Virus record (IMG/VR): IMGVR_UViG_2974716774_000001
Span: 1 to 61,736 of that record
Source: Jacunavirus JC01
Taxonomy: Duplodnaviria; Heunggongvirae; Uroviricota; Caudoviricetes; Casjensviridae
Length of the DNA stretch: 61,736 nt
Strand: one strand, 5' to 3'
The notes beneath the pieces are model-generated. The model was not told where the DNA came from, made no database searches, and saw nothing but the letters and a program-made list of their open reading frames with translations. The translations under genes were made by a program, and so were the position numbers. Positions 1 to 61,736 of this stretch are shown piece after piece. How positions within the stretch are numbered: position 1 is the first letter of the stretch; each line of letters begins with the position of its first letter.

Positions 1-12
1 GGTGCGCAGAGC
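1..12. repeat. Terminal 12-bp direct repeat GGTGCGCAGAGC, left copy (putative cohesive end)
   Basis: Bases 1-12 are identical to bases 61725-61736; a lambda-gpA-like large terminase is encoded at 10651-12723. Confidence 0.6.
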
Positions 13-477
13 CGCGATTCGCGAAAAATTGCCGGTTCCTGTATAGCGCCGCCTTGAAAATCAGCAACTTACGTGGGGCCGCCGGTGGGCTTAGCGTAGC
101 TAACAGGATAATTTTTCAGAAATTCGTCGATAGCCCCGCATTGAAAGTTTTTATTTATCAGCGACTTACAGGCCGCGGTCATCTCGACGGCACAGTGTGT
201 TTCCGGAAACACAGATTTGCCGTATTAAGTGTGTCGGTCAAAAAGCCTTACTGTACAAGGATTTACTATACTCTTAACACACTAACACACAGACACACTT
301 AATGTGTATATAAGGTAAGTAGGTATTGTGTGATGATCGTAATGGCGTTTCACGTTACGTATTATATGTATGTATTAGCGAGTTTTGAGAGTAAGTGTGT
401 CATGGTGAAAGTGCCGAAAAAGTCATGCAGATCATAGGTTTACCCGGCACACCCATTTTTAGCGGAGGGTGTGTCGC

Positions 478-514
478 CCAAAAACCAAAAAACAAAAACG
501 GGGCCGAAGCCCCG
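478..514 (-). terminator. Rho-independent terminator ending the leftward primase operon
   Basis: Hairpin CGGGGC-CGAA-GCCCCG at 499-514; on the minus strand it is followed by a long T-rich run (complement of the A-rich 478-498). Confidence 0.6.
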
Positions 515-548
515 AATTGGATGTGACGCGCGGATCCGCAATGCACTT

Positions 549-3182
549 TTACGCCCACGTATCGGCGACCTCCTTCGCGGCGCAAGACGCGATTTGTTCT
601 TCCAGGTGGAGTTTCATGGCGTCGTAGTCGATGGTGTCTTTGTCCTTCATCCACTTTTCAGGGTGGCGCATCCATACTGATCCACGAACCCCGTTGACGC
701 GCAGCTGAATACGCTTAACCGGCCCTTTCGAGTACCCCAGCGCTGACAGTCGTGATGCCACTCTGCTGTCACTAGGACGTATGTCACGGGGCACGCTGCG
801 CAGTAACAGTCCTGTGTGTATTAGCTCGTCCGTGACGCCCGCCACATCGTCAGACGCAATGGCGTCTTCCACGAAGTTCGTGAAGTCGTCCTGGGCGTTA
901 TCGATCATGTCGCTGGTGGCTTCAGTGAGCGGAGCAATACCGGAAGAGTGGTCGAAGTCCTCGCTGTATTCCCAGTCACGGAACCACAGCCGCAGCTCGC
1001 CAGCGCACGCCTTGAATGCCTTCTCGAAGTCTTTGAAGAAGCCGGGCTTGTCCTTCAGGAAAGCCATCGCGTCTTCCTTACTGCGAAAGCGAGACCGGAC
1101 TATCAGGAAACGACGGTCGCCATTGCTAATCGGCAGCGCGGCGATGTCGTTGGTGTACATCATCCAGCTGGCCGTGTTCACTTCGTCCTGACCTTCGCGG
1201 TTCTTCCTCTCGATGAAAAGCTGCTCGTTAGTGATAGGCTCCTTCAGGGAGTTAATGACGTCATAGCGGTGGCCCGCAACGCTGATTTCCTCGATGACCT
1301 TCAGCATCGACCCGGCCTGCCATCCCGTGAATGGCCGGTGGATAACCTGGTTGTTGACGGTGCCGACGTTTTCGCGGCCCAGCAGGTACGACATGAATTT
1401 CTTGATAATCGTCTTGCCGGAACCCTGGCCGCCGAGAATGACCAGCGAGTACGTCATGCGTTTGTTCGGGTTATTGATAACCCATGCCAGCCAGTCCATC
1501 GCGTGCCGGTACTCTTCCGGGTCGACGAACTGCGTGCGGAAAAAGTCCTGCACAATCTCAACGGCTTTAAGGCCTTTCTTAGAGATTTTCTCCGGCACTC
1601 CCGGCATCGTTTTCGGGTCAAACGTGTTCAGCCAGAGTTTTCCCTGCCACCGGAAAAAGTCTTCGCTTGGCACGCCGACCTCAGGCTTCCATGACGAACC
1701 TGGCATCCGGCCGTGCATGTCCGGGTAGTACATCATGCCGTGGATAATCGGCACCGGCCGCAAAGCGGTGGCGAATTGCTCAGGACTGCAGCCCATAAAT
1801 GCGGTATGCTGCGCCAGCGAGTTATTGAACGCGTGCGGCACCAGCGCAACTTTCGTCTCGCGGTTGATGAAGAGGTTATCTTTCTCGGCGTACACCCACG
1901 GCTCTATCCAGGCTGGCGCATCAAACTGCTTGTGGTCGACAGACAGTGCGTTGCGTTTGGTGGAAGCAGGGATTTTCTTGCCGGTAATACGTTTGTAGTT
2001 ATCACAGGCCAGCTCTACTGCGTGATCGCGAATGGTTCCCCAGACCGGTGTTTCGCGAAGTCGCTCAGCTGCGCGATCCCATTCGTACAGGTCTTCTGCC
2101 TGTTCGAACATCGGGATAACCCGCAGTAAGATGTCCTTTTCCATACGGGCATCCTCCACTTTCTTCACCAGACTTCTGACGGTGAAGGTGGCACCGCCGG
2201 TGCGGCGGAAATTCCCGTTATCCCATTTGTCGTTAAACGCGGCCTCGTCGTAGTTCGACGCGCGCGCTGACCACTCCTGCGCCAGCTCGCGAAACTCATC
2301 CTGCTCGCGCTCAGCGTCTTTGATGGCTGCGATGACCGGGAACCAGGCAGAATAGTCTTCCGCTGGTGGCAGGTCTTCCAGCAGGGCAGCAAACTCGGCG
2401 TACGTGCCGTCCCATTTATCTTTCGCGTCGTCTGCGTCTACCCAGTCGTCCTCGTCCACTTCGCCCAGGGCATCGGAGCGGTCTTCCGGCGCGCCGCCGA
2501 CGATTTTCCCGCGCTGCGGTGGCTCGTACAGCTTGTCGCCAGGCTGGATTTTTTCCCATCCCTGCTCCATCGCATAGCGGTCAAACTCATCCACGATGCG
2601 GCGCGCGTCGGCAAGGCTCAGCACTTCGAGATCCATGTCAGCGTGCATCGTCAGCGGCGTGTCTTTGCTGACCCACTGATACGGCTTCTGGGTGCCCGGG
2701 TGGATACCGAAGGCGACGAACTGCTGGCCAGCACCGAGGATTTCCACGGCGTTCTTCTCGCCGAAGTCATCGACCCAGCTGTGCGACTTCACTTTCGTGA
2801 ACGGTTCGTCAGCGCAGTAGACGAGCAGCGTTTTTGGCGCCCGGCCCACGCGAGCGGGTGCAAACCCCACGTTGGCTTCGATGAAATCGCGCATATGCTT
2901 CGCCGCGTCGACGTCCATGCAGTCAATATCGACCGCTGGCGTGAACCAGGTGCGGATGCCGATGCCGTAGCGGAAATATTTCTTCTGCCATTCCTCCAGC
3001 GCGTCTTCGTTAACTGCAACCGACTCCCAGTTTTTCATGAGCGGCGCTTTACCGGCCGCCTTGAAAGGCACCAGCTCACCGGTCTTTTTGTCGCGGATCT
3101 TCGCGTCAAGAGGGGAGATTGGAATAAAGGCATAGCCGTTTTCTAGCAACGTCCTGCCGTATTGCTGGAGATATCTTTTCAT
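549..3182 (-). CDS. DNA primase/helicase (P-loop NTPase, D5-like)
   Basis: 877-aa ORF; Walker A-like LVILGGQGSGKT; long N-terminal region preceding the NTPase domain; sits beside the polymerase module. Confidence 0.65.
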   Translation of the reverse strand: MKRYLQQYGRTLLENGYAFIPISPLDAKIRDKKTGELVPFKAAGKAPLMKNWESVAVNEDALEEWQKKYFRYGIGIRTWFTPAVDIDCMDVDAAKHMRDFIEANVGFAPARVGRAPKTLLVYCADEPFTKVKSHSWVDDFGEKNAVEILGAGQQFVAFGIHPGTQKPYQWVSKDTPLTMHADMDLEVLSLADARRIVDEFDRYAMEQGWEKIQPGDKLYEPPQRGKIVGGAPEDRSDALGEVDEDDWVDADDAKDKWDGTYAEFAALLEDLPPAEDYSAWFPVIAAIKDAEREQDEFRELAQEWSARASNYDEAAFNDKWDNGNFRRTGGATFTVRSLVKKVEDARMEKDILLRVIPMFEQAEDLYEWDRAAERLRETPVWGTIRDHAVELACDNYKRITGKKIPASTKRNALSVDHKQFDAPAWIEPWVYAEKDNLFINRETKVALVPHAFNNSLAQHTAFMGCSPEQFATALRPVPIIHGMMYYPDMHGRMPGSSWKPEVGVPSEDFFRWQGKLWLNTFDPKTMPGVPEKISKKGLKAVEIVQDFFRTQFVDPEEYRHAMDWLAWVINNPNKRMTYSLVILGGQGSGKTIIKKFMSYLLGRENVGTVNNQVIHRPFTGWQAGSMLKVIEEISVAGHRYDVINSLKEPITNEQLFIERKNREGQDEVNTASWMMYTNDIAALPISNGDRRFLIVRSRFRSKEDAMAFLKDKPGFFKDFEKAFKACAGELRLWFRDWEYSEDFDHSSGIAPLTEATSDMIDNAQDDFTNFVEDAIASDDVAGVTDELIHTGLLLRSVPRDIRPSDSRVASRLSALGYSKGPVKRIQLRVNGVRGSVWMRHPEKWMKDKDTIDYDAMKLHLEEQIASCAAKEVADTWA

Positions 3183-3460
3183 TCAAGCACCTCGCCTTCA
3201 GCATCAAACCGCATGGCTTCCGGCGCCATTAACCAGGTCGCCTTCACTCCCGAACCGCTGGCCGCCGAGGCGAGCGCGGTGGCAACACGGTATGACATGC
3301 GTCCGGCTTCCTGTGCTTTCAGTGCTGTGTGGTAATTCACATCGGCGAGGCGGGATAGTTGCTGCATTGACCCGTCCCGGTGGGCGTAGGCAGACATAAT
3401 CATGCACAGGTACTTCAGTCGCATGTATTTGTCTTTGCGTGCCCAGTCTGGAAAGCGCAT
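3179..3460 (-). CDS. Hypothetical protein, first gene of leftward operon (possible HTH)
   Basis: 93-aa ORF overlapping primase start by 4 nt; segment SMQQLSRLADVNYHTALKAQ looks helix-turn-helix-like. Confidence 0.45.
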   Translation of the reverse strand: MRFPDWARKDKYMRLKYLCMIMSAYAHRDGSMQQLSRLADVNYHTALKAQEAGRMSYRVATALASAASGSGVKATWLMAPEAMRFDAEGEVLE

Positions 3461-3511
3461 AGTGTGTTCCTCAAAAATAAAACCCCACGCACAGGCGCGC
3501 GAGATTTGCAG

Positions 3512-3541
3512 ATACTAGGCCGCCTGACCGGCTCCCGTCAA
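3512..3541 (-). promoter_or_regulatory. Putative sigma70-type promoter for the leftward primase operon
   Basis: On the minus strand TTGACG, 18-nt spacer, TAGTAT, about 45 nt upstream of the 3460 start. Confidence 0.3.
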
Positions 3542-3627
3542 CGCAAATCTTATGGTACCGCCGTAATAAATTTGCATCCGGAAAGTAAGTTTTGATTTCT
3601 GTCACGTAAAAAATTTTAAAATACCGC

Positions 3628-3656
3628 TTGACGCTGGCCCGCCCCACGAATTACAT
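3628..3656 (+). promoter_or_regulatory. Putative sigma70-type promoter for the rightward replication operon
   Basis: TTGACG (3628-3633), 17-nt spacer, TTACAT (3651-3656), upstream of the 3704 start. Confidence 0.35.
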
Positions 3657-3703
3657 TTAGCTCGTCAAAACGACAAACCTACTAACCAATAACGGAGTGA
3701 GAT

Positions 3704-4081
3704 ATGTCTGGTTCTATTGAGCTGTTGATTGAAGCCCTGAATAACTGCACCGCTGCCCTGCAGGCCCACACCGCTGCAAACGGCAACGCCGCTGGCGCCG
3801 CAGCTGATAAATCTGCTTCTGGTGCTAAGAAAAACAACGCCAAACCGGCTAAACCGGAAACCCCGAAAGCAACGAAAACCAAGCAGGAAACCACTGAAGC
3901 GATCGTTGCGCTGAAAGACACCGTTGGCAAAGACGCTGCGGTCGCTCTTCTGAAGAAACACGGCTTTGCTAAGCTCGCGGACATCGCCGAAGATAAATTC
4001 GACGTGCTGTTCGAAGAAGCTACCGCACAGCTGGAAGCGCATAATGCCGCAGGCGACACTCCTGCTGACGACGACTTCTGA
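3704..4081 (+). CDS. Hypothetical Ala/Lys-rich protein with acidic C-terminal tail
   Basis: 125-aa ORF with RBS GGAG upstream; ends ...TPADDDF, reminiscent of SSB-type acidic tails. Confidence 0.55.
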   Translation: MSGSIELLIEALNNCTAALQAHTAANGNAAGAAADKSASGAKKNNAKPAKPETPKATKTKQETTEAIVALKDTVGKDAAVALLKKHGFAKLADIAEDKFDVLFEEATAQLEAHNAAGDTPADDDF

Positions 4082-4089
4082 TTGACCAG

Positions 4090-4110
4090 GCCCGGGCGAC
4101 CGGGCTTTTT
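4090..4110 (+). terminator. Intrinsic terminator/attenuator
   Basis: Hairpin GCCCGG-GCGA-CCGGGC followed by TTTTT, immediately before the RBS of the next gene. Confidence 0.5.
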
Positions 4111-4120
4111 GGAGTAAACA

Positions 4121-5461
4121 ATGCCCGCCAGATCCTTTCTTCTCCGCCTCATGGATGAATTTGGAAACGGCGGGCATTCTATTTTTGCGCCGTCCGGTTC
4201 GGCGATGTGGCTTTACTGTAGCGGAAGCCTTATCGCGAACCTGCTGGAAGATGACGACGGCTCGTACGAGGCTGCCGAAGGAACGGTGGCGCACGAGCTG
4301 GGAGAGCAGTGGCTGAAGTCTGGCGTTAAGCCCGACCATCGGCTCGGTGAGGTCGTCAGCGTCACGGAAGGCGAAGGCAAGCCGGTTTATGAAGTGCCTA
4401 TCGACGAAGTGATGCTGGACTTCGTTGAAGAGTACGTGCTGTGGTGTGAATGGCTCGAAGGCGACCACTTCGTCGAGCAGCGAGTCTATTTTACCGAGCT
4501 GATGCCGTACGCCAATCAGGATGAGATTGAGGAAGACCCGCTGGCGGTGCCGGTGGATTTCGTACCTCAGGGCGGTACCGCCGACCACGTTTGCTGCATG
4601 ATGGGTCTGATGATTATCACGGACTTCAAATACGGCAAGGGGATCTGGGTCGACGCGGTGGGCAACACCCAGGCGATGCTGTATGCGCTGGGATTCTTTT
4701 ACAAATGGGACTGGAAATACCATTTCGAAAAGATAGTTATCCGCATCGCTCAGCCGCGCCTGCATAACTGGGGCGAGTGGGAAATAACGCGCGACGAGCT
4801 ACTGGATTTTGCCGAGTTCGTCCGCGAGCGCGCTGCGAAGGCGTGGCAGATTAACGCGCCGCGCCGGGTGAGTGCCAAAGGCTGTCAGTGGTGCAAAGCG
4901 AAAGACAGTTGCGTCGCGAACGCCGTGGCGCTGGAAAACCTCGTCTACCGCGATTTTGATTTGCTCGCGGAAGAACTGACGGAGCACCATATGTCGATGA
5001 TGAAAGAGAAGCTGCGCGAAGAGTACAAGATGCACCTCGCCAAAGTGGCCGTGCTGGACGAGGCGGACATGGTGCGCATTCTGGAATTTCGTCGGCCCGT
5101 TGAGCAGTGGTTTAAAGCCATCAACGCAAAACTGGAGGCCGCGGCTAACGCTGGCCACACCATTCCCGGCAAGAAGCTGGTGGATGGAAAATCAAATCGC
5201 GTTTTCCGTAACCAGAAAGCGGCGATTGATCATCTGCTGTTCCTCGGCCTTGAGATGGAGGATATCGTCACCGAAGAGGTTATCTCTCCGGCTCAGGCAG
5301 AGGAAAAGTTAAGGAAGGTGGCAAAGCTGGACAGGAAGAGCATCGACGTTGCGCTTCGCAACTACGTGTTCAAGCCTCCCGGAAAACCCACACTTGTCAA
5401 TGACGACGACCCAAGAGTCGCCCTGGGAGACCACGACGAAGGTGCCTGGGACGATGAGTAA
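4121..5461 (+). CDS. DUF2800-like PD-(D/E)XK nuclease (Cas4/RecB-like fold with C-terminal Cys cluster)
   Basis: 446-aa ORF; N-terminal HSIFAPSGSAMWLYCSGS pattern and C-terminal CQWCKAKDSC cluster; typical partner of DUF2815 and PolA in phage replication modules. Confidence 0.6.
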   Translation: MPARSFLLRLMDEFGNGGHSIFAPSGSAMWLYCSGSLIANLLEDDDGSYEAAEGTVAHELGEQWLKSGVKPDHRLGEVVSVTEGEGKPVYEVPIDEVMLDFVEEYVLWCEWLEGDHFVEQRVYFTELMPYANQDEIEEDPLAVPVDFVPQGGTADHVCCMMGLMIITDFKYGKGIWVDAVGNTQAMLYALGFFYKWDWKYHFEKIVIRIAQPRLHNWGEWEITRDELLDFAEFVRERAAKAWQINAPRRVSAKGCQWCKAKDSCVANAVALENLVYRDFDLLAEELTEHHMSMMKEKLREEYKMHLAKVAVLDEADMVRILEFRRPVEQWFKAINAKLEAAANAGHTIPGKKLVDGKSNRVFRNQKAAIDHLLFLGLEMEDIVTEEVISPAQAEEKLRKVAKLDRKSIDVALRNYVFKPPGKPTLVNDDDPRVALGDHDEGAWDDE

Positions 5462-5503
5462 CTCCGTAACTCCGTAACTCCGTAACTCCGTAACTCCGTA
5501 ACC
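5459..5503. repeat. Octanucleotide microsatellite (TAACTCCG) x5 plus partial unit
   Basis: Five perfect tandem copies of TAACTCCG at 5459-5498 plus TAACC; first unit contains the stop codon of the upstream gene. Confidence 0.9.
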
Positions 5504-5510
5504 CGAAAGG

Positions 5511-6155
5511 ATGGCCAAAATGGCTGAGAAACAAAAACTGGTAGTGGCTAAGCGTATGCAGGGCGGTGTCGTTTACACGAACGGCATGATTCGTCTGGAT
5601 GAAGTTATTCTGAGCTATCCGCACCTCGATGAGATGTGGGCAGGCGAAACCGGCGATAAACCGGCGTACAGTGCTGAGTTCCTTGCGCCGAAAGAGACGC
5701 ATCGGGAAATCATCAAAGAGGCGCTCGATATCTGCCGCAAGCTGGCGTCAGAAAAGAAACTTAACATCGCTGGCGACAAGATGTTCGTGAAAGACGGCGA
5801 TAAGTGGTTCGAGCACAAGCCGGAGTGCGCAGGCCGCTTTAAGTTTACTGCCCGCGAACAGACGCACCCTACCGTTCGTCGTGCGGACGGCAGTAAGATG
5901 CACCCTAAGGATGACAAGGCAGAAATCAAAGAGATGTTCTACGGCGGCTGCATTGTATCCGCTCTTATCAACCCCTGGGTGCAGAACAACTCCTACGGCA
6001 AACGTATCAACGCCAACCTGAAAGCTGTGCGCTTCGTGCGTGACGGTGAGCCGTTTGGTGAAGGTCGTGTCGACGACGATGAGGCATGGGATGATGACGT
6101 AGGCGGCGGTGACGACTGGGATTCCGGCGACGCTGGCAGCGATGATGATTTTTAA
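5511..6155 (+). CDS. DUF2815-like single-stranded DNA-binding protein
   Basis: 214-aa ORF with RBS AAAGGA; acidic C-terminus ...DWDSGDAGSDDDF; conserved position between DUF2800 nuclease and PolA. Confidence 0.55.
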   Translation: MAKMAEKQKLVVAKRMQGGVVYTNGMIRLDEVILSYPHLDEMWAGETGDKPAYSAEFLAPKETHREIIKEALDICRKLASEKKLNIAGDKMFVKDGDKWFEHKPECAGRFKFTAREQTHPTVRRADGSKMHPKDDKAEIKEMFYGGCIVSALINPWVQNNSYGKRINANLKAVRFVRDGEPFGEGRVDDDEAWDDDVGGGDDWDSGDAGSDDDF

Positions 6156-6175
6156 AACCGCTACCGCTTAATGCA

Positions 6176-6199
6176 AGCCTGCCTTCGGGCGGGCTTTTT
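6176..6199 (+). terminator. Intrinsic terminator/attenuator upstream of the polymerase gene
   Basis: 8-bp stem AGCCTGCC / GGCGGGCT (one G-U pair), loop TTCG, followed by TTTTT. Confidence 0.45.
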
Positions 6200-6214
6200 C
6201 ATCTGGAGTTAAAA

Positions 6215-8269
6215 ATGCCTGACCACATTCGCCTTGACTATGAATCCCGTAGCCGAACCGACCTGCCCACTGCAGGCCTGGCCCGGTATGTGCGAGACCC
6301 GACCACGCAGGTGCTGATGGCTTCCTGGGAAGAGAACGATTCAGGGAAAATCGACTTCTGGGATATCCGCCAGGGCCGACGGCCGCCAAAACCGCTGATT
6401 GATGCTATCCGCGATCCGAAAGTTATCAAATGGGCCTTCAACGCGCAGTTTGAGCGCAACATGACCGAGCATGTCCTCGGCATAAAAACCCCGTATTCTT
6501 CCTGGCGCTGTACGATGGTGCTGGCGTACATGCTGGGCTTCTCTGGCGACCTCGCAATGATTGGCAGACTGGTAGGCCTGCCCGAAGAGATGCTGAAGAG
6601 CAAAGAGGGTTCGAAGCTCATCTCGCGTTTCTCAAAGCCGCGTAAACCAACAAAGGCCGACCCACGCGAATGGCACGACTGGACGACGCACCCGGAAGAG
6701 TTTGACAGTTTTGGCGGCTATAACCGACAGGACGTGCGCGCGGAGTCCGCTATCGGCCGTCGGCTCGGCAATACGGAGAAATACCCCATTCTGGAAAGCG
6801 AGTGGGATCTCTATGCGCTAGACCAGTACATCAACGACACCGGAGTCACCGTCAACGCCGAATTTGCGCGCATGGCACTTGAGGTGGCCGAGCGCAGGAA
6901 GCCGATCCTTTTTGAAGAGATGCGCGACATTACCGGCCTCAGTAACCCCAACTCCGTGTCTCAGCTGCTGCCCTGGCTGGGAGAACGCGGCTACCACTTC
7001 AGCGACATGCAGTCGGAAACAGTAAAGCAGGCGCTGCGCGAAGCCGATGAGCTGGGTCTTCCGGAAGAAGTTCGTCGCGTGCTGAAGCTGCGCCAGAACG
7101 TCAGCAAGTCGTCGCTCGGCAAATACAACACGATGCTGAGCACCATGACCGAGGAAGATAACAAATACCGCTACTCGCTGCAGATGTGGGGCGCCAGCCG
7201 CACCGGCCGCTGGGCAGGACGCGGCGTTCAGCTGCACAATTTGCCCCGCACGCCAAAAATGCTGGAAGACGAGTACATGCAGGACGTCGCCATTGAGATG
7301 GTGAAAAAAGGCGACATGGAAGGACTGGAGCTGCTGGTCGGCGAGCCGATGGACGCGCTGGTCGGTCTGATCCGCTCTGCCTTCATCCCCACCCCAGGCT
7401 ACCGTTTTGTGGTATCAGACCTGGCATCCATCGAATCGGTCGTTATCGGCTGGCTGACTGACTGCAAATGGTTCATGGACACGCTGCACGCCGGGCGAGA
7501 CCTGTACCGGGCGTTCGCCGCAGAGTGGCTGAAGATACCGTACGAAGAGACAAAACCGCACCGCAGCAAAGCCAAACCGGCAACCCTCGGCGCGGGCTAT
7601 GGTCTCGGCGGCGGCAAATTCGACCCGATTAAGAAAAAGAAAAACGGCCTGTGGGCATACGGCGAAGGTATGGGCGTATTCATGACCCAGCAGGAAGCGC
7701 ACGCGTCCGTGAATGCGTTCCGCGAGCTTTGCCCTGAAATCGTTTCGTACTGGCGCCAGCTGGAAGATGCAGCCAAGACGTGCATCAAAGAGCGCCGGTC
7801 GGTCAAGTGCGGCAAGGTTACTTTCGAGTTTCGTAAGCCGTTCATGGCCATCGTTCTTCCGTCCGGGCGCCGCCTGTATTACTTCAAGCCTTTCCTGAAA
7901 AAGAAAACCGTCGAGTACACGGACAAACACACCGGCGAGATCAAGACGTTCGAAAGCCAGGAGATTCTCTACTACGGGAAAGACGGCCCGAAATGGGGTC
8001 TCCAGCACACCTACGGCGGCAAGCTGGTGGAAAACATCGTACAGGCTATCGCGCGTGACGTGCTGGCCGGTGGGCTGAAACGCGCGCACGAAGACGGCTT
8101 CGGCATACCGTTCCACGTCCACGATGAAATCATCACGGAAGTGCCGGTCGACGACGAAGAGCGAAATCTCGATCGTCTGCGCCAGCACATGACGGCGCCG
8201 ATACCGTGGGCACCAGGTCTACCCCTCGGCGCAGCTGGGTGGGAAGGCTTCCACTACAGGAAAGACTGA
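6215..8269 (+). CDS. DNA polymerase, family A (Pol I-like)
   Basis: 684-aa ORF; motif A-like VVSDLASIESVV, motif B-like RSKAKPATLGAGYGLGG, motif C-like HVHDEIITEV; RBS GGAG upstream. Confidence 0.85.
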   Translation: MPDHIRLDYESRSRTDLPTAGLARYVRDPTTQVLMASWEENDSGKIDFWDIRQGRRPPKPLIDAIRDPKVIKWAFNAQFERNMTEHVLGIKTPYSSWRCTMVLAYMLGFSGDLAMIGRLVGLPEEMLKSKEGSKLISRFSKPRKPTKADPREWHDWTTHPEEFDSFGGYNRQDVRAESAIGRRLGNTEKYPILESEWDLYALDQYINDTGVTVNAEFARMALEVAERRKPILFEEMRDITGLSNPNSVSQLLPWLGERGYHFSDMQSETVKQALREADELGLPEEVRRVLKLRQNVSKSSLGKYNTMLSTMTEEDNKYRYSLQMWGASRTGRWAGRGVQLHNLPRTPKMLEDEYMQDVAIEMVKKGDMEGLELLVGEPMDALVGLIRSAFIPTPGYRFVVSDLASIESVVIGWLTDCKWFMDTLHAGRDLYRAFAAEWLKIPYEETKPHRSKAKPATLGAGYGLGGGKFDPIKKKKNGLWAYGEGMGVFMTQQEAHASVNAFRELCPEIVSYWRQLEDAAKTCIKERRSVKCGKVTFEFRKPFMAIVLPSGRRLYYFKPFLKKKTVEYTDKHTGEIKTFESQEILYYGKDGPKWGLQHTYGGKLVENIVQAIARDVLAGGLKRAHEDGFGIPFHVHDEIITEVPVDDEERNLDRLRQHMTAPIPWAPGLPLGAAGWEGFHYRKD

Positions 8270-8556
8270 TGGCCGCCAAAGTCGTCAAAGAGTCGAAAGT
8301 CGAGAAGGAGATCCGGCAGTACGCTCTCGCGACCGGCTGGTGGGTGGCGAAGTTCGTCGCCCCCGGCAAGCGCGGCGTACCGGATCGCCTGTTCATCAAA
8401 AACGGCTGGCACCTTTTCATGGAGATAAAAAGGCCCGGAGAGGTACCAACCGAACAGCAGTTACTTCGCCACCAGGAGATGCGCAAATATGGGGCTATTG
8501 TCGTATGGGTCGACAGCGTTGAAGAAGCTAAAAGCTGGCTTGATTTCATATGCTGA
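8269..8556 (+). CDS. VRR-NUC domain nuclease
   Basis: About 95 aa from the ATG overlapping the PolA stop (ATGA); residues PDRLFI...EIKRPGE fit the VRR-NUC pattern. Confidence 0.55.
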   Translation: MAAKVVKESKVEKEIRQYALATGWWVAKFVAPGKRGVPDRLFIKNGWHLFMEIKRPGEVPTEQQLLRHQEMRKYGAIVVWVDSVEEAKSWLDFIC

Positions 8557-10072
8557 ATACCGACACCGGAAATTTAAGCTGGTCGCCTATAAGCGGATGC
8601 AGCAGCACAAATACCAGCGAGAGGCCTATGACTTCATCATGGCCACGCCTTTCTGCGGGCTCTTCATCGACATGGGTCTCGGCAAAACAATCACCTCCCT
8701 GACCGCCGCGGTTGACCTGCTGATGAATTTCGAGGTCAGCCGCGTCTTGATCATCGCGCCCCGGCGCGTTGCTCGCAAAACATGGCCGGACGAGATTCTG
8801 GCGTGGGAACACACCTGCATGTTTGAGTTTCAGGTTATTGACGGCTCGGTTAAGCAGCGTCTGGAGGCCATCAAAAACCCGTGCAGCATTCACATTGTCA
8901 GCCGTGATAACGTCGAGTGGCTAACCGAGCAGTGGCGCCAGCGATGGCCATACGACATGGTTATCATTGACGAGAGCAGCTCCTTCAAAGACCACACTAC
9001 CAAACGCTTTAAAGCAATGCGCCGCGTTCGTCCGTACATCAAACGCCTCGTTGAACTGACGGCCACACCGGCGGCAGAGACCTACGAGCATCTTTTTGCC
9101 CAGGTCTATCTGCTGGACAGCGGCGCGCGCTTCGGCAAAAGCATCACGGTCTACCGCGAGCAGTATTTCAACTACAACCGCTGGACGTTCAAATACAAAC
9201 TGCGGGAGGGCTCGGAGCAGCAGATACTGGAGAAAATCGCCGACATCTGCCTGGTCATGCGCGCCGAGGACTATCTCGATCTGAAGCAGCCGGTGTACAT
9301 CAACCGCAAGGTGAAACTCGACCGCAAGCAGTCGAAGCTGTACGCCGAGATGGCTGAGAATTTCATCGTTGAGGTTTATGGCGCCGATGAGCAGCCGGTG
9401 ATGGTCGAGGCGGAGACAGCGGCGTCGCTTTCGGCCAAACTCCTGCAGATGTCCTCCGGCGTGCTATACAACACCTATCTGGACGGCATTAACGAGAAGA
9501 CCGGAAAGCCTATCCAGAAGCGCGACATCTACGAGATCCACACGGCAAAACTTGACATGCTGGAGGAAATCATAGAAGAGTGCGCTGGAGAGAACATTCT
9601 CGTGGCGTACCACTTCCAGTCGTCGCTTGACCGCCTGAAGAAGCGCTTTCCTAAAGCGGTTCAGATGGACAAAGAAGGCGAATGTGTCACGAAGTGGAAC
9701 CAGGGCAAGATAAGCCTGCTGCTGGCGCACCCGCAATCAGCCGGGCATGGTCTGAACCTGCAGAAAGGCGGCCACATCATTGTTTACTACGACATCCCGC
9801 ACTCGCTGGAGCTGTACATGCAGTTTAACGGCAGACTGGCGCGGCAGGGTCAGACGCACGTCGTCAAGATTATCCACCTCATCGCTGAAGGCGAGAAGCA
9901 GGATAAGCGCGGCGAGTGGGTGCCCATGCCGACGGTCGACGTCGGTGTCGTCGAATCCCTCCAGGCCAAAAAGGACGGCCAGGAATGGTTACTGGAAGAA
10001 TTGCTGCGGATACGCCGCCGACGCGCCAACGCGCGCAGGAAGGCACTGGCCGCAGCCGTAGAGGACTTCTGA
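8489..10072 (+). CDS. SNF2/DEAD-like helicase
   Basis: ATP-binding GLGKT motif, DESS (DEAH-like) box, C-terminal helicase region; start ambiguous (8489 overlaps the VRR-NUC gene, alternative ATG at 8597). Confidence 0.7.
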   Translation: MGLLSYGSTALKKLKAGLISYAEYRHRKFKLVAYKRMQQHKYQREAYDFIMATPFCGLFIDMGLGKTITSLTAAVDLLMNFEVSRVLIIAPRRVARKTWPDEILAWEHTCMFEFQVIDGSVKQRLEAIKNPCSIHIVSRDNVEWLTEQWRQRWPYDMVIIDESSSFKDHTTKRFKAMRRVRPYIKRLVELTATPAAETYEHLFAQVYLLDSGARFGKSITVYREQYFNYNRWTFKYKLREGSEQQILEKIADICLVMRAEDYLDLKQPVYINRKVKLDRKQSKLYAEMAENFIVEVYGADEQPVMVEAETAASLSAKLLQMSSGVLYNTYLDGINEKTGKPIQKRDIYEIHTAKLDMLEEIIEECAGENILVAYHFQSSLDRLKKRFPKAVQMDKEGECVTKWNQGKISLLLAHPQSAGHGLNLQKGGHIIVYYDIPHSLELYMQFNGRLARQGQTHVVKIIHLIAEGEKQDKRGEWVPMPTVDVGVVESLQAKKDGQEWLLEELLRIRRRRANARRKALAAAVEDF

Positions 10073-10073
10073 G

Positions 10074-10667
10074 ATGGTGGCGAAAAACAAAAATGCACCG
10101 ATGGCGCTAAGGGCGCGCCGGTCTAACCAGAACGACTCTGAAACCGAGTCGATGATATTCCAGGGCGCGAACATCACGCAGCTCGGGAAACTGTTTCGCA
10201 TGGATCGCCGCGACATCACGCCGAAAATAATGGACGTGGCGCCGTGTGGCGAGCGCGGCGGATACCCCATCTACTACGTCCATGAAGTCGCGCCGCACCT
10301 GGTGAAGCCGATATACGACGTCGAGACCTACCTCAAGCGAATGCACCCGAACGATCTGCCAAAACATCTGACGAAAGAGTTTTGGGGCGGGATGCGCGCC
10401 AAGCAGGAGTACGACAAGGAAGCGGGCAACCTGTGGGAGACGGATAAAGTCATCGCGATAATGAGCGAAGTTTTCAAAGTCCTGCGAATGTCTATCCTGC
10501 TGGCCGGTGACACCGTGGAGCGCGAAATCGCTTTCACCGCTGAACAACGCGAGAAGCTTCGCGTTATTCTCGACGGCGCGCTGCAGGAATGCGCTAACGG
10601 CCTGGTAAACCGCTTCGGCCCTGAGGCTGAGAAAGAGCAGGAGCAGGACGATGACGACGAAATATAA
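10074..10667 (+). CDS. Terminase small subunit (Nu1-like, putative)
   Basis: 197-aa ORF immediately upstream of and overlapping the large terminase; N-terminal region resembles the lambda Nu1 winged-HTH; acidic C-terminus QDDDDEI. Confidence 0.5.
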   Translation: MVAKNKNAPMALRARRSNQNDSETESMIFQGANITQLGKLFRMDRRDITPKIMDVAPCGERGGYPIYYVHEVAPHLVKPIYDVETYLKRMHPNDLPKHLTKEFWGGMRAKQEYDKEAGNLWETDKVIAIMSEVFKVLRMSILLAGDTVEREIAFTAEQREKLRVILDGALQECANGLVNRFGPEAEKEQEQDDDDEI

Positions 10668-12723
10668 AAACCTCGCTGCGATAGTAGCAGACCTGGCGGA
10701 GCAGCTGCGGCCGCCGGAGCGTCTCACCGTTGCCGCTGCCGCCGAGAAATATCGTTTCGTCAACCAGCCGGGTGCCTACATCGGGCCGTGGCTTAATGAG
10801 ACCGCGCCGTACATGGTCGAGCCGATGAACGTCTTCGCCAGCCGCGAGTATAACCGCATGGCGTTCGTCGGCCCGGCGCAGTGCGGCAAAACGGACTCCC
10901 TCATCATTAACGGCGTGGCCTATTCGGTGAAAGTCGACCCGCTGGACACGATGGTTTTCTGCCCCACCAGCAACGCGGCGCGCGACTTCTCGATGCGCCG
11001 TATCGACCGTCTCCACATGCACAGCCCCGAGATCGGGATGATGCTGCGCAAAAGCCGCGACGCCGACAACAAATTCGACAAGCACTATGTAAACGGCATG
11101 ATGCTGACGCTCAGCTTCCCGTCGAAAACGGAGATGGCAGGCCGCCCGGTAGGCCGCATCATCATGACCGACTTCGACCGTATGCCGATGGACGTGGATG
11201 GCGACGGCAACCCGTTTGACCTGGCGTCAAAGCGTACGACGACGTTTAACTCATTCGCCATGTGCTGCGCGGAGTCCTCGCCTTCCCTGCCGCTGACCGA
11301 CCCAAACTGGATAGCCAAAGGCGAGCATGAAGCGCCGCCCTGCGAGGGCATTTTCGCGCTCTACAACCGAGGCGACCGTCGACGCTGGCAGTGGCCATGC
11401 CTGCACTGCTGGACGTGGTTCGAGGGCAAATTCGAACACCTGCAGTGGGATACTCGCGAAGGCCTGTCCAACGCCGAGCGCGGCGAAACCGTACGCATGG
11501 TCTGCCCGCACTGCGGCGTGGAGATCCACCCTGACGAACGTCACGAGATGCAGCAGTGGGGGATGTGGGTGCCGGAAGGATGCCGTGTCAACGAGAAGGG
11601 TCAGCTCACGGGTAAGCGCCCTCGCACGCAGTTCGCGTCTTTCTGGCTGCGCGGCACGGCGGCGGCATTCGCTCAGTGGCGCAGCCTCGTCACCACCTAC
11701 CTCGACGCGCTGGATGAATATGACCGCACGATGTCCGAAGAGGCGCTGAAGAAATTCTGGAACAACGACATGGGCGAAGTCTACCGCCCGAAAAGCCAGG
11801 AGTCTCTGCGCGTACCGGAGGCACTCAAAGCCCGGGCCGAGAAGCTGCCGGAGCAGATGGTACCGAATGGCGTGCGTTTCCTCGTGGCGACCGTCGACGT
11901 CCAGCAGAACCGTTTTGAGGTTATGGTGTCCGGAATAATGCCCGGCCAGCCTTTTGACGTTGTGCCGATTGACCGCTTTAAGATCGCCAAGTCCGAGCGA
12001 CTGGACGTGGACGGCGAGCGCCTGCCCATTAACAGCTCAGCCTACCTTGAGGACTGGCGCCTGCTGGAAGAACGGGTCATCAACGCGTCCTACCCGCTGG
12101 CTGATGGCTCCGGTCGTCGGATGCGCGTCAAGATAACGGGCTGTGACTCCGGCGGTAAAGCCGGTACCACCGACAAGGCGTACGACTTCTGGCGTGAGCA
12201 GCGTGACAAAGGCAACGCTGGCCGATTCATTCTGCTGAAAGGTGAGCCAAACGCTTCGGCGCCGCGTACTCGCGTGGGCTTCCCGGACAGCCAGCGCAAA
12301 GATAATAAATCCGCAGCACGCGGCGATATTCCCGTGTTGTTCATAAACTCTAACATGATGAAGGACAGTCTTAACGGACGACTGGACGTCATGGAGCCCG
12401 GGAAGGGCATGATTCACCTGGCGACGTGGATGCCGGATGCGTTCTTCTCGGAGCTGTGCGCCGAGGTCAGAACGGACAAGGGATGGCAAAACCCGAAAAA
12501 CCTGCGAAACGAAGCGTGGGATTTGCTGTATTATCAGCTCGCTCTCTGCGCTTCGCCCAAGCTGCTGGCTGTCGAGATGATGGACTGGGAGAACCCTGTC
12601 GGCTGGGCGGAAGAGTGGGATAAAAACGACCTCGTATCGCAGCCAGATGAAGGCGAGCGCTTCCAGATGAAGGCGAGCGAGGATAAGATAGATTTCGGCA
12701 AATTCGCCGAGGCGCTTGCGTGA
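10651..12723 (+). CDS. Terminase large subunit (lambda gpA family)
   Basis: 690-aa ORF; Walker A GPAQCGKT; size and organisation as lambda gpA; followed by gpW-like and portal genes. Confidence 0.85.
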   Translation: MTTKYKNLAAIVADLAEQLRPPERLTVAAAAEKYRFVNQPGAYIGPWLNETAPYMVEPMNVFASREYNRMAFVGPAQCGKTDSLIINGVAYSVKVDPLDTMVFCPTSNAARDFSMRRIDRLHMHSPEIGMMLRKSRDADNKFDKHYVNGMMLTLSFPSKTEMAGRPVGRIIMTDFDRMPMDVDGDGNPFDLASKRTTTFNSFAMCCAESSPSLPLTDPNWIAKGEHEAPPCEGIFALYNRGDRRRWQWPCLHCWTWFEGKFEHLQWDTREGLSNAERGETVRMVCPHCGVEIHPDERHEMQQWGMWVPEGCRVNEKGQLTGKRPRTQFASFWLRGTAAAFAQWRSLVTTYLDALDEYDRTMSEEALKKFWNNDMGEVYRPKSQESLRVPEALKARAEKLPEQMVPNGVRFLVATVDVQQNRFEVMVSGIMPGQPFDVVPIDRFKIAKSERLDVDGERLPINSSAYLEDWRLLEERVINASYPLADGSGRRMRVKITGCDSGGKAGTTDKAYDFWREQRDKGNAGRFILLKGEPNASAPRTRVGFPDSQRKDNKSAARGDIPVLFINSNMMKDSLNGRLDVMEPGKGMIHLATWMPDAFFSELCAEVRTDKGWQNPKNLRNEAWDLLYYQLALCASPKLLAVEMMDWENPVGWAEEWDKNDLVSQPDEGERFQMKASEDKIDFGKFAEALA

Positions 12724-12730
12724 GGCAATT

Positions 12731-12985
12731 ATGATCGACACTACAGACCTTAAACTCAAACTGAAAGAGGCGGAGCAGGCCTATCATGACCTCATGACCG
12801 GCGGCTCTGTTCGCGTCTATGTTGACCAGAATGCTGAGCGCATCGAGTACACGGCGGGTAACAAGCAGAACCTGCTGAACTACATCATGCAGCTGCGGGC
12901 AATGATTTGCCGCATTGACCCGACCGACCCGGTATGCTTTATCGGTCTCGGCATCGCGCGCGGCCCGGTAGGAGTCATTTTCTGA
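12731..12985 (+). CDS. Head-tail joining protein, lambda gpW-like
   Basis: Short ORF with AYHDLMTGGSVRV matching the gpW core pattern (AALHDLMTGKRV); RBS GAGG upstream of the ATG at 12731. Confidence 0.6.
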   Translation: MIDTTDLKLKLKEAEQAYHDLMTGGSVRVYVDQNAERIEYTAGNKQNLLNYIMQLRAMICRIDPTDPVCFIGLGIARGPVGVIF

Positions 12986-14637
12986 TGAGCAAGAAAAACA
13001 GCAGCGGAGCCAACCTCGCCGTTATCGATCACCTGAGCGCCATCGCGGCGCCAAAGCAGTCGATGATTGGTGGCGGGCTGGAAGGGGCGAGCCGCACACA
13101 GCGAGAAACGATGAGCTGGAACCCGGCGATAATCTCGCCAGACCAGCAAATCCAGCTGGGCAACAAAGACCTGGCTGATGCCCGTGCGCGCGACATGATT
13201 CAAAACGATGGCTACTCCATCGGCACAATGGCCATTCACCGCGACAGCATCGTCGGCGCGCAGTACCGTCTGAATGCTAAGCCTAACTGGCGGGTGCTGG
13301 GCGTCAACGAAGCGTGGGCGCGCGAGTGGCAGCGAGAGGTAGAGGCGCGGTTTAACCTCGTGGCGGATTCGCCGGAGAACTACTTCGACGCCGCGGGCAT
13401 CAACACGCTGACCGGCATGATTCGTCTGGCCATCAGCAGCGTTTTGATGACCGGAGAGGTCGTGGCTACGGCAGAGTGGCTGCGCCAGGCCAACCGGCCT
13501 TTCAGCACTGCCATCCAGATGATCTCCCCGACCCGCCTGTCTAACCCAGACGGCATGATGGACAACCGCTTCCTGCGCTCCGGCGTTCGTCAGGACATGT
13601 ACGGTCGCCCCATCAGCTACTTCATCAAGAAAACTTTCCCGGGCGCCGAGTATGGCGCGGATGACTGGAAATGGATCGAGGTGCCTGCAACGAAGCCGTG
13701 GGGCCGACGTCAGGTCATCCATATCTACGAGCAGCTGCAGCCAGACCAGTCTCGCGGTGTCAGCGACATGGTGTCGGTGCTCAAGCAAATGCGCATGACC
13801 AAAAACTTCCAGGAGATCGTCCTGCAGAACGCCGTCGTAAACGCGTCGTACGCAGCGGCCATTGAGTCGGAGCTGCCGTCCGAAGTCGTTTTCAGTCAGA
13901 TGGGTCTGGGCCAGAACGGCTTCAAAGAAATGCTTGGCGGCTACATGGGCTCGCTGATGGAGTACATCGCGAGAACCAAAAACATCGCGATAGACGGCGT
14001 TAAGATCCCGCACCTCTTCCCGGGAACGCGCCTGAAGATGCAGCCAATGGGCACCCCTGGCGGCGTGGGCACTGACTATGAAGAGTCACTGCTGCGCAAC
14101 ATCGCCGCTGGCCTCGGGCTTTCGTACGAACAGTTCAGCCGCGACTACACCAAAACCAACTACTCCAGTGCGCGCGCCTCGATGGGCGAGACCTGGAAAT
14201 TCATGAACAGCCGCAAAAAGATGGTGGCTGACCGTTTCGCGAGTCACATCTACTCCCTGTGGCTGGAAGAGGAAATTGCGGCGGGCAATGTTCCGCTGCC
14301 GCCGGGCAAGACGCGCGACTGGTTTTACGCTCCGCTCGTCAAAGACGCGCTGTGCAAAGCCGAGTGGATTGGCGCGAGCCGCGGTCAAATCGACGAGAAG
14401 AAAGAAACCGAAGCTGCTATCCTGCGAATCAAGAACGGGCTGTCGACGTACGAGATTGAAATCGCAAGACTGGGCGGCGACTGGCGAGAAGTGTTTGACC
14501 AGCGCGCCGAAGAAGAGGGTATTATCAGAGAGAAGAAACTTAATTTCTCTGGTCAGCCCGTGCAGGAAGATACTGCGGAAAACGGCAGCGCCGAAGAGAA
14601 GACTACCGCAGAAACCGAGGATGCTACCAATGAGTAA
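12985..14637 (+). CDS. Portal protein (lambda gpB-like)
   Basis: About 550 aa from the ATG overlapping the gpW stop (ATGA); position between gpW and gpC-like genes. Confidence 0.75.
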   Translation: MSKKNSSGANLAVIDHLSAIAAPKQSMIGGGLEGASRTQRETMSWNPAIISPDQQIQLGNKDLADARARDMIQNDGYSIGTMAIHRDSIVGAQYRLNAKPNWRVLGVNEAWAREWQREVEARFNLVADSPENYFDAAGINTLTGMIRLAISSVLMTGEVVATAEWLRQANRPFSTAIQMISPTRLSNPDGMMDNRFLRSGVRQDMYGRPISYFIKKTFPGAEYGADDWKWIEVPATKPWGRRQVIHIYEQLQPDQSRGVSDMVSVLKQMRMTKNFQEIVLQNAVVNASYAAAIESELPSEVVFSQMGLGQNGFKEMLGGYMGSLMEYIARTKNIAIDGVKIPHLFPGTRLKMQPMGTPGGVGTDYEESLLRNIAAGLGLSYEQFSRDYTKTNYSSARASMGETWKFMNSRKKMVADRFASHIYSLWLEEEIAAGNVPLPPGKTRDWFYAPLVKDALCKAEWIGASRGQIDEKKETEAAILRIKNGLSTYEIEIARLGGDWREVFDQRAEEEGIIREKKLNFSGQPVQEDTAENGSAEEKTTAETEDATNE

Positions 14638-15994
14638 AATGGCAACGCAGGCTTTCAAACAGGCGCTGGCCCGTATGCAGCTTCAGCCCATGATGATTGA
14701 GCCGAGCGCAGTTCCGCAAATCGCCGCGTACGCTCAGGCCATGATGGCGGGTGGCGAGCTGCCGGAGGACATGACCGAAGAGCTGCTCAACATGAAGTTT
14801 GACGAGCTGTGCCAGACCTACGGCTACAGCAGCTCAACCCGTGGTAAAAACTTCGCGTTTGCCGACGGCACCGCGATCATTCCGGTGCATGGCTCGCTGA
14901 TTAACCGCTACGGCGGGTATTATTACGGCGACGTCACCGGGTATAACTTCATCCGTCGGCAGCGCGCTGAAGCGATGGCTGACCCGGACGTGGAGCGAAT
15001 TATCTATGACGTTAACAGTAACGGCGGCGAAGCTGCAGGATGCTTTGAACTGTCGGATGAATCGTTTGAAATGCGAGGACAAAAACCGACGCTGGCCGTG
15101 GTCGACTCCAACTGCTATTCGGCGGCGTACGCATTTGCGAGCAGCGCGGATAAAATTTCCGTGACGCCTTCGGGCGGAGCGGGTAGTATCGGCGTCATCT
15201 CGATGCACACGGACATCTCAAAGCTCCTGTCGGATTATGGTGTTAAGATTACACTTATCACCGCCGGGGAGCATAAGGCTGATGGCAACCCGTTTGAGCA
15301 GCTGTCACCGGAAGTGAAGGCGAACATTCAGGCGAGCGTAGACGCAACCCGCGATAAGTTCGTCGCACTGGTGGCGCGAAATCGTGGGATAGACGAGAAG
15401 GCAGTACGTGACACGGAAGCGCGCTGCTTTAACGCCAGTGATGCGCTGGCGCTGAATCTAATTGACGCGGTAGAGACGCCGACACAGGCCATCTCCGCGT
15501 TTATTAACGGGCCATCCGGCTCAACCACTGAGGACGATTCAATGACCAAAGAACAAACCACCAAGCCGGATGGCGCTAATGCGCAGGCACCAGACCCGGC
15601 AAAAATGGAACGCGAACGCATCGCGGGCATTATGAACTGCGAAGCGGCAAAGGGTAAAAGCACTCTCGCTTCTCACCTGGCTTTCAGCACCACGATGAGC
15701 GTGGATGAGGCCAGCGCGATTCTGTCCGCTGCCGCGCCTGAAGCTTCAGCAGCTGCACCGGCAGCGCCAGCTGCACCGGCAGCGCCATCCGCTCCGACTG
15801 CTGCAGCTCCGGGAGCACAGGCAAACGTTCCGGTTGTACCGGCCGCACCGGCTGCACAGACCAACTTCTTCGCTCAGGCCATGAACGCGTCACAGCATCC
15901 GCAAGTCGGCGCGGATGCTCCGGCTGACGGCAAAGGCGAAGAAGTGGACGAGCTGATGGCCAGCTTCACCCTGGCCACTGGCGAAAAGTTTTAA
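14630..15994 (+). CDS. Head maturation protease / scaffold (lambda gpC-like, S49 peptidase family)
   Basis: About 454 aa; ClpP/S49-like core (IIPVHGSLI...YDVNSNGGEA...); Ala/Pro-rich C-terminal region; start overlaps the portal stop. Confidence 0.65.
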   Translation: MSKMATQAFKQALARMQLQPMMIEPSAVPQIAAYAQAMMAGGELPEDMTEELLNMKFDELCQTYGYSSSTRGKNFAFADGTAIIPVHGSLINRYGGYYYGDVTGYNFIRRQRAEAMADPDVERIIYDVNSNGGEAAGCFELSDESFEMRGQKPTLAVVDSNCYSAAYAFASSADKISVTPSGGAGSIGVISMHTDISKLLSDYGVKITLITAGEHKADGNPFEQLSPEVKANIQASVDATRDKFVALVARNRGIDEKAVRDTEARCFNASDALALNLIDAVETPTQAISAFINGPSGSTTEDDSMTKEQTTKPDGANAQAPDPAKMERERIAGIMNCEAAKGKSTLASHLAFSTTMSVDEASAILSAAAPEASAAAPAAPAAPAAPSAPTAAAPGAQANVPVVPAAPAAQTNFFAQAMNASQHPQVGADAPADGKGEEVDELMASFTLATGEKF

Positions 15995-16009
15995 CACGGG
16001 AGCCCGAAA

Positions 16010-16405
16010 ATGCTTATGACTCTGATGGCATCTCTGCCAAACCTGCTCGCAGGTAATTTTGACCTGGGCTCCTGGGAGCCTACCCAGATTCATTCTGGTG
16101 AAGCGGATATCGTGACCGACGGCGAACCTGTCGGCGTGGCGTTCGCGAAATATCAGGTTATCGCTCGTGCTAACGCAGGCGCTAACGCTGGTAAACTCGT
16201 ACCGTGGGATCCGGCGGGCAGTGACGGCGCAGAACTGGCGATCGGCATTGCTAACGAAGCTGGCGTTCCGGGCACTTACGCTCCGTACTACTGCGGTGGG
16301 GTTTTCAACCCTGACGCGATTGTGTGGCCTGCGAGTGTCACCTCCGTTGCGGCCCGCAAAGCAGCATTTGCGCGCACCAACATCCAGATCACCACGCTGT
16401 ACTAA
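16010..16405 (+). CDS. Head decoration protein (lambda gpD-like)
   Basis: 131-aa ORF immediately upstream of the major capsid gene; similar in size and composition to gpD. Confidence 0.55.
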   Translation: MLMTLMASLPNLLAGNFDLGSWEPTQIHSGEADIVTDGEPVGVAFAKYQVIARANAGANAGKLVPWDPAGSDGAELAIGIANEAGVPGTYAPYYCGGVFNPDAIVWPASVTSVAARKAAFARTNIQITTLY

Positions 16406-16416
16406 GGAGACACAGA

Positions 16417-17478
16417 ATGGCTGGACTTTATGATACTTACCGCCTCCTCGCGACGCAGCGTAAGTTTAAACAACTCCCGACGTTCTTCCTGAACTGGTTT
16501 ACCTCTCAGGTTAACTTTCCGGAAGACAAAATTGCCTTCGACAAAGTGTCCACTGACCTGACCCGCATCGCGCCGTTCGTCGCGCCGACTGCGCAGGGTA
16601 AAGTGATCCGCGAAGAAGGCCACACCATGACGGCGTTTAAACCGGCGTACGTTAAGCCGAAACACGTCATCGATCCTAACATGATTATCCCGCGCCAACC
16701 GGGCGAAGCGCTGGCCACCGGCTCGCTGACCATCGATCAGCGTCGTCAGGCGGTCATCGCTTTCCTCCTGCGTAAGCATCGTGCCATGCACGAGAATACC
16801 TGGGAGTGGATGGCGGCGCAGGCGCTGCTGTATGGCTACGTCGACGTCGAAGGTGAGAACTACCCGAAAACCCGCGTGGACTTCGGCCGCGATCCGGCGC
16901 TGACTGGTACGGTTAACTGGGCTGCCGCAGGTTACACCTTCGAGCAGGCGATGGAAGACCTGTACATGATGCGCCGCCTGGCCAACGACAAGTCTGTCAG
17001 CGCAGCTGTGACCGTTGACCACGTTTTCGGTGGCGACGCATGGGCGCAGTTCGCGAAGATCGGCAAGGAAGCGCTGTTCGGCCGCAACGGCCTGATGGAC
17101 ACCACCGTCGGCGGCTCTGAAACGCGCATCACCCGTCTGTGGGATGGCTTCGAAGGTGTCGAATACATGGGCACCATCGCTGGCCTGAACGGCGGCGGTA
17201 AGATTAACGTCTGGGTGAACACGCAGAAATTCCGCGATGAGAAGAACGAGTCGCAGTACCTGATGCCTCAGGATTCTGTGCTCGGCGTTTCTCAGTCAGT
17301 GGACGGCGTTCGCTGCTTCGGCGCGGTACTGGACAAGGCAGCTGGCTATCAGGCTCTCGAATACTTCCCGAAAATGTGGGAGAACGAAGACCCGAGCGTC
17401 GAGTACCTGATGACCCAGGGCGCACCGCTGATGGTTCCGCGTGATCCGAACGCGACCTATCTGCTTAAAGTGCTCTAA
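16417..17478 (+). CDS. Major capsid protein (lambda gpE family)
   Basis: 353 aa from the ATG at 16417 with RBS AAGGAGA; gene order W-B-C-D-E as in lambda. Confidence 0.8.
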   Translation: MAGLYDTYRLLATQRKFKQLPTFFLNWFTSQVNFPEDKIAFDKVSTDLTRIAPFVAPTAQGKVIREEGHTMTAFKPAYVKPKHVIDPNMIIPRQPGEALATGSLTIDQRRQAVIAFLLRKHRAMHENTWEWMAAQALLYGYVDVEGENYPKTRVDFGRDPALTGTVNWAAAGYTFEQAMEDLYMMRRLANDKSVSAAVTVDHVFGGDAWAQFAKIGKEALFGRNGLMDTTVGGSETRITRLWDGFEGVEYMGTIAGLNGGGKINVWVNTQKFRDEKNESQYLMPQDSVLGVSQSVDGVRCFGAVLDKAAGYQALEYFPKMWENEDPSVEYLMTQGAPLMVPRDPNATYLLKVL

Positions 17479-17494
17479 TCGGCACTAATGAACG

Positions 17495-17514
17495 GCCCGG
17501 TTCGCCGGGCGTTT
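17495..17514 (+). terminator. Possible intrinsic terminator after the capsid gene
   Basis: Hairpin GCCCGG-TTCG-CCGGGC followed by a weak T-rich tract GTTTAAAACTTTT. Confidence 0.35.
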
Positions 17515-17537
17515 AAAACTTTTCAGGAGAGAAGGCC

Positions 17538-17942
17538 ATGCCTCAACGTAAAGTAGTCCAGACTGTAGTCCTGCTCCGCGATGGCGAGCGCATTGTGCCG
17601 CCGGTCGGCAAGCCGTTCAACTTCACCGCGGAAGAGCTGAAGCGTATCGAAGAAGTGAATCCGGACGCAGTGGCGAAGATTGTCGACCCGGGCACCGATG
17701 AAGGTAAACTGGTGACGCTGACCCAAGCTGAGATTGATCAGCAGAAGCAGCAGGCGATCGATGATGCCATTGCTAAATTCAAAAAAGAGCAGGGTATCAA
17801 AGATGATGCTGAAAACACCGATGGCGGCGCTGACAAAAACGCTGCTGGCACCACTGCCAGCAAAACGCAGCAGTCCGGCAAAACGCAGCAGTCCGGCAAA
17901 AACGACAAGTCAGCTGCTGATGCAGCGGGCGATGACATCTAA
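17538..17942 (+). CDS. Hypothetical head-associated protein (position of lambda FI)
   Basis: 134-aa ORF with RBS AGGAGAGAAGG; contains an in-frame 18-bp tandem duplication (KTQQSG KTQQSG). Confidence 0.5.
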   Translation: MPQRKVVQTVVLLRDGERIVPPVGKPFNFTAEELKRIEEVNPDAVAKIVDPGTDEGKLVTLTQAEIDQQKQQAIDDAIAKFKKEQGIKDDAENTDGGADKNAAGTTASKTQQSGKTQQSGKNDKSAADAAGDDI

Positions 17943-17944
17943 AA

Positions 17945-18304
17945 ATGTCAAGAATTGCTGAGGTGAAAGCCAAAGCGCGGAGGGCCGTACATTCGGCCTT
18001 CCGTCTTGACGCGACCTATCAGGATGCGTCTCTCGATGCCGCCGTACCTGTCACGGTTCGGTGGCATAACCGTATCGTGATCCAGGGAGATTACGACTCC
18101 AGCGGTTATGCGAACATTATCGACGGCATCGAAAGAATCATCTTCAACCGCGAAGAGCTGGACGCGCTGGGCATCGACCCGCGCAGTGGAGGCGTACTGG
18201 TCATCACTGAGCCCGGCTTTGACAACGCAGTGTTGTATCTCGACGCCCGCGAGCCTATGGTCGGGCCGATAGAAGAGAAATGGTGGGTTAAGCGGAGTTC
18301 CTGA
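17945..18304 (+). CDS. Head-tail connector protein (gpFII-like, putative)
   Basis: 119-aa ORF; C-terminal ...EEKWWVKR resembles the FII ...ENFWVDR pattern; position after the capsid genes. Confidence 0.4.
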   Translation: MSRIAEVKAKARRAVHSAFRLDATYQDASLDAAVPVTVRWHNRIVIQGDYDSSGYANIIDGIERIIFNREELDALGIDPRSGGVLVITEPGFDNAVLYLDAREPMVGPIEEKWWVKRSS

Positions 18305-18306
18305 TT

Positions 18307-18930
18307 ATGTCCGTCACCGTAGTAACCGCAGGATCTAAGGAGCTGATGACTTATCTGGAGACGGTGCCTGAGCTGGCGAAGCGCGCAATGCGCCTGGCCA
18401 TCAACGGTACCGCGAAGGGTAAGGGCATGACCGCCATCAAGCGCCAGATGCTTGACGAGGTGGCCTTCCCGTCCGGATACCTGAACGCCGACCGTCTGCG
18501 CGTCACCCGCCTCGCCTCCGACAACAATCTCGAAGCCACCATCACCGGCCGCAAACGTGCCACCAGCCTTGCGCGCTTTGTCACGGGCAACCCGGTAGTG
18601 GGCTCCGACAAAGGTGGCGGCGTCAGTGTAAGAGTGCAGCGCGGCCGCACGACCTACCTTAAACAAGCCTTCCTCGTGCGACTGAAGCGCGGCGCCAGCT
18701 TGAGCGAGGATAATTACAACCTCGGCCTGGCGGTTCGTCTGAAGCCGGGAGAGAGCCTGACCAACAAACGCACGCAGCATCAGGCATGGCTGGTGCCAAA
18801 CAAGGTGGCGCTGCTTTACGGGCCATCGGTAGACCAGGTATTCTCCGGCGTGATAGAAGAGCTGCGTCCGGTCATTGGTCAGGAGGTGGCCAGTGAGTTC
18901 CACCGACAGTTTGCGAGGCTGAGTAAATAA
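18307..18930 (+). CDS. Tail completion protein (putative)
   Basis: 207-aa ORF between head-tail connector and major tail genes. Confidence 0.4.
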   Translation: MSVTVVTAGSKELMTYLETVPELAKRAMRLAINGTAKGKGMTAIKRQMLDEVAFPSGYLNADRLRVTRLASDNNLEATITGRKRATSLARFVTGNPVVGSDKGGGVSVRVQRGRTTYLKQAFLVRLKRGASLSEDNYNLGLAVRLKPGESLTNKRTQHQAWLVPNKVALLYGPSVDQVFSGVIEELRPVIGQEVASEFHRQFARLSK

Positions 18931-19442
18931 TGGCAGAAGAGCACATCCGGCTTAAAATTCTCAAAGCGCTGACGAAGCACCTGGAAGGCATCAACGGCAT
19001 TGAGCCCTACGTCCACGACATTCGCGGCTCGGTATACCGCGGGCGCGCCATTCTGGGCGATTCCATGCCGCTTCCGTGCGTGTCTATTCTCGAAGGCAAG
19101 GCTACAGACTACGGAGAGTTTGCAGACGAGGAAGAAACTGTTAGAAAAGATAAGTGGCTTCTCTTGATTCAGGGCTGGGTGAAGGACGATCCAGCCAACC
19201 CCACTGACCCGGCGTATGGTCTGCTGGCTGATGTGGAGCTACGGTTATCCGATATTACCGCCAAAGAAGCGGGTGCTCCGAAATTTCCGGACATTCACCT
19301 TCTCGGTGGGTTAATATCCTCGCTGACTCTCGCCGCGCCGGTTGTCCGGCCGCCGGAAGATGCGCTGTCAAGCAAGGCGTTTTTCTACCTGCCGGTACTG
19401 GTAGGTTTGAAATCGGACTTAACTAAACCTGGAGGGCGATAA
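18930..19442 (+). CDS. Tail terminator/completion protein (putative)
   Basis: 170-aa ORF directly upstream of the major tail protein gene; start overlaps the upstream stop. Confidence 0.35.
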   Translation: MAEEHIRLKILKALTKHLEGINGIEPYVHDIRGSVYRGRAILGDSMPLPCVSILEGKATDYGEFADEEETVRKDKWLLLIQGWVKDDPANPTDPAYGLLADVELRLSDITAKEAGAPKFPDIHLLGGLISSLTLAAPVVRPPEDALSSKAFFYLPVLVGLKSDLTKPGGR

Positions 19443-20585
19443 ATGCCTAACTATCAACCGAATTATGTGGTCGGCCGCGGTAGCCTGTATTTCAACAAGT
19501 TTAAGAAAAACTCGAATACCCCGGAAACCGGCGAACTGTATTTCGGCAACACGCCGGAGTTCACCATTACCTCTGACTCAGAAACGCTTGACCACTACTC
19601 TTCGGAGCAGGGTATGCGTAACCTCGATGCGCGCGTGATGCTGGAATACACCCCGGGTGGCAGCTTCACCTGTGATGAAATCAACGCGGATAACCTGGCG
19701 CTGCATTTCCTCGGTGAAAACACCAATATCACCCAGCTGCAGATGACAGACCGCAAAGAGATCATCCCGGTACTGAAGCGTGCTCGCTACTATCAGCTGG
19801 GCATTGATGACGTCACCCCGAGCGGCGTGCGTAACATCAACAACCTGCAGATCGTGGTGGCCAGCGTCGATTCGTCCATCTCTCTGGGCGCAGGCGACGT
19901 GACCAGCATCCCCGGCGCTACCGTGCTTCCGGCGGACAACTACGAAGTGGATCTGGCCAACGGCCGCATCTACATCGAGCCGGACGCCTCGGCTGTCGGC
20001 GCGGAAGGTATGCAGGCGGCGGTGCAGTACGACGTTGACCCGCAGGTGCGAAATATGGTCATCGGCAAAGCGGACATGATTTATGGCTCGCTGCGCTTCA
20101 TCTCCGACAACCCGGTCGGCGGGAACAAGGATTACTTCTTCCCGAAAGTGGCGCTGACGCCGGATGGCGATTATGCTCTCAAAGGTGACGACTGGCAGGT
20201 GATGAGCTTCACCTTCAGCGCGATGAAGCTGAACAGCCGGACGGCGTACATGTACATCGACGTGCGCAGTGGCACCGAGTCTGCGACTGAAGGTACCACC
20301 CGTACCATCACCGCTACCCCGGCGGCCACCAGCTCTACGGTGGGCACTGCAGTCAACGTGACGATTACGGTTCGCGATGGCAGCAACAACCTGGTGCAGA
20401 ACGAAGCCGTTACCCTGACCGCTAACAGCGGCTCAACGGTGACACCGGCCAGCGGCAGCACCAACGCCTCCGGCCAGCTGGTTGTGCAGCTGAACCGCGC
20501 TACGGCGGGCACGGGTACGGTGACGGCTACGCTTGACAGCGGCAAGTCAGTGACCTCGGCTCAGGTGACTTTCGCCGCGGCTTAA
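19443..20585 (+). CDS. Major tail protein with C-terminal Ig-like (Big_2-type) domain
   Basis: 380-aa ORF with RBS GGAGGG; C-terminal about 90 aa is Thr/Ser/Val-rich beta-strand-like (TITVRDGSNNLVQNEAVTLTANSG...) typical of Ig-like decorations; followed by a strong terminator. Confidence 0.7.
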   Translation: MPNYQPNYVVGRGSLYFNKFKKNSNTPETGELYFGNTPEFTITSDSETLDHYSSEQGMRNLDARVMLEYTPGGSFTCDEINADNLALHFLGENTNITQLQMTDRKEIIPVLKRARYYQLGIDDVTPSGVRNINNLQIVVASVDSSISLGAGDVTSIPGATVLPADNYEVDLANGRIYIEPDASAVGAEGMQAAVQYDVDPQVRNMVIGKADMIYGSLRFISDNPVGGNKDYFFPKVALTPDGDYALKGDDWQVMSFTFSAMKLNSRTAYMYIDVRSGTESATEGTTRTITATPAATSSTVGTAVNVTITVRDGSNNLVQNEAVTLTANSGSTVTPASGSTNASGQLVVQLNRATAGTGTVTATLDSGKSVTSAQVTFAAA

Positions 20586-20605
20586 AGCCGAAAGGAAAGC
20601 AAGCG

Positions 20606-20633
20606 AAGCGCCTACGGGCGCTTTTCTTGTTTT
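20606..20633 (+). terminator. Rho-independent terminator after the major tail gene
   Basis: Stem AAGCGCC / GGCGCTT, loop TACG, followed by TTTTCTTGTTTT. Confidence 0.6.
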
Positions 20634-20687
20634 AACGGCATGGCTTTGTGCTAAATTAGCGGTGTTTAGCAAACAGGAGCGTCTACC

Positions 20688-21143
20688 ATGTCATTAGCAG
20701 ATTTTCAACCTGAAACCCGTACCGTTAAAGTCAAGAACGTCACCTTCGAAGTCCGCGGCCTTTCCTTTGCCGACATCTCCAGCCTTATCCGCACGCACAT
20801 GGATGACCTCGAAGCGGTCTTCACCATGTACGAGCGCGAGGCGCAGGGGCTTAACTTCGGCAACTTGGCGATGGCCAGACTGGCCACTGCTCTCATCTCC
20901 GATGCGCCGGGCCTCGTTGCCCACATCATCGCGCTGGCCGCCGACTCTCCGGAGTTCGTCGACAAAGCCGCACGCCTTCCCGCCTTCACGCAGCTTGATG
21001 CACTGAAGAAAATCGGAGCGATGACCTTCGAAGAGGTCGGCGGTGTAAAAAAGCTGCTGGAGATGATCGTCGAGCTGGTGGAAAACCTTCAGCCAGAAAA
21101 AAGCGAGCAGCCGAAGCGGTCGTCTCCGTCCGGGAAAAAATAA
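20688..21143 (+). CDS. Tail assembly chaperone (gpG-like)
   Basis: 151-aa ORF directly upstream of the tape measure gene with RBS AGGAG; ends at GGG AAA AAA TAA. Confidence 0.6.
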   Translation: MSLADFQPETRTVKVKNVTFEVRGLSFADISSLIRTHMDDLEAVFTMYEREAQGLNFGNLAMARLATALISDAPGLVAHIIALAADSPEFVDKAARLPAFTQLDALKKIGAMTFEEVGGVKKLLEMIVELVENLQPEKSEQPKRSSPSGKK

Positions 21144-21382
21144 TCAACTACTACGATGGAATGCGGGAGCAGGTCAGTCTGCTCCTTTCCGAAGGCCACC
21201 CACACGCCCGGCGCTACCCACTGGCGACGCTGTGGCTGGAAGCACAAATCGTAATGCGCCGTCATAACCAAAGATTTGTCACCGAATCCCTGCTGATGCA
21301 GGGCTGTATCGGAACGATAATGAATGGGAAGAAAGGCTCTAAGCATTATCAGGACATGATAAGGAAACTTAGCGATGGCTAA
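20688..21382 (+). CDS. Tail assembly chaperone frameshift product (gpGT-like, predicted -1 frameshift near 21134-21140)
   Basis: The -1 frame is open from the slippery run GGGAAAAAA through 21382 and ends just inside the tape measure gene. Confidence 0.45.
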
Positions 21383-24300
21383 CAATTCATCCCGTGACGT
21401 CGAGCTTAATATCCGGGCGAGAGACTACAGCCAGAAAACGCTGAAGCAGGTAACAGATGCCATCAGCGACATGGCCAAAGCCCAGGATGCCCAGCGCCTT
21501 GCTGCCGAGCGCGGCGAAGTCACCGCCAAAGAGCTGGAGGCGAGCTACCGCAAGCTGGAGAGCGCCGGTCAGGCGCTGCTTAAGCTCAACTCACTGGTTG
21601 AAGTGTATAAGCGACAGACGGCCGCGCTGGAAGCCCAGCAGGTCAAGCTGGAGCAGACCGTCGAGAAGCAGAAGGAGCTGCAGGCCGCGTATGACGGCGC
21701 CGAGAAAGTAACGAAGCGTCAGGAGGCAGCACTGGCCCGCGCTAACCGCGCCGTGGAGAAAGCCACGCAAGGCCTGAGCGACCAGCAGGCTCGCGTATCC
21801 CGTGCGGCCGCGGAGCTGGACAAATACGGCATCTCCACCAACGAGCTGGCCCGGAGCCAGCAGACCATCGTGGCCAACGTCGGGCGCGTTAACGCGGTGC
21901 TGGAGCGCCAGGACAACATTATCCAGCGCGTGCCTGAGGCAGTGAGGAAATACAATCAGGCGTGGGATGAGGCGATCGCGACAAACAACCGTCTCGATAC
22001 GGCGCGCCTGGAAAAATATAACCGCGCGTGGGATGAGGCGATCGCCATCAACAACCGCATGGACGCCGCCGCCAAGCTGACGCAGCAGCGCCTCGAAGAG
22101 CAGGCTTACGCGATCGATAAGGTTATCACAGGCCTGCGGCGCCAGGCGGATGAGGCCATCGCAGCATCGCGCGGCTACCAGACTCTCGGCCGTGTGGTGG
22201 CAGCGACGAACCTGAGCACCGGCGGCCGTCTGGCCACTGACCTGCAGGCCATCGTTACGCCAGCGCAGGCGGCGCGTTCTACTCTGGGCGGGCTGGAGAA
22301 ACAGGTCGACTCGCTCTCCCGGGAAATTGAGGCGGGTGGGAAAAACATCGAGGGCGCAGCCCAGAAGCTGAAAGACCTGCAGGCCGCGCAGCAGGCGGCA
22401 ATCGGCATGGCCCGTCTTATTGACCAGTTCCGGGCACAGACGACTGCCGTGCGTACCGCGCGTGCGGAGTTTCAGGCAGCACGCGCCGACGTCATGCAGC
22501 TGGCCGAGCGTATGCGTGCCGCACAGGCTGACACCGAGGGTCTGGGTCGTGAGATGCAGGCGGCGCAGCAGCGCCTTAATGCCGCGACGCAGGCACTGCG
22601 CACTACCGGCGCGGCAGCGCGACAGACGCAGGCGGCGCTACGGTCAGCCGGTGTCGACACCCGAACGCTGGGCACTGAATCCGATCGCCTGCGCACTACC
22701 GCACAGCGTACGACGACGGCCGTCGATGGGCTGGCGGGCGCAGTTCGTCGCAGCGGGGAGGCAGCACGCGACGGCGCGAAGGCATTCTCCTTCTTCACGG
22801 ACAGCGGCCGTACCACGCTGTCGGCCACACAGCGCCTCAAAGGTGAGATTCTGGCGCTGACCACGACGTACATTGGCTTCCAGGGCGCTATCAACCTGGC
22901 GGGCGGCGCGGTGGATGCGTTCAAGACCCGGCAGCAGGCGCTCATCAAGATCTCGCAGGTCGTCGGCAAAGACCAGAACCGTCTCAACGCCGAGTGGGAG
23001 TACATGGAGGGTCTGGCCAACCGGCTCGGTGTCAAGATTGAGGACGTGGCCCAGGGATACACCTCATTCGCCGTGGCGGCCAAAGCGACAGGCCTCAGCC
23101 TGCAGCAGACGAAGTACGTGTTCGAGAGCATCACCAAAACCGGCCGCGTGTTCCACCTGTCGGCCGATGACATGCAGGGCGTGTTCCGCGCCATGCAGCA
23201 GATGCTGTCGAAGGGTCAGGTCTATGCGGAAGAGCTTACCGGCCAGCTGGGCGAACGTCTCCCGGCGGCGGTGGCGTTGTTCGCTAAAGGCATGGACATG
23301 ACCACGCAGGAGCTGCTGAAGGCGATGCAGAACGGCGAGATCAGCTCGCAGGCCGTCATCAACTTCGCACGCGCCAACGCCAAAGCTATCGACGCCGAAA
23401 TCGAGACCGCCAGCAAAGGCGTGGATGCGATGGAAGCGCGCGCCCAGAATGCCATGTTTAACTTCAAACTGGCGATGGCGGACTCCGGCTTCATCGAGGC
23501 GTACGTCAGGATGCTGGAGCGCCTGACCGAGTTCCTGAACAGCCCTGACGGTGCAGAGGCCGCGAAGAAATTCGGTGATGCTTTCTCCAAAGCCGCAGAC
23601 GCGATCATCTGGTGCGTTGACAACATCGACATTCTGATTAACGCGCTGACCGTTTTCGCAGGCCTGAAGGCGGTGCAGTATGTCGCGGGTCTCGTGCAGG
23701 GGCTGCGCAAGCTGGCGCCGCTGTTCGCGCAGATCGGCAAAATCGGCGATGGCATCCTGTCGTTCTTCAGCAAATTCGCAGCGCGCCTGGCGACAGGCAC
23801 CGGCGCAGTGAAAGGCCTGGGCATCGCGCTTGGCGGGCTGGTGCGCGCCATACCGTACGTGGGCTGGGCGCTGCTGGCCTATGACATCGGGGCCATCTTC
23901 TATGAGCAGTCGCAGACATTCGCCAAAGCGGTCGACGAGGTTATCCGCGACTTCAAGAACCTCGGCAATCAGCTTATCGCACTGGCGGAGACACCGGTGG
24001 CAGCGCTGCGGGATCTGGCGTATGCCATCGTGCGGCCTATCACCACGCTCTTCTCTACCAGCATCACGGCTATCGCGAACTGGATAGCGGATGTCGTCAG
24101 CCTGATCCCGGGCGTTGGTGAAGACCTGGCCAAGTGGACGCGAGACGTGGCGAAGGAGCTGACCAAGCAAAACCGTGACATGTTCCAGAACGTGTCCGGC
24201 ATCTGGGATGACGTCAATGACAAATGGGCCAAGATGAATGACGACATCACCAAAAAATACAGCCAGACGATGAGCGAGGTCGTTCGTCAGACGCTGGCCG

Positions 24301-25883
24301 CTAAAGCCAAAATGCTGCAGACGGATCTCAGCGCGGCGATGGGCTTCCAGTTCACCGAAGACCCGGGCGGCGGGATCAGCAAGCGTGACCGTGAGGTGCA
24401 GGCGCTGACCAAAGAGTTTGAAAAACTGCAGAAGTCCGCCGACAAAGCGAAGAAGTCGGCCAAAGAAGCACTGATGCGTAAAAACCTGCCGGGCCGCCTG
24501 GCGCTGGTCGACGAAGAGTTCGCACCGCAGCTCGCCAGGGCGAAAGCGCTCGGCGGCGATGAAGGGGCCAAGCTGACCAAACAGCTGCAGGGCATCATCG
24601 CTATCCGTAAGCAGGCCGAGACCGACGAGTACAACGCGTCACAGCGTAGTTCGTCCGGCATCGACAAGCGAGCACGCGCGTTGGAGAACCTGACGCAGAA
24701 ATACAAAGAGCTGAAAGACTCTATCCAGCTCAAAGAGGTGCAGCAGGATCCGACGTCTTCGCTGGCTGACCGCACCGCGGCTGCTGTGCAGAAAGCTAAC
24801 ACCGAGATGGATAAATATATCCGTCAGGCTAATAAGCTCGGTGGCGCGGAAGGCAAAGCACTCTCCGACCAGTTTACTGCCCTGAAGACGGTTAACGAGC
24901 AGTACATCACCCAGAAGATGCAGCTGGAGGAAGTGGAGCGCCTGGAGAACAAGGTCAACAATCTGCTGGCCATCCGTAAGTCGCGGATTGAGGAAATCAA
25001 CGCCAAACGTGAAGCGGGCGTTATCAACGAAGACCAGCAGGTCGCAGGCGTCAATCAGGTCAATCAGGAAACGCAGGGGCCGCTTAATGCCGCTCTGGGC
25101 CAGCTGCAAAGCGCGGGGTCACAGGCGCAAAGCATCATGGGGCCGGAGGCATGGGCGCAGCTCCAGGCGAACATCGCTGCGGCAAAAGCCAGTATGCTTG
25201 ACCTGACAGGTACTTTCACCACGATGGACTCTACCGTCGTTAAAGGTGTTCTCGGCGGCTTTGAAGCGGCGATGGACTCTATCTATGACAGCATGGTACA
25301 GCTCATCCGCGGCACGCAGTCTCTCAGTGACGCGTTTTCGAACCTGGGCGTGGCAGTGGCCAAGTTCTTCGCCGACTTCCTGCGTCAAATCGCAATGGCC
25401 ATCCTTCAGCAGATGGTGCTCAATGCGCTTGCGGGAATGGGAGGCGGTATCGGCGCGGCGGCGCAGGCAGCGGGCGGCGTGGCCAAAGGTGCGGCCAAGC
25501 ACAACGGTGGTATCATCGGCAGCTCGACGACCGGAGGTATGCAGACACGTCAGATGCAGACGTCGTGGTTTGCCAACGCTCCGCGCTTCCACACCGGCGG
25601 GCTGCCCGGCCTGAAGTCAGACGAGGTACCAGCCATTCTGCAGAAAGGCGAGCAGGTGCTGTCCAAAGATGACCCGAACAACATCCTGAACCAGCAGCGG
25701 TCTACGTCAGGCGGTGCTGCGTCGCCGCAGATGAATCGCTTCGTGCTGGTGGACGACCGCACCAAGATCCCCGAGGCCATGAACAGCCAGGAAGGGGAGC
25801 AGGTATTCGTGCAGTTCCTTCAGCGCAACGCCGCGACAGTCCGGCAGATTGCGTCACGTAAAACGAGCGGGAGAAACGGATAA
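21375..25883 (+). CDS. Tail tape measure protein
   Basis: 1502-aa ORF, N-terminal coiled-coil-like Ala/Gln/Arg-rich region, central hydrophobic Gly/Ala-rich region; located after the chaperone pair. Confidence 0.85.
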   Translation: MANNSSRDVELNIRARDYSQKTLKQVTDAISDMAKAQDAQRLAAERGEVTAKELEASYRKLESAGQALLKLNSLVEVYKRQTAALEAQQVKLEQTVEKQKELQAAYDGAEKVTKRQEAALARANRAVEKATQGLSDQQARVSRAAAELDKYGISTNELARSQQTIVANVGRVNAVLERQDNIIQRVPEAVRKYNQAWDEAIATNNRLDTARLEKYNRAWDEAIAINNRMDAAAKLTQQRLEEQAYAIDKVITGLRRQADEAIAASRGYQTLGRVVAATNLSTGGRLATDLQAIVTPAQAARSTLGGLEKQVDSLSREIEAGGKNIEGAAQKLKDLQAAQQAAIGMARLIDQFRAQTTAVRTARAEFQAARADVMQLAERMRAAQADTEGLGREMQAAQQRLNAATQALRTTGAAARQTQAALRSAGVDTRTLGTESDRLRTTAQRTTTAVDGLAGAVRRSGEAARDGAKAFSFFTDSGRTTLSATQRLKGEILALTTTYIGFQGAINLAGGAVDAFKTRQQALIKISQVVGKDQNRLNAEWEYMEGLANRLGVKIEDVAQGYTSFAVAAKATGLSLQQTKYVFESITKTGRVFHLSADDMQGVFRAMQQMLSKGQVYAEELTGQLGERLPAAVALFAKGMDMTTQELLKAMQNGEISSQAVINFARANAKAIDAEIETASKGVDAMEARAQNAMFNFKLAMADSGFIEAYVRMLERLTEFLNSPDGAEAAKKFGDAFSKAADAIIWCVDNIDILINALTVFAGLKAVQYVAGLVQGLRKLAPLFAQIGKIGDGILSFFSKFAARLATGTGAVKGLGIALGGLVRAIPYVGWALLAYDIGAIFYEQSQTFAKAVDEVIRDFKNLGNQLIALAETPVAALRDLAYAIVRPITTLFSTSITAIANWIADVVSLIPGVGEDLAKWTRDVAKELTKQNRDMFQNVSGIWDDVNDKWAKMNDDITKKYSQTMSEVVRQTLAAKAKMLQTDLSAAMGFQFTEDPGGGISKRDREVQALTKEFEKLQKSADKAKKSAKEALMRKNLPGRLALVDEEFAPQLARAKALGGDEGAKLTKQLQGIIAIRKQAETDEYNASQRSSSGIDKRARALENLTQKYKELKDSIQLKEVQQDPTSSLADRTAAAVQKANTEMDKYIRQANKLGGAEGKALSDQFTALKTVNEQYITQKMQLEEVERLENKVNNLLAIRKSRIEEINAKREAGVINEDQQVAGVNQVNQETQGPLNAALGQLQSAGSQAQSIMGPEAWAQLQANIAAAKASMLDLTGTFTTMDSTVVKGVLGGFEAAMDSIYDSMVQLIRGTQSLSDAFSNLGVAVAKFFADFLRQIAMAILQQMVLNALAGMGGGIGAAAQAAGGVAKGAAKHNGGIIGSSTTGGMQTRQMQTSWFANAPRFHTGGLPGLKSDEVPAILQKGEQVLSKDDPNNILNQQRSTSGGAASPQMNRFVLVDDRTKIPEAMNSQEGEQVFVQFLQRNAATVRQIASRKTSGRNG

Positions 25884-27583
25884 TGGCACTGACAGGCCTC
25901 CGTCCACTCAAAGAGACCAACACGCTGGGCACCTCCGCTCAGCGCTTTGGACTACTCAATGGGGCGTACGATATTTTCGTGCAGGACACCTACACCGGCG
26001 GCGACGCTGACCAGAACTACTACGCGGCCAAGTGGCTGCGTCTGGCGGCGGGCACCTACCAGCTGCGCTTCATCGGCGATGACTCGGCGACGTTCAGCCT
26101 GAACGGGATGCAGGTGGCGTCCGGCACCTACGACGGCAGCTGGATCACGCCGGTCGTCGAGACGTTCACGGTTGGCGCGGATGACGTATACCGCTGGGAT
26201 ATCGTGAACCACAACGGCCCGGCCAATTCGCCCGCGTTCGTCTCATACGAGCTGAGCAAGGACGGCGTGATTATTGAGGTGTCTCGCGCGCAGGACTTCA
26301 TCGGCGACCTCGTACCGATCCCGGACAAAGCGCTGGGCCCGAAGCCGCCGTACAATAACGATATCCGTCTGAGCTACCCGATCTTCCTGCCGAAGCCAAA
26401 CTGGAAAGACGGCGTTACCGAGCGACTGGAGTGGAAGACCGATGTGCTGGTGTCCGAGACCGGCGCCGAGCAGCGCCGCAAGCTGCGCCAGTACCCCCGC
26501 CGGTCGCTGGAGGCGAGCTTCACCGGGCAGGGCAATTACGCCGCGCTGATCGACAGCTACCTGTCCGGCGTCGGCTACTCCAACGGCCTGGTGCCGCTGT
26601 GGTGGGATGAGACGCCGATTAGTGGCGACGTGGTGGCGGGCGCGGTAGACATCTTCGGCGACTTCAAGTGGCGCGAGTTTAACGCGAACGACGTCGTGAT
26701 TATCCGCAGGCCGGGCCGCGTCACCGACTATGAGCTGAACATTGTGGCCGAGCGCAGCGACACCAAACTGGTGCTGCTCTACGGCCTGCAGGAAGACACG
26801 CGTGCTGGCACCATCACGCCGGTGCGGGTGGCACAAATCCGCGAGCAGCTCTCCGGCACGATCCTGACCGACCGCGTTAAGCAGTACCAGCTGCGCTTCT
26901 TCACGGTGGAAGCCGCGGACTACCCGGCAGAGTGGACTTTCCCGATTTACGAGCGCACCAACCTGCCGATCCTGACGTGGGAGCCGAACTACCGCGAGTC
27001 GCTCGACCTCAACTACGACCGGCAGATCTACACCTGGGATAACGAGGTGGGCAACCCTTACACCGTTGACCCGGGCGGCACGCTGCAGCTGGGCGAGAAA
27101 ATGGGCTTCACGGTGTTCGGACGCGCGGAAATGCACGGCCTCAAGCGCACGCTGTATAAACTGTCTGGCCGGTGGCGCGAGATTCATGTGCCGTCCGGCA
27201 GCGACGAGTTTACGCTGGCCCGCGACATCAATGACAGCGCTGGCGCACTCGTGGTCTACCGCAGTGGCTATAACCAGTACCGGCTCAGCCAGCAGGCCAC
27301 CCGGCGCGACATTCTCGTCGAGCTGTATGACGGGCGCGTCCTGCCTAACACCATCATCTCCAGCCGCGTCGTGGGGGATGAAGAGTGGCTATTTCTGCAG
27401 GAGACGCTGCCGCCTGTTCCCAAAGACCAGGTGCGTCGTATAAGCTACATGCCGAGAAGCCGACTCGATATCGACGCCATCGAAATCAGCAGGCTTACCG
27501 ACGCGGACGGCGCGGCCCAGGTGGCACTGACTTTTAAAGCCATCACTGAAAGAAGGAACGCGCCGCCGATAACTTTCCAGTGA
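25883..27583 (+). CDS. Tail tip protein (distal tail / tip assembly, putative)
   Basis: 566-aa ORF immediately after the tape measure gene (TAATG overlap). Confidence 0.5.
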   Translation: MALTGLRPLKETNTLGTSAQRFGLLNGAYDIFVQDTYTGGDADQNYYAAKWLRLAAGTYQLRFIGDDSATFSLNGMQVASGTYDGSWITPVVETFTVGADDVYRWDIVNHNGPANSPAFVSYELSKDGVIIEVSRAQDFIGDLVPIPDKALGPKPPYNNDIRLSYPIFLPKPNWKDGVTERLEWKTDVLVSETGAEQRRKLRQYPRRSLEASFTGQGNYAALIDSYLSGVGYSNGLVPLWWDETPISGDVVAGAVDIFGDFKWREFNANDVVIIRRPGRVTDYELNIVAERSDTKLVLLYGLQEDTRAGTITPVRVAQIREQLSGTILTDRVKQYQLRFFTVEAADYPAEWTFPIYERTNLPILTWEPNYRESLDLNYDRQIYTWDNEVGNPYTVDPGGTLQLGEKMGFTVFGRAEMHGLKRTLYKLSGRWREIHVPSGSDEFTLARDINDSAGALVVYRSGYNQYRLSQQATRRDILVELYDGRVLPNTIISSRVVGDEEWLFLQETLPPVPKDQVRRISYMPRSRLDIDAIEISRLTDADGAAQVALTFKAITERRNAPPITFQ

Positions 27584-27590
27584 GGCGTGT

Positions 27591-28409
27591 ATGAGCTATA
27601 ACGACAGAGAGTCATCCAACTACGACGGCGAACCCATATACCTGTATGAGTTTCGCCTCAACGATCAATACTGGCGCTACACCTCCGCCGCGACGCGCAT
27701 GTCGCTCGGGGGTCAGGTGTGGGAGCCAATGGGGGTCTCCGACGACGGGATAAAACAGACGGGTGACACATCGGTGGACGCGCTAAACATAACGATGCCC
27801 ATCTCGTCTCCCGTCGTCGGACTTTTCATCGGTACGCCGCCTATCAGCCCAATCTACATCACACTGCGCCGGTTCCACATGGGTGACGATGATGCGGCCG
27901 TCTGCTACGTCGGCGAGGTGATGGAGAGTAACCAGAACAGCCCCGTGTCCGCGGTACTCACCTGCAACACCCTTTCCGCATCTCTCGAACGAAACGGCCT
28001 GCGCCTGTCCTACACGCGCGGCTGCCCGTATTCCCTGTATGACGTCTGCTGCAAGGTGGACAAAGAGCAGTTCCGCTACAACGGCACCATATCCACTGTG
28101 GGCGGCAGCCAGATAACGGTGCCGGGCATCGAGACGTTCGGCGACCGCTGGTTTGCTGGTGGCTATATTGAGTGGGTGGATCCGAAGCGCGGCGTCGACC
28201 GTCGGGCCATTGAGCAGCATACCGGAAACAAGCTGACCATTTTCGGCACGGTCTCCGGCCTGGCCGGTGGGATGATTATCAAAATCTACCCGGGCTGTCC
28301 GCGCACCACGCAGGCCTGCAAAACCAAGTTTAACAACCTGGCCAACTACGGCGGGATCCCGTCGATGCCTGACCGCTCCCCGTTCGACGGCAATCCTATT
28401 TTCAACTAA
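27591..28409 (+). CDS. Tail tip protein with C-terminal Cys cluster (hub-like, putative)
   Basis: 272-aa ORF with RBS GAGG; cysteines in RGCPYSLYDVCC and PGCPRTTQAC suggest a metal or Fe-S site. Confidence 0.5.
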   Translation: MSYNDRESSNYDGEPIYLYEFRLNDQYWRYTSAATRMSLGGQVWEPMGVSDDGIKQTGDTSVDALNITMPISSPVVGLFIGTPPISPIYITLRRFHMGDDDAAVCYVGEVMESNQNSPVSAVLTCNTLSASLERNGLRLSYTRGCPYSLYDVCCKVDKEQFRYNGTISTVGGSQITVPGIETFGDRWFAGGYIEWVDPKRGVDRRAIEQHTGNKLTIFGTVSGLAGGMIIKIYPGCPRTTQACKTKFNNLANYGGIPSMPDRSPFDGNPIFN

Positions 28410-28419
28410 GGAGTACACC

Positions 28420-28650
28420 ATGTGGTTCGCACTGGCGGCACTGGTCATATCCATCATCCTGCAGGTCGCGCTGGCGCCGAAACCGACGCAGCCAAAACCG
28501 GCCACCTTCTCCGACTTCGATATCCCGCAGGCGGAAGAGGGTACACCGCAGGCCGTATGCTTCGGCGAATGCTGGAGTGGTGACTGGCAGGTACTTGCGT
28601 ACGGCAATTTCCGTACGAAGAAAGTCAAAGCTAAGCAGGCTAAAAAATGA
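28420..28650 (+). CDS. Small membrane protein (tail-associated, putative)
   Basis: 76-aa ORF with RBS AAGGAG; N-terminal hydrophobic helix WFALAALVISIILQVALA. Confidence 0.4.
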   Translation: MWFALAALVISIILQVALAPKPTQPKPATFSDFDIPQAEEGTPQAVCFGECWSGDWQVLAYGNFRTKKVKAKQAKK

Positions 28651-28868
28651 CAGATGAACCGCGTATCTACATGCGCCATGCGCGCGCTATGAACATCTGC
28701 GGCCCGGGCGTGGAGCGCATCGCCGAGCGCATGGGGGTCAACCTGATGGACTTCCTGGAGAACGGGTATCCGTGCGCACTGGCCGAGAAGTCCGCTAACC
28801 CGCTGCTGCGCAAGGCCGCGGCAATGGCACGCGAAGAGTGGGAGGCCGCACATGGGAAAGGCCAGTAA
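28647..28868 (+). CDS. Hypothetical protein
   Basis: 73-aa ORF overlapping neighbours by 4 and 17 nt in the tail tip operon. Confidence 0.35.
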   Translation: MTDEPRIYMRHARAMNICGPGVERIAERMGVNLMDFLENGYPCALAEKSANPLLRKAAAMAREEWEAAHGKGQ

Positions 28869-31800
28869 GGTTACAGTCGGCTACAAATATTATATGGGCC
28901 TGCACATGTCGATCTGCCGCGGGCCGGTCGACGAGCTGTGCGAGATTACCGTGGGCGATCGGCAGGCCTGGCAGGGCTCTGTCACCGGCAACACGCAATT
29001 CAGCATCAACAAAAAGAACCTTTTCGGCGGCACCAAAGCGGAAGGTGGCATCGACGGCACGCTGGACGTGATGATGGGCGGCGCTACCCAAACTATGTCG
29101 AGCAAGCTGCGCGCGATGCTGCAGGGCGATCAGCCGGAGTTTCGCGGCCTGATGACGACCTTCTTCGACGGCATGGTCTGCGCCATGTCGCCGTACCCGA
29201 AGGCCTGGAAGTTCCGCGTTCGTCGCATCCTGTCCGGCTGGGATGGCCCGGTGTGGTATCCGCAGAAGGCAACCATTAACCTGACCGGCTATTACGACGA
29301 TGGCTCCAGTCGCCAGATTAAGGCGATGAACCCGGTTCACATCATTTACGAAGCGCTGACTAACCGCGCGTGGGGGCTGGGCCGCGACCGCTCACTCTTC
29401 CTCGATGACGCGTGGCGTAAAGCTGCCGACGACATCTACGACGAAGGCTTCGGTCTGTGTATCCGCTGGGGGCGGCAGGACACGCTGATGTCATTCGTGC
29501 AGACGATTATCGACCACATCGGCTGCGCGGTATACGTGGACAAGTTCACCGGTAAATTCAAGATAAAGCTCATCCGCAACGACTATGACGCGGATTCTCT
29601 GCCCATAGTGGATATGGACTCCGGCCTGCTGTCTATCGACGAGGCGACCAACGCGTCGACGTATAACCTCATCAACGAAGTGATCGTCAACGCGCACAAC
29701 CCTGTCACCAACAAAGACTTTCAGGCCCGTCAGCACAACCTGGCGCTCATCCAGACGCAGGGCGCGCTGAACAGTGACACCCGCGACTACCCGGGCATCC
29801 CGACGCCGGAGCTGGCCATCCGCATCGCCCAGCGTGACCTGAAGGCGGCCTCGACCAACGTCCGGCGCTTCACCGTGACCGCCGACCGTCGGTTGTGGCG
29901 CCTGCAGCCCGGCGATGTCTTCAAGCTGCGTGACCCGCAAAGCCGCGGTATCGAGACTGTGGTCGTGCGCGTTGGCAAGGTGGAAGAGACTAACCAGACT
30001 GACGGCAGTATCAAAATCACTGCAGTGCAGGACGTCTTTGGCGTTGAGCTGAATACCTTCGCTGACGTTCAGCCGCCATCCCACGTCGAGCCGACTTTCG
30101 ACCCGCAGCTGGCCCGTCGTCTGGTTTACGAGTACACCTACGCCGAGCTGGCCCGCCTGCTGCCCACCGGTGAGTTCGAGGCTATCAAACCGGCGGAAGG
30201 CTTTGTCCACGCCCATGCGGAGAAGCCGACGGCCATGTCTGCCGGTGCTGACCTCGCGGTGCGCCCGGAGGGCCAGGCTAACTTCGTCGTTAACGGCACC
30301 ACCGACTTCACGCCACTGGCCGAGCTGCAGAACCAGATTGGCTACCTCGACACGCAGCTGCAGTATTACCGCGAGATTGACTTCGACGATGACGAAGAGG
30401 TGTATGTCGGCATGTCGCTGCTGATCGGCGATGGCCAGAAGAACGAAATAGTGCGTCTCGATGCGCTTGACCGCACCACGAAGACGATGACTATCGCGCG
30501 TGGCTGCTGGGATACTATCCCGCAGCGGCATTTCGGCGGCGCGCTTATCTGGGCTATCGAGGATAACGGCGGCACCGACGCGACGAAGTACCTGTCCGGC
30601 GAGACCGTCGACGTCAAGATCCTCCCGTTCACCCTGCGCGGCGGCAGCTACCCTATCGACGAAGCGCCGATTGACAGCGTGCTCATGCGCCATCGCTTCT
30701 TCCGGCCGTACGCGCCCGGGCTGGTGGAGGTCGAGACAATCGCCCGTGGCAGCAAAGCGCCGTGGTACGTCTCTTTCGACCTGCGGGCTGACGTCGGCTC
30801 AAACGAGGTGCCGGACTTCGCGCTCATCACCTGGGCTCACCGCGATCGCCCGGTGCAGCAGGATAAGCTGATTGACCACATGCAGACCAGCATCGGGCCG
30901 GAACCGGGCACGACGTATCGCCTGCGTGTCTTCAACGCCACTGGCGCGCTGGTACGCACCGAAACCGGCATCACCGGCACGCAGTTCGCCTATACCTACC
31001 AGATGGCCGCTGATGACACGCAGGTGGAGCTGGAAGCCACAGAGTCGACCTTCGGCACCATCTTCCTCGATGCGCAGCGTGACGGCGTGGATTCGTGGAT
31101 GTACTACACGCTGACGTTCACCGTTCACAAGAAGCCGCCGCAAAACGGCGAGGTGGCGCTGCTCTCGATGCAGACGACCGCCGATGACACCGACATGACC
31201 TCCAACCCGGATAACGACCTCTCCGGCGCGCAGGTGTCGAGTATGCAGATGAACGCGACGCAGGATGACTCGGATATCGCGACAGGCGACGACAACACCG
31301 GCGGCCAGGTGGCGCTGATGAGCGAGAACGCCACGCAGACCACGAAGATCCTGCCGACCATCGACTTCTACCTGTACGAAGCGCCCTACCTGACGCTGGC
31401 GCGGGAAGGCCGCGATTTGACGCATTCCCAGATGCTCGGCTTCGTTGCGCGACCGTCTGACCGTGCTACCGATGGCTACGACTTCTGTGACCGCCTGCAG
31501 GGCGAAGAGGCCTGGCACAATAACGGCGCCGCGCCGTGGACTCCGTGGGGCGTGCTGAAGGGCTTCATGGCGCAGCTGACCAACGAGTTTGAAGTCGACC
31601 TGACCAGCGATACTGATGGCGTGCCGATCGGCTCCGTCCAGCAGGGCGACGTGCTGCTCATCGACAACGAGCTGATGGTCGTGCAGTCTGTCGACGGAAA
31701 ACGCTTCACCGTTGGCCGCGGTGCCGTGGATACCGTACCGGCCATCCACTACGCGAAAGTCGTGGTATGGCTGTTTGACCGCGCGCACGCTGCTGCCGAC

Positions 31801-32670
31801 AGGCTTTACGGCGACAACGACGTGGCCAACGCCGTCATCAGGCCACACAGCTTCGCCGAGGCTATCCGCCCTGAGGATATGCCGTTTAAGCAGCTGCAGA
31901 TGCAGTACCGGCCAATCCGGCCATACCCGCCGGGCATGTTGCTGTTTAACGGCCAGCACTGGTTCAAGCGCATCAACGCACTGGCAGACGAGAACTACGA
32001 GAAGCCGCAGGGCAAGCCGGTCATCGTGACCTGGGCGCACCGTAACCGCATCTGGCAGGACGACGAAGCGTACGACCACTACGCCACGGGCATCCCGCCG
32101 GAGCCGGGTGTGGAGTACCGTATCTGGATTGGGTACCGGTACATCGAGAATCGCCAGGAAGTGAAGGTCACTCTCGATACGCTGGTGACGTCGGATGCCG
32201 GTATCACGTTCACCAAAGAGATGGTAGAGCGCTGGGGCGAGAAAGCTGGCCGCTTCCTACAGTCTCCCGGCTTTGTCGGCGTAGAGGTGGCAGTCAACGC
32301 AGTGCGGGATGGCGTGTTTAACTGGCAGGGCTACGGCGCGCAGATGCTGCTGCCGTCTTACCCGCTGAGCCCGGGCGAGAAGCCTGGCGGCGGCACGGTT
32401 CCGCCAGACCCGGAATACCCGCAGCCCGGCGACCCGACGCCTAACCCGAACGACCCGGATCCAAACCCGAACCCGGGCGACGGCAATGGCGACACCGACC
32501 CGCTGCCAGACCCGGGCAACCCAGACCCGAATCCGGATCCGGAAGTGCCGGACACTGACCCACCGGCGCCAGAACCGGAGCCGGAGCCAGACCCGGAGAA
32601 CGTATTCGGCTGGTCGAACAACTGGGATCACGGCTGGGCATCGAAACTGCCTGACCAGAACGGAGAATAA
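28852..32670 (+). CDS. Tail tip central fibre / host specificity protein (lambda gpJ-like)
   Basis: 1272-aa ORF; internal region ELAIRIAQRDL...RRLWRLQPGDVF resembles the gpJ pattern; C-terminal Pro/Asp/Asn-rich low-complexity linker. Confidence 0.65.
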   Translation: MGKASKVTVGYKYYMGLHMSICRGPVDELCEITVGDRQAWQGSVTGNTQFSINKKNLFGGTKAEGGIDGTLDVMMGGATQTMSSKLRAMLQGDQPEFRGLMTTFFDGMVCAMSPYPKAWKFRVRRILSGWDGPVWYPQKATINLTGYYDDGSSRQIKAMNPVHIIYEALTNRAWGLGRDRSLFLDDAWRKAADDIYDEGFGLCIRWGRQDTLMSFVQTIIDHIGCAVYVDKFTGKFKIKLIRNDYDADSLPIVDMDSGLLSIDEATNASTYNLINEVIVNAHNPVTNKDFQARQHNLALIQTQGALNSDTRDYPGIPTPELAIRIAQRDLKAASTNVRRFTVTADRRLWRLQPGDVFKLRDPQSRGIETVVVRVGKVEETNQTDGSIKITAVQDVFGVELNTFADVQPPSHVEPTFDPQLARRLVYEYTYAELARLLPTGEFEAIKPAEGFVHAHAEKPTAMSAGADLAVRPEGQANFVVNGTTDFTPLAELQNQIGYLDTQLQYYREIDFDDDEEVYVGMSLLIGDGQKNEIVRLDALDRTTKTMTIARGCWDTIPQRHFGGALIWAIEDNGGTDATKYLSGETVDVKILPFTLRGGSYPIDEAPIDSVLMRHRFFRPYAPGLVEVETIARGSKAPWYVSFDLRADVGSNEVPDFALITWAHRDRPVQQDKLIDHMQTSIGPEPGTTYRLRVFNATGALVRTETGITGTQFAYTYQMAADDTQVELEATESTFGTIFLDAQRDGVDSWMYYTLTFTVHKKPPQNGEVALLSMQTTADDTDMTSNPDNDLSGAQVSSMQMNATQDDSDIATGDDNTGGQVALMSENATQTTKILPTIDFYLYEAPYLTLAREGRDLTHSQMLGFVARPSDRATDGYDFCDRLQGEEAWHNNGAAPWTPWGVLKGFMAQLTNEFEVDLTSDTDGVPIGSVQQGDVLLIDNELMVVQSVDGKRFTVGRGAVDTVPAIHYAKVVVWLFDRAHAAADRLYGDNDVANAVIRPHSFAEAIRPEDMPFKQLQMQYRPIRPYPPGMLLFNGQHWFKRINALADENYEKPQGKPVIVTWAHRNRIWQDDEAYDHYATGIPPEPGVEYRIWIGYRYIENRQEVKVTLDTLVTSDAGITFTKEMVERWGEKAGRFLQSPGFVGVEVAVNAVRDGVFNWQGYGAQMLLPSYPLSPGEKPGGGTVPPDPEYPQPGDPTPNPNDPDPNPNPGDGNGDTDPLPDPGNPDPNPDPEVPDTDPPAPEPEPEPDPENVFGWSNNWDHGWASKLPDQNGE

Positions 32671-32672
32671 TC

Positions 32673-33410
32673 ATGCCATTAAAAAATGCCCCGAGTCAGG
32701 GGCTTAACTACGGATGGGTGCGCGGCGAGGACTACTGGGGCGGCCCGGTCAACGACGACCTTATCTTCCTCGATACGCTGCTGCACCCTGTCGTCAGGTC
32801 AATGTCTTTCAGCTCGCCACCAGCCGATGCCGTGCCGGGCGACCGCTTCATCGTGGCGGCCAACCCGACAGGCCCGTGGGTGAACCACGCGGGGGATCTG
32901 GCGGCGCTGGTGGAAGGCACATGGGTTTTCTATAAACCGAAGACCGGCTGGCGTCTGCGCCTGCTCTCCACGAATCAGTTCGTCTGGTACAACGGGGATA
33001 ACTGGCAGGATGAGGTGACAGGGGATGACCCGGTTAACCCCGGGCCGGATCCAACGGTCAAGCCGACAGCGTACGACATCGCGGTGACAGTGAGCGACGC
33101 CATGTACCCGGACGAGGCGCTGGTGCATATGCCTCTGCTCGATGCGATGATGCTCCCGGCCAACATGGCAGACAGCTCGCTCGACATGCTACAGTCGTCT
33201 CAGGTTTACGCGCAGATGCGAGTGCAGAGGAACGGCACCAACGTGGGCACCATTACCGTTGAGGCAGGCTCGTACAATGCCACCTTCGCCACGGCCGGTG
33301 GAAACGCCGTTCCCTTCGCCAAAGGGGATCGCCTGACTATCCGTGGCCCGGCAGTCGCGGTGGACGCATTCAAGAATTTTGGATTCGTCATCCGCCTGAA
33401 ATTCGTGTGA
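32673..33410 (+). CDS. Hypothetical tail-associated protein
   Basis: 245-aa ORF with RBS GGAG directly after the gpJ-like gene. Confidence 0.45.
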   Translation: MPLKNAPSQGLNYGWVRGEDYWGGPVNDDLIFLDTLLHPVVRSMSFSSPPADAVPGDRFIVAANPTGPWVNHAGDLAALVEGTWVFYKPKTGWRLRLLSTNQFVWYNGDNWQDEVTGDDPVNPGPDPTVKPTAYDIAVTVSDAMYPDEALVHMPLLDAMMLPANMADSSLDMLQSSQVYAQMRVQRNGTNVGTITVEAGSYNATFATAGGNAVPFAKGDRLTIRGPAVAVDAFKNFGFVIRLKFV

Positions 33411-33417
33411 GGAAAGC

Positions 33418-34371
33418 ATGGCCACCTTTATCGACGGCTTTGAACAGTTTGACGGCGACCGCACTGCGGCGCTGATGCGCATGGCAGGCTACTCCGTCGG
33501 CGGTGTCACCCTGGCGGCGGGCAGGAAGGGCAACAGCCGCTCGGTCAGCTGCTACCGCGCCACGCTCTCCCGGGCATGGTCGATGGTCGACAATCTCCTG
33601 ACGCTGGGCTTCGCGGTCAAATTCGACCAGCGTGGCCCGCTGCTGTCCGTGGGATCCGGCGCGAACCAGCTGTACCTGTGGGTAGACCCGGAGACCGGGC
33701 TGGTTAACCTCGGCACTGGCCTGGCGGCCGGTACGCCGGGATACATCAACCCGCTGAAAAACCGCTGGTACTACTTCGAGCTGCAGCTGGACAAGTCCAC
33801 CAGCAAAGCGACGCTGTTCGTGAATGGCAAACAGGACATCTCGATACCGCTGCCATCCTTCATCACCGGCAACCTGACCGTGCTGCTCAACCCGTTTCAG
33901 CTCTTCGTGGCGCCGAAGGAGGACTACGGCACGCGGCTCTACGACGACCTGTACCTCAACGACGGCCCGCGGCTCGGCCCGATTCAGGTCACGTCGCGTT
34001 TCGCCACGGCGGATGGCAGCAAGACCGGCTGGAGTTTTGACGGTGCTGCTACGCGCTGGCAGGCGGTGTCGCCGCCGATTAACGAGCTGGACAAGTTTAT
34101 CTACACGGCGATCGACGGGAACGAGAACAGCTTCATCTCCGGCACCTCGCTGCCGGACAATAACCCTATCCGGTACCTGCAGCTGGTAACGCTCTTCAGG
34201 AAGGCCACGTCTGACCCGATGAGCCTCGACTTTAACATCGGCAGCCAGGTGAAACGTGAGTCAAACATCAGCCGCGACTGGACGTTCCGATATACGATGA
34301 TGAGCGCGTCGGGGTATGATGCCGACAGCATTAAGGCCGCCGAGTTCGGCGTCAAACTGATTCTGGGGTAA
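33418..34371 (+). CDS. Paralog 1 of a five-member tandem family (putative lectin-like tail fibre/decoration protein)
   Basis: 317 aa; N-terminal M-x-x-F-I-D-G-F-E; internal RWYYFELQL...LFVNGK; RBS GAGGAAAG. Confidence 0.55.
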   Translation: MATFIDGFEQFDGDRTAALMRMAGYSVGGVTLAAGRKGNSRSVSCYRATLSRAWSMVDNLLTLGFAVKFDQRGPLLSVGSGANQLYLWVDPETGLVNLGTGLAAGTPGYINPLKNRWYYFELQLDKSTSKATLFVNGKQDISIPLPSFITGNLTVLLNPFQLFVAPKEDYGTRLYDDLYLNDGPRLGPIQVTSRFATADGSKTGWSFDGAATRWQAVSPPINELDKFIYTAIDGNENSFISGTSLPDNNPIRYLQLVTLFRKATSDPMSLDFNIGSQVKRESNISRDWTFRYTMMSASGYDADSIKAAEFGVKLILG

Positions 34372-34375
34372 ACAC

Positions 34376-35353
34376 ATGCTGATTTTTATGGATGGCTTCG
34401 AGCAGCTGAGAGACACGGTGGCCTCCGGCTCGCCTTCCCCGCTGCTGACAGTTCTCAACGCCTCCGGCTACACCGCCTCAGGCAATATCACCGTTGACCC
34501 AGCGCGCGTTCAGACGTCGCGCTGCCTGACGCTGGTGGACACGGCGACGCTGAAGCGCACCTTCACCTCGACGCAGGGCAAGGTCGTTATCGGCTTTGCG
34601 TACAAAGGCGGCACCCGCACGGATATCACGAATATCACGAACGTCGGCGCGCTGCAGTGGGATGCGACCACGGGCAAGCTGAAGATGGCCAATGGCACCG
34701 GCACGGCCACGGTGCTGCTGGACACGTGGTATTACTACGAGATTGTGATCGACAAGGCGAACCAGCTACTGCAGGTCTTCGTGAATAACGGAAAAGACAT
34801 CGAGGTCGGGCTACCGGCCAGCGCGCAGAACCTGTCGACATTTGAGTGCCTGTGGGCTGGCGCCGCGGCCGATAACAAAGGCGTTGATGACCTGTACTTC
34901 GTCGACAGCGCCACCGGCCGCTACGTTGACCGCATGGGGCCGATAGCCATTACCGCCCGCCTGCCCACGCAGGACGTCGACAAAGAATGGTCGCCTTCCA
35001 GCGGCACCGACCACTGGGATCTCGTCAATAACATGCCGCCGGTCGACGACCAGTATGTCCAGTCAAACACCTCCGGCGCGACTGACACGTACCTCTCGAA
35101 CGTCGGTCTGCCTCAGGGCGCCGCGATCCTGGCCGTCGGCATCACGGCGCTGAATAAGAAGTCCGATATCGACGCCCGGCAGCTGGGGCTGGTCATCGGG
35201 CGCAAGGGCCAGACGCAGAAGGAAAAGGTGGACACTCAGCTCTCCACCAGCCCAAAATACAGTTACGCCGTCTTCGAGACCGCGCCGGACAACACGGCGT
35301 GGACGGATGAAAGCGTGACCTCAGTACCGTTCGGCGTCGTCGTGCGCCCATAA
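34376..35353 (+). CDS. Paralog 2 of the tandem family
   Basis: 325 aa; N-terminal MLIFMDGFEQ; TWYYYEIVID...VFVNNGK; YVQSNTSGATD motif. Confidence 0.55.
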   Translation: MLIFMDGFEQLRDTVASGSPSPLLTVLNASGYTASGNITVDPARVQTSRCLTLVDTATLKRTFTSTQGKVVIGFAYKGGTRTDITNITNVGALQWDATTGKLKMANGTGTATVLLDTWYYYEIVIDKANQLLQVFVNNGKDIEVGLPASAQNLSTFECLWAGAAADNKGVDDLYFVDSATGRYVDRMGPIAITARLPTQDVDKEWSPSSGTDHWDLVNNMPPVDDQYVQSNTSGATDTYLSNVGLPQGAAILAVGITALNKKSDIDARQLGLVIGRKGQTQKEKVDTQLSTSPKYSYAVFETAPDNTAWTDESVTSVPFGVVVRP

Positions 35354-35366
35354 CAGGAGAAACACA

Positions 35367-36392
35367 ATGTCTCTTAAATTTCAGGACGGCTTCGACCACT
35401 ACGCCGCAACCGGAGTTAAGGGCGCGACGCTTCAGCCGTATCTCACCGATAACGGCTACGATGTGCGTAACGCCTCCGACACCACGTTCGCCGTGGTTGA
35501 TGGTCGACGTGCTGGCGCGCGGGCGCTGCAGTTCACCGTGGCGCGAAACTCAACGACGAACGCGTCGCTGTCGTGGGGCTTCACCTATCAGGGCGACTAC
35601 GCCTGCTTCGGCTTTGCGATGAAGGCCAGCGGCTCCCGTATGCGCATCTGCCGCATCGAGAACGTCATCGACGTCGACTGGGATGCCACTACCGGCAAAA
35701 TCAGCGTGGCGGGCCAGCTGGGCGTTAACCCGCTCATCCTGAACGACTGGTACTACTTCGAGATTGAATGCGACTTCACCGCGAATAACGTTAAGATCTG
35801 GGCGAACAACGAACTGCAGCTGACCGTGGATATCTCGTCCGTCGCGAAGCCCGCGAAAGCGACTATCGTGTGGGGCCAGGTAGGCACCGCGCCGGATGCT
35901 GGCGTGCAGATCCTGGATGACTTCTACGCGCTCGATGCCGGTGGCACCTCCAATACCGCACGCCTGTCGCCGATTGAAGTCGTGACCCGTGCGCCGTCAG
36001 CCGACATCACGACCCAGTGGGAGATCGTGAACGCTACGGCAGGCACGCCGCACTACCAGATCGCCGGGCAGCTGGAGCCGAACAAAGCGGGCGCGCCGTA
36101 CCTGCAGTCGAACACCGCTGGCGCCACTGACCTGTTCCGCTCCAACACCGCGCTGCCGACAGACAACACGGTCTTTGCGGTCTCCGTCATCGCGTACGCT
36201 CGCAAGGGCGACGTGGACGACCGCAAACTCGGTCTGCTGATCCAGCCTGAGGGCGGCTCTGAGTCCGAGACGCAGGTGCCGCTGACGGAGGCCTTCAAGT
36301 ATTACCAGCAGACCTTCGATAAAACGCCGAGCGGCGGCGCGTGGAATAAGAACATTGTAGAGTCGCTGCAGTTCGGCATCCGCACGCGCTAA
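35367..36392 (+). CDS. Paralog 3 of the tandem family
   Basis: 341 aa; N-terminal MSLKFQDGFDHYA; DWYYFEIECD...IWANN; YLQSNTAGATD motif; RBS AGGAGAAA. Confidence 0.55.
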   Translation: MSLKFQDGFDHYAATGVKGATLQPYLTDNGYDVRNASDTTFAVVDGRRAGARALQFTVARNSTTNASLSWGFTYQGDYACFGFAMKASGSRMRICRIENVIDVDWDATTGKISVAGQLGVNPLILNDWYYFEIECDFTANNVKIWANNELQLTVDISSVAKPAKATIVWGQVGTAPDAGVQILDDFYALDAGGTSNTARLSPIEVVTRAPSADITTQWEIVNATAGTPHYQIAGQLEPNKAGAPYLQSNTAGATDLFRSNTALPTDNTVFAVSVIAYARKGDVDDRKLGLLIQPEGGSESETQVPLTEAFKYYQQTFDKTPSGGAWNKNIVESLQFGIRTR

Positions 36393-36401
36393 GGAGCCAG
36401 C

Positions 36402-37559
36402 ATGGCCATTCTTTTCGTTGAAGGCTTTACCGGCGTGCCGCGCGTCGCAAACGGCGGGTGGGCAAACACCCATCCGCTGTACGCGCTGGGCTGGACGCTG
36501 AACGCCAAATACAACGGCTCCAGCGCCGTATCTGCGTCCGATGGCAACGTGGTGGCCAGCGTAGAGGCAGACCCGACGTTCGCCACGCGCAGTCAGGTGT
36601 CGCTGCAGAAAACGTCGGCGAATGGTTCGCTGTCGCTGGTGCAGCAGATGACGCAGGCTTTCGACACCTCCGGGTATCAGAAGTACGTCATCGGCGGGAT
36701 GTTCCTGGTGAGCCAGACGGACACCTCAGCGGCAGGCGGCTACGTGGTTATTTCGGGCGCTGTGCAGTTCCCAAGCTCCCAGGGCAGCTTCCCTACGGCT
36801 GACATCCTTGCGCAGTTCTACGTGCCGAATAACGGGGCTGACGGCACCGCGTCTGCGACCATTGTCAGTCAGTCGCTCGTCACGCCGCTGCTGAAGAAGG
36901 ACAAGTGGACGCACTTCGAGGTTTTCGTCGAACAGGACACCGACCGCATTCGCGCCTACCTCGATGGCACGCTGGTGCTGGACTACACCTACACCGGCAC
37001 CTTCGGCTCGGCAACCGGCGGACTCAGCCTGACGGCGTTGCGCTCCACGGCACAGACGGGCGTCTTCACCACGAAATTCTCTAACGTCTACATGCTGGGC
37101 TGCGACGACGTTCATACTGGCCCTCTCGGCCCGGGTGCCCGCGTGCTGGAAGTGGCGCCAGCGGCTGACTTCGCCGTGACGTGGGGCCGTCCTGCCAGCT
37201 TTGCGAGCAACGCCGCGGTGCTGCAGCAGGCCTTCAACGCCGCCGCGCCGTCGTTTCTGACCACGGCCGATACCACGCCAGACCTGTACAAAGGCCCGGA
37301 CGCAGTGGCGGCTAACGCGGCTACGGTGTACGGCGTGGCCATGAAAGTGAACGCGATGACAATGGCCGAGGGCAACCACGCGATCGCGGCCGCCGCGCAG
37401 TACGGCACCAGCAGCTCCGTGGGGCCGCGCAGCTACAACCTGCAGCTGGGTACGCTCAAGCCGCTGGTGCTGGACATCTCGAAGAACCCGGCAACGGCCG
37501 AGCGCTGGACACCTTCGGAAATCACCGCGGCCGGTATCGGCATCAAGATGCTTAACTAA
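36402..37559 (+). CDS. Paralog 4 of the tandem family (more divergent)
   Basis: 385 aa; N-terminal MAILFVEGFTG; KWTHFEVFVEQD...YLDG; RBS context TAAGGAGCCAGCATGG shared with paralog 5. Confidence 0.5.
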   Translation: MAILFVEGFTGVPRVANGGWANTHPLYALGWTLNAKYNGSSAVSASDGNVVASVEADPTFATRSQVSLQKTSANGSLSLVQQMTQAFDTSGYQKYVIGGMFLVSQTDTSAAGGYVVISGAVQFPSSQGSFPTADILAQFYVPNNGADGTASATIVSQSLVTPLLKKDKWTHFEVFVEQDTDRIRAYLDGTLVLDYTYTGTFGSATGGLSLTALRSTAQTGVFTTKFSNVYMLGCDDVHTGPLGPGARVLEVAPAADFAVTWGRPASFASNAAVLQQAFNAAAPSFLTTADTTPDLYKGPDAVAANAATVYGVAMKVNAMTMAEGNHAIAAAAQYGTSSSVGPRSYNLQLGTLKPLVLDISKNPATAERWTPSEITAAGIGIKMLN

Positions 37560-37568
37560 GGAGCCAGC

Positions 37569-38645
37569 ATGGGCGTCACCCTGATGGAAAACTTTGACTG
37601 TGACGTGGGCGCGCTGGTGGAGCGGGGCTGGGTTATGCCCGCCACCACGACGAACGTCTTCACAGCCATTGAGCAGTTCACTGAGAACGGCATCACCCGA
37701 AACTGCTTCCGCCACAGCATGTCGATGAGCTATTACGGCTTCGGCGCGTTCTACCCGTTCCGCATCCCGCTGCCCGCATCGAAAGAGTTTTTCGTGTCAT
37801 TCCGGATGCGCTACCCGAACGCCTCCCGTATCAACTCGTCAACCGCATGGAGCGTCTCTACTAACAGTGGGCGTTCAGCCGCGAACCTGGTGCTGGAGGT
37901 CTACCCGGCCGATGCTTATTCCAGCGTCTACCTGAAGAACAACGGACAGGTGGCGGGGTCTCCCAGCTACCGGTTCAACCATCAGACGTGGGCGACCATT
38001 GAGATGCAGCGCAAAGCGGACGGCTCGACGAAGGTGTGGGTGGACGACATGCTGCTCTACAGCGCAAACGCAAACACCACGGCCTCGGCGGACAACTACC
38101 TGTACATGGGCGTGGTCAATGCCGGGCAGGGCAGCACGATTGATGGATATCAGATAGCCGACGTCGTTGTCATTGACCCGACCACGGCAGGCCTGCAGAA
38201 TCGACCGGGATCCAGTGAGCGCGTATTGTCGCTGGCCGCAAGTGCCGATGTGCTGGCACAATGGACGGCGATCGGCGGCGCCACCGAGCCGCACAACCAG
38301 CTGATGAAAAACTATCCGGCCACGGTGGATACGACGAAAGTGCTGCAGGGCGACACCGCAGGGCAGCGCGAGCAATACAGCCTCGCGGATTTCCCGGCAG
38401 GCTTTGGCACGCAGCTGCTGACGCTCGGCTTTGAGCAGCGCGCGAACAACCCTGGCAGCTCGCCGCACGTCTTCACTACCGAAGTGGATCTGGGTGCCGG
38501 GCCTGTCGGTGTCGCAGATAACACCGTGGCACCCGGCGCAACGTACAGCTATCGCCCGGTGTACGTGGCCTCAAAGCCCGGCGGCGGTACATGGACAGCG
38601 GCGGACATCCCGGCGCTGAAGATAGGCTTCTCCGTTAAGTCATAA
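37569..38645 (+). CDS. Paralog 5 of the tandem family (more divergent)
   Basis: 358 aa; N-terminal MGVTLMENFD; QTWATIEMQRK...VWVDD; same RBS context as paralog 4. Confidence 0.5.
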   Translation: MGVTLMENFDCDVGALVERGWVMPATTTNVFTAIEQFTENGITRNCFRHSMSMSYYGFGAFYPFRIPLPASKEFFVSFRMRYPNASRINSSTAWSVSTNSGRSAANLVLEVYPADAYSSVYLKNNGQVAGSPSYRFNHQTWATIEMQRKADGSTKVWVDDMLLYSANANTTASADNYLYMGVVNAGQGSTIDGYQIADVVVIDPTTAGLQNRPGSSERVLSLAASADVLAQWTAIGGATEPHNQLMKNYPATVDTTKVLQGDTAGQREQYSLADFPAGFGTQLLTLGFEQRANNPGSSPHVFTTEVDLGAGPVGVADNTVAPGATYSYRPVYVASKPGGGTWTAADIPALKIGFSVKS

Positions 38646-38654
38646 GGCGCATAT

Positions 38655-40763
38655 ATGGCCGAAGCTATTAAGATGGCGGGCTACCGACTGGTAAGCCTGT
38701 CCTATAACGGCAAAACGCCGGACAAGCTGGGCGCGGCCACCGCAGGTACGCTATCCATCATCTACGTTGAGGCCGCGATAAACCGCGTCGCCTCTTTTCG
38801 TCTTACCGCCCTGAGCGCAGCTACCCGATCCCCTGACAGAATTGGTGCCGTGTCTGCGGCCACCACGGCCATGATTTACGTCGAAGCGCCGGTCAACCGC
38901 ATGGCCACGTATCGCCTGGTCGGCCTGAGTGCCACGACTCGCCAGCCGGACAAGCTGGCAGTGGCCACTGCAGGTCTCGTGGCGTTCCTGATCCGCCCGC
39001 CTTTCGGCAGCGCGCAGGCCGGGCGCTTCGGCTTCATCATCGAGCAGAAAGAGGTCGGGCCTCCGGCGTACGTGAAAGAGGCACAGCTGCTCGTTACCGC
39101 CGCGCGGCAGGTGCCGCCGGTAAGCCAGGTCATCTCGTACGAGAGCGTGCGCCAGACAGTGATGCTGACGTCCATGCTCTACGGCGCGATGCCGTTCCCG
39201 CTCTCCTACACTCGCGCGAAGCAGCTGCACCAGCTCGTGCTGCAGGCGAAGCCGATCAGCACTATCTCGTACGAGTCCGTGAAGCAGGTGCGCAACCTGG
39301 CGGCGACGCAGTTCAACTACATCATTCCGGGAGACGTCTGGTCGAAGAGCAGCGCCGCCCAGACCGTGATGCTGGTCTGTCAGTCGCTCACCATTCCGTA
39401 TACGCCGACGTCCGGCGAGTACCTCAGGCAGAACCTGATGCTGGTGGCGCTGCAAAGCGCGCCAATGCCCATCCGTATTTCCCGCGTTACCGTGCGGCAG
39501 GAGAGCGTGCTGGTGGCGCTGAAGCGTCCGCAGGAGAGACTGCCACGGTCGATTACCCGCGTGCCGCTGGTGACGACGCTGGCTTCGCAGAGACGCATCG
39601 ATCCGATGCCGCGCTCCGCCGAATTTGTGGGCGCCGTGCTTTCGCAGGCGTCAGTGCCCACGGTAATGCCGGAGCCGCACGGCCCTGACCACGTAGCGCA
39701 GCTGTATTCGCTGGCGCTGGTTCCGACCGTTATGCCCGCAGTCCAGGGCGTGCAGCAGGTTAAACAGGAGCGCGTGCTGGTGTCGCAGGCCCGCCCGGCG
39801 CCGCTACCGATTTCCCGCGAGGCTGTACCTCAGGTTACGCTGCTTGCCTCGCAGGGCACGTCATACCCGGCACCGGGATCCATGTCGAGCCTGCAGGTGA
39901 AACAGGAGCGCACGCTGGCGCTGGTGCAGTCGTCCTATCCGCCGCCGACCCGCATCTCCTATACCGCCGTGCCTCAGGTGGCCATTGCGTTCATGACCCA
40001 CCCTCCAGCGTCTTACTACCCCGACCCGGAAGTGGTGTACGAGCGCTCGCGCTATGACTTCGTGTCGCAGTTCGTCGAGCTGGTGACGATGGGTCGACCG
40101 TTGGCGCTGCCGCTGTCCTATGTGCCGGTGCCGCAGCTGGCCATGCTCACCGCGCAGCACGCGGACTACCTGTCGCCGGAAGAGATGGCTCGCTCCGGTG
40201 CCTTCACCTGGCAGGTCATCGAGAACGTCGCGACCACAGCGGACTACCCTTCCGCCGACGCACCGGCCAGCCGCGTTATCGTGCCGCAGCTCATCGAGCA
40301 CGTTGCGGTGACGGCCGACTACCCTGATGCCCATCTGCCGGTCAATTACGCGATTGTGACGCAGGTCGTGGAGCATACGGCCACGGTTGAGACTTATCCC
40401 GATCCGGGCACCCTTCAGTCAGTGCAGAATGTGTGGCAGGTATCCGAGCAGCTGGCGGTCGAAACTGATTACCCGGACGCTGGTGCGCTACACTCACCTG
40501 TGATAGCTTTGCAGCTTGTTGAGCAGGTCACTTCGTCGGCTAACTACCCGGACAAAGATTTCCCGCAGTCTTTCGTCCGGCTGGCTCAGGCGACACAGCA
40601 GGTGGCCTTCAAAGCAGCTTACCCTAACAAGGACGTTCCACAGTCCTCGGCTCGGGTAAATCAGGTGCTCCAGCATGTTGCCCGGCGCGACCTGACGATG
40701 TATCAGCTACCGGTACCGCCGCGGCGCCACAGAGTGCGGGTCGTGTGCCGATTCGTGTACTGA
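38655..40763 (+). CDS. Repeat-rich protein (putative tail fibre shaft)
   Basis: 702-aa ORF with three types of internal tandem peptide repeats (N-terminal about 38-aa units, central ISYESV-type units, C-terminal about 27-aa units ending in DYPD/TYPD/NYPD). Confidence 0.55.
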   Translation: MAEAIKMAGYRLVSLSYNGKTPDKLGAATAGTLSIIYVEAAINRVASFRLTALSAATRSPDRIGAVSAATTAMIYVEAPVNRMATYRLVGLSATTRQPDKLAVATAGLVAFLIRPPFGSAQAGRFGFIIEQKEVGPPAYVKEAQLLVTAARQVPPVSQVISYESVRQTVMLTSMLYGAMPFPLSYTRAKQLHQLVLQAKPISTISYESVKQVRNLAATQFNYIIPGDVWSKSSAAQTVMLVCQSLTIPYTPTSGEYLRQNLMLVALQSAPMPIRISRVTVRQESVLVALKRPQERLPRSITRVPLVTTLASQRRIDPMPRSAEFVGAVLSQASVPTVMPEPHGPDHVAQLYSLALVPTVMPAVQGVQQVKQERVLVSQARPAPLPISREAVPQVTLLASQGTSYPAPGSMSSLQVKQERTLALVQSSYPPPTRISYTAVPQVAIAFMTHPPASYYPDPEVVYERSRYDFVSQFVELVTMGRPLALPLSYVPVPQLAMLTAQHADYLSPEEMARSGAFTWQVIENVATTADYPSADAPASRVIVPQLIEHVAVTADYPDAHLPVNYAIVTQVVEHTATVETYPDPGTLQSVQNVWQVSEQLAVETDYPDAGALHSPVIALQLVEQVTSSANYPDKDFPQSFVRLAQATQQVAFKAAYPNKDVPQSSARVNQVLQHVARRDLTMYQLPVPPRRHRVRVVCRFVY

Positions 40764-40771
40764 TATGACTA

Positions 40772-40791
40772 ACGGGCTTCGGCCCGTTTTT
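40772..40791 (+). terminator. Rho-independent terminator after the tail fibre region
   Basis: Hairpin ACGGGC-TTCG-GCCCGT followed by TTTTT. Confidence 0.6.
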
Positions 40792-40806
40792 ACTGAAGGG
40801 GTATCT

Positions 40807-41136
40807 ATGTCCAACCAAAATGCAGACGAAGGGGCAAAATCGGGCGTGAAAGTCGACCTGACAATCAACATCCCGACAATGCTGTCTCTGTTCGCGATGG
40901 TCGCGGGATCCATCACCTATGTTAACGGGCAGATCACCGCCATCAACAATCAGCAGCTCGTGACCGTCGGCGACGTGAAAGTGCTGCAGACGCAGGTAGC
41001 GGCACAGGGAGCGGCGCAGACCGCGCTCCGCGCTGACACCGCCACCCAGCTCGCCCAGTTCCGCACCGAAGTCCGGTCAGACCTACGTGACCTGAAAGAA
41101 GGTGTGGATCAACTCAACCGAAATAGTGGACGTTAA
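40807..41136 (+). CDS. Putative holin (single transmembrane segment)
   Basis: About 110 aa from the ATG at 40807 with RBS GAAGGGG; one hydrophobic helix INIPTMLSLFAMVAGSITYV; directly upstream of the lysis genes. Confidence 0.35.
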   Translation: MSNQNADEGAKSGVKVDLTINIPTMLSLFAMVAGSITYVNGQITAINNQQLVTVGDVKVLQTQVAAQGAAQTALRADTATQLAQFRTEVRSDLRDLKEGVDQLNRNSGR

Positions 41137-41138
41137 TC

Positions 41139-41894
41139 ATGCCGAAATATACCGAGTATTTTGGAAACGCCTCTCTGCCTCGTGGGATCCGGAACAACAA
41201 CCCGGGCAACATCGAATGGGGCAGCCCGTGGCAAGGTCTGGCCAAGACCATCGGGCGCAACCGGGATGACCGATTTGCGCAGTTCGTCGACCCGGCCAGT
41301 GGCATCCGCGCCATTGCCGTGACACTCATCACCTACTATGACAAGCGCAAAGCCAAAGACGGCAGCCGCATCGACAGCGTGCGCGAAGTTATCGATCGCT
41401 GGGCACCGCCGGTCGAGAACAACGTGTCCGCCTACGCGAAGCAGGTGGCCGCGGTGCTCAACGTGCGCCCGGAGGATGAAACGCTAAACCTCCACAACTA
41501 CGACACCATGCGCGGGCTGGTGGAGGGCATCATCCGCCACGAAAACGGCGACCCGAAAAAAGCTGGCGTCACTCCGTACAACAACGCAAACCAGTGGTAT
41601 CCGGACGAAGTGATCGACGAGGCTCTCCGCCGCGCCGGTCTGGTAAAGAAGGTCGCCACGGTAGGCTCCGTTCCCGCCACTAAGACGACCGCCGCTGCCG
41701 GTACCGTCGCTGCCATTGGCGTTGGCCAGCTTGCTGAAGTCAGCCAGCCGGTCATTGACGCCGTGCGCAACTCGCAGGACAACATCACCTCAGGTCAATG
41801 GACGCGCATCGCTTTCGGTGTCGTTACCATCGGCATCGGGGCGTGGCTGACGTACCTGCAGTACCGCAAATACAAAGCGGGTCAAGCCGTATGA
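41139..41894 (+). CDS. Putative endolysin / cell-wall hydrolase with C-terminal transmembrane segment
   Basis: 251-aa ORF between the holin candidate and the spanin pair; conserved-looking GIRNNNPGNIEWG segment; C-terminal hydrophobic helix IAFGVVTIGIGAWLTYLQY. Confidence 0.4.
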   Translation: MPKYTEYFGNASLPRGIRNNNPGNIEWGSPWQGLAKTIGRNRDDRFAQFVDPASGIRAIAVTLITYYDKRKAKDGSRIDSVREVIDRWAPPVENNVSAYAKQVAAVLNVRPEDETLNLHNYDTMRGLVEGIIRHENGDPKKAGVTPYNNANQWYPDEVIDEALRRAGLVKKVATVGSVPATKTTAAAGTVAAIGVGQLAEVSQPVIDAVRNSQDNITSGQWTRIAFGVVTIGIGAWLTYLQYRKYKAGQAV

Positions 41895-42178
41895 TGGCCT
41901 TATGGTCACGGATGAAGACGGGCGTCATTCTGGCGCTCGCCTTCGTCGGCATTCTGCTCAGCGTGTGGTTCGGCGGTCGGCGCAGCGGGTCGGTCAAAGA
42001 ACAGTACGAGCGGAAGAAAGACGAGCTGGCGGCCGAGAAGAAGGCTAACCAGCAGCATACCGAAACGCGTCAGGAGGTGAATGATGTCCAGGATGAAACT
42101 AACTCTCTGCCGCCTGGCGAAGCTGAGCGTCGTCTTCGCGATGGCTGGATGCGCGGCTCCGACGACGGTCGAGACTAA
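41891..42178 (+). CDS. i-spanin (Rz-like)
   Basis: Start overlaps the upstream stop (ATGA); N-terminal TM helix GVILALAFVGILLSVWF followed by a charged coiled-coil-like domain. Confidence 0.55.
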   Translation: MMALWSRMKTGVILALAFVGILLSVWFGGRRSGSVKEQYERKKDELAAEKKANQQHTETRQEVNDVQDETNSLPPGEAERRLRDGWMRGSDDGRD

Positions 42179-42341
42179 CCCGCGAGACTTCTGCCTGGTG
42201 GCCAAAGCGATCTACATCGGCGATGGGGATAAGCTGACGGACAAGACGGCGGAGCAGATTTACAGTCACGACTGCACGGGCCAGCGGCTGTGCGGGTGGG
42301 GCGGTAAGAGGGCAGCAGAGGTATGCAGCAGGAAGCGATAA
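42081..42341 (+). CDS. o-spanin (Rz1-like lipoprotein), overlapping the i-spanin gene
   Basis: Signal peptide with lipobox-like FAMAGC, Cys-containing small periplasmic domain; starts inside the i-spanin gene in another frame. Confidence 0.55.
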   Translation: MMSRMKLTLCRLAKLSVVFAMAGCAAPTTVETNPRDFCLVAKAIYIGDGDKLTDKTAEQIYSHDCTGQRLCGWGGKRAAEVCSRKR

Positions 42342-42347
42342 AAATAT

Positions 42348-42378
42348 GCCCGCTGGGCGCCTGAATCACTCAGCGGGC
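42348..42378 (-). terminator. Possible terminator in the convergent intergenic region
   Basis: Inverted repeat GCCCGCTG ... CAGCGGGC with a 15-nt loop; T-rich only on the minus strand side. Confidence 0.35.
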
Positions 42379-42433
42379 AAACATCACACCAACAAACCGT
42401 CATTCCCGTTCTGTTCGCAGTTAAGCACTTCCC

Positions 42434-42916
42434 TCAGCTGGCGTCAACACTCTCTTTCCTGAAGCACATCCAGTGGGTGTCGACACGTTTCCCTGACCGA
42501 TGGCCAAATAACGGAGCCGCATCCACGAGAGTGAGGATTTCGCGTACGCGGTGGCTGGTGTCGTTCCACTTGAAGATTAGCGTTCCACCCGGCCGGAGAA
42601 CGCGGAAGGCTTCGCTAAAACCTTTCCTCAGGTCTTCCCGCCAGGTGTCTTTGTTGAGCACGCCGTATTTGTGGCGCAGCAAGCTGCGCGGCCCAGCGCG
42701 GGATACGTGCGGTGGATCGAAAACGACCATCTCGAAAGTCTCATCGGCGAAAGGCAGCTGGCGGAAATCTGCCTGGACGTCAGGGCGAACTTCGATGGTT
42801 CGGTCGGTCATCTGAAAAGTGCCCACACGGATGTCGCAGAAAACAACGCGCGGGTCTTTCCTGTCGAACCAGAAAACTCGGCTGCCACAGCACATGTCAA
42901 GCACGGTTTTATCCAT
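42434..42916 (-). CDS. Small DNA methyltransferase (N6-adenine or N4-cytosine type)
   Basis: 160-aa ORF; DPPH motif (VVFDPPHV) and Gly-rich SAM-binding-like LDMCCGSRVF. Confidence 0.55.
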   Translation of the reverse strand: MDKTVLDMCCGSRVFWFDRKDPRVVFCDIRVGTFQMTDRTIEVRPDVQADFRQLPFADETFEMVVFDPPHVSRAGPRSLLRHKYGVLNKDTWREDLRKGFSEAFRVLRPGGTLIFKWNDTSHRVREILTLVDAAPLFGHRSGKRVDTHWMCFRKESVDAS

Positions 42917-43343
42917 CGAGGTTCGCTCCGTGCCACAGGGCGTTATCCGCGTCTCTCTTTTTCATCAGTGCCATCAGGCTATCGGTGTAGCCGCGGACGT
43001 CTATGAGCCCGCCAGCTAGTTTTTTGTTAAGCAGATCCAGCTCCTGCTGATAGGTCATGCAGTGGTCTCCAGGCATGAACAGCATGTGCTTTTTATCCGG
43101 CACGCCGCCGTGCGGCACCATCGCTTCCGAGGCACTGATGATAAGCGCCCGCGCGTGGAAGAACGGCCAGCGGCTGTCCTCAAAGTACATGGCCGGGATG
43201 CTGACGCTTTGGGTGTGAAAGACACCCATTTTGTCGCCTTTCCACTGCCACTGGATCTTCACTGACGAACCTGTGCGCTGGATGTCCACGCGCGCTGCCA
43301 TGTTGGCCGCGTTTGCATAATCGAGAAGTCGAGTCACGTTCAT
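42909..43343 (-). CDS. Hypothetical protein
   Basis: 144-aa ORF overlapping neighbours by 4-8 nt in the leftward operon. Confidence 0.45.
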   Translation of the reverse strand: MNVTRLLDYANAANMAARVDIQRTGSSVKIQWQWKGDKMGVFHTQSVSIPAMYFEDSRWPFFHARALIISASEAMVPHGGVPDKKHMLFMPGDHCMTYQQELDLLNKKLAGGLIDVRGYTDSLMALMKKRDADNALWHGANLDG

Positions 43344-43651
43344 GGCTGTTCACCTTTGCTGATGATTTCAAGGCCGTACTCGCGTATCGCCCGGATGAAC
43401 ACCTTATGCGGGATACGACGAGTGTTTTTGTGTTTCAGGCTGCGCGCCACCACTTCGCCCAGCTCCGGCGAATGGCTCACCACAACGGCACGGAACGCGG
43501 CATCCCGGCGAGGATAATCGTTCAGTATAAACTGGGTGCCGACAGGCAGCTGCGCTTTAAACTCGTTGGCCAGGTTAAGGGCTGCTACGCGCGCCGTGGC
43601 TTCTTTGACCAGCAGCGCGCGGCCGGTGGATGTGTTGGCTTTCACAATCAT
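43340..43651 (-). CDS. Hypothetical protein
   Basis: 103-aa ORF, 4-nt overlaps with both neighbours. Confidence 0.45.
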   Translation of the reverse strand: MIVKANTSTGRALLVKEATARVAALNLANEFKAQLPVGTQFILNDYPRRDAAFRAVVVSHSPELGEVVARSLKHKNTRRIPHKVFIRAIREYGLEIISKGEQP

Positions 43652-44025
43652 TTCAGTTCCTCCGCGATTTGTCTGGCGATGTGGTACAACGGGGCGACTT
43701 TGTTTGGAGCAATGCGCATTGCCGTTTCGAGGCAGCGCGGGATCGGGTCTTCACGACGCGCTTTGGGCCAGTACCACACGTATCCGTGAATGCGCGCTTC
43801 CCAGTAGCAATAGCGCAACGATTGGAGCTGGCTAATAATGCTGCTGTAAGACCGACCGAGCAGCAACGTCATGCGCTCAATGCTGTCGCCGCGCATCACA
43901 CACTTGATGAGGTATTCACGTTCGGCGTCGCTCCAGCGCGTCCGGGCACGCGGTGCAGGCCGTGGCGCGGTTAAGTAGACTGGCTCCAGCGGATAGTCAT
44001 CAAACAGTGAGTTTCTGGCTTTCAC
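43648..44025 (-). CDS. Hypothetical protein with possible HTH (candidate regulator)
   Basis: 125-aa ORF; segment WSDAEREYLIKCVMRGDSIERMTLLLGRSYSSIISQL looks helix-turn-helix-like. Confidence 0.4.
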   Translation of the reverse strand: MKARNSLFDDYPLEPVYLTAPRPAPRARTRWSDAEREYLIKCVMRGDSIERMTLLLGRSYSSIISQLQSLRYCYWEARIHGYVWYWPKARREDPIPRCLETAMRIAPNKVAPLYHIARQIAEELK

Positions 44026-44351
44026 TTCAGATCCTCCGCGGTGAGGTTAAAAGACTTTTTGCAAGACAGCGAGTACACAAGCTCGTCATGCCGCAAGGAT
44101 ACGGTAAGGCATCCCATGACCTCGGAACCGTTCATGACTACAGAGTATTTGGACTCAGCGCCGTTTTTCTCAAAAACGGTGTTAAAAGAAGCGCCGGGAT
44201 AAAGGCGGCGCGATTCTCTCATGACCTTAATCAAGATGTTCGATATTTTTCGGGCGTGCTGTTCACGGATGGCATCGGCAATGCTTTCTGCAAATGCGCC
44301 TACATCACCATCTTTCACTTCAAAGGAGAAACGTGGCGGGATGTTTTTCAT
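44022..44351 (-). CDS. Hypothetical protein
   Basis: 109-aa ORF directly downstream of a promoter. Confidence 0.45.
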   Translation of the reverse strand: MKNIPPRFSFEVKDGDVGAFAESIADAIREQHARKISNILIKVMRESRRLYPGASFNTVFEKNGAESKYSVVMNGSEVMGCLTVSLRHDELVYSLSCKKSFNLTAEDLK

Positions 44352-44385
44352 AAAAAATGCTCCGGTAGTGTGGGTCTACAGGAGC

Positions 44386-44414
44386 ATTATGATTATACAC
44401 TTCATGTGTGTCAA
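44386..44414 (-). promoter_or_regulatory. Sigma70-type promoter with embedded dyad (family member)
   Basis: Minus strand TTGACA-CACATGAAGTGTATAAT-CATAAT; 17-nt spacer contains ACAC-N5-GTGT. Confidence 0.45.
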
Positions 44415-44421
44415 ACAGTTT

Positions 44422-44631
44422 TTACTTGATTTTCGAAAAGTCCATTTTCTGCGCTTCACGCCAGGCCTGATTCTTTGCCTGTCGAACAGACATTCCGGTC
44501 GCACGTAATTCCTCCACGCGGGTCTTTTGCCAGTCGATGTAATGGTACTGCGCCCAGGCCGGTGTCCGGCGGGCTACTGCTTCAAGCCTCTCGACGCGCT
44601 CTTCAAGAGTACGGCCCATTGCTCTCTCCAC
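44422..44631 (-). CDS. Hypothetical protein
   Basis: 69-aa ORF, basic/acidic helical composition. Confidence 0.4.
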   Translation of the reverse strand: MERAMGRTLEERVERLEAVARRTPAWAQYHYIDWQKTRVEELRATGMSVRQAKNQAWREAQKMDFSKIK

Positions 44632-44948
44632 TATTTCTGTTTAGCCACCCAGTCCGCGTTAATTGAAAAGCGGACGAACCCTTCTTTGTCCGGCGCTGAG
44701 CCGACGTCTACGGCTCGCAGGCGTCGCCACCCAAGATATTTCGCCGGAACGAAATGCGTATTAAAGCCGGGAAGCAGGTGCATGTAGTAATGCACGGGCT
44801 TAAACGGCACTTCGAGCACCGGCATGTCGTGATACGACATCTCCCGGTATGCCCGCTTCGCCTCTTTGTAGGCAAGAGCGAACAACATGTGGCGACGCTT
44901 GAGCTGTTCCACGTAGTTAAACCGTCTTATCTGAGCTGCGCTAAACAT
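44631..44948 (-). CDS. Hypothetical protein
   Basis: 105-aa ORF downstream of a family promoter. Confidence 0.45.
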   Translation of the reverse strand: MFSAAQIRRFNYVEQLKRRHMLFALAYKEAKRAYREMSYHDMPVLEVPFKPVHYYMHLLPGFNTHFVPAKYLGWRRLRAVDVGSAPDKEGFVRFSINADWVAKQK

Positions 44949-44982
44949 AAAAATCCCCTCGTTGGATTAACCTTCAAGGGGA

Positions 44983-45011
44983 ATATAGATTACACACTAG
45001 AGGTGTGTCAA
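44983..45011 (-). promoter_or_regulatory. Sigma70-type promoter with embedded dyad (family member)
   Basis: Minus strand TTGACA-CACCTCTAGTGTGTAAT-CTATAT. Confidence 0.45.
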
Positions 45012-45217
45012 CGACTTTCTCGGCTGTTCCACGGCTGCGAGATGTCAGAGTCAACAACGCATCCGGTAAACGGCGCCCAGGACGTGCGGGTCTGCTGGTT
45101 GATGCCTGTGGTAGTGCAGATTGAGGACGATACTGCCGACCACAGATAGAACACAAAGAGAACCGCGAGAACGATAGTCACTGCAGCGCCAACGCCTTTG
45201 GTATGATTGATTACCAT
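45008..45217 (-). CDS. Small membrane protein (putative)
   Basis: About 69 aa from the ATG at 45217 preceded by RBS GGAGG; one hydrophobic helix AAVTIVLAVLFVFYLW. Confidence 0.35.
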   Translation of the reverse strand: MVINHTKGVGAAVTIVLAVLFVFYLWSAVSSSICTTTGINQQTRTSWAPFTGCVVDSDISQPWNSRESR

Positions 45218-45313
45218 AGCTGGCCTCCGTCTGGTTTGGTGTATCACCGCTTTCAAAATACCAGAGCGCCACTGCCTTCCTCTTCAGATTAGTCTGCTTA
45301 ATGTAAATCTGCT

Positions 45314-46021
45314 TTACAGATCCTCCCACCTTCTGAACCACGCTTCCCGATCGAAATGCTTCTTCGCCGCCAGTGGCATCCCGATCTCCATCAGCTCTTC
45401 CCGGCGGACGTACTCTTCTGGCGCGCGGCTGGTGCTGAGGCCATCGAAGATAATCAGCGACGCGCCGAAGCCTGCGGTAGAGGCATCAGAAGACATGGCG
45501 TCTGGTCTGTACCAGCGAGGCAGGTCGAAAGCGATACGCCCTTTGATGTGGATAATCTTCGAGCATTCGCCGTCCGGCCACCAGCTCTCCGACGTCGCCG
45601 ACTTCACCAGCCAGAAAGATGGCGTGCCTTTCCGGTGCTCTTCGTACGCCTTCTTCATGATGTGCTGCATACCGGTGACGTGGGGCGCCCGACGGCCGCG
45701 CCCGGCGCGCTTGATGCTGTAAGGTGGATTGCCGAAGCATTTGACCGGCTCAGCGTCATCCGCACCCGCCAGCTCGGCACCTTTGCGCAGCGCTGCGCTC
45801 CAGTCCTGCGTCAGCGCGTTATCATCTGCCGTGAAGAACACCGGGCACTTCGCATTGGGGCCGTCACTGAACAGGTCGACGACGAACGGGCCATACAGCT
45901 CATCCAGCGCCAGGTAGAGCCAGTCCGGCGTACACCACTGGTCGCCTATCTCGTTCGGCAGGTGGGTCTGCTGGGCCTGCAGTTGCTGCAGAGCACGCAC
46001 GTACTCATTGCTCATCGGCAT
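45314..46021 (-). CDS. DNA N6-adenine methyltransferase (phage Dam-like)
   Basis: 235-aa ORF; NPPY catalytic motif (CFGNPPYS) and W-C-T-P-D-W segment. Confidence 0.65.
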   Translation of the reverse strand: MPMSNEYVRALQQLQAQQTHLPNEIGDQWCTPDWLYLALDELYGPFVVDLFSDGPNAKCPVFFTADDNALTQDWSAALRKGAELAGADDAEPVKCFGNPPYSIKRAGRGRRAPHVTGMQHIMKKAYEEHRKGTPSFWLVKSATSESWWPDGECSKIIHIKGRIAFDLPRWYRPDAMSSDASTAGFGASLIIFDGLSTSRAPEEYVRREELMEIGMPLAAKKHFDREAWFRRWEDL

Positions 46022-46490
46022 CCCCTTTGAGATACGGCGGGATGAATCCGTGTACCTGGTCTCCCTCGCGCAGCAGGCGGATCATCATTGCAAGCACGTC
46101 AACCATTTCCGACTCAACCCGGTGCCAGCTGCCTCGTCCTTCGAGATAATGGACGCATTCCTTTGTGACCTCGCCAGCCTCTTCCCCGAATTTGGTCAGC
46201 ACATAGTTGGGCTGGGGGAATTTCTGCATGGCTGCCTCAGCGCGCTCCATCGCGTCGTCCACCAGCTTGAGGAAGAGCTGCTGGCCTCTGTCCTTGTTGC
46301 TGGACAGCGCATGGAACTCATCGGTGTGGATGAAATAGTGCTTGATGGTTCCCGCGATATTAGGCGTGTGACGGCTGGTGTCGTGTCCAGCGTGGAAAGC
46401 CCAGCTGAAAAAGTCCAGCATCTGCTCGGTGGTAAAAGTCAGCGTCTTGCCTTTCTGCTCGCTGATAATTTCGTCAAATGTCTTGCTCAT
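46005..46490 (-). CDS. MazG-like nucleotide pyrophosphohydrolase (putative)
   Basis: About 161 aa; acidic motif pattern FGEEAGEVTKE...ESEMVDVLAMM resembles the EExxE...E..D metal-binding signature. Confidence 0.4.
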   Translation of the reverse strand: MSKTFDEIISEQKGKTLTFTTEQMLDFFSWAFHAGHDTSRHTPNIAGTIKHYFIHTDEFHALSSNKDRGQQLFLKLVDDAMERAEAAMQKFPQPNYVLTKFGEEAGEVTKECVHYLEGRGSWHRVESEMVDVLAMMIRLLREGDQVHGFIPPYLKGDADEQ

Positions 46491-46864
46491 TTGTATCCCC
46501 ATGATTTAACAATGTGAATCACCCGGCGGCACTGCTTGATGCTGAAGTGTCCAATGTGGCAGCGGCCCACGGAAATGCGCATGGCGCGGGCCAGCATCCT
46601 GTATGCAACGTCGCGGGAGTGCCTGCCATTGCGCCACACCTGGTCGAACAGGCGGTGCGCTTCGCTCCTGACGGCGCGCAGGTTTTTATTGGCCAGCGTT
46701 CCCATTGGGGCTTCTGTTCCCCTGTGGCAGCCGACATAGGCGTCACATGGCACGCAACGCCAGAACTTCTTGTCGGCGAGGTCTTCGCGGTGCGGATACA
46801 GGTCTGTGCCGCTGGCCAGCTCCGCAGGTTTTCCGCAGTATGTACATTTAACTTGAGATGGCAT
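46487..46864 (-). CDS. Zinc-finger protein (phage-associated CxxC...CxxC)
   Basis: 125-aa ORF; Cys pairs CTYCGKP and CVPCDAYVGCH. Confidence 0.45.
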   Translation of the reverse strand: MPSQVKCTYCGKPAELASGTDLYPHREDLADKKFWRCVPCDAYVGCHRGTEAPMGTLANKNLRAVRSEAHRLFDQVWRNGRHSRDVAYRMLARAMRISVGRCHIGHFSIKQCRRVIHIVKSWGYK

Positions 46865-46890
46865 TAAACTGCTCCCATGCTAATCGGTTT

Positions 46891-47931
46891 CTATAAATCG
46901 CTTCGTTCAGTCTCATAAGCTGCGATAACAGTTGCGCTGACGAACCGGGCAGCGATTTGAGGTACGATGGCGTTACCATATCCTTTGAGTAGCCCCACGC
47001 GGCCGGGTACCCCATGAGCCAGCGGGAATGTTCCGGGTTCAACGGGCCTGAAGCATCCATCCCGGCAGAAGAGCCAGTCAGCACTTCCCCAGTCTCCGTG
47101 ATCCGCACTGGGCAATCCGGCATAACCAGCTGCGCGGCAACGTCCAGTCTGTCCACTGACAGTTTGCCGTTGCGTATCCGTCCTCCCTGATAGCCGCCCT
47201 TGTGATCCGTCGCGCTCGATGTTGGCCATATCGCCAGCTTCGCCTCCCCGCCCAGCTTCAGGATTTTCCGGCCCGCCGATGTGCTGTAGTCGCTGCCCTT
47301 CGCATCGTTCGCTATCGCCGTATGCCAGCTGGTCATCTTCGCCTGCTGCGCCAGCGAGCTGCCCGTCATGTTGGCCGTGATGCCCGACCAACCGCGCCGC
47401 CCGTCCGAGTGACTCGGTGTCGTCCAGGCGAAAGGCCGCGAAAAATAATCGGTCGCGTTTGTGCGGAGCGCCGACGCCTGCAGCTGGCAGTACATGCGCT
47501 GCGCAGGCGTAACCTTCCTCTTCCAGCTCAATGAGTAAAGCGTCAAGCCAGTGGTCTTTTTTAACTGCCGCTGCAACCTGCTCGCCGAAGAGCATTGGAG
47601 GACGACACTCTGCGATGAGATCGAGAAGGGCCGGAGCCAAGTGACGTGAATCTCTTGCCCCGAGGCCTGCTCCAGCCACGCTGAAAGGCTGGCACGGAGG
47701 ACTACCCGTCCACAGCGGGAGATCGTCCGGGAGCCCGGCGAGTCGCAGGGCAAGCGGCCATCCGGCGATGCCTGCGAAGAAGTGGCACTGGGTGAAGCCA
47801 CGGAGGTCTTGTGGTCTGACATCTAAAATGCTCCGCGTGTCTACGATGCCCATCGGGATAAGCCCGGCGTCAATGAGAAGCCGCAGCCTTTCAGCTGCGA
47901 CCGGATCGTACTCGTTATAGTAATTCATCAC
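46891..47931 (-). CDS. DNA cytosine-5 methyltransferase, reading frame apparently interrupted by two frameshifts
   Basis: Frame A (46891-47931) carries motif I (FFAGIAGW), motif IV (GSPPCQPFSVAG), motif VIII (HKRDRLFF) and C-terminal motif X (GNAIVPQIAARF); the target-recognition region and motif IX (RWLMGYP) are in the overlapping +1 frame (ORF 46848-47822). Confidence 0.55.
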   Translation of the reverse strand: MMNYYNEYDPVAAERLRLLIDAGLIPMGIVDTRSILDVRPQDLRGFTQCHFFAGIAGWPLALRLAGLPDDLPLWTGSPPCQPFSVAGAGLGARDSRHLAPALLDLIAECRPPMLFGEQVAAAVKKDHWLDALLIELEEEGYACAAHVLPAAGVGAPHKRDRLFFAAFRLDDTESLGRAARLVGHHGQHDGQLAGAAGEDDQLAYGDSERCEGQRLQHIGGPENPEAGRGGEAGDMANIERDGSQGRLSGRTDTQRQTVSGQTGRCRAAGYAGLPSADHGDWGSADWLFCRDGCFRPVEPGTFPLAHGVPGRVGLLKGYGNAIVPQIAARFVSATVIAAYETERSDL

Positions 47932-48506
47932 AGACGCCAGGAAGCCGGTGATACGACGTTAAGCCGAGATGTGTTTTTGGCGATGCGCAGGGTCAGCGGA
48001 TTGGCCTCGCAGTAGGAGCTGAGGCCGCGCGCATATTGATCCATTGCACCGATGCGGCGGATTTCGAGGTCGGCGCGCTTCGTCATCGCCTCGACATACC
48101 GGCGGGCGCTGTTTTTGTCCGGCGCATAGACCAGCATCGCGCGTTGCATCGTCTCGTCATTGACGACGAACGCTTGCAAAATCCCGCTCAGTGGCGGTGT
48201 GGGCCAGGCACCACTGGCGACGTGGGCGAGCACCCGATTCTCAAGCTCATCATATGCCTGGGCGACCAATGGGGCGTTGCCGACTACTTTCTCCCGTATC
48301 CGATTAACTTCTTCCTGCACGCGATTTGAACGCGGAATTATTCGGTGCATCGGGAGGCCGCTGGAAAGATGCGGGCGGGAAACGCCTTTTCTTGCGGTCG
48401 GCGAGCACTCAGGCGGGTCTTTATCGTCCACAGCCCATGTTTTACCGCATACCTTGCATGAATATTCGTCGTTCATGCGTACGACGTCTTTATGCTCAAG
48501 AGACAT
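47928..48506 (-). CDS. Hypothetical protein with N-terminal zinc-ribbon-like CxxC
   Basis: 192-aa ORF; CKVCGK ... ECSP near the N-terminus; 4-nt overlap with the methyltransferase start. Confidence 0.45.
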   Translation of the reverse strand: MSLEHKDVVRMNDEYSCKVCGKTWAVDDKDPPECSPTARKGVSRPHLSSGLPMHRIIPRSNRVQEEVNRIREKVVGNAPLVAQAYDELENRVLAHVASGAWPTPPLSGILQAFVVNDETMQRAMLVYAPDKNSARRYVEAMTKRADLEIRRIGAMDQYARGLSSYCEANPLTLRIAKNTSRLNVVSPASWRL

Positions 48507-48515
48507 AGCTACCTC

Positions 48516-48710
48516 TCATTTCTTCCGCGCTTCGATGGCTTTCACCATGTCGCAGATCGCGGTGTAGTCCAGCGCGACTCGCGTCCCGCTGGGCAGTTCC
48601 AGTGACATGACGTCCAGGTCTTCGTCGACCCGCACCTCAAATGAGGCCCGCTCAGGCTCGGGCTGCCAGATTTGCCGTATGGCGCCGGGAATGATGCGGA
48701 CAGTGACCAT
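48516..48710 (-). CDS. Hypothetical small protein
   Basis: 64-aa ORF packed between neighbours. Confidence 0.35.
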   Translation of the reverse strand: MVTVRIIPGAIRQIWQPEPERASFEVRVDEDLDVMSLELPSGTRVALDYTAICDMVKAIEARKK

Positions 48711-48712
48711 TG

Positions 48713-49216
48713 TTAAAATCCTACGCCGTCAGCTTTACGTTTAGGTGGGATTCTGCGTGGCTCAGGCTCCTGAATCTCCGGCTGAACCTCTTCGCGGAAC
48801 TCATTGGCGGTTTTGATGACTTCGCGCATACCCTCTTCGCTCAGCCTGCCGTAGTCCTTCTCATTGACGTGGATGCCAATGGAGTTAGTGACTGCCCGAT
48901 TGACGATGCTGGTCACGAGCGTGGTTCCCGGGAACACGCCACCCGCAGAGAAGCCTGCCTGGTAGAGCGCATCGGCGGCGTCGCGGATATAATCACGGCA
49001 CGCGGCGCCGGACTCCGGTTTAACCAGCGCCAGCAGAATGGCGGCATAACGTTCGTCCACGACGGACACGTCGTCGCTGCACAGGATTTCCAGCTTGTCT
49101 TTCTGGCTGCAGCGCGCGACAACCTGATCGCCGTTGACCAGCTCGACGGCCAGAATGCGCGGGAACTTCGGAGCATCGGTAACGACCAGCTGGCCGGTTT
49201 GAATTAATTTAGTCAT
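48713..49216 (-). CDS. Hypothetical protein
   Basis: 167-aa ORF, 1-nt overlap with the upstream gene. Confidence 0.45.
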   Translation of the reverse strand: MTKLIQTGQLVVTDAPKFPRILAVELVNGDQVVARCSQKDKLEILCSDDVSVVDERYAAILLALVKPESGAACRDYIRDAADALYQAGFSAGGVFPGTTLVTSIVNRAVTNSIGIHVNEKDYGRLSEEGMREVIKTANEFREEVQPEIQEPEPRRIPPKRKADGVGF

Positions 49217-49965
49217 CAGATTGATTCCTCATCGGTTATTAACTGGAAGGCATCACCGCGCACAGACCACGGCTGCCAGACATCCACTACAAGACACCCG
49301 CCGAAGCCAGCGTCAAAACAATTCTGCACCTGCACCCAGAAGCGTACGCGGGAGCTGCCAGCGCAGCCCTGCAGCGGCCAGTCCCAGCTGTGCGGGGCGA
49401 TGACCGGGAAACGCAGGATGGGTGAGGGCACAGAGTAAGGGTTTGCCGCGCCCATGCGGATCAGCGCGCGCTTCAGGTCTGCCCGGCGCTGCCACATATC
49501 CACGGTGTCGGCACCGCGCAGGAAGTGGTCGTACGGCATGTGGGCGATAATCATGGCGGCCACGTCTTCCGCCGGTGCTGGCCATTCCGGGTCAAAGCAC
49601 CAGTCGGCCATCAGCGAGCGCAGCTTATCGGCACGGCCGCCGTTGTCTTTGTCGTACAGCATGGCGTCGAACGCGTGCCACGGGAAATTAACCTGCACGC
49701 CATTGCGGGTGAATCGCGGATTGGGCTCGCTGTAGAGCGACGAGTAGAGTTTCCTGAACTCATCTTCCAGCGCCAGCGAAAAGCCGTTCAGCGACGTTCC
49801 TGTGGCGTCTCCGGCGGTGTCGTAGACATGGATTTCAGTGCCGTTGGTGACAACGATGACTCGCTGCCCGTCAGGCCAGGGGAAAGGATAGAGGGTAACT
49901 TTGTCCGGGTCGCGCTGGTCAAACGGGCGGATCCGCGGAACGGGTTTGCTCAGTTTCATAGTCAT
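49216..49965 (-). CDS. Hypothetical protein
   Basis: 249-aa ORF directly downstream of a family promoter. Confidence 0.5.
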   Translation of the reverse strand: MTMKLSKPVPRIRPFDQRDPDKVTLYPFPWPDGQRVIVVTNGTEIHVYDTAGDATGTSLNGFSLALEDEFRKLYSSLYSEPNPRFTRNGVQVNFPWHAFDAMLYDKDNGGRADKLRSLMADWCFDPEWPAPAEDVAAMIIAHMPYDHFLRGADTVDMWQRRADLKRALIRMGAANPYSVPSPILRFPVIAPHSWDWPLQGCAGSSRVRFWVQVQNCFDAGFGGCLVVDVWQPWSVRGDAFQLITDEESI

Positions 49966-49988
49966 ATCTCACTGTGGTGGCAATGAGA

Positions 49989-50017
49989 ATACTAATTACA
50001 CACTCTGCGTGTGTCAA
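49989..50017 (-). promoter_or_regulatory. Sigma70-type promoter with embedded dyad (family member)
   Basis: Minus strand TTGACA-CACGCAGAGTGTGTAAT-TAGTAT. Confidence 0.45.
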
Positions 50018-50030
50018 GAAGAATCTGGGC

Positions 50031-50061
50031 AAAAGAAAAGCCCGGGTGACTAATCCGGGCT
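50031..50061 (-). terminator. Rho-independent terminator (leftward)
   Basis: Stem AGCCCGG / CCGGGCT with 9-nt loop; on the minus strand followed by TTTTCTTTT. Confidence 0.55.
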
Positions 50062-50115
50062 TTGGGTGATGCACTTACCAGTGAGTGTGATACGTCGGAG
50101 CTGGAATGCAGTAAA

Positions 50116-50385
50116 TCATATATCCGGGTTCTCGTAAATAAGTTTCCACCAGTTATATGCCTCCAGATCTATCTCGACGACGAGCGGGTCATCGAGGTAC
50201 GACATGCAGGTGCCGACGTCTTCCACCATCAGGCAGCAGCTCTCCGGGTGGTGGAGCAGACGCACCTGGCGGAACGTCTTGCGCCACAGCTCATCGCGCT
50301 CCAGGCCTGCCGGGCATTCGATAATCTGGCCAGTGCCCTTGTCCTGCCAGTATTCGGTTTCGAGGCTGACGTATCTGCCCATCAC
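50116..50385 (-). CDS. Hypothetical acidic small protein
   Basis: 89-aa ORF. Confidence 0.4.
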   Translation of the reverse strand: MMGRYVSLETEYWQDKGTGQIIECPAGLERDELWRKTFRQVRLLHHPESCCLMVEDVGTCMSYLDDPLVVEIDLEAYNWWKLIYENPDI

Positions 50386-50603
50386 GATACCCTCTTGATC
50401 CGCGTGCCGGTCTTGCCGTAAATCTCGTCGCGCTCGACGAACCGGAAAGCCAGCCTCAGGTTGAGTTTATAGCCCAGCTTGCGCAGGTACGTGCAGTGCT
50501 TGGGCAGGACGTTCTCCAGGAAGAACGAGTCGCCGATGGCCAGTCGCGCCAGCAGCTCCTCGTGCTTCTGCCTGGTCTCAGGGGAGATGTCAGATATCGT
50601 CAT
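50382..50603 (-). CDS. Hypothetical small protein
   Basis: About 73 aa from the ATG at 50603, overlapping the RdgC-like C-terminus by 14 nt. Confidence 0.4.
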   Translation of the reverse strand: MTISDISPETRQKHEELLARLAIGDSFFLENVLPKHCTYLRKLGYKLNLRLAFRFVERDEIYGKTGTRIKRVS

Positions 50604-51816
50604 CGTCGTCTTCGCTCTCTTCTTCGCCGAGATCCCACTCGTCATCCACCATGTCCTCTTCGCTTTCCGGCAGCGGCTCGCCGCCTTTCGCCTTAGCCTT
50701 CGATTCTTTGGCCACCGCGATATCGTCGCCGTCCGCGTAGTCCTCCAGCGCCGAGCGGTTAACGGTGACGCCGGTGCGATACATCGCGGTGCTGAAGGCA
50801 ACGATGGCGCGACGCATGACCCACAGCTCGCTCATCCACAGCTGGAAAGCATTGTCACCGCGATCATATTCCTGCCCGAAGTCCACGTCATCGCTCTCGG
50901 CGCTGGTGGAGAACGCTTTTACGTCGCCGTTGTGGTTCATCTTCGCCCAGATGTTCTCCATGCCAGGCAGATTGGACATGAAGCGGAACTCCATTTCCGT
51001 CGGGAAGAAGCCGGACGCCAGCAGATCGCGGTAGCGCGGCTCAGCCAGCTCGCCGTCTTTGACCGAGATGGTCTCTTTCTCATCGTTCACGAGTTTCAGG
51101 TGGCTGCCCAGCAGGAAAAGGTCTGCCACATCGGAGTGACGGAGCAGGATGCTGCGGAAGAAGCGCTGCATGGCGCCCTGGTCGACGTACGCGGGCACCG
51201 TAGGGAGCGAGCTGAACGCCTTGCGGATGAGCGCCGTGACATCTTCTGCTGCCTTCTGGCTGCCGGTGAAGACATACAGGTCAAGCCCGTCGATCATGAC
51301 GTAAATGCGGCTGCGGCGGATGGGCGCGGTGGTCAGCAGCTGCGCCGTCACCTCGTCTTTCAGGATGGCGTAGTCTTTGCGGTTCAGCTCGCGCTCTTCG
51401 CGTGCCTTCATCTCGGCGGCGCGCTCAAACAGCTTGTCGTTGATGGAGCTGGACGGCAGCACGCGCTCGCGCTTCTCGATGCACATTACCAGGGAATTGC
51501 ATTCGTGGATCTCGACGACCAGCGGCTGCACATATTTATCTTCGCCGTCTTCTTTACCCGCGTACATGTCTTCCGGCACCGCGTAGTGCGGAGGTACGAA
51601 GCCCCAGGTGCGCCACTGGCCGTGCGCCGGGTCTTTGGCCGGGTGCTCTTTCAGGCGGTCGTGGATGAGCTGAATGGCGGACTCGTGGTCGATTTCGCCT
51701 TCGTGCAGATCCAGAATGGTCAGCAGCGCCGCCGCCACGTCTTTGCCTTCGCGGACGTTCTCGGCGATCTTATCGAGGTAGTAGTGCTGGAACTTATCGA
51801 AGTGCTTCAGTTTCAT
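50590..51816 (-). CDS. Recombination-associated protein RdgC-like
   Basis: 408-aa ORF; AAEDVTALIRKAFSSLPTVP and NSLVMCIEKRERVLPSS match the RdgC pattern ([37 protein letters not shown]); acidic C-terminal tail EEESEDDDDDI. Confidence 0.6.
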   Translation of the reverse strand: MKLKHFDKFQHYYLDKIAENVREGKDVAAALLTILDLHEGEIDHESAIQLIHDRLKEHPAKDPAHGQWRTWGFVPPHYAVPEDMYAGKEDGEDKYVQPLVVEIHECNSLVMCIEKRERVLPSSSINDKLFERAAEMKAREERELNRKDYAILKDEVTAQLLTTAPIRRSRIYVMIDGLDLYVFTGSQKAAEDVTALIRKAFSSLPTVPAYVDQGAMQRFFRSILLRHSDVADLFLLGSHLKLVNDEKETISVKDGELAEPRYRDLLASGFFPTEMEFRFMSNLPGMENIWAKMNHNGDVKAFSTSAESDDVDFGQEYDRGDNAFQLWMSELWVMRRAIVAFSTAMYRTGVTVNRSALEDYADGDDIAVAKESKAKAKGGEPLPESEEDMVDDEWDLGEEESEDDDDDI

Positions 51817-52157
51817 TGGAATGTCTCCGGTGTCACGTTAATGAAGGTTTTCTCCTGCGCGCCCGGCACAACCGCCTTGCGGACATGCGTCAGCGCTTCG
51901 GTCATGCGCTCCCGTGCGGCCTGCAGGCTGGCGCACTGGCGGGAATACTGCTTATCGAGGTCATTAAACAGCGCCTCGTCTTCGGGGTTCGTCGACTCGG
52001 CCAGCTCATTCAGAAGCACCGGGTAGAAGGCGTGCAGCTCTTCCTCGATCTGCGTGAGCCACAGCTCCATGTCGGTGTCCATCCGGGTCAGGCGGTCATA
52101 GTGGGCCGCCATCGTTCTGCGGTGCTGCTTGCCCGCAACGTTAGGGTTATTCGACAT
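51813..52157 (-). CDS. Hypothetical protein
   Basis: 114-aa ORF, 4-nt overlap with the RdgC-like start. Confidence 0.4.
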   Translation of the reverse strand: MSNNPNVAGKQHRRTMAAHYDRLTRMDTDMELWLTQIEEELHAFYPVLLNELAESTNPEDEALFNDLDKQYSRQCASLQAARERMTEALTHVRKAVVPGAQEKTFINVTPETFQ

Positions 52158-52407
52158 CTTTGCTCTCCGCCTGTTTCAGTCCGTACGCCAGGTCGTTAAT
52201 AACCTGCGCCGCTGACATGCCCACGTAGCCGTGCTTGTTTGAGGCCTCCATCGCTTCTTCGTACCACTCTTTGTAGTCTTCGAGGTAGTCAATGCGAGAG
52301 AGGATCTTGCGAACCTGCCCGATATCTACCGATACGCCATCGAGACCTTGCTGCGATGCGATGCGCAAGGCCTGCAGAATCTCTTCAATGCTCAAGTTAT
52401 TCGACAT
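52147..52407 (-). CDS. Hypothetical protein
   Basis: 86-aa ORF. Confidence 0.4.
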   Translation of the reverse strand: MSNNLSIEEILQALRIASQQGLDGVSVDIGQVRKILSRIDYLEDYKEWYEEAMEASNKHGYVGMSAAQVINDLAYGLKQAESKDVE

Positions 52408-52630
52408 TACCTGGCTCCCCCAGCACTTCCAGAATCTCGTGTTGCGTTACCGCCCACTGCACTTCCGGGCTCTCAGCGTGGCCGCTGATATGCACGAGAT
52501 GGTGGACGAGGTAGACCCGCATGTCCGGGCGAGACATCGGGTGATGCGATTTAACAAGACCGCGATAGACGCGGTTGTTATAGCTGTCGCGAAAACGAAT
52601 TTCGCAGCCGATCAGATTGCAGTTCCGCAT
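52397..52630 (-). CDS. Hypothetical protein
   Basis: 77-aa ORF. Confidence 0.35.
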   Translation of the reverse strand: MRNCNLIGCEIRFRDSYNNRVYRGLVKSHHPMSRPDMRVYLVHHLVHISGHAESPEVQWAVTQHEILEVLGEPGNVE

Positions 52631-52652
52631 GGTTATCTCCTGCGGTAAGAGG

Positions 52653-53009
52653 TTATTGTCCGTACAGCCAGCCTTTGTGTTGCTGAAGCAGCTCAGTCGG
52701 GTAGTGCGTGCAGCACCAGCGCAGCAGCATGTACGCGTAGGCGCGCTGCTGGGCGCACTGCTCGTGCCCTACGGCTTTGGCCGGGGTGTAGCGGCCCTTC
52801 TCAAACACGACGTCGCCGTCGCGCTCGGCGATAACGCCTGTCCAGCTCAGGCGGATCTTGAGCCCGTGGCGGCGCTCCAGATCGTTAAACAGCGGTGCGA
52901 TGGCCACGCTTACCGGGGCCACCAGCGTGTTGATGGCCATTGCCGTTTTCGTTGGCACGGCGCCGAGCTTCCACGCCTCGTCTGACACGTTAACCTTGCT
53001 CATCTTCAT
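52653..53009 (-). CDS. Hypothetical protein
   Basis: About 118 aa from the ATG at 53009 preceded by RBS AAGGGG. Confidence 0.4.
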   Translation of the reverse strand: MKMSKVNVSDEAWKLGAVPTKTAMAINTLVAPVSVAIAPLFNDLERRHGLKIRLSWTGVIAERDGDVVFEKGRYTPAKAVGHEQCAQQRAYAYMLLRWCCTHYPTELLQQHKGWLYGQ

Positions 53010-53376
53010 CCCCTTTGGTCGGTAGTTCCACGCTGTAAAGCAGGCGGCTAAGGTCAGCCCGAGCATCCTTCACGCCGCGCACGTATTCTTTCAGGTACTG
53101 CTCGCCGTTCTTCTCGGCCTGCCCGTTGTACTGCGCCATCAGCTGCTCTTTGATGCTGGTGGACAGTGCCGTGTTCGCGCCGCCGCTGCGCACATGGCTG
53201 TCAAACACGGCATAGCGGCCCTGCAGGTAGGCGTTGATGGCCATCTGGCGGCGGAAGCGCGTGTGGTAGCGCCAGGTGTTGAACGCCATGTACACCAGCG
53301 GCGCGCAGATAAGCAGATTGCCGAACCACGCGATCGCGGTCAGCTCCGCCCGGTGCTGCAATATCCAGTCAAGCAT
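52990..53376 (-). CDS. Hypothetical membrane protein
   Basis: 128-aa ORF; N-terminal hydrophobic helix LTAIAWFGNLLICAPLVYMAF. Confidence 0.4.
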   Translation of the reverse strand: MLDWILQHRAELTAIAWFGNLLICAPLVYMAFNTWRYHTRFRRQMAINAYLQGRYAVFDSHVRSGGANTALSTSIKEQLMAQYNGQAEKNGEQYLKEYVRGVKDARADLSRLLYSVELPTKGDEDEQG

Positions 53377-54034
53377 CGTTGTCCTCCACCAGCTCGTAGA
53401 CGAGGAAGCCCGGAACTTCGGTGATGCGCATGGGCCGCGATTCGACCAGCGTTTTCAGCACCTCAGCCGTGTTGATGCGCAGCTCGGTCATGCCGTTGCC
53501 GATCATGATTTGACGAACCGTGGCTTCAAAGAAGGCGTTGAACTCTTCTCCGTGGCGCTCTTCCATCTTGTCCATCAGCGCACGAAGCAGTTCATTTTCG
53601 TCGAGCAGATCCCACTGCTTCTGGAGGCGCTCAACCTCGGCCTGCGCCTTCTCGCGGGTGTCGATGACGTCGCGACCGGCCAGCGATTCAAACTGAGCGG
53701 CGCTGGTGTCGGTTTCAGCCGCCTGCACAGGGGAATACTTAACCTCTTTTAAATCCTCCGCCATCTTGTCATAAGGCGCAGCAAATGCAGCGTACGAACC
53801 CGGCTGGCGGCCCTGCGGCGCCACGGTGGAGTTATAGGCATAGCCTGCCACCTTCGTGCCGTTAAGCAGCACGTTCAGGCGCGCCGCCACCGCGTCATAG
53901 AGCGACGGGTTGAGGTCTTTAATCCGCACTGCCACACCGCCGTTAAGCTCGGCGATAATGCTTTTGATCGGCGATACACCGTCAAATTTGTTAGCCACAG
54001 CCACGGCCAGGTTCATCAGTTCTTTCTGTTCCAT
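53369..54034 (-). CDS. Hypothetical protein
   Basis: About 221 aa from the ATG at 54034 preceded by RBS AAGGA. Confidence 0.45.
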   Translation of the reverse strand: MEQKELMNLAVAVANKFDGVSPIKSIIAELNGGVAVRIKDLNPSLYDAVAARLNVLLNGTKVAGYAYNSTVAPQGRQPGSYAAFAAPYDKMAEDLKEVKYSPVQAAETDTSAAQFESLAGRDVIDTREKAQAEVERLQKQWDLLDENELLRALMDKMEERHGEEFNAFFEATVRQIMIGNGMTELRINTAEVLKTLVESRPMRITEVPGFLVYELVEDNDA

Positions 54035-54044
54035 GTTGGTGTCC

Positions 54045-54581
54045 TTAAATCTTGTCACGGAGCCACTGGATCCCAGCGGACATGTATTTGACCTGATGAA
54101 TCGCATCATCGAGGGCGTTGTGGAATGTGCCTTCTCGTTCGAACTTCAACGGGTTTATGCCTGCCAGATCTACCGCCGTACGAACGTCGCGGATATTCCA
54201 GAATTTCCACGGTGTCGGAAGATGCAGCTGAGCGAACCACGCTTCCAGAATAGTGATGTCGAACACGGATCCGTTGCCCCAAACGAGGTCATTACCGTCC
54301 AGCCACTGAATGAATTTAAGGGCACTCTCGCGCGGGTTGTCGCTGCCATTAAACGCGTCCTGCTTAGCGGCGTCTGACTGTTTCTGCCACCATTCCAGGG
54401 TGTCGGGGTCAACGTGCCCGAAGGCGCGGGCATTTTCGTAGCCCATGCAGCAGTAGAACGTCTCACCGATCTCGCCCGTGTAGCGGTCGAAAGCCACGGC
54501 GCCGATGGACAGCACCGAACAGCCCGGGCTACGGCCGAGCGTCTCAATGTCGATCATTACGTCACGATGTTTCTTTTTCAC
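54045..54581 (-). CDS. DEDDh-type 3'-5' exonuclease (DnaQ-like)
   Basis: 178-aa ORF; Exo I IDIETLG, Exo III HNALDDA. Confidence 0.6.
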   Translation of the reverse strand: MKKKHRDVMIDIETLGRSPGCSVLSIGAVAFDRYTGEIGETFYCCMGYENARAFGHVDPDTLEWWQKQSDAAKQDAFNGSDNPRESALKFIQWLDGNDLVWGNGSVFDITILEAWFAQLHLPTPWKFWNIRDVRTAVDLAGINPLKFEREGTFHNALDDAIHQVKYMSAGIQWLRDKI

Positions 54582-55450
54582 CAGTCTTCTCCGAAAGGAT
54601 TACACTCTTCAGTGCAGTTACCCGGCGCATCTTCATACAACGGCCGGTAGTCATTATCGACTTCACTAAACGTCGCTATCAGGTCAGCGGCGCTACGGAA
54701 GCCCCGGTACATCTTGCGTGGCCCTTCGACCACATTTGGCCCGACGTCACCACAGCTTTTCTCCATTTCCGCCGCGGCGTGGAAGTATTCCGGATTGTCC
54801 TGGAAGGCCCGGAGCAGCTTCGCGTCAGACTTTTTAAAGCAGAAAACGCAGTTTCCGCAGTGCTCAGGTATCCCCAGGTCAAACGGCATAAACTCCCACC
54901 AGTCGAGCACATCTTCTTTCGTGGTTGGCCACCAGTGCGCCAGCGGGTACACCTTGTTTTGCCGGGTCTGGCGGTCAGGCTTTTTAGGCTTGATGCGCCG
55001 TGGTTCGTCAATGCGCATACCGACGGCTGTCAGGTATTCCCCTTTGGCCCAGCCCAGCGCCTCCCACAGATACCCGTGGATCGGTATCTCTTTCAGCTCC
55101 CGCGTGCAGTGCAGGTAGTTGGTGTTCGGTAGCCCATACTTCCGGCACATCTCGATGTAGGGCTCACCTTTGCGGCTGGCGGTCTCGTACGTCACTACCT
55201 TCCAGCCGGTGCGCACGCCTTTCTGCTCGTGCGTTATCGCCTCCACCCACACGGTATTGAAGCCCAGCTGAACGTCGCAGTTATGCACGAAGTCCAGCGT
55301 GGCCGGGTGCTCAAAGCCAGTGTTGGCGAAAAGCACTTTAATGTCGTACTCGTCTGACTTCTCCTGCAGCAGCCGGTACGTCATGTGCGCCGAGGTTCGG
55401 CCACCGGACATGGCGGCCACCAGCCGTGGTTTCATTTGTGATGCCCGCAC
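54578..55450 (-). CDS. PP-loop ATP pyrophosphatase superfamily protein (PAPS-reductase-like)
   Basis: 290-aa ORF; PP-loop-like AAMSGGRTSA near the N-terminus; cysteine pairs HCGNCVFC and NCTEEC. Confidence 0.55.
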   Translation of the reverse strand: MRASQMKPRLVAAMSGGRTSAHMTYRLLQEKSDEYDIKVLFANTGFEHPATLDFVHNCDVQLGFNTVWVEAITHEQKGVRTGWKVVTYETASRKGEPYIEMCRKYGLPNTNYLHCTRELKEIPIHGYLWEALGWAKGEYLTAVGMRIDEPRRIKPKKPDRQTRQNKVYPLAHWWPTTKEDVLDWWEFMPFDLGIPEHCGNCVFCFKKSDAKLLRAFQDNPEYFHAAAEMEKSCGDVGPNVVEGPRKMYRGFRSAADLIATFSEVDNDYRPLYEDAPGNCTEECNPFGEDW

Positions 55451-56208
55451 TTTGAACAGACCAGATAATCTTCCTGGTAGATGTCGGGACAGGAATGAGG
55501 AACCCAGTTGTGCTCACAGGGCTTCGTCTTTTCGCGGTCGATCCCGAGCGTCAGCGGGGCGATTTCATTCGGCATTATCTGGAAGTGGTTAGTCAGCGCG
55601 CCTGCGATGGCCATGCCTTCTTCCCGATCGATGCGTGTTTCGATGCGGGTCAGCAAGCCCTGCTGGAAGATGAATGAGGTTTCGCCCTGCACGTCGTCCA
55701 GCTGAATGACGCGAGGCATCTGATTGAGGTCGGGCAGCTTAAAGCTGGTGGTTTTTCCGCTGCCCTGCTGGCCGACACCGATGACGTCAGGACGGGATTT
55801 CCCCTGTTCCGGTGCGGCGGGCTTATATTGTCGATTCTCCATGCCGAGAAGCTTGAGTGCCTCATCGAAGAACATGATTTCCACCGAAAATCCCTCTGAC
55901 TCCAGTTTGTCGCGGGTTTTAGTGAGTTTTTCCTGACGTGCAACGTTCGTCAGAACCAGAAAGCGCCAGCCCAAAAGGGAGGTTTCGACCTGTTTGCCTG
56001 CAGCTCTGCACCGCGCAGCGAAAGAAGTCATGTTAATCAGATCCCGGAAATTTCCATCCCAGCTGTCGAGGACGCTTTTGCATTTAAGCTTCTCCTTAAG
56101 CGCATAGGCGTAGGTGGTTTTTCCGCAGCCCTGCGGGCCGACAACGATGACGAACGTCGGTCGGTCGCTGGTGACGGGAGGGATGGTGCTGCCATTATGT
56201 CGAATCAT
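55432..56208 (-). CDS. P-loop NTPase with two Walker-A motifs and C-terminal Cys/His zinc-ribbon-like tail
   Basis: 258-aa ORF; VGPQGCGKTT and VGQQGSGKTT; VIQLDD Walker-B-like; C-terminal CEHNWVPHSCP...CSKCGHH. Confidence 0.5.
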   Translation of the reverse strand: MIRHNGSTIPPVTSDRPTFVIVVGPQGCGKTTYAYALKEKLKCKSVLDSWDGNFRDLINMTSFAARCRAAGKQVETSLLGWRFLVLTNVARQEKLTKTRDKLESEGFSVEIMFFDEALKLLGMENRQYKPAAPEQGKSRPDVIGVGQQGSGKTTSFKLPDLNQMPRVIQLDDVQGETSFIFQQGLLTRIETRIDREEGMAIAGALTNHFQIMPNEIAPLTLGIDREKTKPCEHNWVPHSCPDIYQEDYLVCSKCGHHK

Positions 56209-56273
56209 TTCTCTGCTCCGGTTGGGGTGGTACGCCCGGCGAAGAGGTGCCGGGCCTATGGGTGCGCTGGCGG

Positions 56274-56684
56274 TCAGGCCGTGCGCGTTACGATGACCTG
56301 CACGTATACCACGCCGCTCGGCGTGATGGTGGCGTTGGTCTCCATTGTGAAGTTACGGTTGTCGACGCTCTTCGCGTGACGGATGGACTGATTCAGCGAC
56401 TGGCGCAGCTGGCGCTTCCATTCGTTCATGTTCTGACGAACCTCGGCCAGCGTCATGTCGTCCGGCATTTTCAGGCTGCGCGAGTAGTTTCCGCCAGGCT
56501 TGAGAGACAGCAGGTTGGAGATGGCGCTGCCCGGGCGGCCGTTGCCCGGCAGGTCTACGTCCGGCTCGGCAGACAGCAGGGCTGCGGTGATAGCCTGCGC
56601 AGTAAGGCTGGTGGCTGTGTTGCCGCCGGTCGGCGCGTCCACATCATCAGGCAGATCCCATACGTCGTCGTGCTCGTTTGACAT
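56274..56684 (-). CDS. Hypothetical protein, first gene of the long leftward accessory operon
   Basis: About 137 aa from the ATG at 56684 preceded by RBS GGAG; the longer upstream ORF extension runs through the direct repeats and is rejected. Confidence 0.5.
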   Translation of the reverse strand: MSNEHDDVWDLPDDVDAPTGGNTATSLTAQAITAALLSAEPDVDLPGNGRPGSAISNLLSLKPGGNYSRSLKMPDDMTLAEVRQNMNEWKRQLRQSLNQSIRHAKSVDNRNFTMETNATITPSGVVYVQVIVTRTA

Positions 56685-56717
56685 TTTATTACTCCGTGTG
56701 TCGTTTGAAGATGTGAG

Positions 56718-56747
56718 AAAGATATAACTACACTTCGGATGTGTCAA
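56718..56747 (-). promoter_or_regulatory. Sigma70-type promoter with embedded dyad (family member) driving the leftward operon
   Basis: Minus strand TTGACA-CATCCGAAGTGTAG...TATATC about 30 nt upstream of the 56684 start. Confidence 0.45.
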
Positions 56748-56771
56748 ACTTTTTCTGGGCGCTCGGGGGCA

Positions 56772-57024
56772 GGCTGACTTTCTGAAGTAAGGCGGCGCGG
56801 CATGGCGTTCGTCACGGAAAACCGACAGCCGGGTAACTTTTTGAAGTAAGGAAACGCCGTGGCGCCGCGCGACAACCGGCTGACTTTTTGAAGTAAGGAA
56901 GTCATTCAAAAATTTTGGAAGCGAGCGACAGCCGGGTAACTTTTTGAAGTAAGCCGGGGATTTTCCTGAACAGCCGCAAAACCTCGTCGGCTCGATCGAC
57001 AGCCGGGTAACTTTTTGAAGTAAG
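56772..57024. repeat. Array of five direct repeats (core CTTTTTGAAGTAAG; long form CGACAGCCGGGTAACTTTTTGAAGTAAG)
   Basis: Copies at about 56772-56792 (degenerate), 56823-56850, 56873-56898 (degenerate), 56926-56953 and 56997-57024. Confidence 0.85.
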
Positions 57025-57293
57025 CCCCGCGGGCGGCGCGCCTCGCGCGTATATAAAGAGGGCCGTGGCGCCGGGCGGCCCAGGGTGGCGCCGAAAACGT
57101 GTGAAAATACGCGATTTTTGCTTTTTCTATGTGAATCAAGCACTTATCGAATTTTCAGCGCCCTGGGCGGCGTGGTTTTCTTGTGAATCAATGGCTTACG
57201 AGGTGGGCGGCGCGCCCTGGTGGGCCGGGCCGTTCTGGATTTCCATATAAACCAGGCATTTAGCGAATCTGTGAAAATTTTTGTAGAAAGTCT

Positions 57294-57322
57294 TTGACAC
57301 ACTCCGGGTGTATCACTACTAT
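57294..57322 (+). promoter_or_regulatory. Sigma70-type promoter with embedded dyad (family member) driving rightward genes
   Basis: TTGACA-CACTCCGGGTGTATCAC-TACTAT. Confidence 0.45.
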
Positions 57323-57372
57323 TCATCTCATCGGGGCAGCGGCCCCCATCTAAAAACTGATGAGGCGAAAAT

Positions 57373-57633
57373 ATGGAAAAGGTCTATCACACGCTCAAAG
57401 GCGAAACCCTTCAACACTGGCTCACCATTGCCATTATCCGCGATGTTTCCGGCGATGCACGTGTTGAAACGCGCAGCACGATCCATGTTAATAAAGTCTC
57501 CCCCGTCTCCTTCACCTGGGGCGCAGATTTTACCGACGCTGACATCCTGAATGATGGCGACCTTCTGCGCGTAGTTTACCAGCGCTACGGTCGTGACATT
57601 TTCACCGGTAAATATACCCGCGATTTTAATTAA
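57373..57633 (+). CDS. Hypothetical protein
   Basis: 86-aa ORF with RBS GAGG upstream. Confidence 0.4.
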   Translation: MEKVYHTLKGETLQHWLTIAIIRDVSGDARVETRSTIHVNKVSPVSFTWGADFTDADILNDGDLLRVVYQRYGRDIFTGKYTRDFN

Positions 57634-57643
57634 GGAGATCATC

Positions 57644-58165
57644 ATGCAAACTATTCAAACTAAATATAGCAATGGTCGAGTACGTGCCGCGTGCTGGAAT
57701 GGCTCCTGTCGTATTGATGCAGACCCGGCGCTGTCCAGTGAGGCTAATCATCGTGCCGCCGCTGAAAAATTGGTCGCTAAATTAAACGCTAATCGTAACG
57801 TTTTATGGGGGATCGTATGCAGCGCGCCATCGGTGGGCGACGGCTGGACTTTCATTATTGACTACGTGCCGGATATTCGCCCGCTTAATATGTCCATCAC
57901 GGTTAAATTCATGCCCGCGACTAATACCGGCCCGGCTTATATGCGTGTTTATTCATGGTTAAAACCAAAAGGAATTAAGGTGCATTATTCGCCGAAAGTC
58001 GCGGACGGTTGCGATATTCAAGGGCACGCGTTGTATGCGGCAAATATAATGCTGGATGAAATAAACCGCCAGTGTGAGGAAACGCGCGCGGGTATCAAAT
58101 ACGGCATTAGCGAATACGTTATGACCTACGACGGCGATCGCCTGTTCACCGTCAAAGCTGAATAA
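57644..58165 (+). CDS. Hypothetical protein
   Basis: About 173 aa from the ATG at 57644 preceded by RBS AAGGAG. Confidence 0.45.
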   Translation: MQTIQTKYSNGRVRAACWNGSCRIDADPALSSEANHRAAAEKLVAKLNANRNVLWGIVCSAPSVGDGWTFIIDYVPDIRPLNMSITVKFMPATNTGPAYMRVYSWLKPKGIKVHYSPKVADGCDIQGHALYAANIMLDEINRQCEETRAGIKYGISEYVMTYDGDRLFTVKAE

Positions 58166-58277
58166 TATTTAATTCTGGCCTTTCCGCCGTCGAAATATGA
58201 AAGCCCCGCGGGCCGTGAGTAGCGGCGGAAAAGGTTTTAATTAAGTGTTAATCCGAATAACTGAAAGGGGAATTATT

Positions 58278-58901
58278 ATGCGTGCCATTAGTCTGTCTGA
58301 ATCCGCTTCTTACCGTGTCCTGTACACTTCCCTTGCGCATGTGTCGCCTGCGGATCTTGCCAACCTTAAATCTATGTGTGAGGCCGGATATTATTTCGTT
58401 CACAACGTGGAAAATGATTTTTCCGGTATTATTTGCCGCTATGGTGCCGTAACGCCTGAAAGCGATGTCGGGGAAGTGATGATCGGCGATTATGGGTTTT
58501 CTGAATCTTTCGGCGAAATGATCGCGCAGTTCAAAGACGCCGGTTTTGATGCGGTGCATTTTGACGTTGACGGGGATTTAGTGGAGGGCGTCACCTGGTA
58601 CACGGAAAATAATACTCGTGTACAGCCCATTGCTTACGGCTGTGAAATATTAACATGGTGGGATCTGGCCGTTGAGCATCAGCTCACCGCAACGGATGAA
58701 TACGGGGATGACGGCGACGCGGATTTAAAATATTTTTTGGCGGATGGCGTGCTGTACTGCCTCGATAATTTCATGCGAGTAACTGATGGCGAAATGCAGG
58801 AGATGGGCTTTCACGCGAGCGCCGGTGAATCAAACGGCAGCGCCATCTGCATTACGCTCTCGGATAATAGTGATTTTGTCGACGTGGCGCGCGTATCATG
58901 A
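58278..58901 (+). CDS. Hypothetical strongly acidic protein
   Basis: About 207 aa from the ATG at 58278 with RBS AAGGGG; very high Asp/Glu content. Confidence 0.45.
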   Translation: MRAISLSESASYRVLYTSLAHVSPADLANLKSMCEAGYYFVHNVENDFSGIICRYGAVTPESDVGEVMIGDYGFSESFGEMIAQFKDAGFDAVHFDVDGDLVEGVTWYTENNTRVQPIAYGCEILTWWDLAVEHQLTATDEYGDDGDADLKYFLADGVLYCLDNFMRVTDGEMQEMGFHASAGESNGSAICITLSDNSDFVDVARVS

Positions 58902-59104
58902 CCGGCCCGGCAAAACGTGCGGCGGTTAAATTTACCGTATGCGCCGCGCTTGCTGTATTCGGTGGAGTGGCGATCCCGTTTGCCGGGTCGCCGTATAAGG
59001 TTTTTCTTTATGTCCTGGCTATCGGCGTATGCGTTAAACTCGCATGGCCCAGCCAGGAGGAGGGCGAGGCGCTGATTAAGGCGGTAGACGATGAGAAGCG
59101 TTAA
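58898..59104 (+). CDS. Small membrane protein
   Basis: 68-aa ORF; two hydrophobic segments. Confidence 0.4.
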   Translation: MTGPAKRAAVKFTVCAALAVFGGVAIPFAGSPYKVFLYVLAIGVCVKLAWPSQEEGEALIKAVDDEKR

Positions 59105-59279
59105 GATTGAAACGCGCGGCGGCATGTTGCTACGCGCGCCGCTCGATGCGATATCCGTTATCGAGGAAACCGGATCGTTGCGCGCTGAATGGGACATGCG
59201 GCATGTGTTGATTCATAATCCGCGCTTCCTGTACACGGTCAGGCCCGGCGATATCAAATCAATTCAGTATTCCCAATAG
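59091..59279 (+). CDS. Hypothetical small protein
   Basis: 62-aa ORF overlapping the upstream gene; followed by a terminator. Confidence 0.35.
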   Translation: MRSVKIETRGGMLLRAPLDAISVIEETGSLRAEWDMRHVLIHNPRFLYTVRPGDIKSIQYSQ

Positions 59280-59303
59280 CCCGCATCGCGGGCTTTTTTA
59301 TTT
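59278..59303 (+). terminator. Rho-independent terminator
   Basis: Stem AGCCCGC / GCGGGCT, loop ATC, followed by TTTTTTATTT. Confidence 0.65.
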
Positions 59304-59372
59304 CCGATCCGCGACGAACGCCCTAGTTTTGGATAGCTCGCTAACTATCACATCACGAAAATAAATGATTGT

Positions 59373-59401
59373 TTGACACACTTCAGGTGTATCATTAATA
59401 T
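59373..59401 (+). promoter_or_regulatory. Sigma70-type promoter with embedded dyad (family member)
   Basis: TTGACA-CACTTCAGGTGTATCAT-TAATAT. Confidence 0.45.
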
Positions 59402-59447
59402 TCTCTTATCAGGCCGATTCCCGGCCCCCACTGATGAGGTTGTGATT

Positions 59448-59840
59448 ATGGATCGTACGAAACTTGCCGCTGATTTCACCCAGGGCTATATCGAGGCGCT
59501 GTTATTCTCTTCCACTGTCGAGATCAACGGCGAAACGGTGAGCGCCGATCTGGTGGGATATGTTTCAACCGCTGCGATCGGCTCATGCACTGCGGATTGT
59601 AACGATTTCCTGTCAAAGCATAAGCCGCTGGTAAAACAGGCCGCACGCATTGAAGGCTACAGCGCATCACAGGCGGGCCATGATTTCGCGCTCACCCGCA
59701 ACGGTCACGGCGCTGGATTCTGGGATCGCGAGGTGTTGCCCCAGGAGCTGCGCGACGCGCTCACAGCCGCATCACAGGCTTTCGGTGAGGTCAGCGCATA
59801 CGTGAATGATGCCGGTGAGGTCGAATTAGCCAACGCCTGA
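59448..59840 (+). CDS. Hypothetical protein
   Basis: About 130 aa from the ATG at 59448 with RBS GAGG. Confidence 0.45.
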   Translation: MDRTKLAADFTQGYIEALLFSSTVEINGETVSADLVGYVSTAAIGSCTADCNDFLSKHKPLVKQAARIEGYSASQAGHDFALTRNGHGAGFWDREVLPQELRDALTAASQAFGEVSAYVNDAGEVELANA

Positions 59841-59846
59841 AAGTGT

Positions 59847-59876
59847 TTGACACACTCGGTGTATGTCATGTATATT
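59847..59876 (+). promoter_or_regulatory. Sigma70-type promoter with embedded dyad (family member)
   Basis: TTGACA-CACTCGGTGTATGTCATG-TATATT. Confidence 0.4.
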
Positions 59877-59904
59877 CACCACATCAACTGGTGAGAGGTG
59901 ACAC

Positions 59905-60102
59905 ATGAAAACGATTTTCCTGATTTGCGGCCTGCTGGCGCTGGCTTTACTGGCTCTGAATGTTGAGTTTATCGGCGTGGCGGTCTTTGTGGTTGTCGCT
60001 GGTGCAATCGCAGCTGGTGGCGCGGCAATGATTCTTCTCCCGCTGTTCATCATGGCGCGTGACATCTGCCGCGCAGTGAGTAAGGCGGTGAGCCGTGGCT
60101 AA
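59905..60102 (+). CDS. Small hydrophobic membrane protein (two TM segments)
   Basis: 65-aa ORF with RBS GAGAGG; almost entirely hydrophobic. Confidence 0.45.
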   Translation: MKTIFLICGLLALALLALNVEFIGVAVFVVVAGAIAAGGAAMILLPLFIMARDICRAVSKAVSRG

Positions 60103-60346
60103 TAAATTCCTGATGGCCATGCGCCAGGCGGACACGTATCGCGGCCATCTGCGCGCTAAAGGCTTTACCCGCAAGGCTGGATCGGGCGACCTGATTTTCA
60201 CGCGTGGCGACGCCGATCTGCGCTATGACGGCGACGCCGATCGCTGGGTGTGTGATGTGTTCACCGTTGTTGATGGCGAGCGCGCCGTGCTGTTTACCCG
60301 CAAGGCCGCGCCCATGCTCTTAACCGTTTTGAAATCTGTTCTGTGA
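60095..60346 (+). CDS. Hypothetical protein
   Basis: 83-aa ORF overlapping the upstream stop. Confidence 0.4.
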   Translation: MANKFLMAMRQADTYRGHLRAKGFTRKAGSGDLIFTRGDADLRYDGDADRWVCDVFTVVDGERAVLFTRKAAPMLLTVLKSVL

Positions 60347-60356
60347 GGTGCTGATT

Positions 60357-60620
60357 ATGTCAATTGCTCTTATCCTGGCGGTGTGTACGCCGCTTATTTC
60401 CGGCGGTGATGAATGCACGCATCACTATGTGAAAATGTACGACACTCCCGCGCAGTGTGTGGCTGTGATGGATCGAAACCAGCAAAAGCTTGATGACCGC
60501 TATCTGGCCTGTCAAAGCGCCGATGCTATGTGGCTCATCGACCGCACCAACGGGCGCAGCGCAGAGCAAATCATCGCTGACCTTAACGCCAGCATTCCGT
60601 ATCAGGGCGGCGCTAAATGA
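60357..60620 (+). CDS. Hypothetical secreted/lipoprotein-like protein
   Basis: About 87 aa from the ATG at 60357 with RBS GAGGTG; N-terminal signal-like MSIALILAVCTPLISGG. Confidence 0.4.
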   Translation: MSIALILAVCTPLISGGDECTHHYVKMYDTPAQCVAVMDRNQQKLDDRYLACQSADAMWLIDRTNGRSAEQIIADLNASIPYQGGAK

Positions 60621-60707
60621 TGCGCCTGTTCTGTTTCGCGCTTTCCGGCGCGTATCTCGCTATCCTGGTGGCGCTGTTAGCCGCCGTATTCCTTCAGTGG
60701 TGACGCC

Positions 60708-61115
60708 ATGTCTATTGCAACTATCCCCCGTTACTATGTGCGCCTTGTGCGCCCGCATCGCCTGGAGCCGGGCCAGAAAATCATGGTTGAGGTCAAAACG
60801 CTGGTGCCGCTTGAGCCAATGACGCTAAACCGTCGTACCGTGTCGCGGTCTGACTGGCGCGTCGTTACCGTGGATGACGTGGAGTTTTTCGGCTCGCATG
60901 TCCTGGTGAATTGGTCGTATGACGATGAGCGCTACAACCGGGAAACCGAAAGATTTGATCCGCGCGTCAAATACGGCGCTATCCGCTACGATGCCGTGGA
61001 GCAATACGCGCCGCTCGTGCTTGCCTGGATCGAGGGCACCGAAAAAGAAAAACGCATCTGCATAGAAAATCGCGAGGCAAAGTACGGCATCTTTCCGCGT
61101 GACCGCTTCCGATAG
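60708..61115 (+). CDS. Hypothetical protein
   Basis: 135-aa ORF, last rightward gene before the terminal non-coding region. Confidence 0.45.
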   Translation: MSIATIPRYYVRLVRPHRLEPGQKIMVEVKTLVPLEPMTLNRRTVSRSDWRVVTVDDVEFFGSHVLVNWSYDDERYNRETERFDPRVKYGAIRYDAVEQYAPLVLAWIEGTEKEKRICIENREAKYGIFPRDRFR

Positions 61116-61156
61116 CTGATATCCATTCCTTCCCGTCTCTCATCCGGCCCGCCCTG

Positions 61157-61183
61157 CGCGGGCTTTTTTATTTCCGCTATTCC
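61157..61183 (+). terminator. Rho-independent terminator
   Basis: Stem GCCCGC / GCGGGC, loop CCTGC, followed by TTTTTTATTT; near-copy of the 59278-59303 terminator. Confidence 0.65.
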
Positions 61184-61343
61184 GCCACGCTTTGACCTTT
61201 ATCCGACTTGTGCGACGAACGCCCTGGTTTTGGATTCAATTCTAATTATCACGCATGTTATTAGTTAGCCGTGCCCGTTGCCACGTTGCAGCGTGCGCCC
61301 TGCGATGCGCCCTGTAAGCGGGCCTGTGATACGGGCCAGTGCT

Positions 61344-61445
61344 CACACACTTCGGATGTGTCATGGGTGGCTGTGGTGCTGACACTTCGGATGTATCAAA
61401 GGCGCGGTGTGATTGTGACACGTTGATACACATGGAATGTGTCAT
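61344..61445. promoter_or_regulatory. Cluster of TGACAC/GTGTCA dyad elements (operator-like or packaging-recognition sites)
   Basis: CACACACTTCGGATGTGTCA (61344-61363), TGACACTTCGGATGTATCA (about 61380-61398), GTGACACGTTGATACACA and AATGTGTCATG (about 61412-61445). Confidence 0.4.
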
Positions 61446-61724
61446 GCCTGCGGCTGTGCTGTGGTACGGATGATGCCGCGTGCCCTGGTGTGGTGGGCTG
61501 GTGGATAGCCCTGATAATACCCTTTCTCCTGATGTTCTGTGATGCGGTGTGACAACCGCACTATCTGATGCCCATAGAAGGCCGATAAACGAGGCTGTGC
61601 GGGCCGATCTATGCTGTGCCTATGATACCCTATTGCTTCTGTGCTTGCGTGGCGTGTGGTGCGCGCTGTGCGTTATTCCGCGAAAGCCGAAAAGGTACTT
61701 CCCCGGCCAGGCCGGAAAGCCGGG

Positions 61725-61736
61725 GGTGCGCAGAGC
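61725..61736. repeat. Terminal 12-bp direct repeat GGTGCGCAGAGC, right copy (putative cohesive end)
   Basis: Exact copy of bases 1-12 at the last 12 positions of the window. Confidence 0.6.

Follow-up and report, generated by a model that had tools for sequence, protein, structure and literature searches.

Origin, history and predicted ruler effect of a 66-bp tandem duplication in the tape measure gene of Cronobacter phage JC01

The tape measure protein (TMP) of a tailed phage is a ruler that governs the extent of tail tube protein polymerisation. An earlier note on the present DNA had described two adjacent, similar 66-bp units inside such a gene, which raises the question of whether they truly stem from a tandem duplication, when and in which direction the change occurred, and what it would mean for the length of the tail. 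At 61,736 bp, the window analysed here covers the whole genome of the Chi-like siphovirus Cronobacter phage JC01. The genes of its tail module that bear on this question are as follows.

19443..20585, + strand: major tail tube protein with a C-terminal Ig-like (Big_1) domain, from phrog_807 and Pfam Big_1
20688..21143, + strand: tail assembly chaperone G, from Pfam Pre_tape_measure (186 bits)
21161..21382, + strand: T-frame open reading frame, reached by frameshifting at GGGAAAAAA (21132-21140)
21375..25883, + strand: TMP gene, 1502 residues, from the open reading frame, Pfam TMP_3, phrog_2335 and 8vjh_Q
25883-27583: tail assembly protein, downstream of the TMP

Profile and homology searches bore out the assignment of the host gene as the tape measure gene. 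Its product matches Pfam TMP_3 (PF20155) with 94.3 bits against a cut-off of 41, and aligns end to end (residues 5-1493) with phrog_2335, annotated as 'tail length tape measure protein', with 1192 bits. It is a full-length homologue of the tape measure chain in the Chi virion (8vjh_Q, 1431 residues; E=0), and NCBI lists the identical sequence as 'putative tape measure protein [Cronobacter phage JC01]'. The gene lies directly after the G/G-T chaperone genes; the phrog_11703 profile is matched by G over positions 1-129 and by the T frame over positions 160-232, and the stop codon of T overlaps the start codon of the TMP. The tail tube protein is in turn homologous to the tube proteins of Chi (8vhx_G) and YSD1 (YSD1_22, 6xgr_A), with E≈1e-138. 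Overall, the order of tube, G, T frame, TMP and tail assembly protein presents the canonical tail module of siphophages.

Within the TMP gene, the two units and one further candidate element are arranged as follows.

21948..22013, + strand: repeat unit 1, residues 192-213, KYNQAWDEAIATNNRLDTARLE
22014..22079, + strand: repeat unit 2, residues 214-235, KYNRAWDEAIAINNRMDAAAKL
22143..22163, + strand: candidate third copy of the core motif, older and degenerate (QADEAIA against QAWDEAIA), kept family-wide including Chi

The 66-bp tandem duplication that had been placed at 21948-22079 proved exact in its coordinates and in both peptides. The units adjoin, and both are in frame with the open reading frame at 21375-25883, the distance from the start codon (21948-21375 = 573) amounting to 191 codons. 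They share 45 of 66 nucleotides and 15 of 22 residues, and thus differ at 21 positions of the DNA. The similarity is unevenly distributed, reaching 84% over the first 44 nucleotides and falling to about 8/22, which is near random, over the last 22. At the protein level, the core KYNxAWDEAIAxNNR is conserved across the units and the last seven residues of unit 1 are altered. Because the final 22 nucleotides are essentially unrelated, the duplication may not have begun as a clean copy of 66 bp. Among the codons of the 15 conserved residues, nine are the same and six differ synonymously; synonymous sites are thus near saturation, and the DNA adds little beyond the similarity of the proteins.

Could such a pattern arise with no duplication, either because a required motif, for example one that contacts a chaperone or the tube, evolved twice by convergence, or because of general coiled-coil periodicity? 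The region is indeed helical and biased in composition, the synonymous sites carry little signal, and the weaker motif QADEAIA, located 39 residues downstream, is kept throughout the family. Nevertheless, BLASTP of residues 1-213 against residues 214-1502 paired residues 192-210 with 214-232 at 15/19 identity and E=2e-7 with compositional adjustment. A formal alignment devoid of a significant internal repeat, the outcome which the earlier note had named as speaking against the duplication, therefore did not occur. The offset-22 diagonal of the self-comparison scores 95, compared to 45±4.5 (maximum 67) for shuffles of the whole protein and 24.7±4.7 (maximum 46) for local shuffles of 110 residues. 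Tandem Repeats Finder, run at a minimum score of 30, gave no call for the 22-codon repeat, a silence attributable to its sensitivity limit for two diverged copies of long period, since the formal alignment is significant. In addition, the units are precisely tandem and keep the reading frame, the absence of the second unit from the five relatives aligned pairwise shows up in each as a single gap of precisely 22 residues, and the two tryptophans W197 and W219, which lie 22 residues apart, are the sole ones in the first 540 residues. These observations leave convergence or periodicity a very small chance of being the right explanation.

Three other sequence similarities in the region were evaluated. 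For the downstream motif, a repeat search found that nucleotides 22148-22162 match 21965-21979 and 22031-22045 at 14 of 15 positions; the corresponding offset-39 diagonal (RAWDEAIA/RQADEAIA) scores only 24 and is not significant alone. A match at offset 274 (residues 30-191 against 304-465), with a raw BLOSUM sum as high as that of the repeat, had suggested a large ancient duplication, but was rejected as coiled-coil composition, given that it has E=0.84 with compositional adjustment and that self-BLASTP came back empty. As the same composition yields no significant match there, composition alone does not account for the 22-residue repeat. The palindrome GCGATCGC, found in both units, was also rejected as a special or enriched site; it occurs six times in the window, compared to 4.0±1.8 expected, and simply encodes A-I-A.

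Mis-assembly of short tandem repeats does occur, and the repeat might therefore be an artefact of sequencing or assembly. An artefact of this kind is refuted by the 21 of 66 positions at which the copies differ, and by the recurrence of two units with unit-specific substitutions in three assemblies made independently from other samples (L001, L002 and L005).

Comparison with relatives then revealed how the units are distributed. Among the 120 homologues listed and in an IMG/VR scan, four carriers of two units were found: JC01 itself, the metagenomic TMPs P0002 (1502 residues, 88% identity to JC01) and P0003 (1500 residues, 72% identity), and the locus L005, which the IMG/VR scan yielded together with three single-copy loci. 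By comparison, 11 close relatives (P0005-P0009, P0011-P0015; 1474-1481 residues) have exactly one unit of the form KYNAAWDEAIATNN.., for example KYNAAWDEAIATNNRLDAEAKQ, and P0004 and P0010 have no tryptophan-bearing unit whatever. Salmonella phage BAU.Micro_SLP-22, whose TMP has 1477 residues, is one of the relatives with a single copy. The copy number of this unit is thus 0, 1 or 2 among the 120 homologues listed, and a three-copy form was found neither there nor in the IMG/VR loci. More distant relatives of about 1475-1487 residues have the single-unit length, with an unrelated A/K/D/Q-rich sequence at the site. Pairwise alignment against JC01 covered five relatives, three of which are single-unit: in each of P0007, P0009 and P0014 a single clean gap of 22 residues opens at residues ~204-215, and the same holds for P0017 and P0027, which are more distant and without the tryptophan motif. 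That the duplication adds about 22 residues, as had been stated, is therefore literally correct. The extra 22 residues are also absent from the distant relatives of ~1475-1487 residues and from Chi-type TMPs, with the exception of P0016. This homologue of 1499 residues has about 22 extra residues at the spot; a duplication of its own was considered and rejected, its internal repeat scoring 37 against 32.7±5.9 for shuffles.

These alignments also place both units within a more variable stretch of the protein.

21930..22103, + strand: spot at which Chi-like TMPs vary in length and sequence (JC01 residues ~186-243), holding both units

Among the sequences compared, it is mainly at residues ~186-243 that Chi-like TMPs vary in length. 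Chi-type TMPs (1431 residues) have 55 residues fewer here, the phmmer alignment to 8vjh_Q resuming where JC01 residue 244 meets Chi residue 187; the relatives of 1474-1481 residues are 22 residues shorter than JC01 at the spot, and other relatives have 29 or 271 additional residues at the same Chi position. A Pfam scan for inserted domains in the very long homologues P0070 (1781 residues) and P0042 (1636 residues) gave TMP_3 only. We also considered whether insertions and deletions at the spot are strictly quantised in steps of 11 residues, and rejected this, because differences of 22 and 55 residues fit but others of 19, 29 and 53 residues occur too. A further idea, which we regard as speculative and improbable, is that the spot might be a dedicated length-tuning cassette, in which helical steps of about 11 residues are gained, lost and swapped by recombination so that net differences correspond to whole tail-tube rings. 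If this were true, the 22-residue duplication would be one tuning step, possibly selected because it changes the reach along the flagellum or off it, or because it suits a particular host envelope.

The age of the duplication could be approached by comparing the units between and within genomes. Unit 1 matches unit 1 of other carriers at 57-61 of 66 nucleotides (57/66 for both P0002 and P0003 against JC01), and unit 2 matches unit 2 at 53-55 of 66, compared to only 42-46 of 66 for unit 1 against unit 2 within a genome. All carriers have unit-specific features in common, namely Q in unit 1 versus R in unit 2 at position 4, and the ending LDTAR[LI]E versus MDAA... As orthologous units (53-61/66) are more similar than paralogous ones (42-46/66), there was a single duplication, which took place before these phages diverged, and homogenisation has not acted on the copies afterwards; it is older than the divergence of the carriers at ~72% identity. 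The nine identical and six synonymously different codons likewise imply that the copies are old. As for direction, the outgroups lack the extra 22 residues, which makes gain the parsimonious polarity.

The same comparisons bear on whether the copies were ever identical. The second unit might instead have come from unequal homologous recombination between diverged, co-infecting Chi-like phages, so that the copies were different from the start. Consistent with such a donor, the paralogous identity in JC01 (45/66) is no higher than that of either unit against single-copy orthologues (45-52/66); the tail of unit 2 resembles those of single-copy relatives (MDAEARQ, LDAEAKQ), the tail of unit 1 (DTARLE) is unlike both unit 2 and the single-copy relatives, and the TMP gene is demonstrably mosaic, as described below. 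However, an old duplication within one genome predicts the same pattern, and no single-copy TMP with a tail of the unit-1 type was found among the 120 homologues listed and the four IMG/VR loci. We therefore rate a diverged donor as rather unlikely, and retain a duplication within one ancestral genome as the preferred reading.

Further analysis revealed that the history of the block differs from that of the gene around it. A neighbour-joining tree of the protein without residues 185-250, bootstrapped with 200 replicates, groups the two-copy P0003 with the single-copy P0006-P0012 in 195 of 200 replicates, and JC01 and P0002 with P0004 and P0010 in 184 of 200. The segment of residues 501-1000 instead joins JC01, P0002 and P0003 (117/200). 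We then counted informative sites in bins of 150 nucleotides, defined as those at which JC01 equals P0002 and P0007 equals P0009 while the two pairs differ. Over residues 151-300, P0003 sides with JC01 and P0002 at all 15 informative sites; in the bins adjoining this stretch it is mixed (7:11 and 4:8), and in three C-terminal bins within residues 1251-1500 it sides with the single-copy pair at 26:2, 29:0 and 14:0. This switch along the gene indicates that a block of ~450 bp containing the duplication has a history unlike that of the rest of the gene. The TMP gene being recombinationally mosaic, TMP-based typing of phages in this group can mislead.

A mosaic gene leaves room for the reversed polarity, in which the two-unit state is ancestral and the single units were produced by unequal crossing-over deletion, possibly several times; repeated loss of a unit in this way could explain the patchy distribution. 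Outside the block, P0003, despite its two copies, falls inside the single-copy clade, and JC01 and P0002 join P0004 and P0010, in which the motif is missing, so that a strictly vertical model would need several losses; moreover, a deletion between tandem repeats leaves a clean single unit, as is observed. On the other hand, the distant relatives of ~1475-1487 residues and the Chi-type TMPs, P0016 excepted, all do without the extra 22 residues, and the single-copy units have A at position 4, which is neither the Q of unit 1 nor the R of unit 2. The change from 15:0 in residues 151-300 to 29:0 the opposite way C-terminally is a signature of recombination, under which a single gain suffices. We consider ancestral two-unit TMPs unlikely, and even so the two units would still have arisen by duplication. 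The most economical account has the duplication happening once, after which Chi-like phages exchanged the block by homologous recombination, the alternative being repeated loss.

Altogether, we assign a probability of roughly 0.85 to the following reading. A 66-bp segment of 22 codons, or two 11-residue steps, in the N-terminal α-helical part of the ruler was duplicated in tandem and in frame in an ancestor of a small Chi-like group, likely by replication slippage or unequal recombination. As the comparisons above show, both copies were retained and then diverged without homogenisation, and the ~450-bp block differs in history from the rest of the gene; homologous recombination presumably moved this block between lineages. 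If the TMP lies extended in the tail lumen, with tube polymerisation stopping at its end, the 22 additional helical residues would lengthen the ruler by ~3.3 nm.

The structural side of this reading was approached by prediction with AlphaFold2, using residues 120-330 together with 22 homologues (alignment A2) as input.

21837..22211, + strand: predicted single continuous α-helix, residues 155-279, spanning both units

The helix comprises residues 36-160 of the model, where confidence is highest; mean pLDDT values in 10-residue blocks are 78-89 over the units. The hydrophobic periodicity is heptad-like (3.5) in residues 1-190 and 300-470, and ~3.6 in residues 185-260. If the 22 residues add helix at 1.5 Å each, the duplication would lengthen the ruler by 33 Å, or ~3.3 nm of a tail of ~220 nm. 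The non-contractile tail of JC01 has a published length of 219±7 nm, with which the 225 nm expected from 1502 residues at 0.15 nm each agrees, as arithmetic on a literature value. In the tail tube of YSD1, which is homologous to that of JC01, the rings rise by 41.2 Å; the added 33 Å thus corresponds to 0.8 of a ring, and hence to at most one extra hexameric ring. The 55 residues by which JC01 exceeds Chi at the variable spot would span 82.5 Å, compared to 82.4 Å for two such rings, a coincidence to which we draw attention but on which we base no claim.

A longer tail as the consequence of the duplication may be soundly inferred from the ruler principle (PMC3271669), which has been shown for TP901-1 (PMC5099701). 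The published error of ±7 nm is twice the predicted 3.3 nm, so that published negative-stain lengths cannot resolve the effect by the comparison which the earlier note had suggested. Since 3.3 nm is both less than one ring and less than the measurement error, the duplication could also leave the particle unchanged.

Tape measure proteins with variable numbers of 11-residue units, marked by tryptophan or phenylalanine and duplicated in multiples of 33 nucleotides, have been described by Belcaid, Bergeron and Poisson (2011, PMC3271669), and there too orthologous units are closer than paralogous ones and duplication is ambiguous with loss. The JC01 duplication resembles them in several respects: its 22 residues (66 nucleotides) are a multiple of 11 residues (33 nucleotides), each copy carries a tryptophan at the same place, a segment is closer to its orthologues than to its paralogue, the differences between relatives involve entire blocks, and it is again ambiguous whether units were duplicated or lost. 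The aromatic markers have been proposed as anchors for the tail assembly chaperone (PMC3271669, PMC5099701). In contrast to those arrays, JC01 has only two copies, and neither a [FW]-x10-[FW]-x10-[FW] nor an 11-11-18 pattern occurs anywhere in its TMP, W197 and W219 being the sole 22-residue pair. In addition, the periodicity of 3.5 in the flanking helices and ~3.6 in the repeat region is not clearly 11/3, and the insertions and deletions of 19, 29 and 53 residues at the spot are not multiples of 11. Lacking the [FW]-x10 patterns, the JC01 TMP falls outside the subset of such arrays.

Links between TMP length and tail length come from two experimental systems. In lambda gpH, deletions and duplications of the TMP shorten and lengthen the tail (Katsura and Hendrix 1984, as cited in PMC3271669), and in TP901-1 removal of repeats shortens the tail, periodicity outweighs side chains, and replacing one repeat with alanines has little impact (Mahony et al. 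2016, PMC5099701). The parallel with JC01 is that helical TMP residues added or removed change the tail length in proportion, and that changes in N-terminal repeats are tolerated in those systems. However, these are laboratory mutants with measured tails and changes of tens to hundreds of residues, whereas the JC01 duplication is natural, fixed, 22 residues long and known from sequence. It offers a clean natural example of a change in TMP length, in which 22 codons have been duplicated and fixed and relatives with a single copy can serve as the comparison. The predicted effect is small, at most one tube ring or ~1.5% of the tail, and the findings as a whole leave the knowledge of tail-length determination unchanged.

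The closest structural references are Chi and YSD1, which resemble JC01 in having a TMP homologous over its full length (8vjh_Q in Chi), in the genes around it and in the tail tube protein, a homologue of that of JC01, although Chi lacks the whole 55-residue stretch (JC01 residues ~186-243) that bears both units. Altogether, the duplication changed the length of the TMP in a way that is commonplace and has been described before; the comparison with relatives makes the modest additions of its direction and age, of a spot at which Chi-like TMPs vary in length, and of the mosaic history of the block.

Chi-like tape measure proteins (TMPs) differ in length mainly within a short stretch that includes the two tandem 22-codon repeat units of JC01, units 1 and 2.

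21930-22103: length-variable spot of Chi-like TMPs (TMP residues ~186-243)

At this spot, Chi-type TMPs are 55 residues shorter than that of JC01, and 22 residues are missing from most relatives of 1474-1487 residues. Two homologues, P0049 and P0070, carry 29 and 271 additional residues, respectively, at Chi position ~185-189, which corresponds to the same spot. Across the relatives, the spot is filled by several mutually unrelated sequence types. The 1499-residue homologue P0016, an independent TMP variant, likewise has ~22 extra residues at the spot, aligned to JC01 residues ~194-235; these are A/Q-rich and unrelated in sequence, and no internal repeat is detectable there.

A short motif downstream of unit 2 resembles the core of the repeat.

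22143-22163: QADEAIA, candidate degenerate third copy of the repeat core (TMP residues 257-263)

This motif, 39 residues downstream of unit 2, matches the core at 14 of 15 nucleotides (22148-22162), a match that alone is below significance. It is possibly an older, degenerate third copy. Unlike units 1 and 2, QADEAIA is conserved throughout the family, including Chi, and therefore could be the source from which the W-motif unit was derived.

Comparison of the JC01 TMP gene (21375-25883, plus strand) with loci L001-L004 indicates that the gene is recombinationally mosaic. The homologue P0003, which possesses both units, sides with JC01 at all 15 informative sites within residues 151-300. Towards the C-terminus, three bins of 150 nt each, located in residues 1251-1500, place it with the single-copy phages by 29:0, 26:2 and 14:0. 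The trees of TMP segments contradict one another with strong bootstrap support.

Within residues 1-470 (21375-22785), the heptad (3.5-residue) hydrophobic periodicity is strong at residues 1-190 and 300-470, whereas the repeat region has a periodicity of ~3.6. As an insertion of 22 residues is one residue off three heptads, the local helix packing at the repeat may differ from that of the flanks. A long self-diagonal at an offset of 274 residues (residues 30-191 against 304-465; 21462-22769) reaches the raw score of the 22-residue repeat; however, it is not significant after compositional adjustment (E=0.84) and probably reflects coiled-coil composition.

Two further features belong to the tail genes.

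21120-21382: G/G-T chaperone frameshift region
19443-20585: major tail tube protein with a C-terminal Big_1 Ig-like domain

The G frame terminates in TCC GGG AAA AAA TAA (stop codon at 21141-21143), and the -1 frame is open from this end through the 73-residue T ORF (21161-21382), the stop of which overlaps the TMP start (ATG at 21375). A single PHROG profile, phrog_11703, covers both: its N-terminal part aligns to G and its C-terminal part to T. The tail tube protein is a very close homologue of the solved tube proteins of Chi and YSD1 (E≈1e-138), and by this homology their ring rise of 41.2 Å can be applied to the JC01 tail.

Follow-up and report, generated by a model that had tools for sequence, protein, structure and literature searches.

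At the tail tips of phage lambda, phage T1, roseophage R4C and the gene transfer agent RcGTA, a homologous or analogous site has been modelled as an Fe-S cluster on the strength of strong extra density (PMC7296036, PMC10276861, PMC10721106, PMC11945409), and an Fe-S cluster has been described in the same domain of the F7 pyocin (PMC12874032). In the RcGTA hub protein g13, four conserved cysteines in the "ion-binding" segments 143-167 and 250-263 coordinate a cluster that is visible in the map (PMC7296036); the published segments of the R4C hub are 142-161 and 244-266 (PMC10276861). The ligands in lambda gpL are Cys173, Cys182, Cys205 and Cys212 (PMC10721106). According to Tam et al. (2013), as cited in PMC10721106 and PMC10276861, gpL carries a [4Fe-4S]2+ cluster that is sensitive to oxygen and required for tail assembly and activity. 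The Fe-S domain lies on the outer surface of the lambda tip, where its role "remains to be characterized" (PMC10721106). Opening of the tip, in lambda as in the F7 pyocin, involves an outward rotation in which this domain, HDII, HDIII and HDII-ins move as one rigid unit (PMC11101478, PMC12874032). In gp50 of phage JBD30, Cys147, Cys156, Cys238 and Cys245 are reported to coordinate a "putative metal ion", a site that the authors liken to the Fe-S clusters of RcGTA and gpL (PMC11445458).

Cronobacter phage JC01 is a siphovirus, 71.5-73.6% identical to Chivirus phages, for which "four tail assembly proteins" have been listed without functional detail (PMC9759504). Here we analyze a 272-amino-acid JC01 protein, referred to below as hub 1. 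We conclude that JC01 has a siphophage tail tip of the lambda/GTA type and that this protein is its small hub subunit, equivalent to gpL.

Identity and neighbourhood of the hub 1 gene

The whole stretch of DNA that we analyzed (the window, 61,736 bp) carries the 12-bp sequence GGTGCGCAGAGC at positions 1-12 and again at 61725-61736 (chance expectation 0.01). This sequence is the Chi-like cohesive end (PMC9759504), and its presence at both ends shows that the window, which is from Cronobacter phage JC01, is a complete linear genome; no tRNA genes were found in it. The hub 1 gene occupies 27591..28409 on the + strand; a GAGG Shine-Dalgarno sequence lies 6 nt upstream of its ATG, and the stop codon of the upstream gene ends 7 nt before it.

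A search of solved structures with the hub 1 sequence returned phage Chi gp27, the "baseplate hub 1 protein" (PDB 8VJH chain D), at 64% identity over the full length (E=5.5e-121), followed by JBD30 gp50 (8rk3_g, E=1.3e-47), and it also matched the R4C hub (8gtc_P) and the RcGTA hub g13 (6tba_7A). When a family profile was searched against the PDB instead of the single sequence, the matches to R4C and RcGTA became stronger (E=2.9e-14 and E=1.5e-11, respectively). The protein also passed three curated cut-offs: Pfam PF09356 (Phage_BR0599) at residues 186-261 (64.2 bits vs 22.9), Pfam PF09931 ("baseplate hub protein, N-terminal attachment domain") at residues 24-157 (34.2 vs 26), and NCBIfam TIGR02218, "phage/gene transfer agent baseplate hub protein" (96.3 bits vs 80.5); the two Pfam entries were formerly known as DUF2163/BR0599. 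Hub 1 is thus an ortholog of Chi gp27 and, as judged from its sequence, belongs to the TIGR02218/BR0599 hub family. When the representatives of 1.84 billion 50%-identity clusters were scanned in full with HMMER, 11,287 of them proved to be family members at E<=1e-3, and the family is present in 790 of 50,697 isolated-phage records.

The existing gene labels say little of this. In JC01 and many relatives they read "tail assembly protein", "hypothetical protein" or even "FAD/FMN-containing dehydrogenase" (see also PMC9759504), and the identical protein is on record as "tail assembly protein [Cronobacter phage JC01]". The main value of our analysis is a corrected annotation: the gene product is a hub subunit of the virion and probably has an Fe-S site. 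The cysteine site has been well described for this very large family, within which the JC01 protein is a plain ortholog of a solved structure. Chi gp27 is like hub 1 in its 272-residue size and its four cysteines (C146, C155, C237 and C244), and Chi has the same flanking genes (those for the distal tail protein, a 76-residue "tail assembly protein 1" and hub 2), the same phage type and Chi-like cos ends (PMC9759504). The two differ in host, Salmonella for Chi and Cronobacter for JC01, and in an extra cysteine of the JC01 protein, C153, beside the ligand C154. At the DNA level, megablast of the tail-tip region against a phage collection without JC01 gave a single match, a Chi-like Salmonella phage with 74% identity.

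The genes around hub 1 can be assigned as well. The tape measure protein (1502 residues; 21375..25883, +) is provisionally assigned by its size, its composition and its position directly upstream of the distal tail gene, and a JC01 tape measure protein has been reported (PMC9759504); its C-terminus is expected to lie inside the tip. The distal tail protein (566 residues; 25883..27583, +) matches 8vjh_B, "Distal tail protein" (E=1.1e-171). Downstream of hub 1, a 76-residue protein with a hydrophobic N-terminus (28420..28650, +) matches 8vjh_U, "tail assembly protein 1" (E=2.2e-33), and aligns by pairwise BLASTP with lambda gpI residues 138-203, the hydrophobic segment included (E=0.003), the stretch of gpI that forms the plug within the lambda tip (PMC10721106). 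This gpI-like plug, or insertion protein, is a virion component, and the name "tail assembly chaperone" that PHROGs gives it is probably a misnomer. In PHROG 1101, the 76-residue segment is fused ahead of a gpJ-like protein.

The gpJ-like baseplate hub 2, or central tip protein (1272 residues; 28852..32670, +), is the binding partner of hub 1; it matches 8vjh_A (E=0) and Pfam Phage-tail_3 as well as JBD30 gp53, "Tip attachment protein J domain" (E=7.9e-133). Near the C-terminus of hub 2, residues 1175-1248 (32374-32598, +) form a stretch of 74 residues of low complexity, enriched in Pro (38%), Asp, Gly and Asn and containing PDPNPNP-like repeats; a short Trp-rich tail follows it. Between the plug and hub 2 lies a 73-residue ORF (28647-28868, +; phrog_1196), whose start overlaps the preceding stop (ATGA) and whose last 17 nt are shared with the gpJ-like gene. 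It had no Pfam, NCBIfam or PDB match and occupies the position of lambda gpK, without a peptidase signature. The 76- and 73-residue ORFs are all that separates hub 1 and hub 2, and neither has a Pfam or NCBIfam match.

Hub 1 is accordingly encoded between the distal tail protein and the gpJ-like hub, the placement expected of its family. The first-pass annotation had taken the protein for a tail-tip component, possibly hub-like, and its combination with a gpJ-like protein as the sign of a lambda/GTA-type tip. Both proposals are borne out by the orthology to 8VJH chain D with the curated family matches, by the neighbours that match 8VJH chains B, U and A, and by the gene order: tape measure, distal tail protein, hub 1, plug and hub 2 follow the lambda M-L-I-J order without gpK. 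Lambda encodes gpK, and a gpK (NlpC/P60-MPN) gene between L and I has no counterpart in JC01. The GTA module likewise has the g14 peptidase between the hub and the megatron, whereas JC01 has no peptidase; the GTA plug ("iris") helix is fused to the megatron, whereas the JC01 plug is a separate 76-residue protein. In JC01, there is no evident counterpart to the pilus-binding fibres and receptor-binding tripods of the JBD30 tip.

Domain layout and relation to lambda gpL

An AlphaFold2 monomer model of hub 1 built with 51 homologs had a mean pLDDT of 77 and comprised two well-defined beta domains, with low confidence in the cysteine-bearing linker (residues 130 to 144-150) and in the C-terminal tail. 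Low confidence in these parts is to be expected where a protein winds around its partner. The predicted fold is that of the solved members of the family. Residues 1-142 (27591..28016, +) form the N-terminal attachment or HDI domain, a tail-tube-like beta-sandwich whose strands were predicted at pLDDT 80-90 and which is supported by the PF09931 match; when the model was compared with structures, this domain matched Sf11 BH1P, gpL, T1 gp36 and the N-terminus of T5 pb3. The metal-binding segment is split. Its first half, residues 143-160 (28017..28070, +), contains C145 (28023-28025) and C154 (28050-28052), together with the codon of the non-conserved C153 (28047-28049, +), and was delimited by conservation and by alignment to RcGTA C150/C159 and JBD30 C147/C156. 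Its second half, residues 233-257 (28287..28361, +), contains C236 (28296-28298) and C243 (28317-28319), which align with RcGTA C250/C257, R4C C244/C251, JBD30 C238/C245 and gpL C205/C212, and it also carries a conserved F-N-N-x-x-N-Y-G-G motif. Inserted between the halves is a small beta-barrel (residues 161-232; 28071..28286, +), supported by a pLDDT of about 90, the PF09356 match and the domain limits in RcGTA and R4C, where the barrel is named "oligosaccharide-binding" (PMC7296036, PMC10276861). The protein ends in a C-terminal "clip" tail (residues 258-272; 28362..28406, +), which had a pLDDT <50 in the monomer model; the JBD30 protein has an extended C-terminus that lies buried where hub subunits meet (PMC11445458).

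This architecture of attachment domain, split ion-binding segment, inserted barrel and clip is also that of the RcGTA g13 and R4C hubs (PDB 6TBA/6TEH and 8GTC), which belong to the same family by curated cut-offs, with an identity to hub 1 of only 18-19%. JBD30 gp50 (upper baseplate protein, PDB 8RK3) is closer, at 34% identity over the full length, and has in common with hub 1 a two-domain organization, a linker that wraps the hub and a buried C-terminus (PMC11445458). Some family members are longer, at 380-506 residues (P0257, P0260, P0276, P0312, P0364 and others); they matched the profile in two stretches, with an extra domain inserted at about profile positions 180-216, within the barrel domain.

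The relation to gpL is of another kind. A Pfam search found no match of hub 1 to PF05100 (Phage_tail_L), even at E<=10. In an hmmsearch of the hub family profile against the PDB, 8iyk_L scored E=0.25 over two weak collinear stretches, and hhalign gave a probability of 24% against gpL alone, confined to the N-terminus, and of 37% against a 25-sequence gpL alignment, confined to 59 N-terminal columns. Membership of the gpL sequence family (PF05100; TIGR01600) was rejected, as no significant sequence match was obtained. Nevertheless, hub 1 has the HDI fold, a tail-tip position and, in its C-terminal domain, four cysteines in a C-x8-C...C-x6-C pattern, as found in gpL. The gpL ligands are spaced C-x8-C-x22-C-x6-C, so that the spacing within each pair is the same, and the sequence that follows the ligands in gpL, CKFRNNVGNFGG, resembles CKTKFNNLANYGG in hub 1. 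The cysteine pairs are separated by 22 residues in gpL (PDB 8IYK), which lacks the inserted barrel, and by 81 in JC01, and the difference is the inserted barrel (residues about 161-232). Because fold, ligand pattern and position in the particle agree in spite of the missing sequence signal, we filed the protein as a TIGR02218/BR0599 hub and gpL analogue. Hub 1 is a structural and functional analogue of gpL, and probably a distant homologue.

Conservation of the four-cysteine site

Hub 1 contains seven cysteines (residues 105, 125, 145, 153, 154, 236 and 243), a content of 2.6%. In a roughly assembled set of the genome's long + strand ORFs the content is 0.79%, and hub 1 is the sole carrier of the C-x8-C...C-x6-C pattern among them. 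The full spacing, C145-x8-C154-x81-C236-x6-C243, is identical to that of JBD30 gp50. When residues were counted along the HMMER family-profile alignment, the four cysteines fell on RcGTA g13 C150, C159, C250 and C257; the alignment to the R4C hub paired them with C157, C244 and C251. All of these partner residues lie within the published segments of the two hubs. The first-pass annotation had drawn attention to cysteines in two motifs, RGCPYSLYDVCC (residues 143-154) and PGCPRTTQAC (residues 234-243), and had suggested a metal- or Fe-S-binding kinship with gpL and GTA hubs. The open reading frame and both motifs are present as described and together hold all four site cysteines, and the kinship stands, with gpL sharing the fold and the motif and not the sequence statistics. 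The part that fell away is C153, the first cysteine of the "CC" doublet, which lies outside the site.

In 108 of 108 full-length homologs (28-82% identity), C145, C154, C236 and C243 are invariant; they make up four of the ten invariant columns in that alignment. The cysteines outside the site are variable in the same homologs: a cysteine is found at position 153 in 14%, at 105 in 35% and at 125 in 79%. C125 (27963-27965) lies in the last strand of the N-terminal domain, and is also a cysteine in 73% of distant representatives.

The distant sample consisted of the best 150 of the 11,287 family representatives, mutually <50% identical, and 147 of these 150 keep all four cysteines. Direct alignment recovered the four in 142, and the other eight were inspected: four have C-x8-C in place of C-x6-C, one has a misaligned insertion, and three are true exceptions. 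All three lack the third cysteine, with Asp in two and, in one, Gly together with a CC doublet at the fourth position. These representatives (P0265, P0315 and P0250, the Asp forms reading PGDDRT…C and AGDDKA…C) may be alternative ligation or cluster-less variants. Non-conservation of the cysteines, which had been named as grounds for giving up the metal-site proposal, was accordingly not observed, and the structure prediction that had been recommended along with it returned the fold of the solved hubs.

The probable bound group and its proposed role

We consider it likely, with good confidence, that the four invariant cysteines of this gpL-equivalent hub hold a [4Fe-4S] cluster that serves as a structural staple of a domain packed on hub 2. 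By analogy with solved relatives (PMC10721106, PMC12874032), the N-terminal tube-like domains of three hub 1 subunits would alternate with the HDII domains of three hub 2 subunits in a pseudo-hexameric ring, the last one below the distal tail protein. In the C-terminal half, where the beta-barrel is inserted between two short segments, C145, C154, C236 and C243 would tie these sequence-distant segments together, most likely through the [4Fe-4S] cluster. The cluster would thereby act as the staple that folds a small "iron-binding" domain, which would be packed on the outer face of hub 2 and would move with it as a rigid body on tip opening. A structural or assembly role appears the most likely one, given that the gpL cluster is reported, in the papers that cite the original work, to be needed for tail assembly and activity and that the domain moves as a rigid body in relatives.

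The main alternative is a tetrahedral Cys4 site with the same stapling role, in which the cysteines would hold just one metal ion (Zn2+ or Fe). Structural zinc sites of the Cys4 type occur commonly among virion proteins. JBD30 gp50, the second-closest solved relative, has its site described only as a putative metal ion (PMC11445458), and it is this description, combined with the identical cysteine spacing, that makes a mononuclear site the first alternative to weigh. We nevertheless regard it as unlikely. The JBD30 authors themselves write of a "metal-sulphur cluster" (PMC11445458); the Fe-S cluster was seen in the cryo-EM maps of the same-family hubs of RcGTA and R4C (PMC7296036, PMC10276861), with Fe-S likewise modelled on strong density in lambda and T1 and described in the F7 pyocin; and for the gpL relatives a [4Fe-4S]2+ has been defined biochemically, as reported through papers citing Tam et al. 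(2013). In addition, the x8/x6 spacing of the ligands differs from the CxxC knuckle that is typical of zinc sites.

A more speculative reading, which we hold to be improbable, is that in the Chi/JBD30 branch the Cys4 site is not a passive staple. It would contain a cofactor other than that of the GTAs and lambda, such as a mononuclear metal, or an oxygen-labile cluster whose loss alters the stability or opening of the tip. If this were true, the infectivity of virions would be sensitive to redox or oxygen conditions, and the variants with Asp at the third position (P0265 and P0315) would represent tuned versions of the site.

The cysteines might instead form two structural disulfides (for instance, C145-C154 and C236-C243) without any cofactor. 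Virions are extracellular and meet oxidizing conditions, other phage structural proteins are stabilized in this way, such as the JBD30 minor capsid protein (PMC11445458), and since the gpL cluster is reported, in work cited by PMC10721106, to be oxygen-sensitive, a cluster-free oxidized form is conceivable. We judge this very improbable because extra non-protein density lies between the four sulfurs in all solved relatives and because two representatives have Asp at the third position, which can ligate a metal or cluster and cannot form a disulfide; moreover, the protein folds in a reducing cytoplasm. That the motifs are incidental composition without a joint function, as the variability of three of the seven cysteines (C105, C125 and C153) might suggest, is refuted by the invariance of the other four in all 108 homologs down to 28% identity and by their retention in 98% of the 150 distant representatives, and the same pattern recurs in families recognizable only by fold.

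The reading of the site as a [4Fe-4S] staple does not make the cluster a universal requirement of tail tips. Sf11 gp16 (156 residues), Jersey gp30 and the single-chain proteins T5 pb3 and LSH1 gp25 share with hub 1 the N-terminal HDI domain and the role in the pseudo-hexameric ring, and lack the cysteine-bearing C-terminal domain altogether (PMC12724387, PMC13243795). Since such hub 1 proteins exist, the metal domain is an accessory module rather than a general need. The JC01 gene itself brings no new angle on the role of Fe-S at the tail tip. Given the size of the family and the almost perfect conservation of the four-cysteine site within it, the part played by an Fe-S cluster at the outer face of a phage tail tip is a matter of broad relevance.

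Follow-up and report, generated by a model that had tools for sequence, protein, structure and literature searches.

An acidic proline-rich tract and a conserved C-terminal tryptophan motif in the tail-tip hub of Cronobacter phage JC01: a candidate leash for a DUF2793 fibre protein

The tail-tip hub protein of Cronobacter phage JC01 carries near its C-terminus an acidic proline-rich tract that is predicted to be disordered, keeps its length and negative charge among homologs, and precedes a conserved tryptophan motif that strictly co-occurs with a downstream DUF2793 gene. On balance, we think it likely that the tract is a flexible leash for this Trp peptide, which would plug into the neighbouring DUF2793 fibre protein. 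We infer from these patterns that the JC01 peptide would dock into the fibre trimer, that the leash would have the reach estimated below, and that flagellum binding would benefit. The finding would bear on how the fibres of Chi-like flagellotropic phages are attached and what they are made of, a matter on which the literature is split, with the fibre assigned either to the hub YSD1_29/BH2P (PMC12264135) or to the small DUF2793 protein CHI_31 (PMC10399903). The leash by itself is a fairly ordinary feature. A leash of fixed length with a fibre-docking peptide would be a testable link between the hub and the DUF2793 protein; if docking is wrong, what is left is a disordered linker of a common kind and of limited general interest.

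The tail-tip hub and its acidic tract

The window, the whole stretch of 61,736 nt analysed here, is the entire genome of Cronobacter phage JC01, a Chi-like siphophage. The main features are:

21375-25883: TMP_3 domain (Pfam)
27591-28409: Phage_BR0599/Gp84_N (Pfam)
28852..32670, + strand: tail-tip hub gene, 1272 aa (matches to PF13550, phrog_6284, 8vjh_A and 8rk3_o)
30823..31137, + strand: first FN3-like 'domain VII' copy, aa 658-762 (aligns with the end of the JBD30 hub)
31132..31356, + strand: first low-complexity linker (linker 1), aa 761-835, Q/T/D/S-rich (from the sequence)
32023..32361, + strand: last folded domain, aa 1058-1170, second FN3-like copy (AlphaFold2, Foldseek, internal duplication)
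32374..32598, + strand: acidic Pro/Asp/Asn/Gly-rich disordered tract, aa 1175-1249, 75 aa (composition, entropy, pLDDT, homologs)
32599..32667, + strand: C-terminal tail, aa 1250-1272, NVFGWSNNWDHGWASKLPDQNGE, proposed docking peptide (conservation, gap-free alignment)
32673..33410, + strand: DUF2793 'tail fiber protein', 245 aa (PF10983, E=7.6e-25; phrog_7049)

An initial annotation had placed a linker near the C-terminus of a gpJ-like protein, and both parts of this description are borne out, the tract occupying aa 1175-1249 of 1272. Like gpJ-like hubs of the Phage-tail_3 family, the JC01 protein matches both Pfam PF13550 (E=7.5e-10, 39.4 bits against a cutoff of 23) and solved tail-tip hubs, namely PDB 8vjh_A (E=0, residues 3-1268) and the JBD30 hub 8rk3_o (E=8e-133, residues 4-759), and phrog_6284 covers it over its full length. 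Judged by its sequence, it is a gpJ-like member of the Phage-tail_3 family and the ortholog of the Chi 'minor tail protein' BH2P/CHI_30. It is 100% identical to a 'hypothetical protein' annotated in Cronobacter phage JC01. The gene sits in the tail module, downstream of the tape measure, the distal tail protein, a BH1P-like protein and two small proteins, and the gene order of this module is common to JC01, SLP-22, FSL SP-030 and Chi. A megablast search of the region against GenBank phages gave no match, and relatives were found only at the protein level.

Two FN3-like copies were identified in the hub. The first (aa 658-762), with whose 'domain VII' equivalent the short JBD30-type hubs terminate, is an internal duplicate of the last folded domain (aa 1058-1170; 29% identity, E=1e-12). 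The latter domain ends '..AVRDGVFNWQGY..LPSYP', is modelled by AlphaFold2 at a pLDDT of about 70-85 and matches 8vjh_A, 8rk3_b and FN3 domains in Foldseek. Linker 1 contains three 'VA..S.Q..A' repeats, and the triple 'VA......Q' pattern is also seen in the family consensus. It starts approximately where the cryo-EM model of the Chi hub ends, assuming that the 769 modelled residues are N-terminal.

We confirm the in-frame acidic Pro-rich tract. Low complexity was measured at nt 32374-32598, in agreement with the 32380-32600 first assigned to it, and the linker peptide originally quoted is an exact in-frame translation of nt 32404-32598 (65 aa, aa 1185-1249) inside the ORF 28852..32670. Its characterisation as acidic, low in complexity and rich in Pro, Asp and Asn is equally accurate: the tract is 37% P, compared to 5% elsewhere in the hub, with D at 17%, G at 12%, N at 9% and E at 9%, and it has a net charge of -19, a single basic residue and 5 hydrophobic residues out of 75. 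The 40-aa Shannon entropy falls below 3.0 in the tract only (minimum 2.31, protein median 3.76), and 40 of the 75 residues lie within alternating (P-X)n runs. Flexibility, which had been proposed together with disorder prediction as a check, also finds support, as AlphaFold2 gives a pLDDT of 26-33 across the tract, which is predicted to be disordered, compared to about 80 for the flanking domain, and the equivalent region is absent from the cryo-EM model of Chi BH2P (8vjh_A), where 769 of 1296 residues were modelled versus 727 of 735 in the JBD30 hub. The C-terminal region of BH2P/YSD1_29 has been described as 'too flexible to be analyzed' (PMC12264135). The JC01 tract shows all four marks of an intrinsically disordered acidic Pro-rich linker, namely low complexity, a scarcity of hydrophobic residues, high net charge and low predicted order. 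A collagen-like triple helix was rejected, as there is no G-X-Y periodicity (Gly at 4, 2 and 3 of 25 positions per phase), and so was a TonB-like (X-Pro)n charge-segregated rod, for which the P-X runs are present but the one basic residue leaves no basic half.

At the DNA level, the tract has a GC content of 70.6% against 58.5% for the window. The initial annotation had attributed spurious ORFs in other frames to repetitive DNA, of which the first part stood and the second did not. Four ORFs of 50 aa or more run across the tract in alternative frames (32257..32707 overall, both strands):

32257..32631, - strand: alternative-frame ORF, 124 aa
32358..32621, - strand: alternative-frame ORF, 87 aa
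32441..32674, - strand: alternative-frame ORF, 77 aa
32486..32707, + strand: alternative-frame ORF, 73 aa

We rejected these as real genes and judge them to be spurious by-products of composition, inside a gene with clear protein-level conservation. Alternative-frame stop codons number 3 per 225 nt in the tract compared to a gene mean of 10.9, a depletion caused by the GC-rich CCN/GAY/GGN/AAY codon content. A slippage-prone tandem-repeat array was likewise rejected, as TRF found a 21-nt and an 18-nt unit that each occur in no more than two imperfect copies (scores 58). The low complexity comes instead from composition, through CCG/GAC/GGC/AAC codons.

Conservation of the tract and of the terminal tryptophan motif

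We compared the tract in 69 long homologs with 36-100% identity, taking its length from the domain anchor to the motif. This comparison, which the initial annotation had itself suggested, revealed lengths of 81-120 aa (median 89, mean 90.4, sd 6.9) with a CV of 7.6%, similar to or tighter than the 0.10-0.11 of linker 1. Net charge lies between -5 and -26, with no positive value among the homologs, and Pro content between 16 and 42%. The sequence drifts, with a mean pairwise identity of 0.30 and 61% gaps, and composition varies among clades. Among the prolines, P1230 is invariant and P1221, P1224 and P1233 are conserved in at least 90%. No long homolog is without the tract, and because an equivalent in-frame tract was found in every full-length homolog examined, it is not a product of chance or sequencing error. 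The idea of a spacer is thus upheld, but not that of a generic linker, since homologs with 36-100% identity keep both its length and its negative charge. The tract is an insertion when compared with short homologs, whose motif directly adjoins the homologous domain. The tract goes unmentioned in the published descriptions of the YSD1 virion, of the Thai Chi-like phage and of the JC01 genome, and likewise in the preprint on Peru-2. We also considered a portable tract-plus-motif module on unrelated proteins and rejected it, as an exhaustive search yielded 34 clusters of which those inspected were hub homologs or split-hub C-termini.

The fast drift with its many indels and 61% gaps, the differences in composition from clade to clade and the weak 18- and 21-nt direct repeats would all be in keeping with a neutral low-complexity expansion, that is, slippage-derived filler whose sole need is to leave folding undisturbed. 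This seems highly improbable given the narrow length distribution over 36-100% identity when set beside that of linker 1, the invariably negative charge, the conserved proline positions in the C-terminal third of the tract, and the lack of any tract loss among long homologs.

The same proline positions and conserved length, along with the (P-X)n runs, could instead point to a structural shaft in which three tracts form a semi-rigid polyproline-II-type rod that belongs to the thin tail fibre visible in EM. The Chi fibre is roughly 200 nm long, however, far above the at most about 28 nm that about 90 residues can span. Further, a net charge of -19 per chain means that three chains would repel one another, no G-X-Y periodicity is seen (2-4 Gly per 25 positions in each phase), other clades have a Gly-rich (GGGGSGGG) and hence floppy N-terminal tract half, and the prediction, with its pLDDT of about 30, shows no sign of order. 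We therefore regard a shaft as improbable, even though YSD1_29/BH2P has been immunolabelled on the fibre (PMC12264135) and Chi-like phages have one fibre, not three (PMC6631126).

Behind the tract, a short C-terminal domain had been annotated. A short conserved element does follow, but it is just 23 residues (aa 1250-1272) with a Trp motif and not a domain. Its core, W1254-x3-W1258-x3-W1262 (nt 32611-32637), is part of the conserved motif G-W-S-x-x-W-D-H-G-W-A-x-x-L-P. In 52 sequences, W1254 is present in all, W1262 in 51, and W1258 as W, Y or F in 52; the other positions are conserved in 45 (D), 41 (H), 44 (A), 40 (L) and 47 (P). With a mean pairwise identity of 0.48 in the tail versus 0.30 in the tract and 0.36 in the preceding domain, the motif is the best conserved segment in the C-terminal third of the hub, and it is nearly invariant across phages of Cronobacter, Salmonella, Providencia and Proteus and across diverse metagenomic clades.

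The same G-Φ-G-x-x-Φ-G-x-x-Φ-G motif was found directly after the homologous last domain in the short hubs of JBD30, Yuavirus, Yonseivirus and BcepNazgul. Without any gap and with Φ1, Φ2 and Φ3 in register, the JC01 motif aligns with the hub C-termini GLGFRLGEELGG (JBD30 type) and GWGLNWGNDFGG (BcepNazgul), and further with GFGLDFGNNFGG (homolog L085) and GLGLDLGDLLGG (homolog L032). Other variants of the motif are GLGNNLGNYLGG (Churro) and GYGNSYGFTYG (Klebsiella KPN N98), and the Gly preceding Φ1 is at least 90% conserved across all motif types. When aligned with the C-terminus of JBD30 gp53, JC01 conforms to the pattern G-Φ-[GS]-x-x-Φ-x-x-x-Φ-[GA].

The W-x3-W-x3-W spacing resembles interfacial, membrane-active or carbohydrate-binding Trp motifs, and the C-terminus of lambda gpJ binds the receptor. 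Both would be consistent with a host-binding tip, in which the Trp-rich peptide serves as an adhesin or membrane anchor that is tethered by its acidic leash and touches the host at the outer-membrane interface, LPS, flagellin or the TolC complex. Such a role would also fit with the dependence of Chi on flagella and AcrABZ-TolC (PMC10399903), and with antibodies to YSD1_29 (equated with BH2P), which label the fibre and block infection (PMC12264135). Nevertheless, near-invariance of the motif across hosts is easier to square with a phage partner that is itself conserved than with host surfaces that vary, the aliphatic motif of JBD30 has been structurally assigned to fibre docking, and the strict co-occurrence with DUF2793 would be left unexplained, so that we consider a host-binding tip quite unlikely.

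The DUF2793 gene and a proposed tether for the fibre

The DUF2793 gene lies immediately downstream of the hub gene and starts 2 nt past its stop codon. The N-terminal attachment domain of the fibre protein spans about aa 1-125 (nt 32673-33047). In profile searches the protein matched the R4C fibre 8gtc_S (E=2.4e-6) and, weakly, the JBD30 receptor-binding protein 8rk3_a (E=0.13), while the JBD30-type protein matches Pfam DUF2793 with E=0.0027; in Foldseek, the JC01 N-terminal domain superposes on 8gtc_S with an rmsd of 2.2 over 89 columns. According to Harvey et al., DUF2793 proteins are always encoded right downstream of the central fibre gene and likely attach to the particle by their N-termini.

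Among 48 distinct hub C-termini, the motif (searched by regex) and a downstream DUF2793 gene were found together in 32, the motif without DUF2793 in none and neither in 12 (Fisher p=2.6e-8), statistics that are confounded by shared ancestry, the motif being present in perhaps 7-8 lineages and absent from 8 or more. The 4 apparent exceptions were three motif variants missed by the regex and one frameshifted hub. Hubs with another tail (LL..E.GD.L..E.GD.LL.E) precede a fibre with a different N-terminus. Further, aromatic hub peptides pair with aromatic N-terminal fibre arms (YGW..WGG, WWGW..GWG, TWGF..TWG) and aliphatic hub peptides with LING..HY arms, a co-variation that is also confounded by ancestry and possibly reflects one single switch. 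Five paralogous downstream ORFs were rejected as alternative docking partners, their N-termini (M..F.DGFE..) being unrelated to DUF2793. In the PDB, we found no entry with a Chi-type DUF2793 protein, while the untethered ones of JBD30 and R4C are resolved, which agrees with a tether.

We modelled two fusions with AlphaFold2, each as a single chain with a shallow alignment of 22-24 sequences, the monomer ptm model and 3 recycles, and without a JBD30 positive control. In the first (three copies of DUF2793(1-135) with the last hub domain, tract and motif), the motif had a pLDDT of about 30 and docked to neither partner; in the second (three copies of DUF2793(1-125) with a 32-aa peptide), the trimer reached a pTM of 0.76 with its domains at 90-95, and the peptide stayed undocked at a pLDDT of 31-40. 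That the motif was left undocked on the DUF2793 trimer would suit a plain interdomain linker with an intramolecular latch, in which the C-terminal element folds onto its own hub subunit or the adjacent one and might thereby stabilise or gate the tip, with no other protein involved. This is close to the view of the initial annotation; Pro/Gly low-complexity linkers are common between phage tail modules, and the composition of the tract fits. However, the first fusion also offered the last domain of the hub, the one hub domain modelled, and the motif was undocked there too, again at about 30, and the 23-residue tail is too short for a domain. A latch explains neither why the motif is present only with a following DUF2793 gene nor why peptide chemistry tracks the fibre N-terminus, and the homologous JBD30 C-terminus has been reported bound to the fibre trimer rather than to the hub. 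We find a latch unlikely.

We return to the reading we favour, that of a leash with a plug for the fibre. Each tether would comprise about 75 low-complexity residues, or about 90 when counted from the last folded domain up to the terminal motif, and because the tail-tip hub is a trimer there would be three tethers per virion. Each would end in the short peptide G-W-S-x-x-W-D-H-G-W-A-x-x-L-P, which most likely enters the N-terminal attachment domain of the DUF2793 trimer encoded next to it, paralleling the hub C-terminus of JBD30 in the centre of the helical bundle of the receptor-binding trimer. In the JBD30-type, Yuavirus, Yonseivirus and BcepNazgul hubs, placement of the motif right after the last domain would hold the fibre trimers rigid on the hub. 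In Chi-like hubs an extra arm (linker 1, folded module, duplicated domain and tract) would have been inserted ahead of the motif, and the fibre trimers would hang from long leashes. Each leash should be held extended and non-sticky by its X-Pro alternation and its roughly 19 negative charges; we estimate that it would reach roughly 10 nm if it behaves as a coil and at most about 25-28 nm when stretched out in full.

The Yonseivirus phages PIN1 and PIN2 are described as having a more compact fibre in place of the long flexible one (PMC12264135). The Yonseivirus hub KPN N98 is without the arm and tether, and together these two points fit the tether reading. By EM, Chi-like phages show one long fibre (PMC6631126), which is not obviously the look of three tethered trimers. 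A more speculative extension, to which we attach a rather low probability, is that the C-terminal half of the hub, from linker 1 to the Trp peptide, forms the proximal part of the single flexible Chi-type fibre, with three arms of roughly 50 nm that each end in a peptide plug whose Φ residues, four apart, lie on the three-fold axis of DUF2793. Should the peptide form a polyproline/polyglycine-II helix, which turns once every 3 residues, residues i, i+4 and i+8 would point 120 degrees apart, and one asymmetric PII peptide could thereby address three identical fibre subunits. On this view the leashes would also allow the receptor-binding trimers to wrap and re-grip a rotating flagellum. If true, this proximal-fibre arrangement would reconcile two conflicting views of the fibre, as BH2P/YSD1_29 (PMC12264135) and as CHI_31 (PMC10399903).

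We suggest a rule for siphophages of Gram-negative hosts, by which a hub C-terminal G-Φ-G-x-x-Φ-G-x-x-Φ-G predicts a DUF2793 fibre. Such a rule could aid annotation and the engineering of swappable receptor-binding modules.

Comparison with known attachment systems

The closest parallel is JBD30, in which the C-terminus of the hub gp53 is reported to dock in the centre of the helical bundle of the gp54 receptor-binding trimer (PDB 8rk3; PMC11445458), and this receptor-binding protein was deposited as a DUF2793 protein. JC01 and JBD30 share a homologous hub, a DUF2793 gene directly downstream and a C-terminal motif in register. They differ in that the JBD30 hub is 735 aa long with its motif about 5 residues past the last domain, whereas in JC01 and the 69 long homologs this distance is about 90; in total, JC01 has about 510 extra residues ahead of the motif, comprising linker 1, the folded module, the duplicated domain and the roughly 90-aa spacer. 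The motif is aromatic (W/W/W) in JC01 but aliphatic (L/L/L) in JBD30, and docking has been reported from a structure for JBD30 while for JC01 we infer it. Rigid mounting would place the motif immediately after the last FN3-like domain, which is not the case in JC01, and a tether before the docking peptide is best read as a variant of this known JBD30-type attachment scheme.

Chi BH2P/CHI_30 (8vjh_A; the same as YSD1_29 according to PMC12264135) is 47-49% identical to the JC01 hub and has the same architecture, with an equivalent P/D/E/G-rich tract, the motif NVPGWSLSWDHGWAMTLPD and, as the next gene, CHI_31, a 246-aa DUF2793 'tail fiber protein'. The Chi tract differs in sequence, being richer in G, T and E, and its tail after the motif is longer (FRYVPPADEEPE). 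In the literature covered, Sonani et al. 2024 excepted, we found no description of a role for the Chi tract or motif.

In RcGTA and roseophage R4C, three DUF2793 fibre trimers are mounted on the C-terminal part of a large trimeric megatron (PDB 8gtc; PMC7296036, PMC10276861). The N-terminal domain of the JC01 fibre matches that of R4C (8gtc_S), and in RcGTA a 20-residue linker carries the fibre-binding domain and the fibres are mobile. Unlike JC01, with its terminal peptide on a disordered tract of roughly 90 residues, the megatron uses a folded fibre-binding domain of roughly 320 residues, and in RcGTA the fibre gene is located elsewhere in the genome.

The Pro-rich spacer of TonB and the Gly-rich spacers of filamentous-phage g3p have defined lengths that bring the binding module at their end within range of a remote partner, making them functional, non-homologous analogues of the JC01 tract. 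The TonB spacer is segregated by charge into separate acidic (EP) and basic (KP) halves, whereas the JC01 tract is uniformly acidic; the g3p linkers are Gly/Ser-rich and join folded domains, whereas the JC01 tract ends in a peptide.

The hub gene and the tail-tip module

A protein search matched the hub ORF, at 100% identity, to a JC01 protein annotated only as 'hypothetical protein'; Cronobacter phage JC01 is a Chi-related siphophage with a non-contractile tail of 219 nm (PMC9759504). Hub residues 3-1268 match Chi BH2P (PDB 8vjh_A, E = 0), and residues 4-759 match the 735-aa JBD30 baseplate hub (8rk3_o, E = 8e−133). The surroundings of the gene form a typical RcGTA/Chi-type tail-tip module, with the same gene order as in Chi, where CHI_30 is named minor tail protein and CHI_31 tail fiber protein.

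Features of the tail-tip module and of the hub (window positions)
21375-25883, tape measure
Between tape measure and BH1P-like gene, 566-aa tail protein
27591-28409, BH1P-like protein with Phage_BR0599
Between BH1P-like gene and hub, two small ORFs
28852-32670, + strand, hub, 1272 aa, Pfam Phage-tail_3 match
30823-31137, hub aa 658-762, first copy of the FN3-like domain
31132-31356, hub aa 761-835, linker 1, Q/T/D/S-rich low complexity (arm)
After linker 1, module of about 220 aa (arm)
32023-32361, hub aa 1058-1170, duplicated FN3-like domain (arm)
32374-32598, hub aa 1175-1249, tract (arm)
32673-33410, DUF2793 'tail fiber protein', 245 aa, directly after the hub
33418-38645, five consecutive phrog_2448 paralogs (317, 325, 341, 385, 358 aa), straight after the DUF2793 gene
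38655-40763, 702-aa repeat protein, phrog_7226, after the paralogs

Only 2 nt separate the hub stop TAA from the DUF2793 ATG (GAATAATCATGCC, 32668-32675), and relatives show an overlap of 1-4 nt here, a spacing that points to coupled translation of these proposed partners. The phrog_2448 paralogs have related N-termini (M..F.DGFE..) and could be additional parts of the fibre or tip; the corresponding position in Chi is occupied by four genes of 320-409 aa (CHI_32-35). The phrog_7226 protein carries many short internal repeats (…ISYESV.Q…, …[AT]DYPD[AP]…), and Chi has a 709-aa gene, CHI_36, in its position.

A disordered acidic tract of constrained length

The peptide that the initial annotation described as a proline-rich linker is the exact in-frame translation of hub aa 1185-1249, within a full tract of aa 1175-1249. 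The tract consists of 37% P, 17% D, 12% G, 9% N and 9% E, with 5 hydrophobic residues out of 75 and a net charge of −19, and it is the one part of the hub where 40-aa entropy falls below 3.0. Its DNA (GC 70.6%) had been called repetitive, but we found a 21-nt unit and an 18-nt unit that each occur in just two imperfect copies; the tract is thus low in complexity by composition, and a tandem array is rejected. The other-frame ORFs already regarded as spurious do exist, four of 73-124 aa crossing the tract, where alternative-frame stops number 3 in 225 nt (10.9 on average over the gene). As this depletion is compositional and the hub gene is conserved, they are composition artefacts rather than genes.

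The flexibility that had been proposed agrees with AlphaFold2, which gave pLDDT values of 26-33 on the tract and ~80 on the adjacent domain. In the deposited structures, the Chi 8vjh_A chain holds 769 of its 1296 residues (Foldseek) and the JBD30 hub chain 727 of 735. PMC12264135 calls the C-terminal region of this protein (YSD1_29 there) 'too flexible to be analyzed'. If the 769 modelled residues are N-terminal, the missing part of Chi begins near linker 1 and takes in the tract.

All full-length relatives in our homolog set (~75, 36-74% identity, from a protein search) share one layout: the last folded domain closes with '..VRDG..NWQGY..LPSYP', a tract rich in G/P/D/N/T/E follows, and the protein finishes in a motif, G-W-[SG]-x-x-[WY]-D-H-[GD]-W-A-x-x-L-P. 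In the 69 homologs that could be scored, domain anchor and motif lie 81-120 aa apart (median 89, mean 90.4, s.d. 6.9, CV 7.6%), tract proline ranges over 16-42%, and net charge is negative throughout (−5 to −26). Linker 1 and the tract vary comparably in length. Mean pairwise identity is 0.30 in the tract (61% gaps), 0.36 in the preceding domain, 0.47 in the hub core and 0.48 in the motif, whose W1254 is kept in 52/52 sequences, W1262 in 51/52, and W1258 as W, Y or F in 52/52. The tract could be read as neutral filler, free to drift as its low identity might imply; however, P1230 never varies and conservation reaches at least 90% at P1221, P1224 and P1233, and these positionally conserved prolines indicate that its C-terminal third (…DPEVPDTDPP…) is more than filler. 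Another reading makes the tract a strand of a trimeric PPII shaft: alternating P-X runs cover 40 of the 75 residues, and G-X-Y periodicity, sought in the tract, was not found. We conclude that a disordered, acidic tract is genuinely present and that its length is constrained.

Searched exhaustively with the last domain, tract and motif, a set of 1.84 billion cluster representatives yielded only 34 clusters, and all those inspected were hubs, or C-terminal ORFs of split hubs, with the layout unchanged. Some relatives encode the hub as two ORFs (metagenomic database proteins P0167-P0185, about 780-820 aa); the C-terminal one, which begins 'MANSDYK…' at the equivalent of JC01 aa ~480, retains the order linker, module, domain, tract, motif, and GHWDTNWDRHWDAY is one example of its motif variants. 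The hub of one viral locus, L029 (IMGVR_UViG_2595698694_000001), is apparently frameshifted or split (683 + 584 aa), and the C-terminus of database protein P0060 is out of frame; both probably reflect faults of sequencing or assembly and not real biology.

The terminal motif and the DUF2793 gene

For 80 related viral loci and seven annotated phage loci, we parsed how the hub ends and which gene follows it. Short hubs end straight after the homologous FN3-like domain, with a motif-like tail. In a fused alignment, the JBD30-type, L032, BcepNazgul and L085 tails are gap-free against JC01 G-W-S-N-N-W-D-H-G-W-A, with three hydrophobic positions in register across all five; the Churro and KPN N98 tails match the pattern by eye.

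Tails of short hubs (L032 and L085 are viral loci)
JBD30 type: GLGFRLGEELGG
L032: GLGLDLGDLLGG
Churro, Yuavirus: GLGNNLGNYLGG
BcepNazgul: GWGLNWGNDFGG
L085: GFGLDFGNNFGG
Klebsiella KPN N98, Yonseivirus: GYGNSYGFTYG

Every hub with a motif-type tail is followed by a DUF2793 gene, and no hub lacking such a tail is. Over 48 distinct C-termini, motif-positive hubs had DUF2793 downstream in 32 cases and lacked it in 0, whereas hubs scored negative by regex had it in 4 and lacked it in 12 (Fisher p = 2.6e−8, uncorrected for phylogeny); the four exceptions are three variants missed by the regex and one frameshifted hub. Aromatic peptides pair with fibre arms of the forms YGW..WGG, WWGW..GWG, TWGF..TWG and TYGW..GW, and aliphatic ones with LING..HY or MVNG..HY. 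This tracking of peptide chemistry by the fibre N-terminal arm is suggestive of hub-fibre contact, and the pairing could also stem from a single ancestral split. The C-terminal peptide might instead serve as an intramolecular latch, closing onto the hub itself, or bind the host directly through its tryptophans; we consider both less probable than docking to the fibre, with whose gene the motif co-occurs.

A second, unrelated hub-fibre pairing seems to exist. Hubs ending LL..E.GD.L..E.GD.LL.E precede a different fibre N-terminus, MANQKLSQLPAA…, and in five loci (L081, L083, L084, L054 and L091, the last being RcJoli) the hub tails 'LLRTETGDELVTEAGDYLLIE' or 'LLLEGDEDGNTIDIGGGTDFLLIEED' are followed by fibre genes that start 'MANQKLSQLPAA.ALTG.E..PVVQGGQT' and are not DUF2793. 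In Xanthomonas phage Xoo-sp2 (L090), a 1399-aa hub ending …EGYLAHQWGLTANLPSGHPYKSSPPTI precedes a DUF2793 gene (E = 2e−34). The 'H-x-W-G…L-P' of this hub tail recalls the latter half of the Chi-type motif (D-H-G-W-A-x-x-L-P), and the docking element may accordingly occur more widely and in more divergent forms.

Attachment of the fibre and origin of the arm

In JBD30 the C-terminal end of the hub is reported to dock within the helical bundle, at its centre, of the receptor-binding protein trimer (PMC11445458), and the deposition of that receptor-binding protein names it as DUF2793. Harvey et al. described DUF2793 genes as invariably located just behind the gene for the central fibre, and considered their N-termini the probable means of attachment to the particle. 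The R4C fibre, present as nine copies (three trimers) on the megatron, matches the N-terminal domain of the JC01 fibre. We modelled two AlphaFold2 fusions, using alignments in which each fibre segment was paired with the hub segment of its own contig. Three fibre N-domains with the last hub domain, tract and motif gave ~80 for the domains and ~30 for tract and motif; three N-domains with a 32-aa peptide gave a pTM of 0.76, with fibre domains at 90-95 and the peptide at 31-40. Docking was not reproduced in these single-chain models (monomer weights, 22-24 sequences, no control); the approach has little power for such a question, but the outcome lowers our confidence in docking.

The FN3-like domain is duplicated within the hub (29% identity, E = 1e−12), both copies bearing 'TWAHR[DN]R…GPEPG…Y R…RDG..[SN]W'. 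As the first copy is the counterpart of the pre-motif domain of short hubs, Chi-like hubs, compared with JBD30-type and Yonseivirus hubs, carry an arm inserted ahead of the ancestral docking motif. Linker 1 sits where short JBD30-type hubs end and contains three repeats (GEVALLSMQTTADD, AQVSSMQMNATQDD and GQVALMSENATQTT), whose triple 'VA......Q' pattern is kept in the family consensus. The Yonseivirus phages PIN1 and PIN2 are described as having a compact fibre in place of the long flexible one of flagellotropic phages (PMC12264135), and the Yonseivirus hub of KPN N98 lacks the arm. Among PDB entries we found no Chi-type DUF2793 protein, whereas structures exist for those of JBD30 and R4C, which have no tether. 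Both observations fit a flexible mounting, with other reasons possible.

On balance we somewhat favour, as the most likely role of the tract, a leash that ties a fibre-docking peptide to the hub; disorder and a spacer function stand on much firmer ground than docking. The reading offers a testable link between two proteins, hub and DUF2793 protein, that have alternately been named the Chi tail fibre in the literature. A leash bearing a docking peptide is a variant, in a published phage, of a known attachment scheme.

Follow-up and report, generated by a model that had tools for sequence, protein, structure and literature searches.

What do the five consecutive genes that follow the tail-tip genes of JC01 encode, and could they take part in host recognition? 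JC01 is a Cronobacter phage and a Chi-like siphophage, and the window, meaning the whole stretch of DNA analysed, is 61,736 nucleotides long and comprises its complete genome. The genes of the array, called p1 to p5 here, and their neighbours are the following.

28852..32670, + strand: J-like tail-tip hub / central fibre protein, 1272 aa, homolog of Chi gp30 (BH2P), which is YSD1_29
32673..33410, + strand: DUF2793 'tail fiber' protein, 245 aa, homolog of CHI_31, matching Pfam DUF2793 (E 8e-25) and phrog_7049
33418..34371, + strand: p1, 317 aa, ortholog of Chi gp32 / YSD1_31
34376..35353, + strand: p2, 325 aa, ortholog of Chi gp33 / YSD1_32
35367..36392, + strand: p3, 341 aa, ortholog of Chi gp34 / YSD1_33, predicted two-domain all-beta protein, the most conserved member
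36402..37559, + strand: p4, 385 aa, divergent and fast-evolving, distant ortholog of Chi gp35
37569..38645, + strand: p5, 358 aa, the most divergent and fastest-evolving member
38655..40763, + strand: repeat protein, 702 aa, phrog_7226, with a 25-aa periodicity

The five plus-strand reading frames proposed in the first-pass annotation were found at exactly these positions in the ORF listing, 4–13 nt apart, with gaps of 4, 13, 9 and 9 nt at p1/p2, p2/p3, p3/p4 and p4/p5. The same annotation set the array directly beside the tail tip. It does lie in the adjacent region, but the 245-aa DUF2793 gene (32673–33410) stands between it and the J-like gene, whose product matches Pfam Phage-tail_3, phrog_6284 and PDB entry 8vjh_A, the Chi 'minor tail protein' (E 0). 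A stop codon and a Shine-Dalgarno sequence are present at every junction of the array region, and a scan of this region for promoter- and terminator-like sites gave no excess over shuffles. The five may be late, translationally coupled genes of the JC01 distal-tail module. The starts of p4 and p5 have the 16-mer TAAGGAGCCAGCATGG in common, which is found only there. The shared initiation context described earlier for these two genes is real but uninformative, because it is only a stop codon plus Shine-Dalgarno sequence and is not conserved in the closest relatives, and it was ruled out as a sign of recent duplication or as a regulatory element.

The conserved motifs first reported for the array held up in part. 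The N-termini of p1 to p4 (MATFIDGFEQF, MLIFMDGFEQL, MSLKFQDGFDHY and MAILFVEGFTGV in order) carry the common motif, a W-x-x-x-E block occurs in all five proteins (WYYFE, WYYYE, WYYFE, WTHFE and WATIE from p1 to p5) and YxQSNTxGATD is present in p2 and p3. However, the N-terminus of p5, MGVTLMENFDCD, is only a partial match and GPIxVTxR is limited to p1–p3. The claim of five-fold paralogy was borne out, formal comparison detecting relatedness among all five proteins, at the profile level in the case of p4 and p5. BLASTP joined p1 with p2 (E 4e-26), p1 with p3 (E 2e-15) and p2 with p3 (E 9e-47), and gave marginal pairwise matches only for p4 and p5 (E 0.001–0.09). Using hhalign, the p1–3 family was aligned over its full length with the p4 family (probability 97.9%, E 3.6e-13) and was also matched to the p5 family (97.4%, E 1.6e-11); profile–profile comparison of the p4 and p5 families gave 96.5% and E 8e-10, so that all three subgroups are joined. 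All five proteins match phrog_2448 (p1 7e-69, p2 1e-103, p3 1e-112, p4 9e-6, p5 2e-9), with p4 fitting phrog_10924 better (E 2e-10). Judged by sequence comparison, the five array proteins are homologous.

The fold of these proteins was considered using our own model of p3 and the public BFVD models of JC01 p5 and the JS26 p4 ortholog. The p5 model aligned with the p3 model over the full length (TM 0.70/0.67, E 1e-14). Each paralog is predicted to be a stand-alone globular protein of two lectin-type beta sandwiches, compact and estimated at about 8 nm. The N-terminal domain is predicted to be a two-sheet ConA/LamG-like jelly roll, in agreement with the lectin-like fold suggested from the sequence motifs, and resembles structurally the ConA-like lectin/glucanase superfamily (CIP1 3zyp, the V. 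cholerae sialidase lectin domain 2w68 and legume lectins) at 7–16% identity. The C-terminal domain is predicted to be a CBM-like beta sandwich of the galactose-binding-domain fold, as in CBM32, CBM6, CBM35, CBM36 and CBM22. This second domain had been missed in the first-pass annotation. In the modelled fold a conserved beta strand makes up the N-terminus. The paralogs have no evident signal peptide or membrane segment, and neither a fibrous shaft nor a coiled coil nor a recognisable anchor domain is predicted in them. None of p1–p5 reached the Pfam gathering score for Laminin_G_2/3: p4 gave 18.6 bits against a cut-off of 27.6 for Laminin_G_3, p5 gave E 0.18 and p1–p3 gave no match, while 14 of 141 relatives matched at E <= 0.05. 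Searches of Pfam, NCBIfam and PADLOC with the array proteins found nothing above threshold, and PDB sequence and profile searches found weak ConA-like matches (NTNHA, E 2.5e-4) or none.

The array is a conserved module of Chi-like phages. Across 36 IMG/VR loci together with Chi, YSD1, Phraden, pEp_SNUABM_08, JS26 and AchV4 the gene order is fixed as J-like, DUF2793, p1, p2, p3, p4/p5 where present, repeat protein and lysis genes, the fast-evolving 702-aa repeat protein always being the final gene of the module. The array has three to five copies: Chi has four (gp32–gp35) and AchV4 three, whereas five are found in Erwinia phage pEp_SNUABM_08 and in Serratia phage JS26, as in JC01. The genes of Chi (gp32–gp35), YSD1 (YSD1_31–34) and AchV4 (AchV4_0025–0027) occupy the same position after J-like and DUF2793, belong to the same length class and are orthologs or paralogs of the JC01 genes. 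p5 is absent from Chivirus but is found in pEp_SNUABM_08, JS26 and some relatives known from metagenomes. p1 is 35% identical to Phraden gp32, and p2 is 53% identical to Phraden gp33 and 36% identical to AchV4_0025; the family profile recognises AchV4_0025 at E 1e-100 and AchV4_0026 at E 5e-52. The genes lie inside the tail module and are co-oriented with the tail-tip genes, and the same is seen in unrelated phages, with family members downstream of the J/tail-fibre gene in Caulobacter phage Karma, Brevundimonas phage Fanboy and the Burkholderia jumbo phage BcepSauron. A family member is also present in Lu11, where the annotation of the neighbouring genes was uninformative. The array had been described as not a recognised system. 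The family indeed has no assigned function, but the array genes were already deposited, as hypothetical proteins (p5 at 100% identity to the JC01 entry), and are conserved across Chi-like phages.

In relatives, p2 and p4 contain Asp-box beta-propeller insertions with the first and last strands kept, as expected of a scaffold displaying extra binding domains. Relatives of ∼625 aa were considered as p2–p3 fusions, an arrangement that would have favoured a physical chain, but hmmsearch showed one family profile split by an insertion of 260–320 aa consisting of Asp-box beta-propeller repeats.

The five genes do not evolve alike. Values of dN/dS against the closest relative are 0.09–0.22 (0.11 for p1) and point to purifying selection on all five. 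p1–p3 are strict 1:1 orthologs conserved at least as well as the J-like hub, and are 86–91% identical to the closest relative, compared with 65% for p5, in which identity drops to 38–53% over residues 81–200. Where the J-like protein is 70–90% identical, p2/p3 are 80–82%, p4 38%, p5 42% and the repeat protein 56% identical. p4, p5 and the 702-aa repeat protein evolve two to three times faster. Among the orthologs of p4 and of p5, identity is 38–39% in the N-terminal and 53–54% in the C-terminal domain. Evolution faster than that of the core tail is confined to p4 and p5 among the paralogs. The term 'multi-specific' applied to the array is a poor fit for p1–p3, given their strict 1:1 orthology and slow evolution; only p4 and p5 diverge fast, as specificity determinants would.

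Proteomic data on the virions of relatives contradict each other. LC-MS/MS of Achromobacter phage AchV4 found AchV4_0025 and AchV4_0026 as 'virion structural proteins' (PMC7996906); the p4-like AchV4_0027 was not called structural. In contrast, the 12 virion proteins found by LC-MS/MS in pEp_SNUABM_08, a phage with the same array of five genes, include the J-like gp29 and the low-abundance DUF2793 protein gp30 (5 peptides) but none of gp31–gp36 (PMC8310351). Nor do the virion proteins named for phiCbK include its family member. The published cryo-EM tail tip of Chi reportedly comprises four proteins, with gp32–gp35 not among them.

The explanation preferred here, which we give about an even chance, is that the five are minor distal-tail glycan-binding accessory proteins made up of a constant trio and variable host-specific members. 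The paralogs would most likely be low-copy virion proteins at the tail tip or fibre, beside the J-like hub and the DUF2793 fibre. Once the phage had moved down the flagellum, their ligand there would be a polysaccharide of the host surface (LPS, O-antigen, capsule or ECA). p1–p3 would be a constant, non-redundant set and p4/p5 the host-specific members, with variation centred on the ConA-like domain. This explanation is favoured by the fixed synteny, the location after J/tail-fibre genes in unrelated phages, the two AchV4 homologs in virions, the unequal rates and the propeller insertions of relatives. For JC01 itself we infer that the proteins are in the virion, where they attach, that they bind glycans and that they influence host range; the array is a good candidate for part of the host-recognition gear of this phage family. 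Counting against a glycan reading, glycosylation of Salmonella flagellin, the primary Chi receptor, has never been demonstrated (PMC10399903). A lectin-type fold is also not in itself proof of sugar binding by the paralogs. The negative proteomic and cryo-EM observations on relatives and the lack of a predicted shaft, coiled coil or anchor domain weigh against this explanation too. The lactococcal Tuc2009/TP901-1 BppA and the CBM-bearing 'evolved' Dit are known to belong to the baseplate and have defined anchoring domains. They follow the same proposed logic, in which extra distal-tail lectin-type modules add saccharide binding to a central recognition device. However, no sequence or whole-protein structural relationship to them was found, and the array consists of four to five separate paralogous genes which we infer to act at the distal tail.

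It is possible, though doubtful, that the paralogs, maybe with the 702-aa repeat protein, are ordered blocks or decorations of the single long curly fibre wrapped around the flagellum and bind flagellin protein rather than glycans. The strict 1:1 orthology, the fixed order and a conservation at least equal to that of the hub suggest that p1–p3 cannot swap places in an assembly. Past the stretch that aligns with a 735-aa J protein, the J-like protein has only ∼500 residues left. At the 12–20 residues per nm quoted for phage fibres (PMC3556154) these fall far below the 220 nm reported for the Chi fibre (PMC4342425), and the fibre is flexible and unresolved in cryo-EM (PMC12264135). However, immunogold labelling identifies the J-like protein YSD1_29 as the fibre protein (PMC12264135), the paralogs are predicted to be compact and globular rather than fibrous, the family also occurs as a single copy in phages with no known use of such a fibre, and the pEp_SNUABM_08 proteomics was negative. 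A more speculative and unlikely reading is that the ordered set p1–p5, perhaps with the DUF2793 and 702-aa repeat proteins, forms a previously unseen heteromeric organelle at the Chi-type tail end. It would make up the bulk of the 220-nm fibre around the flagellum or else serve as the missing secondary-receptor device that recognises the cell surface.

The conflicting virion data also bear on the unlikely alternative that the paralogs are non-virion morphogenetic factors, chaperones or scaffolds needed for folding or attachment of the J-like or the DUF2793 fibre and encoded behind the fibre genes like lambda Tfa or T4 gp38. Their absence from the pEp_SNUABM_08 list even though low-abundance gp30 was seen, the failure to detect AchV4_0027 and a position right behind the tail-fibre genes in several types of phage would suit such a role, but the presence of AchV4_0025 and AchV4_0026 in virions would not. 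Tfa and gp38 are tail fibre assembly/adhesin genes with a similar location right after the fibre genes; the array proteins, in contrast, show no homology to them, differ in size and fold, exist in multiple copies and match no tail-fibre-assembly family in Pfam, NCBIfam or PHROG. To our knowledge, no known fibre chaperone resembles a set of four to five large two-domain proteins with lectin folds, and hypervariable p4/p5 suit ligand contact better than the chaperoning of conserved partners.

That the paralogs degrade glycans, as polysaccharide lyases or hydrolases acting as depolymerases, instead of binding them passively is very unlikely. Two family members match Pfam Polysacc_lyase weakly and the Asp-box propeller inserts of relatives recall sialidase architecture, but no curated enzyme family scored above its threshold, lectin structural matches score equally with enzyme matches, and the W-x-x-x-E block, V-N-G-like turn and DD-x-Y are probably a LamG-type (Laminin_G_3) structural signature corresponding to no known catalytic motif. 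An action inside the infected cell or on its envelope (superinfection exclusion, receptor masking or anti-defence), with the genes riding in the late operon, would fit a location between tail and lysis genes and the inconsistent virion detection, but is extremely unlikely given the lack of an evident signal peptide or membrane segment, the absence of a PADLOC match, the two homologs found in virions and the tight synteny that links the family to tail-fibre genes in different types of phage.

Chi-like phages are a model for flagellum-dependent infection and are considered for phage therapy, and the array bears on the basis of their host range and on how they recognise the cell surface after the flagellum. 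Chi and YSD1 are reported to differ in host range while their virions are described as nearly identical (PMC10399903, PMC12264135). Four to five conserved genes between the tail-tip and lysis genes of such phages are predicted to encode double lectin-fold proteins. p4, p5 and the adjacent repeat protein, which sequence comparison indicates to be the fastest-evolving parts of the tail module, are concrete candidates for mutagenesis, swapping and binding studies; if the heteromeric organelle is real, these three would set the host range of Chi-like phages. Any function established for the array would help to annotate many phage genomes, since the PHROG 2448/10924 family, for which Pfam has no model, comprises >9,000 50%-identity clusters.

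GGTGCGCAGAGC, a Chi-type cohesive end, is found at both ends of the window (1-12 and 61725-61736) and a protein from the window is 100% identical to a Cronobacter phage JC01 protein. These ends, the length of 61,736 bp and the protein match identify the window as the complete JC01 genome. According to its genome publication (PMC9759504), JC01 is a siphophage of the Chi-like type that has these cos ends and 50 genes annotated as hypothetical. The five ORFs, p1 to p5, lie in the late structural operon at exactly the coordinates of the first-pass annotation, separated by 4, 13, 9 and 9 nt. The gene order is tape measure, distal tail proteins, J-like tail-tip hub protein, DUF2793 protein, the five ORFs, a repeat protein and the lysis genes.

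Features of the late structural operon of JC01
21375-25883, tape measure protein; the distal tail proteins come next
28852-32670, + strand, J-like hub protein, 1272 aa; Pfam Phage-tail_3; PDB 8vjh_A of phage Chi, E 0
32673-33410, + strand, DUF2793 'tail fiber' protein, 245 aa; between the J-like gene and p1
33418-34371, + strand, p1, 317 aa
34376-35353, + strand, p2, 325 aa
35367-36392, + strand, p3, 341 aa
36402-37559, + strand, p4, 385 aa
37569-38645, + strand, p5, 358 aa
38655-40763, + strand, repeat protein, 702 aa; phrog_7226; between p5 and the lysis genes

The 3' end of the J-like gene (window ∼32350-32620, + strand) encodes a low-complexity stretch rich in Pro, Asp and Asn (PDPNPNP..., PEPEPEP), whose DNA has short tandem repeats; a short Trp-rich C-terminal tail follows directly. 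Megablast of region 33418-38645 gave no match in a phage collection that evidently lacked JC01 itself, and no phage there is close at the nucleotide level.

The translation-initiation context said to be shared by p4 and p5 is real, since the identical 16-mer TAAGGAGCCAGCATGG occurs at both starts (36390-36405 and 37557-37572) and is absent elsewhere in the genome. It amounts to no more than a stop codon and a Shine-Dalgarno sequence, and the nearest relatives differ here. The same stop-plus-Shine-Dalgarno design is used at every junction of the array. This design fits a single, translationally coupled transcript, as does the finding that promoter- and terminator-like sites are not in excess across the array region.

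The proposed relationship of the five proteins was examined by BLASTP and by comparison of profiles. BLASTP firmly relates p1 to p2 (E 4e-26), p1 to p3 (E 2e-15) and p2 to p3 (E 9e-47) but gives marginal similarity for p4 and p5. Ortholog alignments were therefore built for the p1-3, p4 and p5 groups and their profiles compared. The p1-3 group matched the p4 group over the full length (probability 97.9%, E 3.6e-13) and also the p5 group (97.4%, E 1.6e-11), and the p4 group matched the p5 group (96.5%, E 8e-10). The five-gene paralogous array is thus confirmed. The quoted sequence motifs are also present, although with qualifications. Compared with the closest relative found (metagenomic contigs L047 and L048), dN/dS is 0.09-0.22 for p1-p5, so these are functional coding genes; dS is ∼0.7-0.8 for the J-like gene through p4.

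An AlphaFold2 model of p3 from a 141-sequence alignment (mean pLDDT 97.5, pTM 0.93) is all-beta with two domains. Foldseek against BFVD recovered the whole two-domain architecture in the public JC01 p5 model (TM 0.70/0.67), in the JS26 orthologs of p4 and p5 (TM 0.66 and 0.60) and in AchV4_0026 (TM 0.81), with further matches in Sphingomonas, Vibrio, Roseovarius and Achromobacter phage proteins. Each paralog is therefore predicted to be compact and to consist of two beta sandwiches of the lectin type. The 'conserved N-terminus' of the first-pass annotation exists but forms the first jelly-roll strand of the p3 model rather than a separate anchor peptide. The W-x-x-x-E, VNG-like and DD-x-Y blocks resemble the structural signature typical of LamG domains. 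The lectin-like reading holds for the predicted fold, which p1-p5 have in common with the ConA-like superfamily, but the paralogs fall below the Pfam thresholds. They also resemble CBMs at the level of the fold; carbohydrate binding is a putative activity.

The array is a conserved module of Chi-like phages and no oddity of JC01. A tblastn search with p3 hit 165 phage records, nearly all Chi-like and mostly with three matching places per record. Klebsiella Chivirus Phraden, Chi and YSD1 have the order J-like (CHI_30 = YSD1_29), DUF2793 (CHI_31), gp32-gp36 and lysis genes. Reciprocal BLAST pairs p1 with gp32 (35% identity), p2 with gp33 (53%), p3 with gp34 (67%), p4 with gp35 (24%, C-terminal part only) and the repeat protein with gp36; it gave no Chivirus counterpart of p5. 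The full set of five is present in Erwinia phage pEp_SNUABM_08 (Gwanakrovirus) and in Serratia phage JS26 (Dunedinvirus). Gene order is invariant across 36 IMG/VR loci and the reference phages. Most loci have four copies, namely the trio and a single p4-type protein (376-927 aa); the JC01-like, Gwanakrovirus-like and Dunedinvirus-like group has five, and AchV4 and one metagenomic lineage have three.

The paralogs belong to an existing phage family, PHROG 2448/10924: all five match PHROG 2448, of unknown function, and p4 matches PHROG 10924 better. Even in the much-studied phage Chi the orthologs are annotated as hypothetical. In the public records of Phraden (gp34), Proteus phage Jing313 and Salmonella phage 35, family members bear the implausible product names 'putative short transient receptor protein' and 'histone-lysine N-methyltransferase'. 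Membership extends well beyond the Chi group: at E <= 1e-3 the p1-p3 ortholog profile matches 9,413 cluster representatives (50% identity), and at E <= 1e-10 it matches 4,075. A J or tail-fibre gene directly precedes a family member in Caulobacter phiCbK-like phages and in the Burkholderia jumbo myophage BcepSauron, and two adjacent members in Brevundimonas phage Fanboy. In Streptomyces phage Galactica a 'minor tail protein' of 1,103 aa contains the C-terminal domain.

In a more distant ∼65-kb metagenomic lineage (loci L032-L042), the p2 and p4 orthologs carry insertions of 260-650 aa, for example in the following genes.

L032:7954-9840, insertion-bearing p2/p4 ortholog
L032:10873-13014, insertion-bearing p2/p4 ortholog
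L040:11077-13860, insertion-bearing p2/p4 ortholog

The insertions are made of Asp-box (S-x-D-x-G-x-T-W) beta-propeller repeats, with Pfam DUF6242 above threshold and Sortilin-Vps10, PSII_BNR and BNR weak, while the first and last scaffold strands are retained. This suggests a scaffold on which extra binding domains are displayed. The J-like gene of this lineage is split into three genes.

Evolutionary rates were compared pairwise in 19 complete loci binned by J-like protein identity. In the 70-90% bin identities were 68% for p1, 80% for p2, 82% for p3, 38% for p4, 42% for p5 and 56% for the repeat protein; where J-like identity was at least 90%, p4 (78%) and p5 (69%) stood apart from everything else (at least 93%). 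JC01 and its closest relative share 87% identity in J, 82% in DUF2793, 86% in p1, 91% in p2 and p3, 82% in p4, 65% in p5 (38-53% in residues 81-200), 73% in the repeat protein and 90% in the endolysin. These patterns divide the array into p1-p3, a slowly evolving, non-redundant trio, and the fast-evolving p4 and p5. Among p4 orthologs and among p5 orthologs, mean identity is 38-39% in the ConA-like domain, the variable part, and 53-54% in the more conserved C-terminal domain. In rate of change p4 and p5, like the repeat protein, behave as specificity determinants usually do. The repeat protein always lies between the array and the lysis genes, evolves fast and has no match in Pfam or the PDB. 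Repeats of ∼37 residues lie at its N-terminus, and in the C-terminal third the period is exactly 25 residues (YP at 531, 556, 581, 606, 631 and 656).

Chi (L050) and YSD1 (L051) reportedly differ in host range (PMC10399903). Over positions 13125-20271 of L050 their gp31-gp34 proteins are identical, and gp32-gp34 show zero nucleotide differences against 5-83 in the flanking genes (J-like 39, DUF2793 9, gp35 5, gp36 83). The p4 ortholog gp35 has 3 residue differences, all in the N-terminal domain, and gp36 has 27. The J-like proteins, termed 'identical' in a later paper (PMC12264135), have 6.

Proteomics of relatives bears on the location of the paralogs. Achromobacter phage AchV4, one of the Casjensviridae, has AchV4_0025, 0026 and 0027 after its J-like and DUF2793 genes, and hmmsearch places all three in the family (E 1e-100, 5e-52 and 8e-31). 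AchV4_0025 and AchV4_0026 are virion structural proteins by LC-MS/MS; AchV4_0027 and the repeat-protein homolog AchV4_0028 were not reported as such (PMC7996906). The 12 proteins listed by LC-MS/MS for pEp_SNUABM_08 include J-like gp29 and DUF2793 gp30, and gp31-gp36 are all missing, the repeat-protein homolog among them (PMC8310351). Three tail proteins are named in the proteome paper on phiCbK (PMC3556154), and the family member adjoining the endolysin gene is not among them. Given these mixed results, association with the virion is no more than plausible.

Accessory carbohydrate-binding proteins occur at other siphophage tail tips, and p1-p5 would by analogy resemble them in function. Unlike them, the JC01 type comprises four to five two-domain paralogs that are encoded separately and in order and have neither a shaft nor a recognisable anchor. 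The first-pass annotation had suggested a multi-specific receptor-binding or fibre-decoration apparatus. There is about an even chance that p1-p5 are minor distal-tail accessory proteins, putative binders of host surface glycans. In this reading p1-p3 would stay constant, and host specificity would lie with p4 and p5. The paralogs are unlikely to be the ordered components, or a decoration, of the long fibre that binds the flagellum. The strict order and orthology of p1-p3 favour this reading, as does the mismatch, at 12-20 residues per nm (quoted in PMC3556154), between a 220-nm fibre (PMC4342425) and the ∼500 J-like residues beyond the hub, but the predicted shape of the paralogs is globular and, according to a later paper, immunogold labelling assigned the Chi/YSD1 fibre to J-like YSD1_29, its C-terminal part being too flexible to resolve (PMC12264135). 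The papers disagree on the tail-fibre gene, 'the tail fibre' being CHI_31, the DUF2793 protein, in PMC10399903 and YSD1_29 = CHI_30 in PMC12264135, with the numbering checked in the records. Non-virion assembly factors are a rather improbable reading of the same array, glycan-degrading enzymes a very improbable one, and an intracellular or envelope function is hardly to be expected.

Lectin-fold proteins encoded by a phage tail module are no surprise. The putative accessory proteins p1-p5 nevertheless provide concrete, testable candidates for cell-surface recognition and host-range determinants of the flagellotropic Chi-like phages, and the predicted fold annotates a very large orphan family at the structural level.
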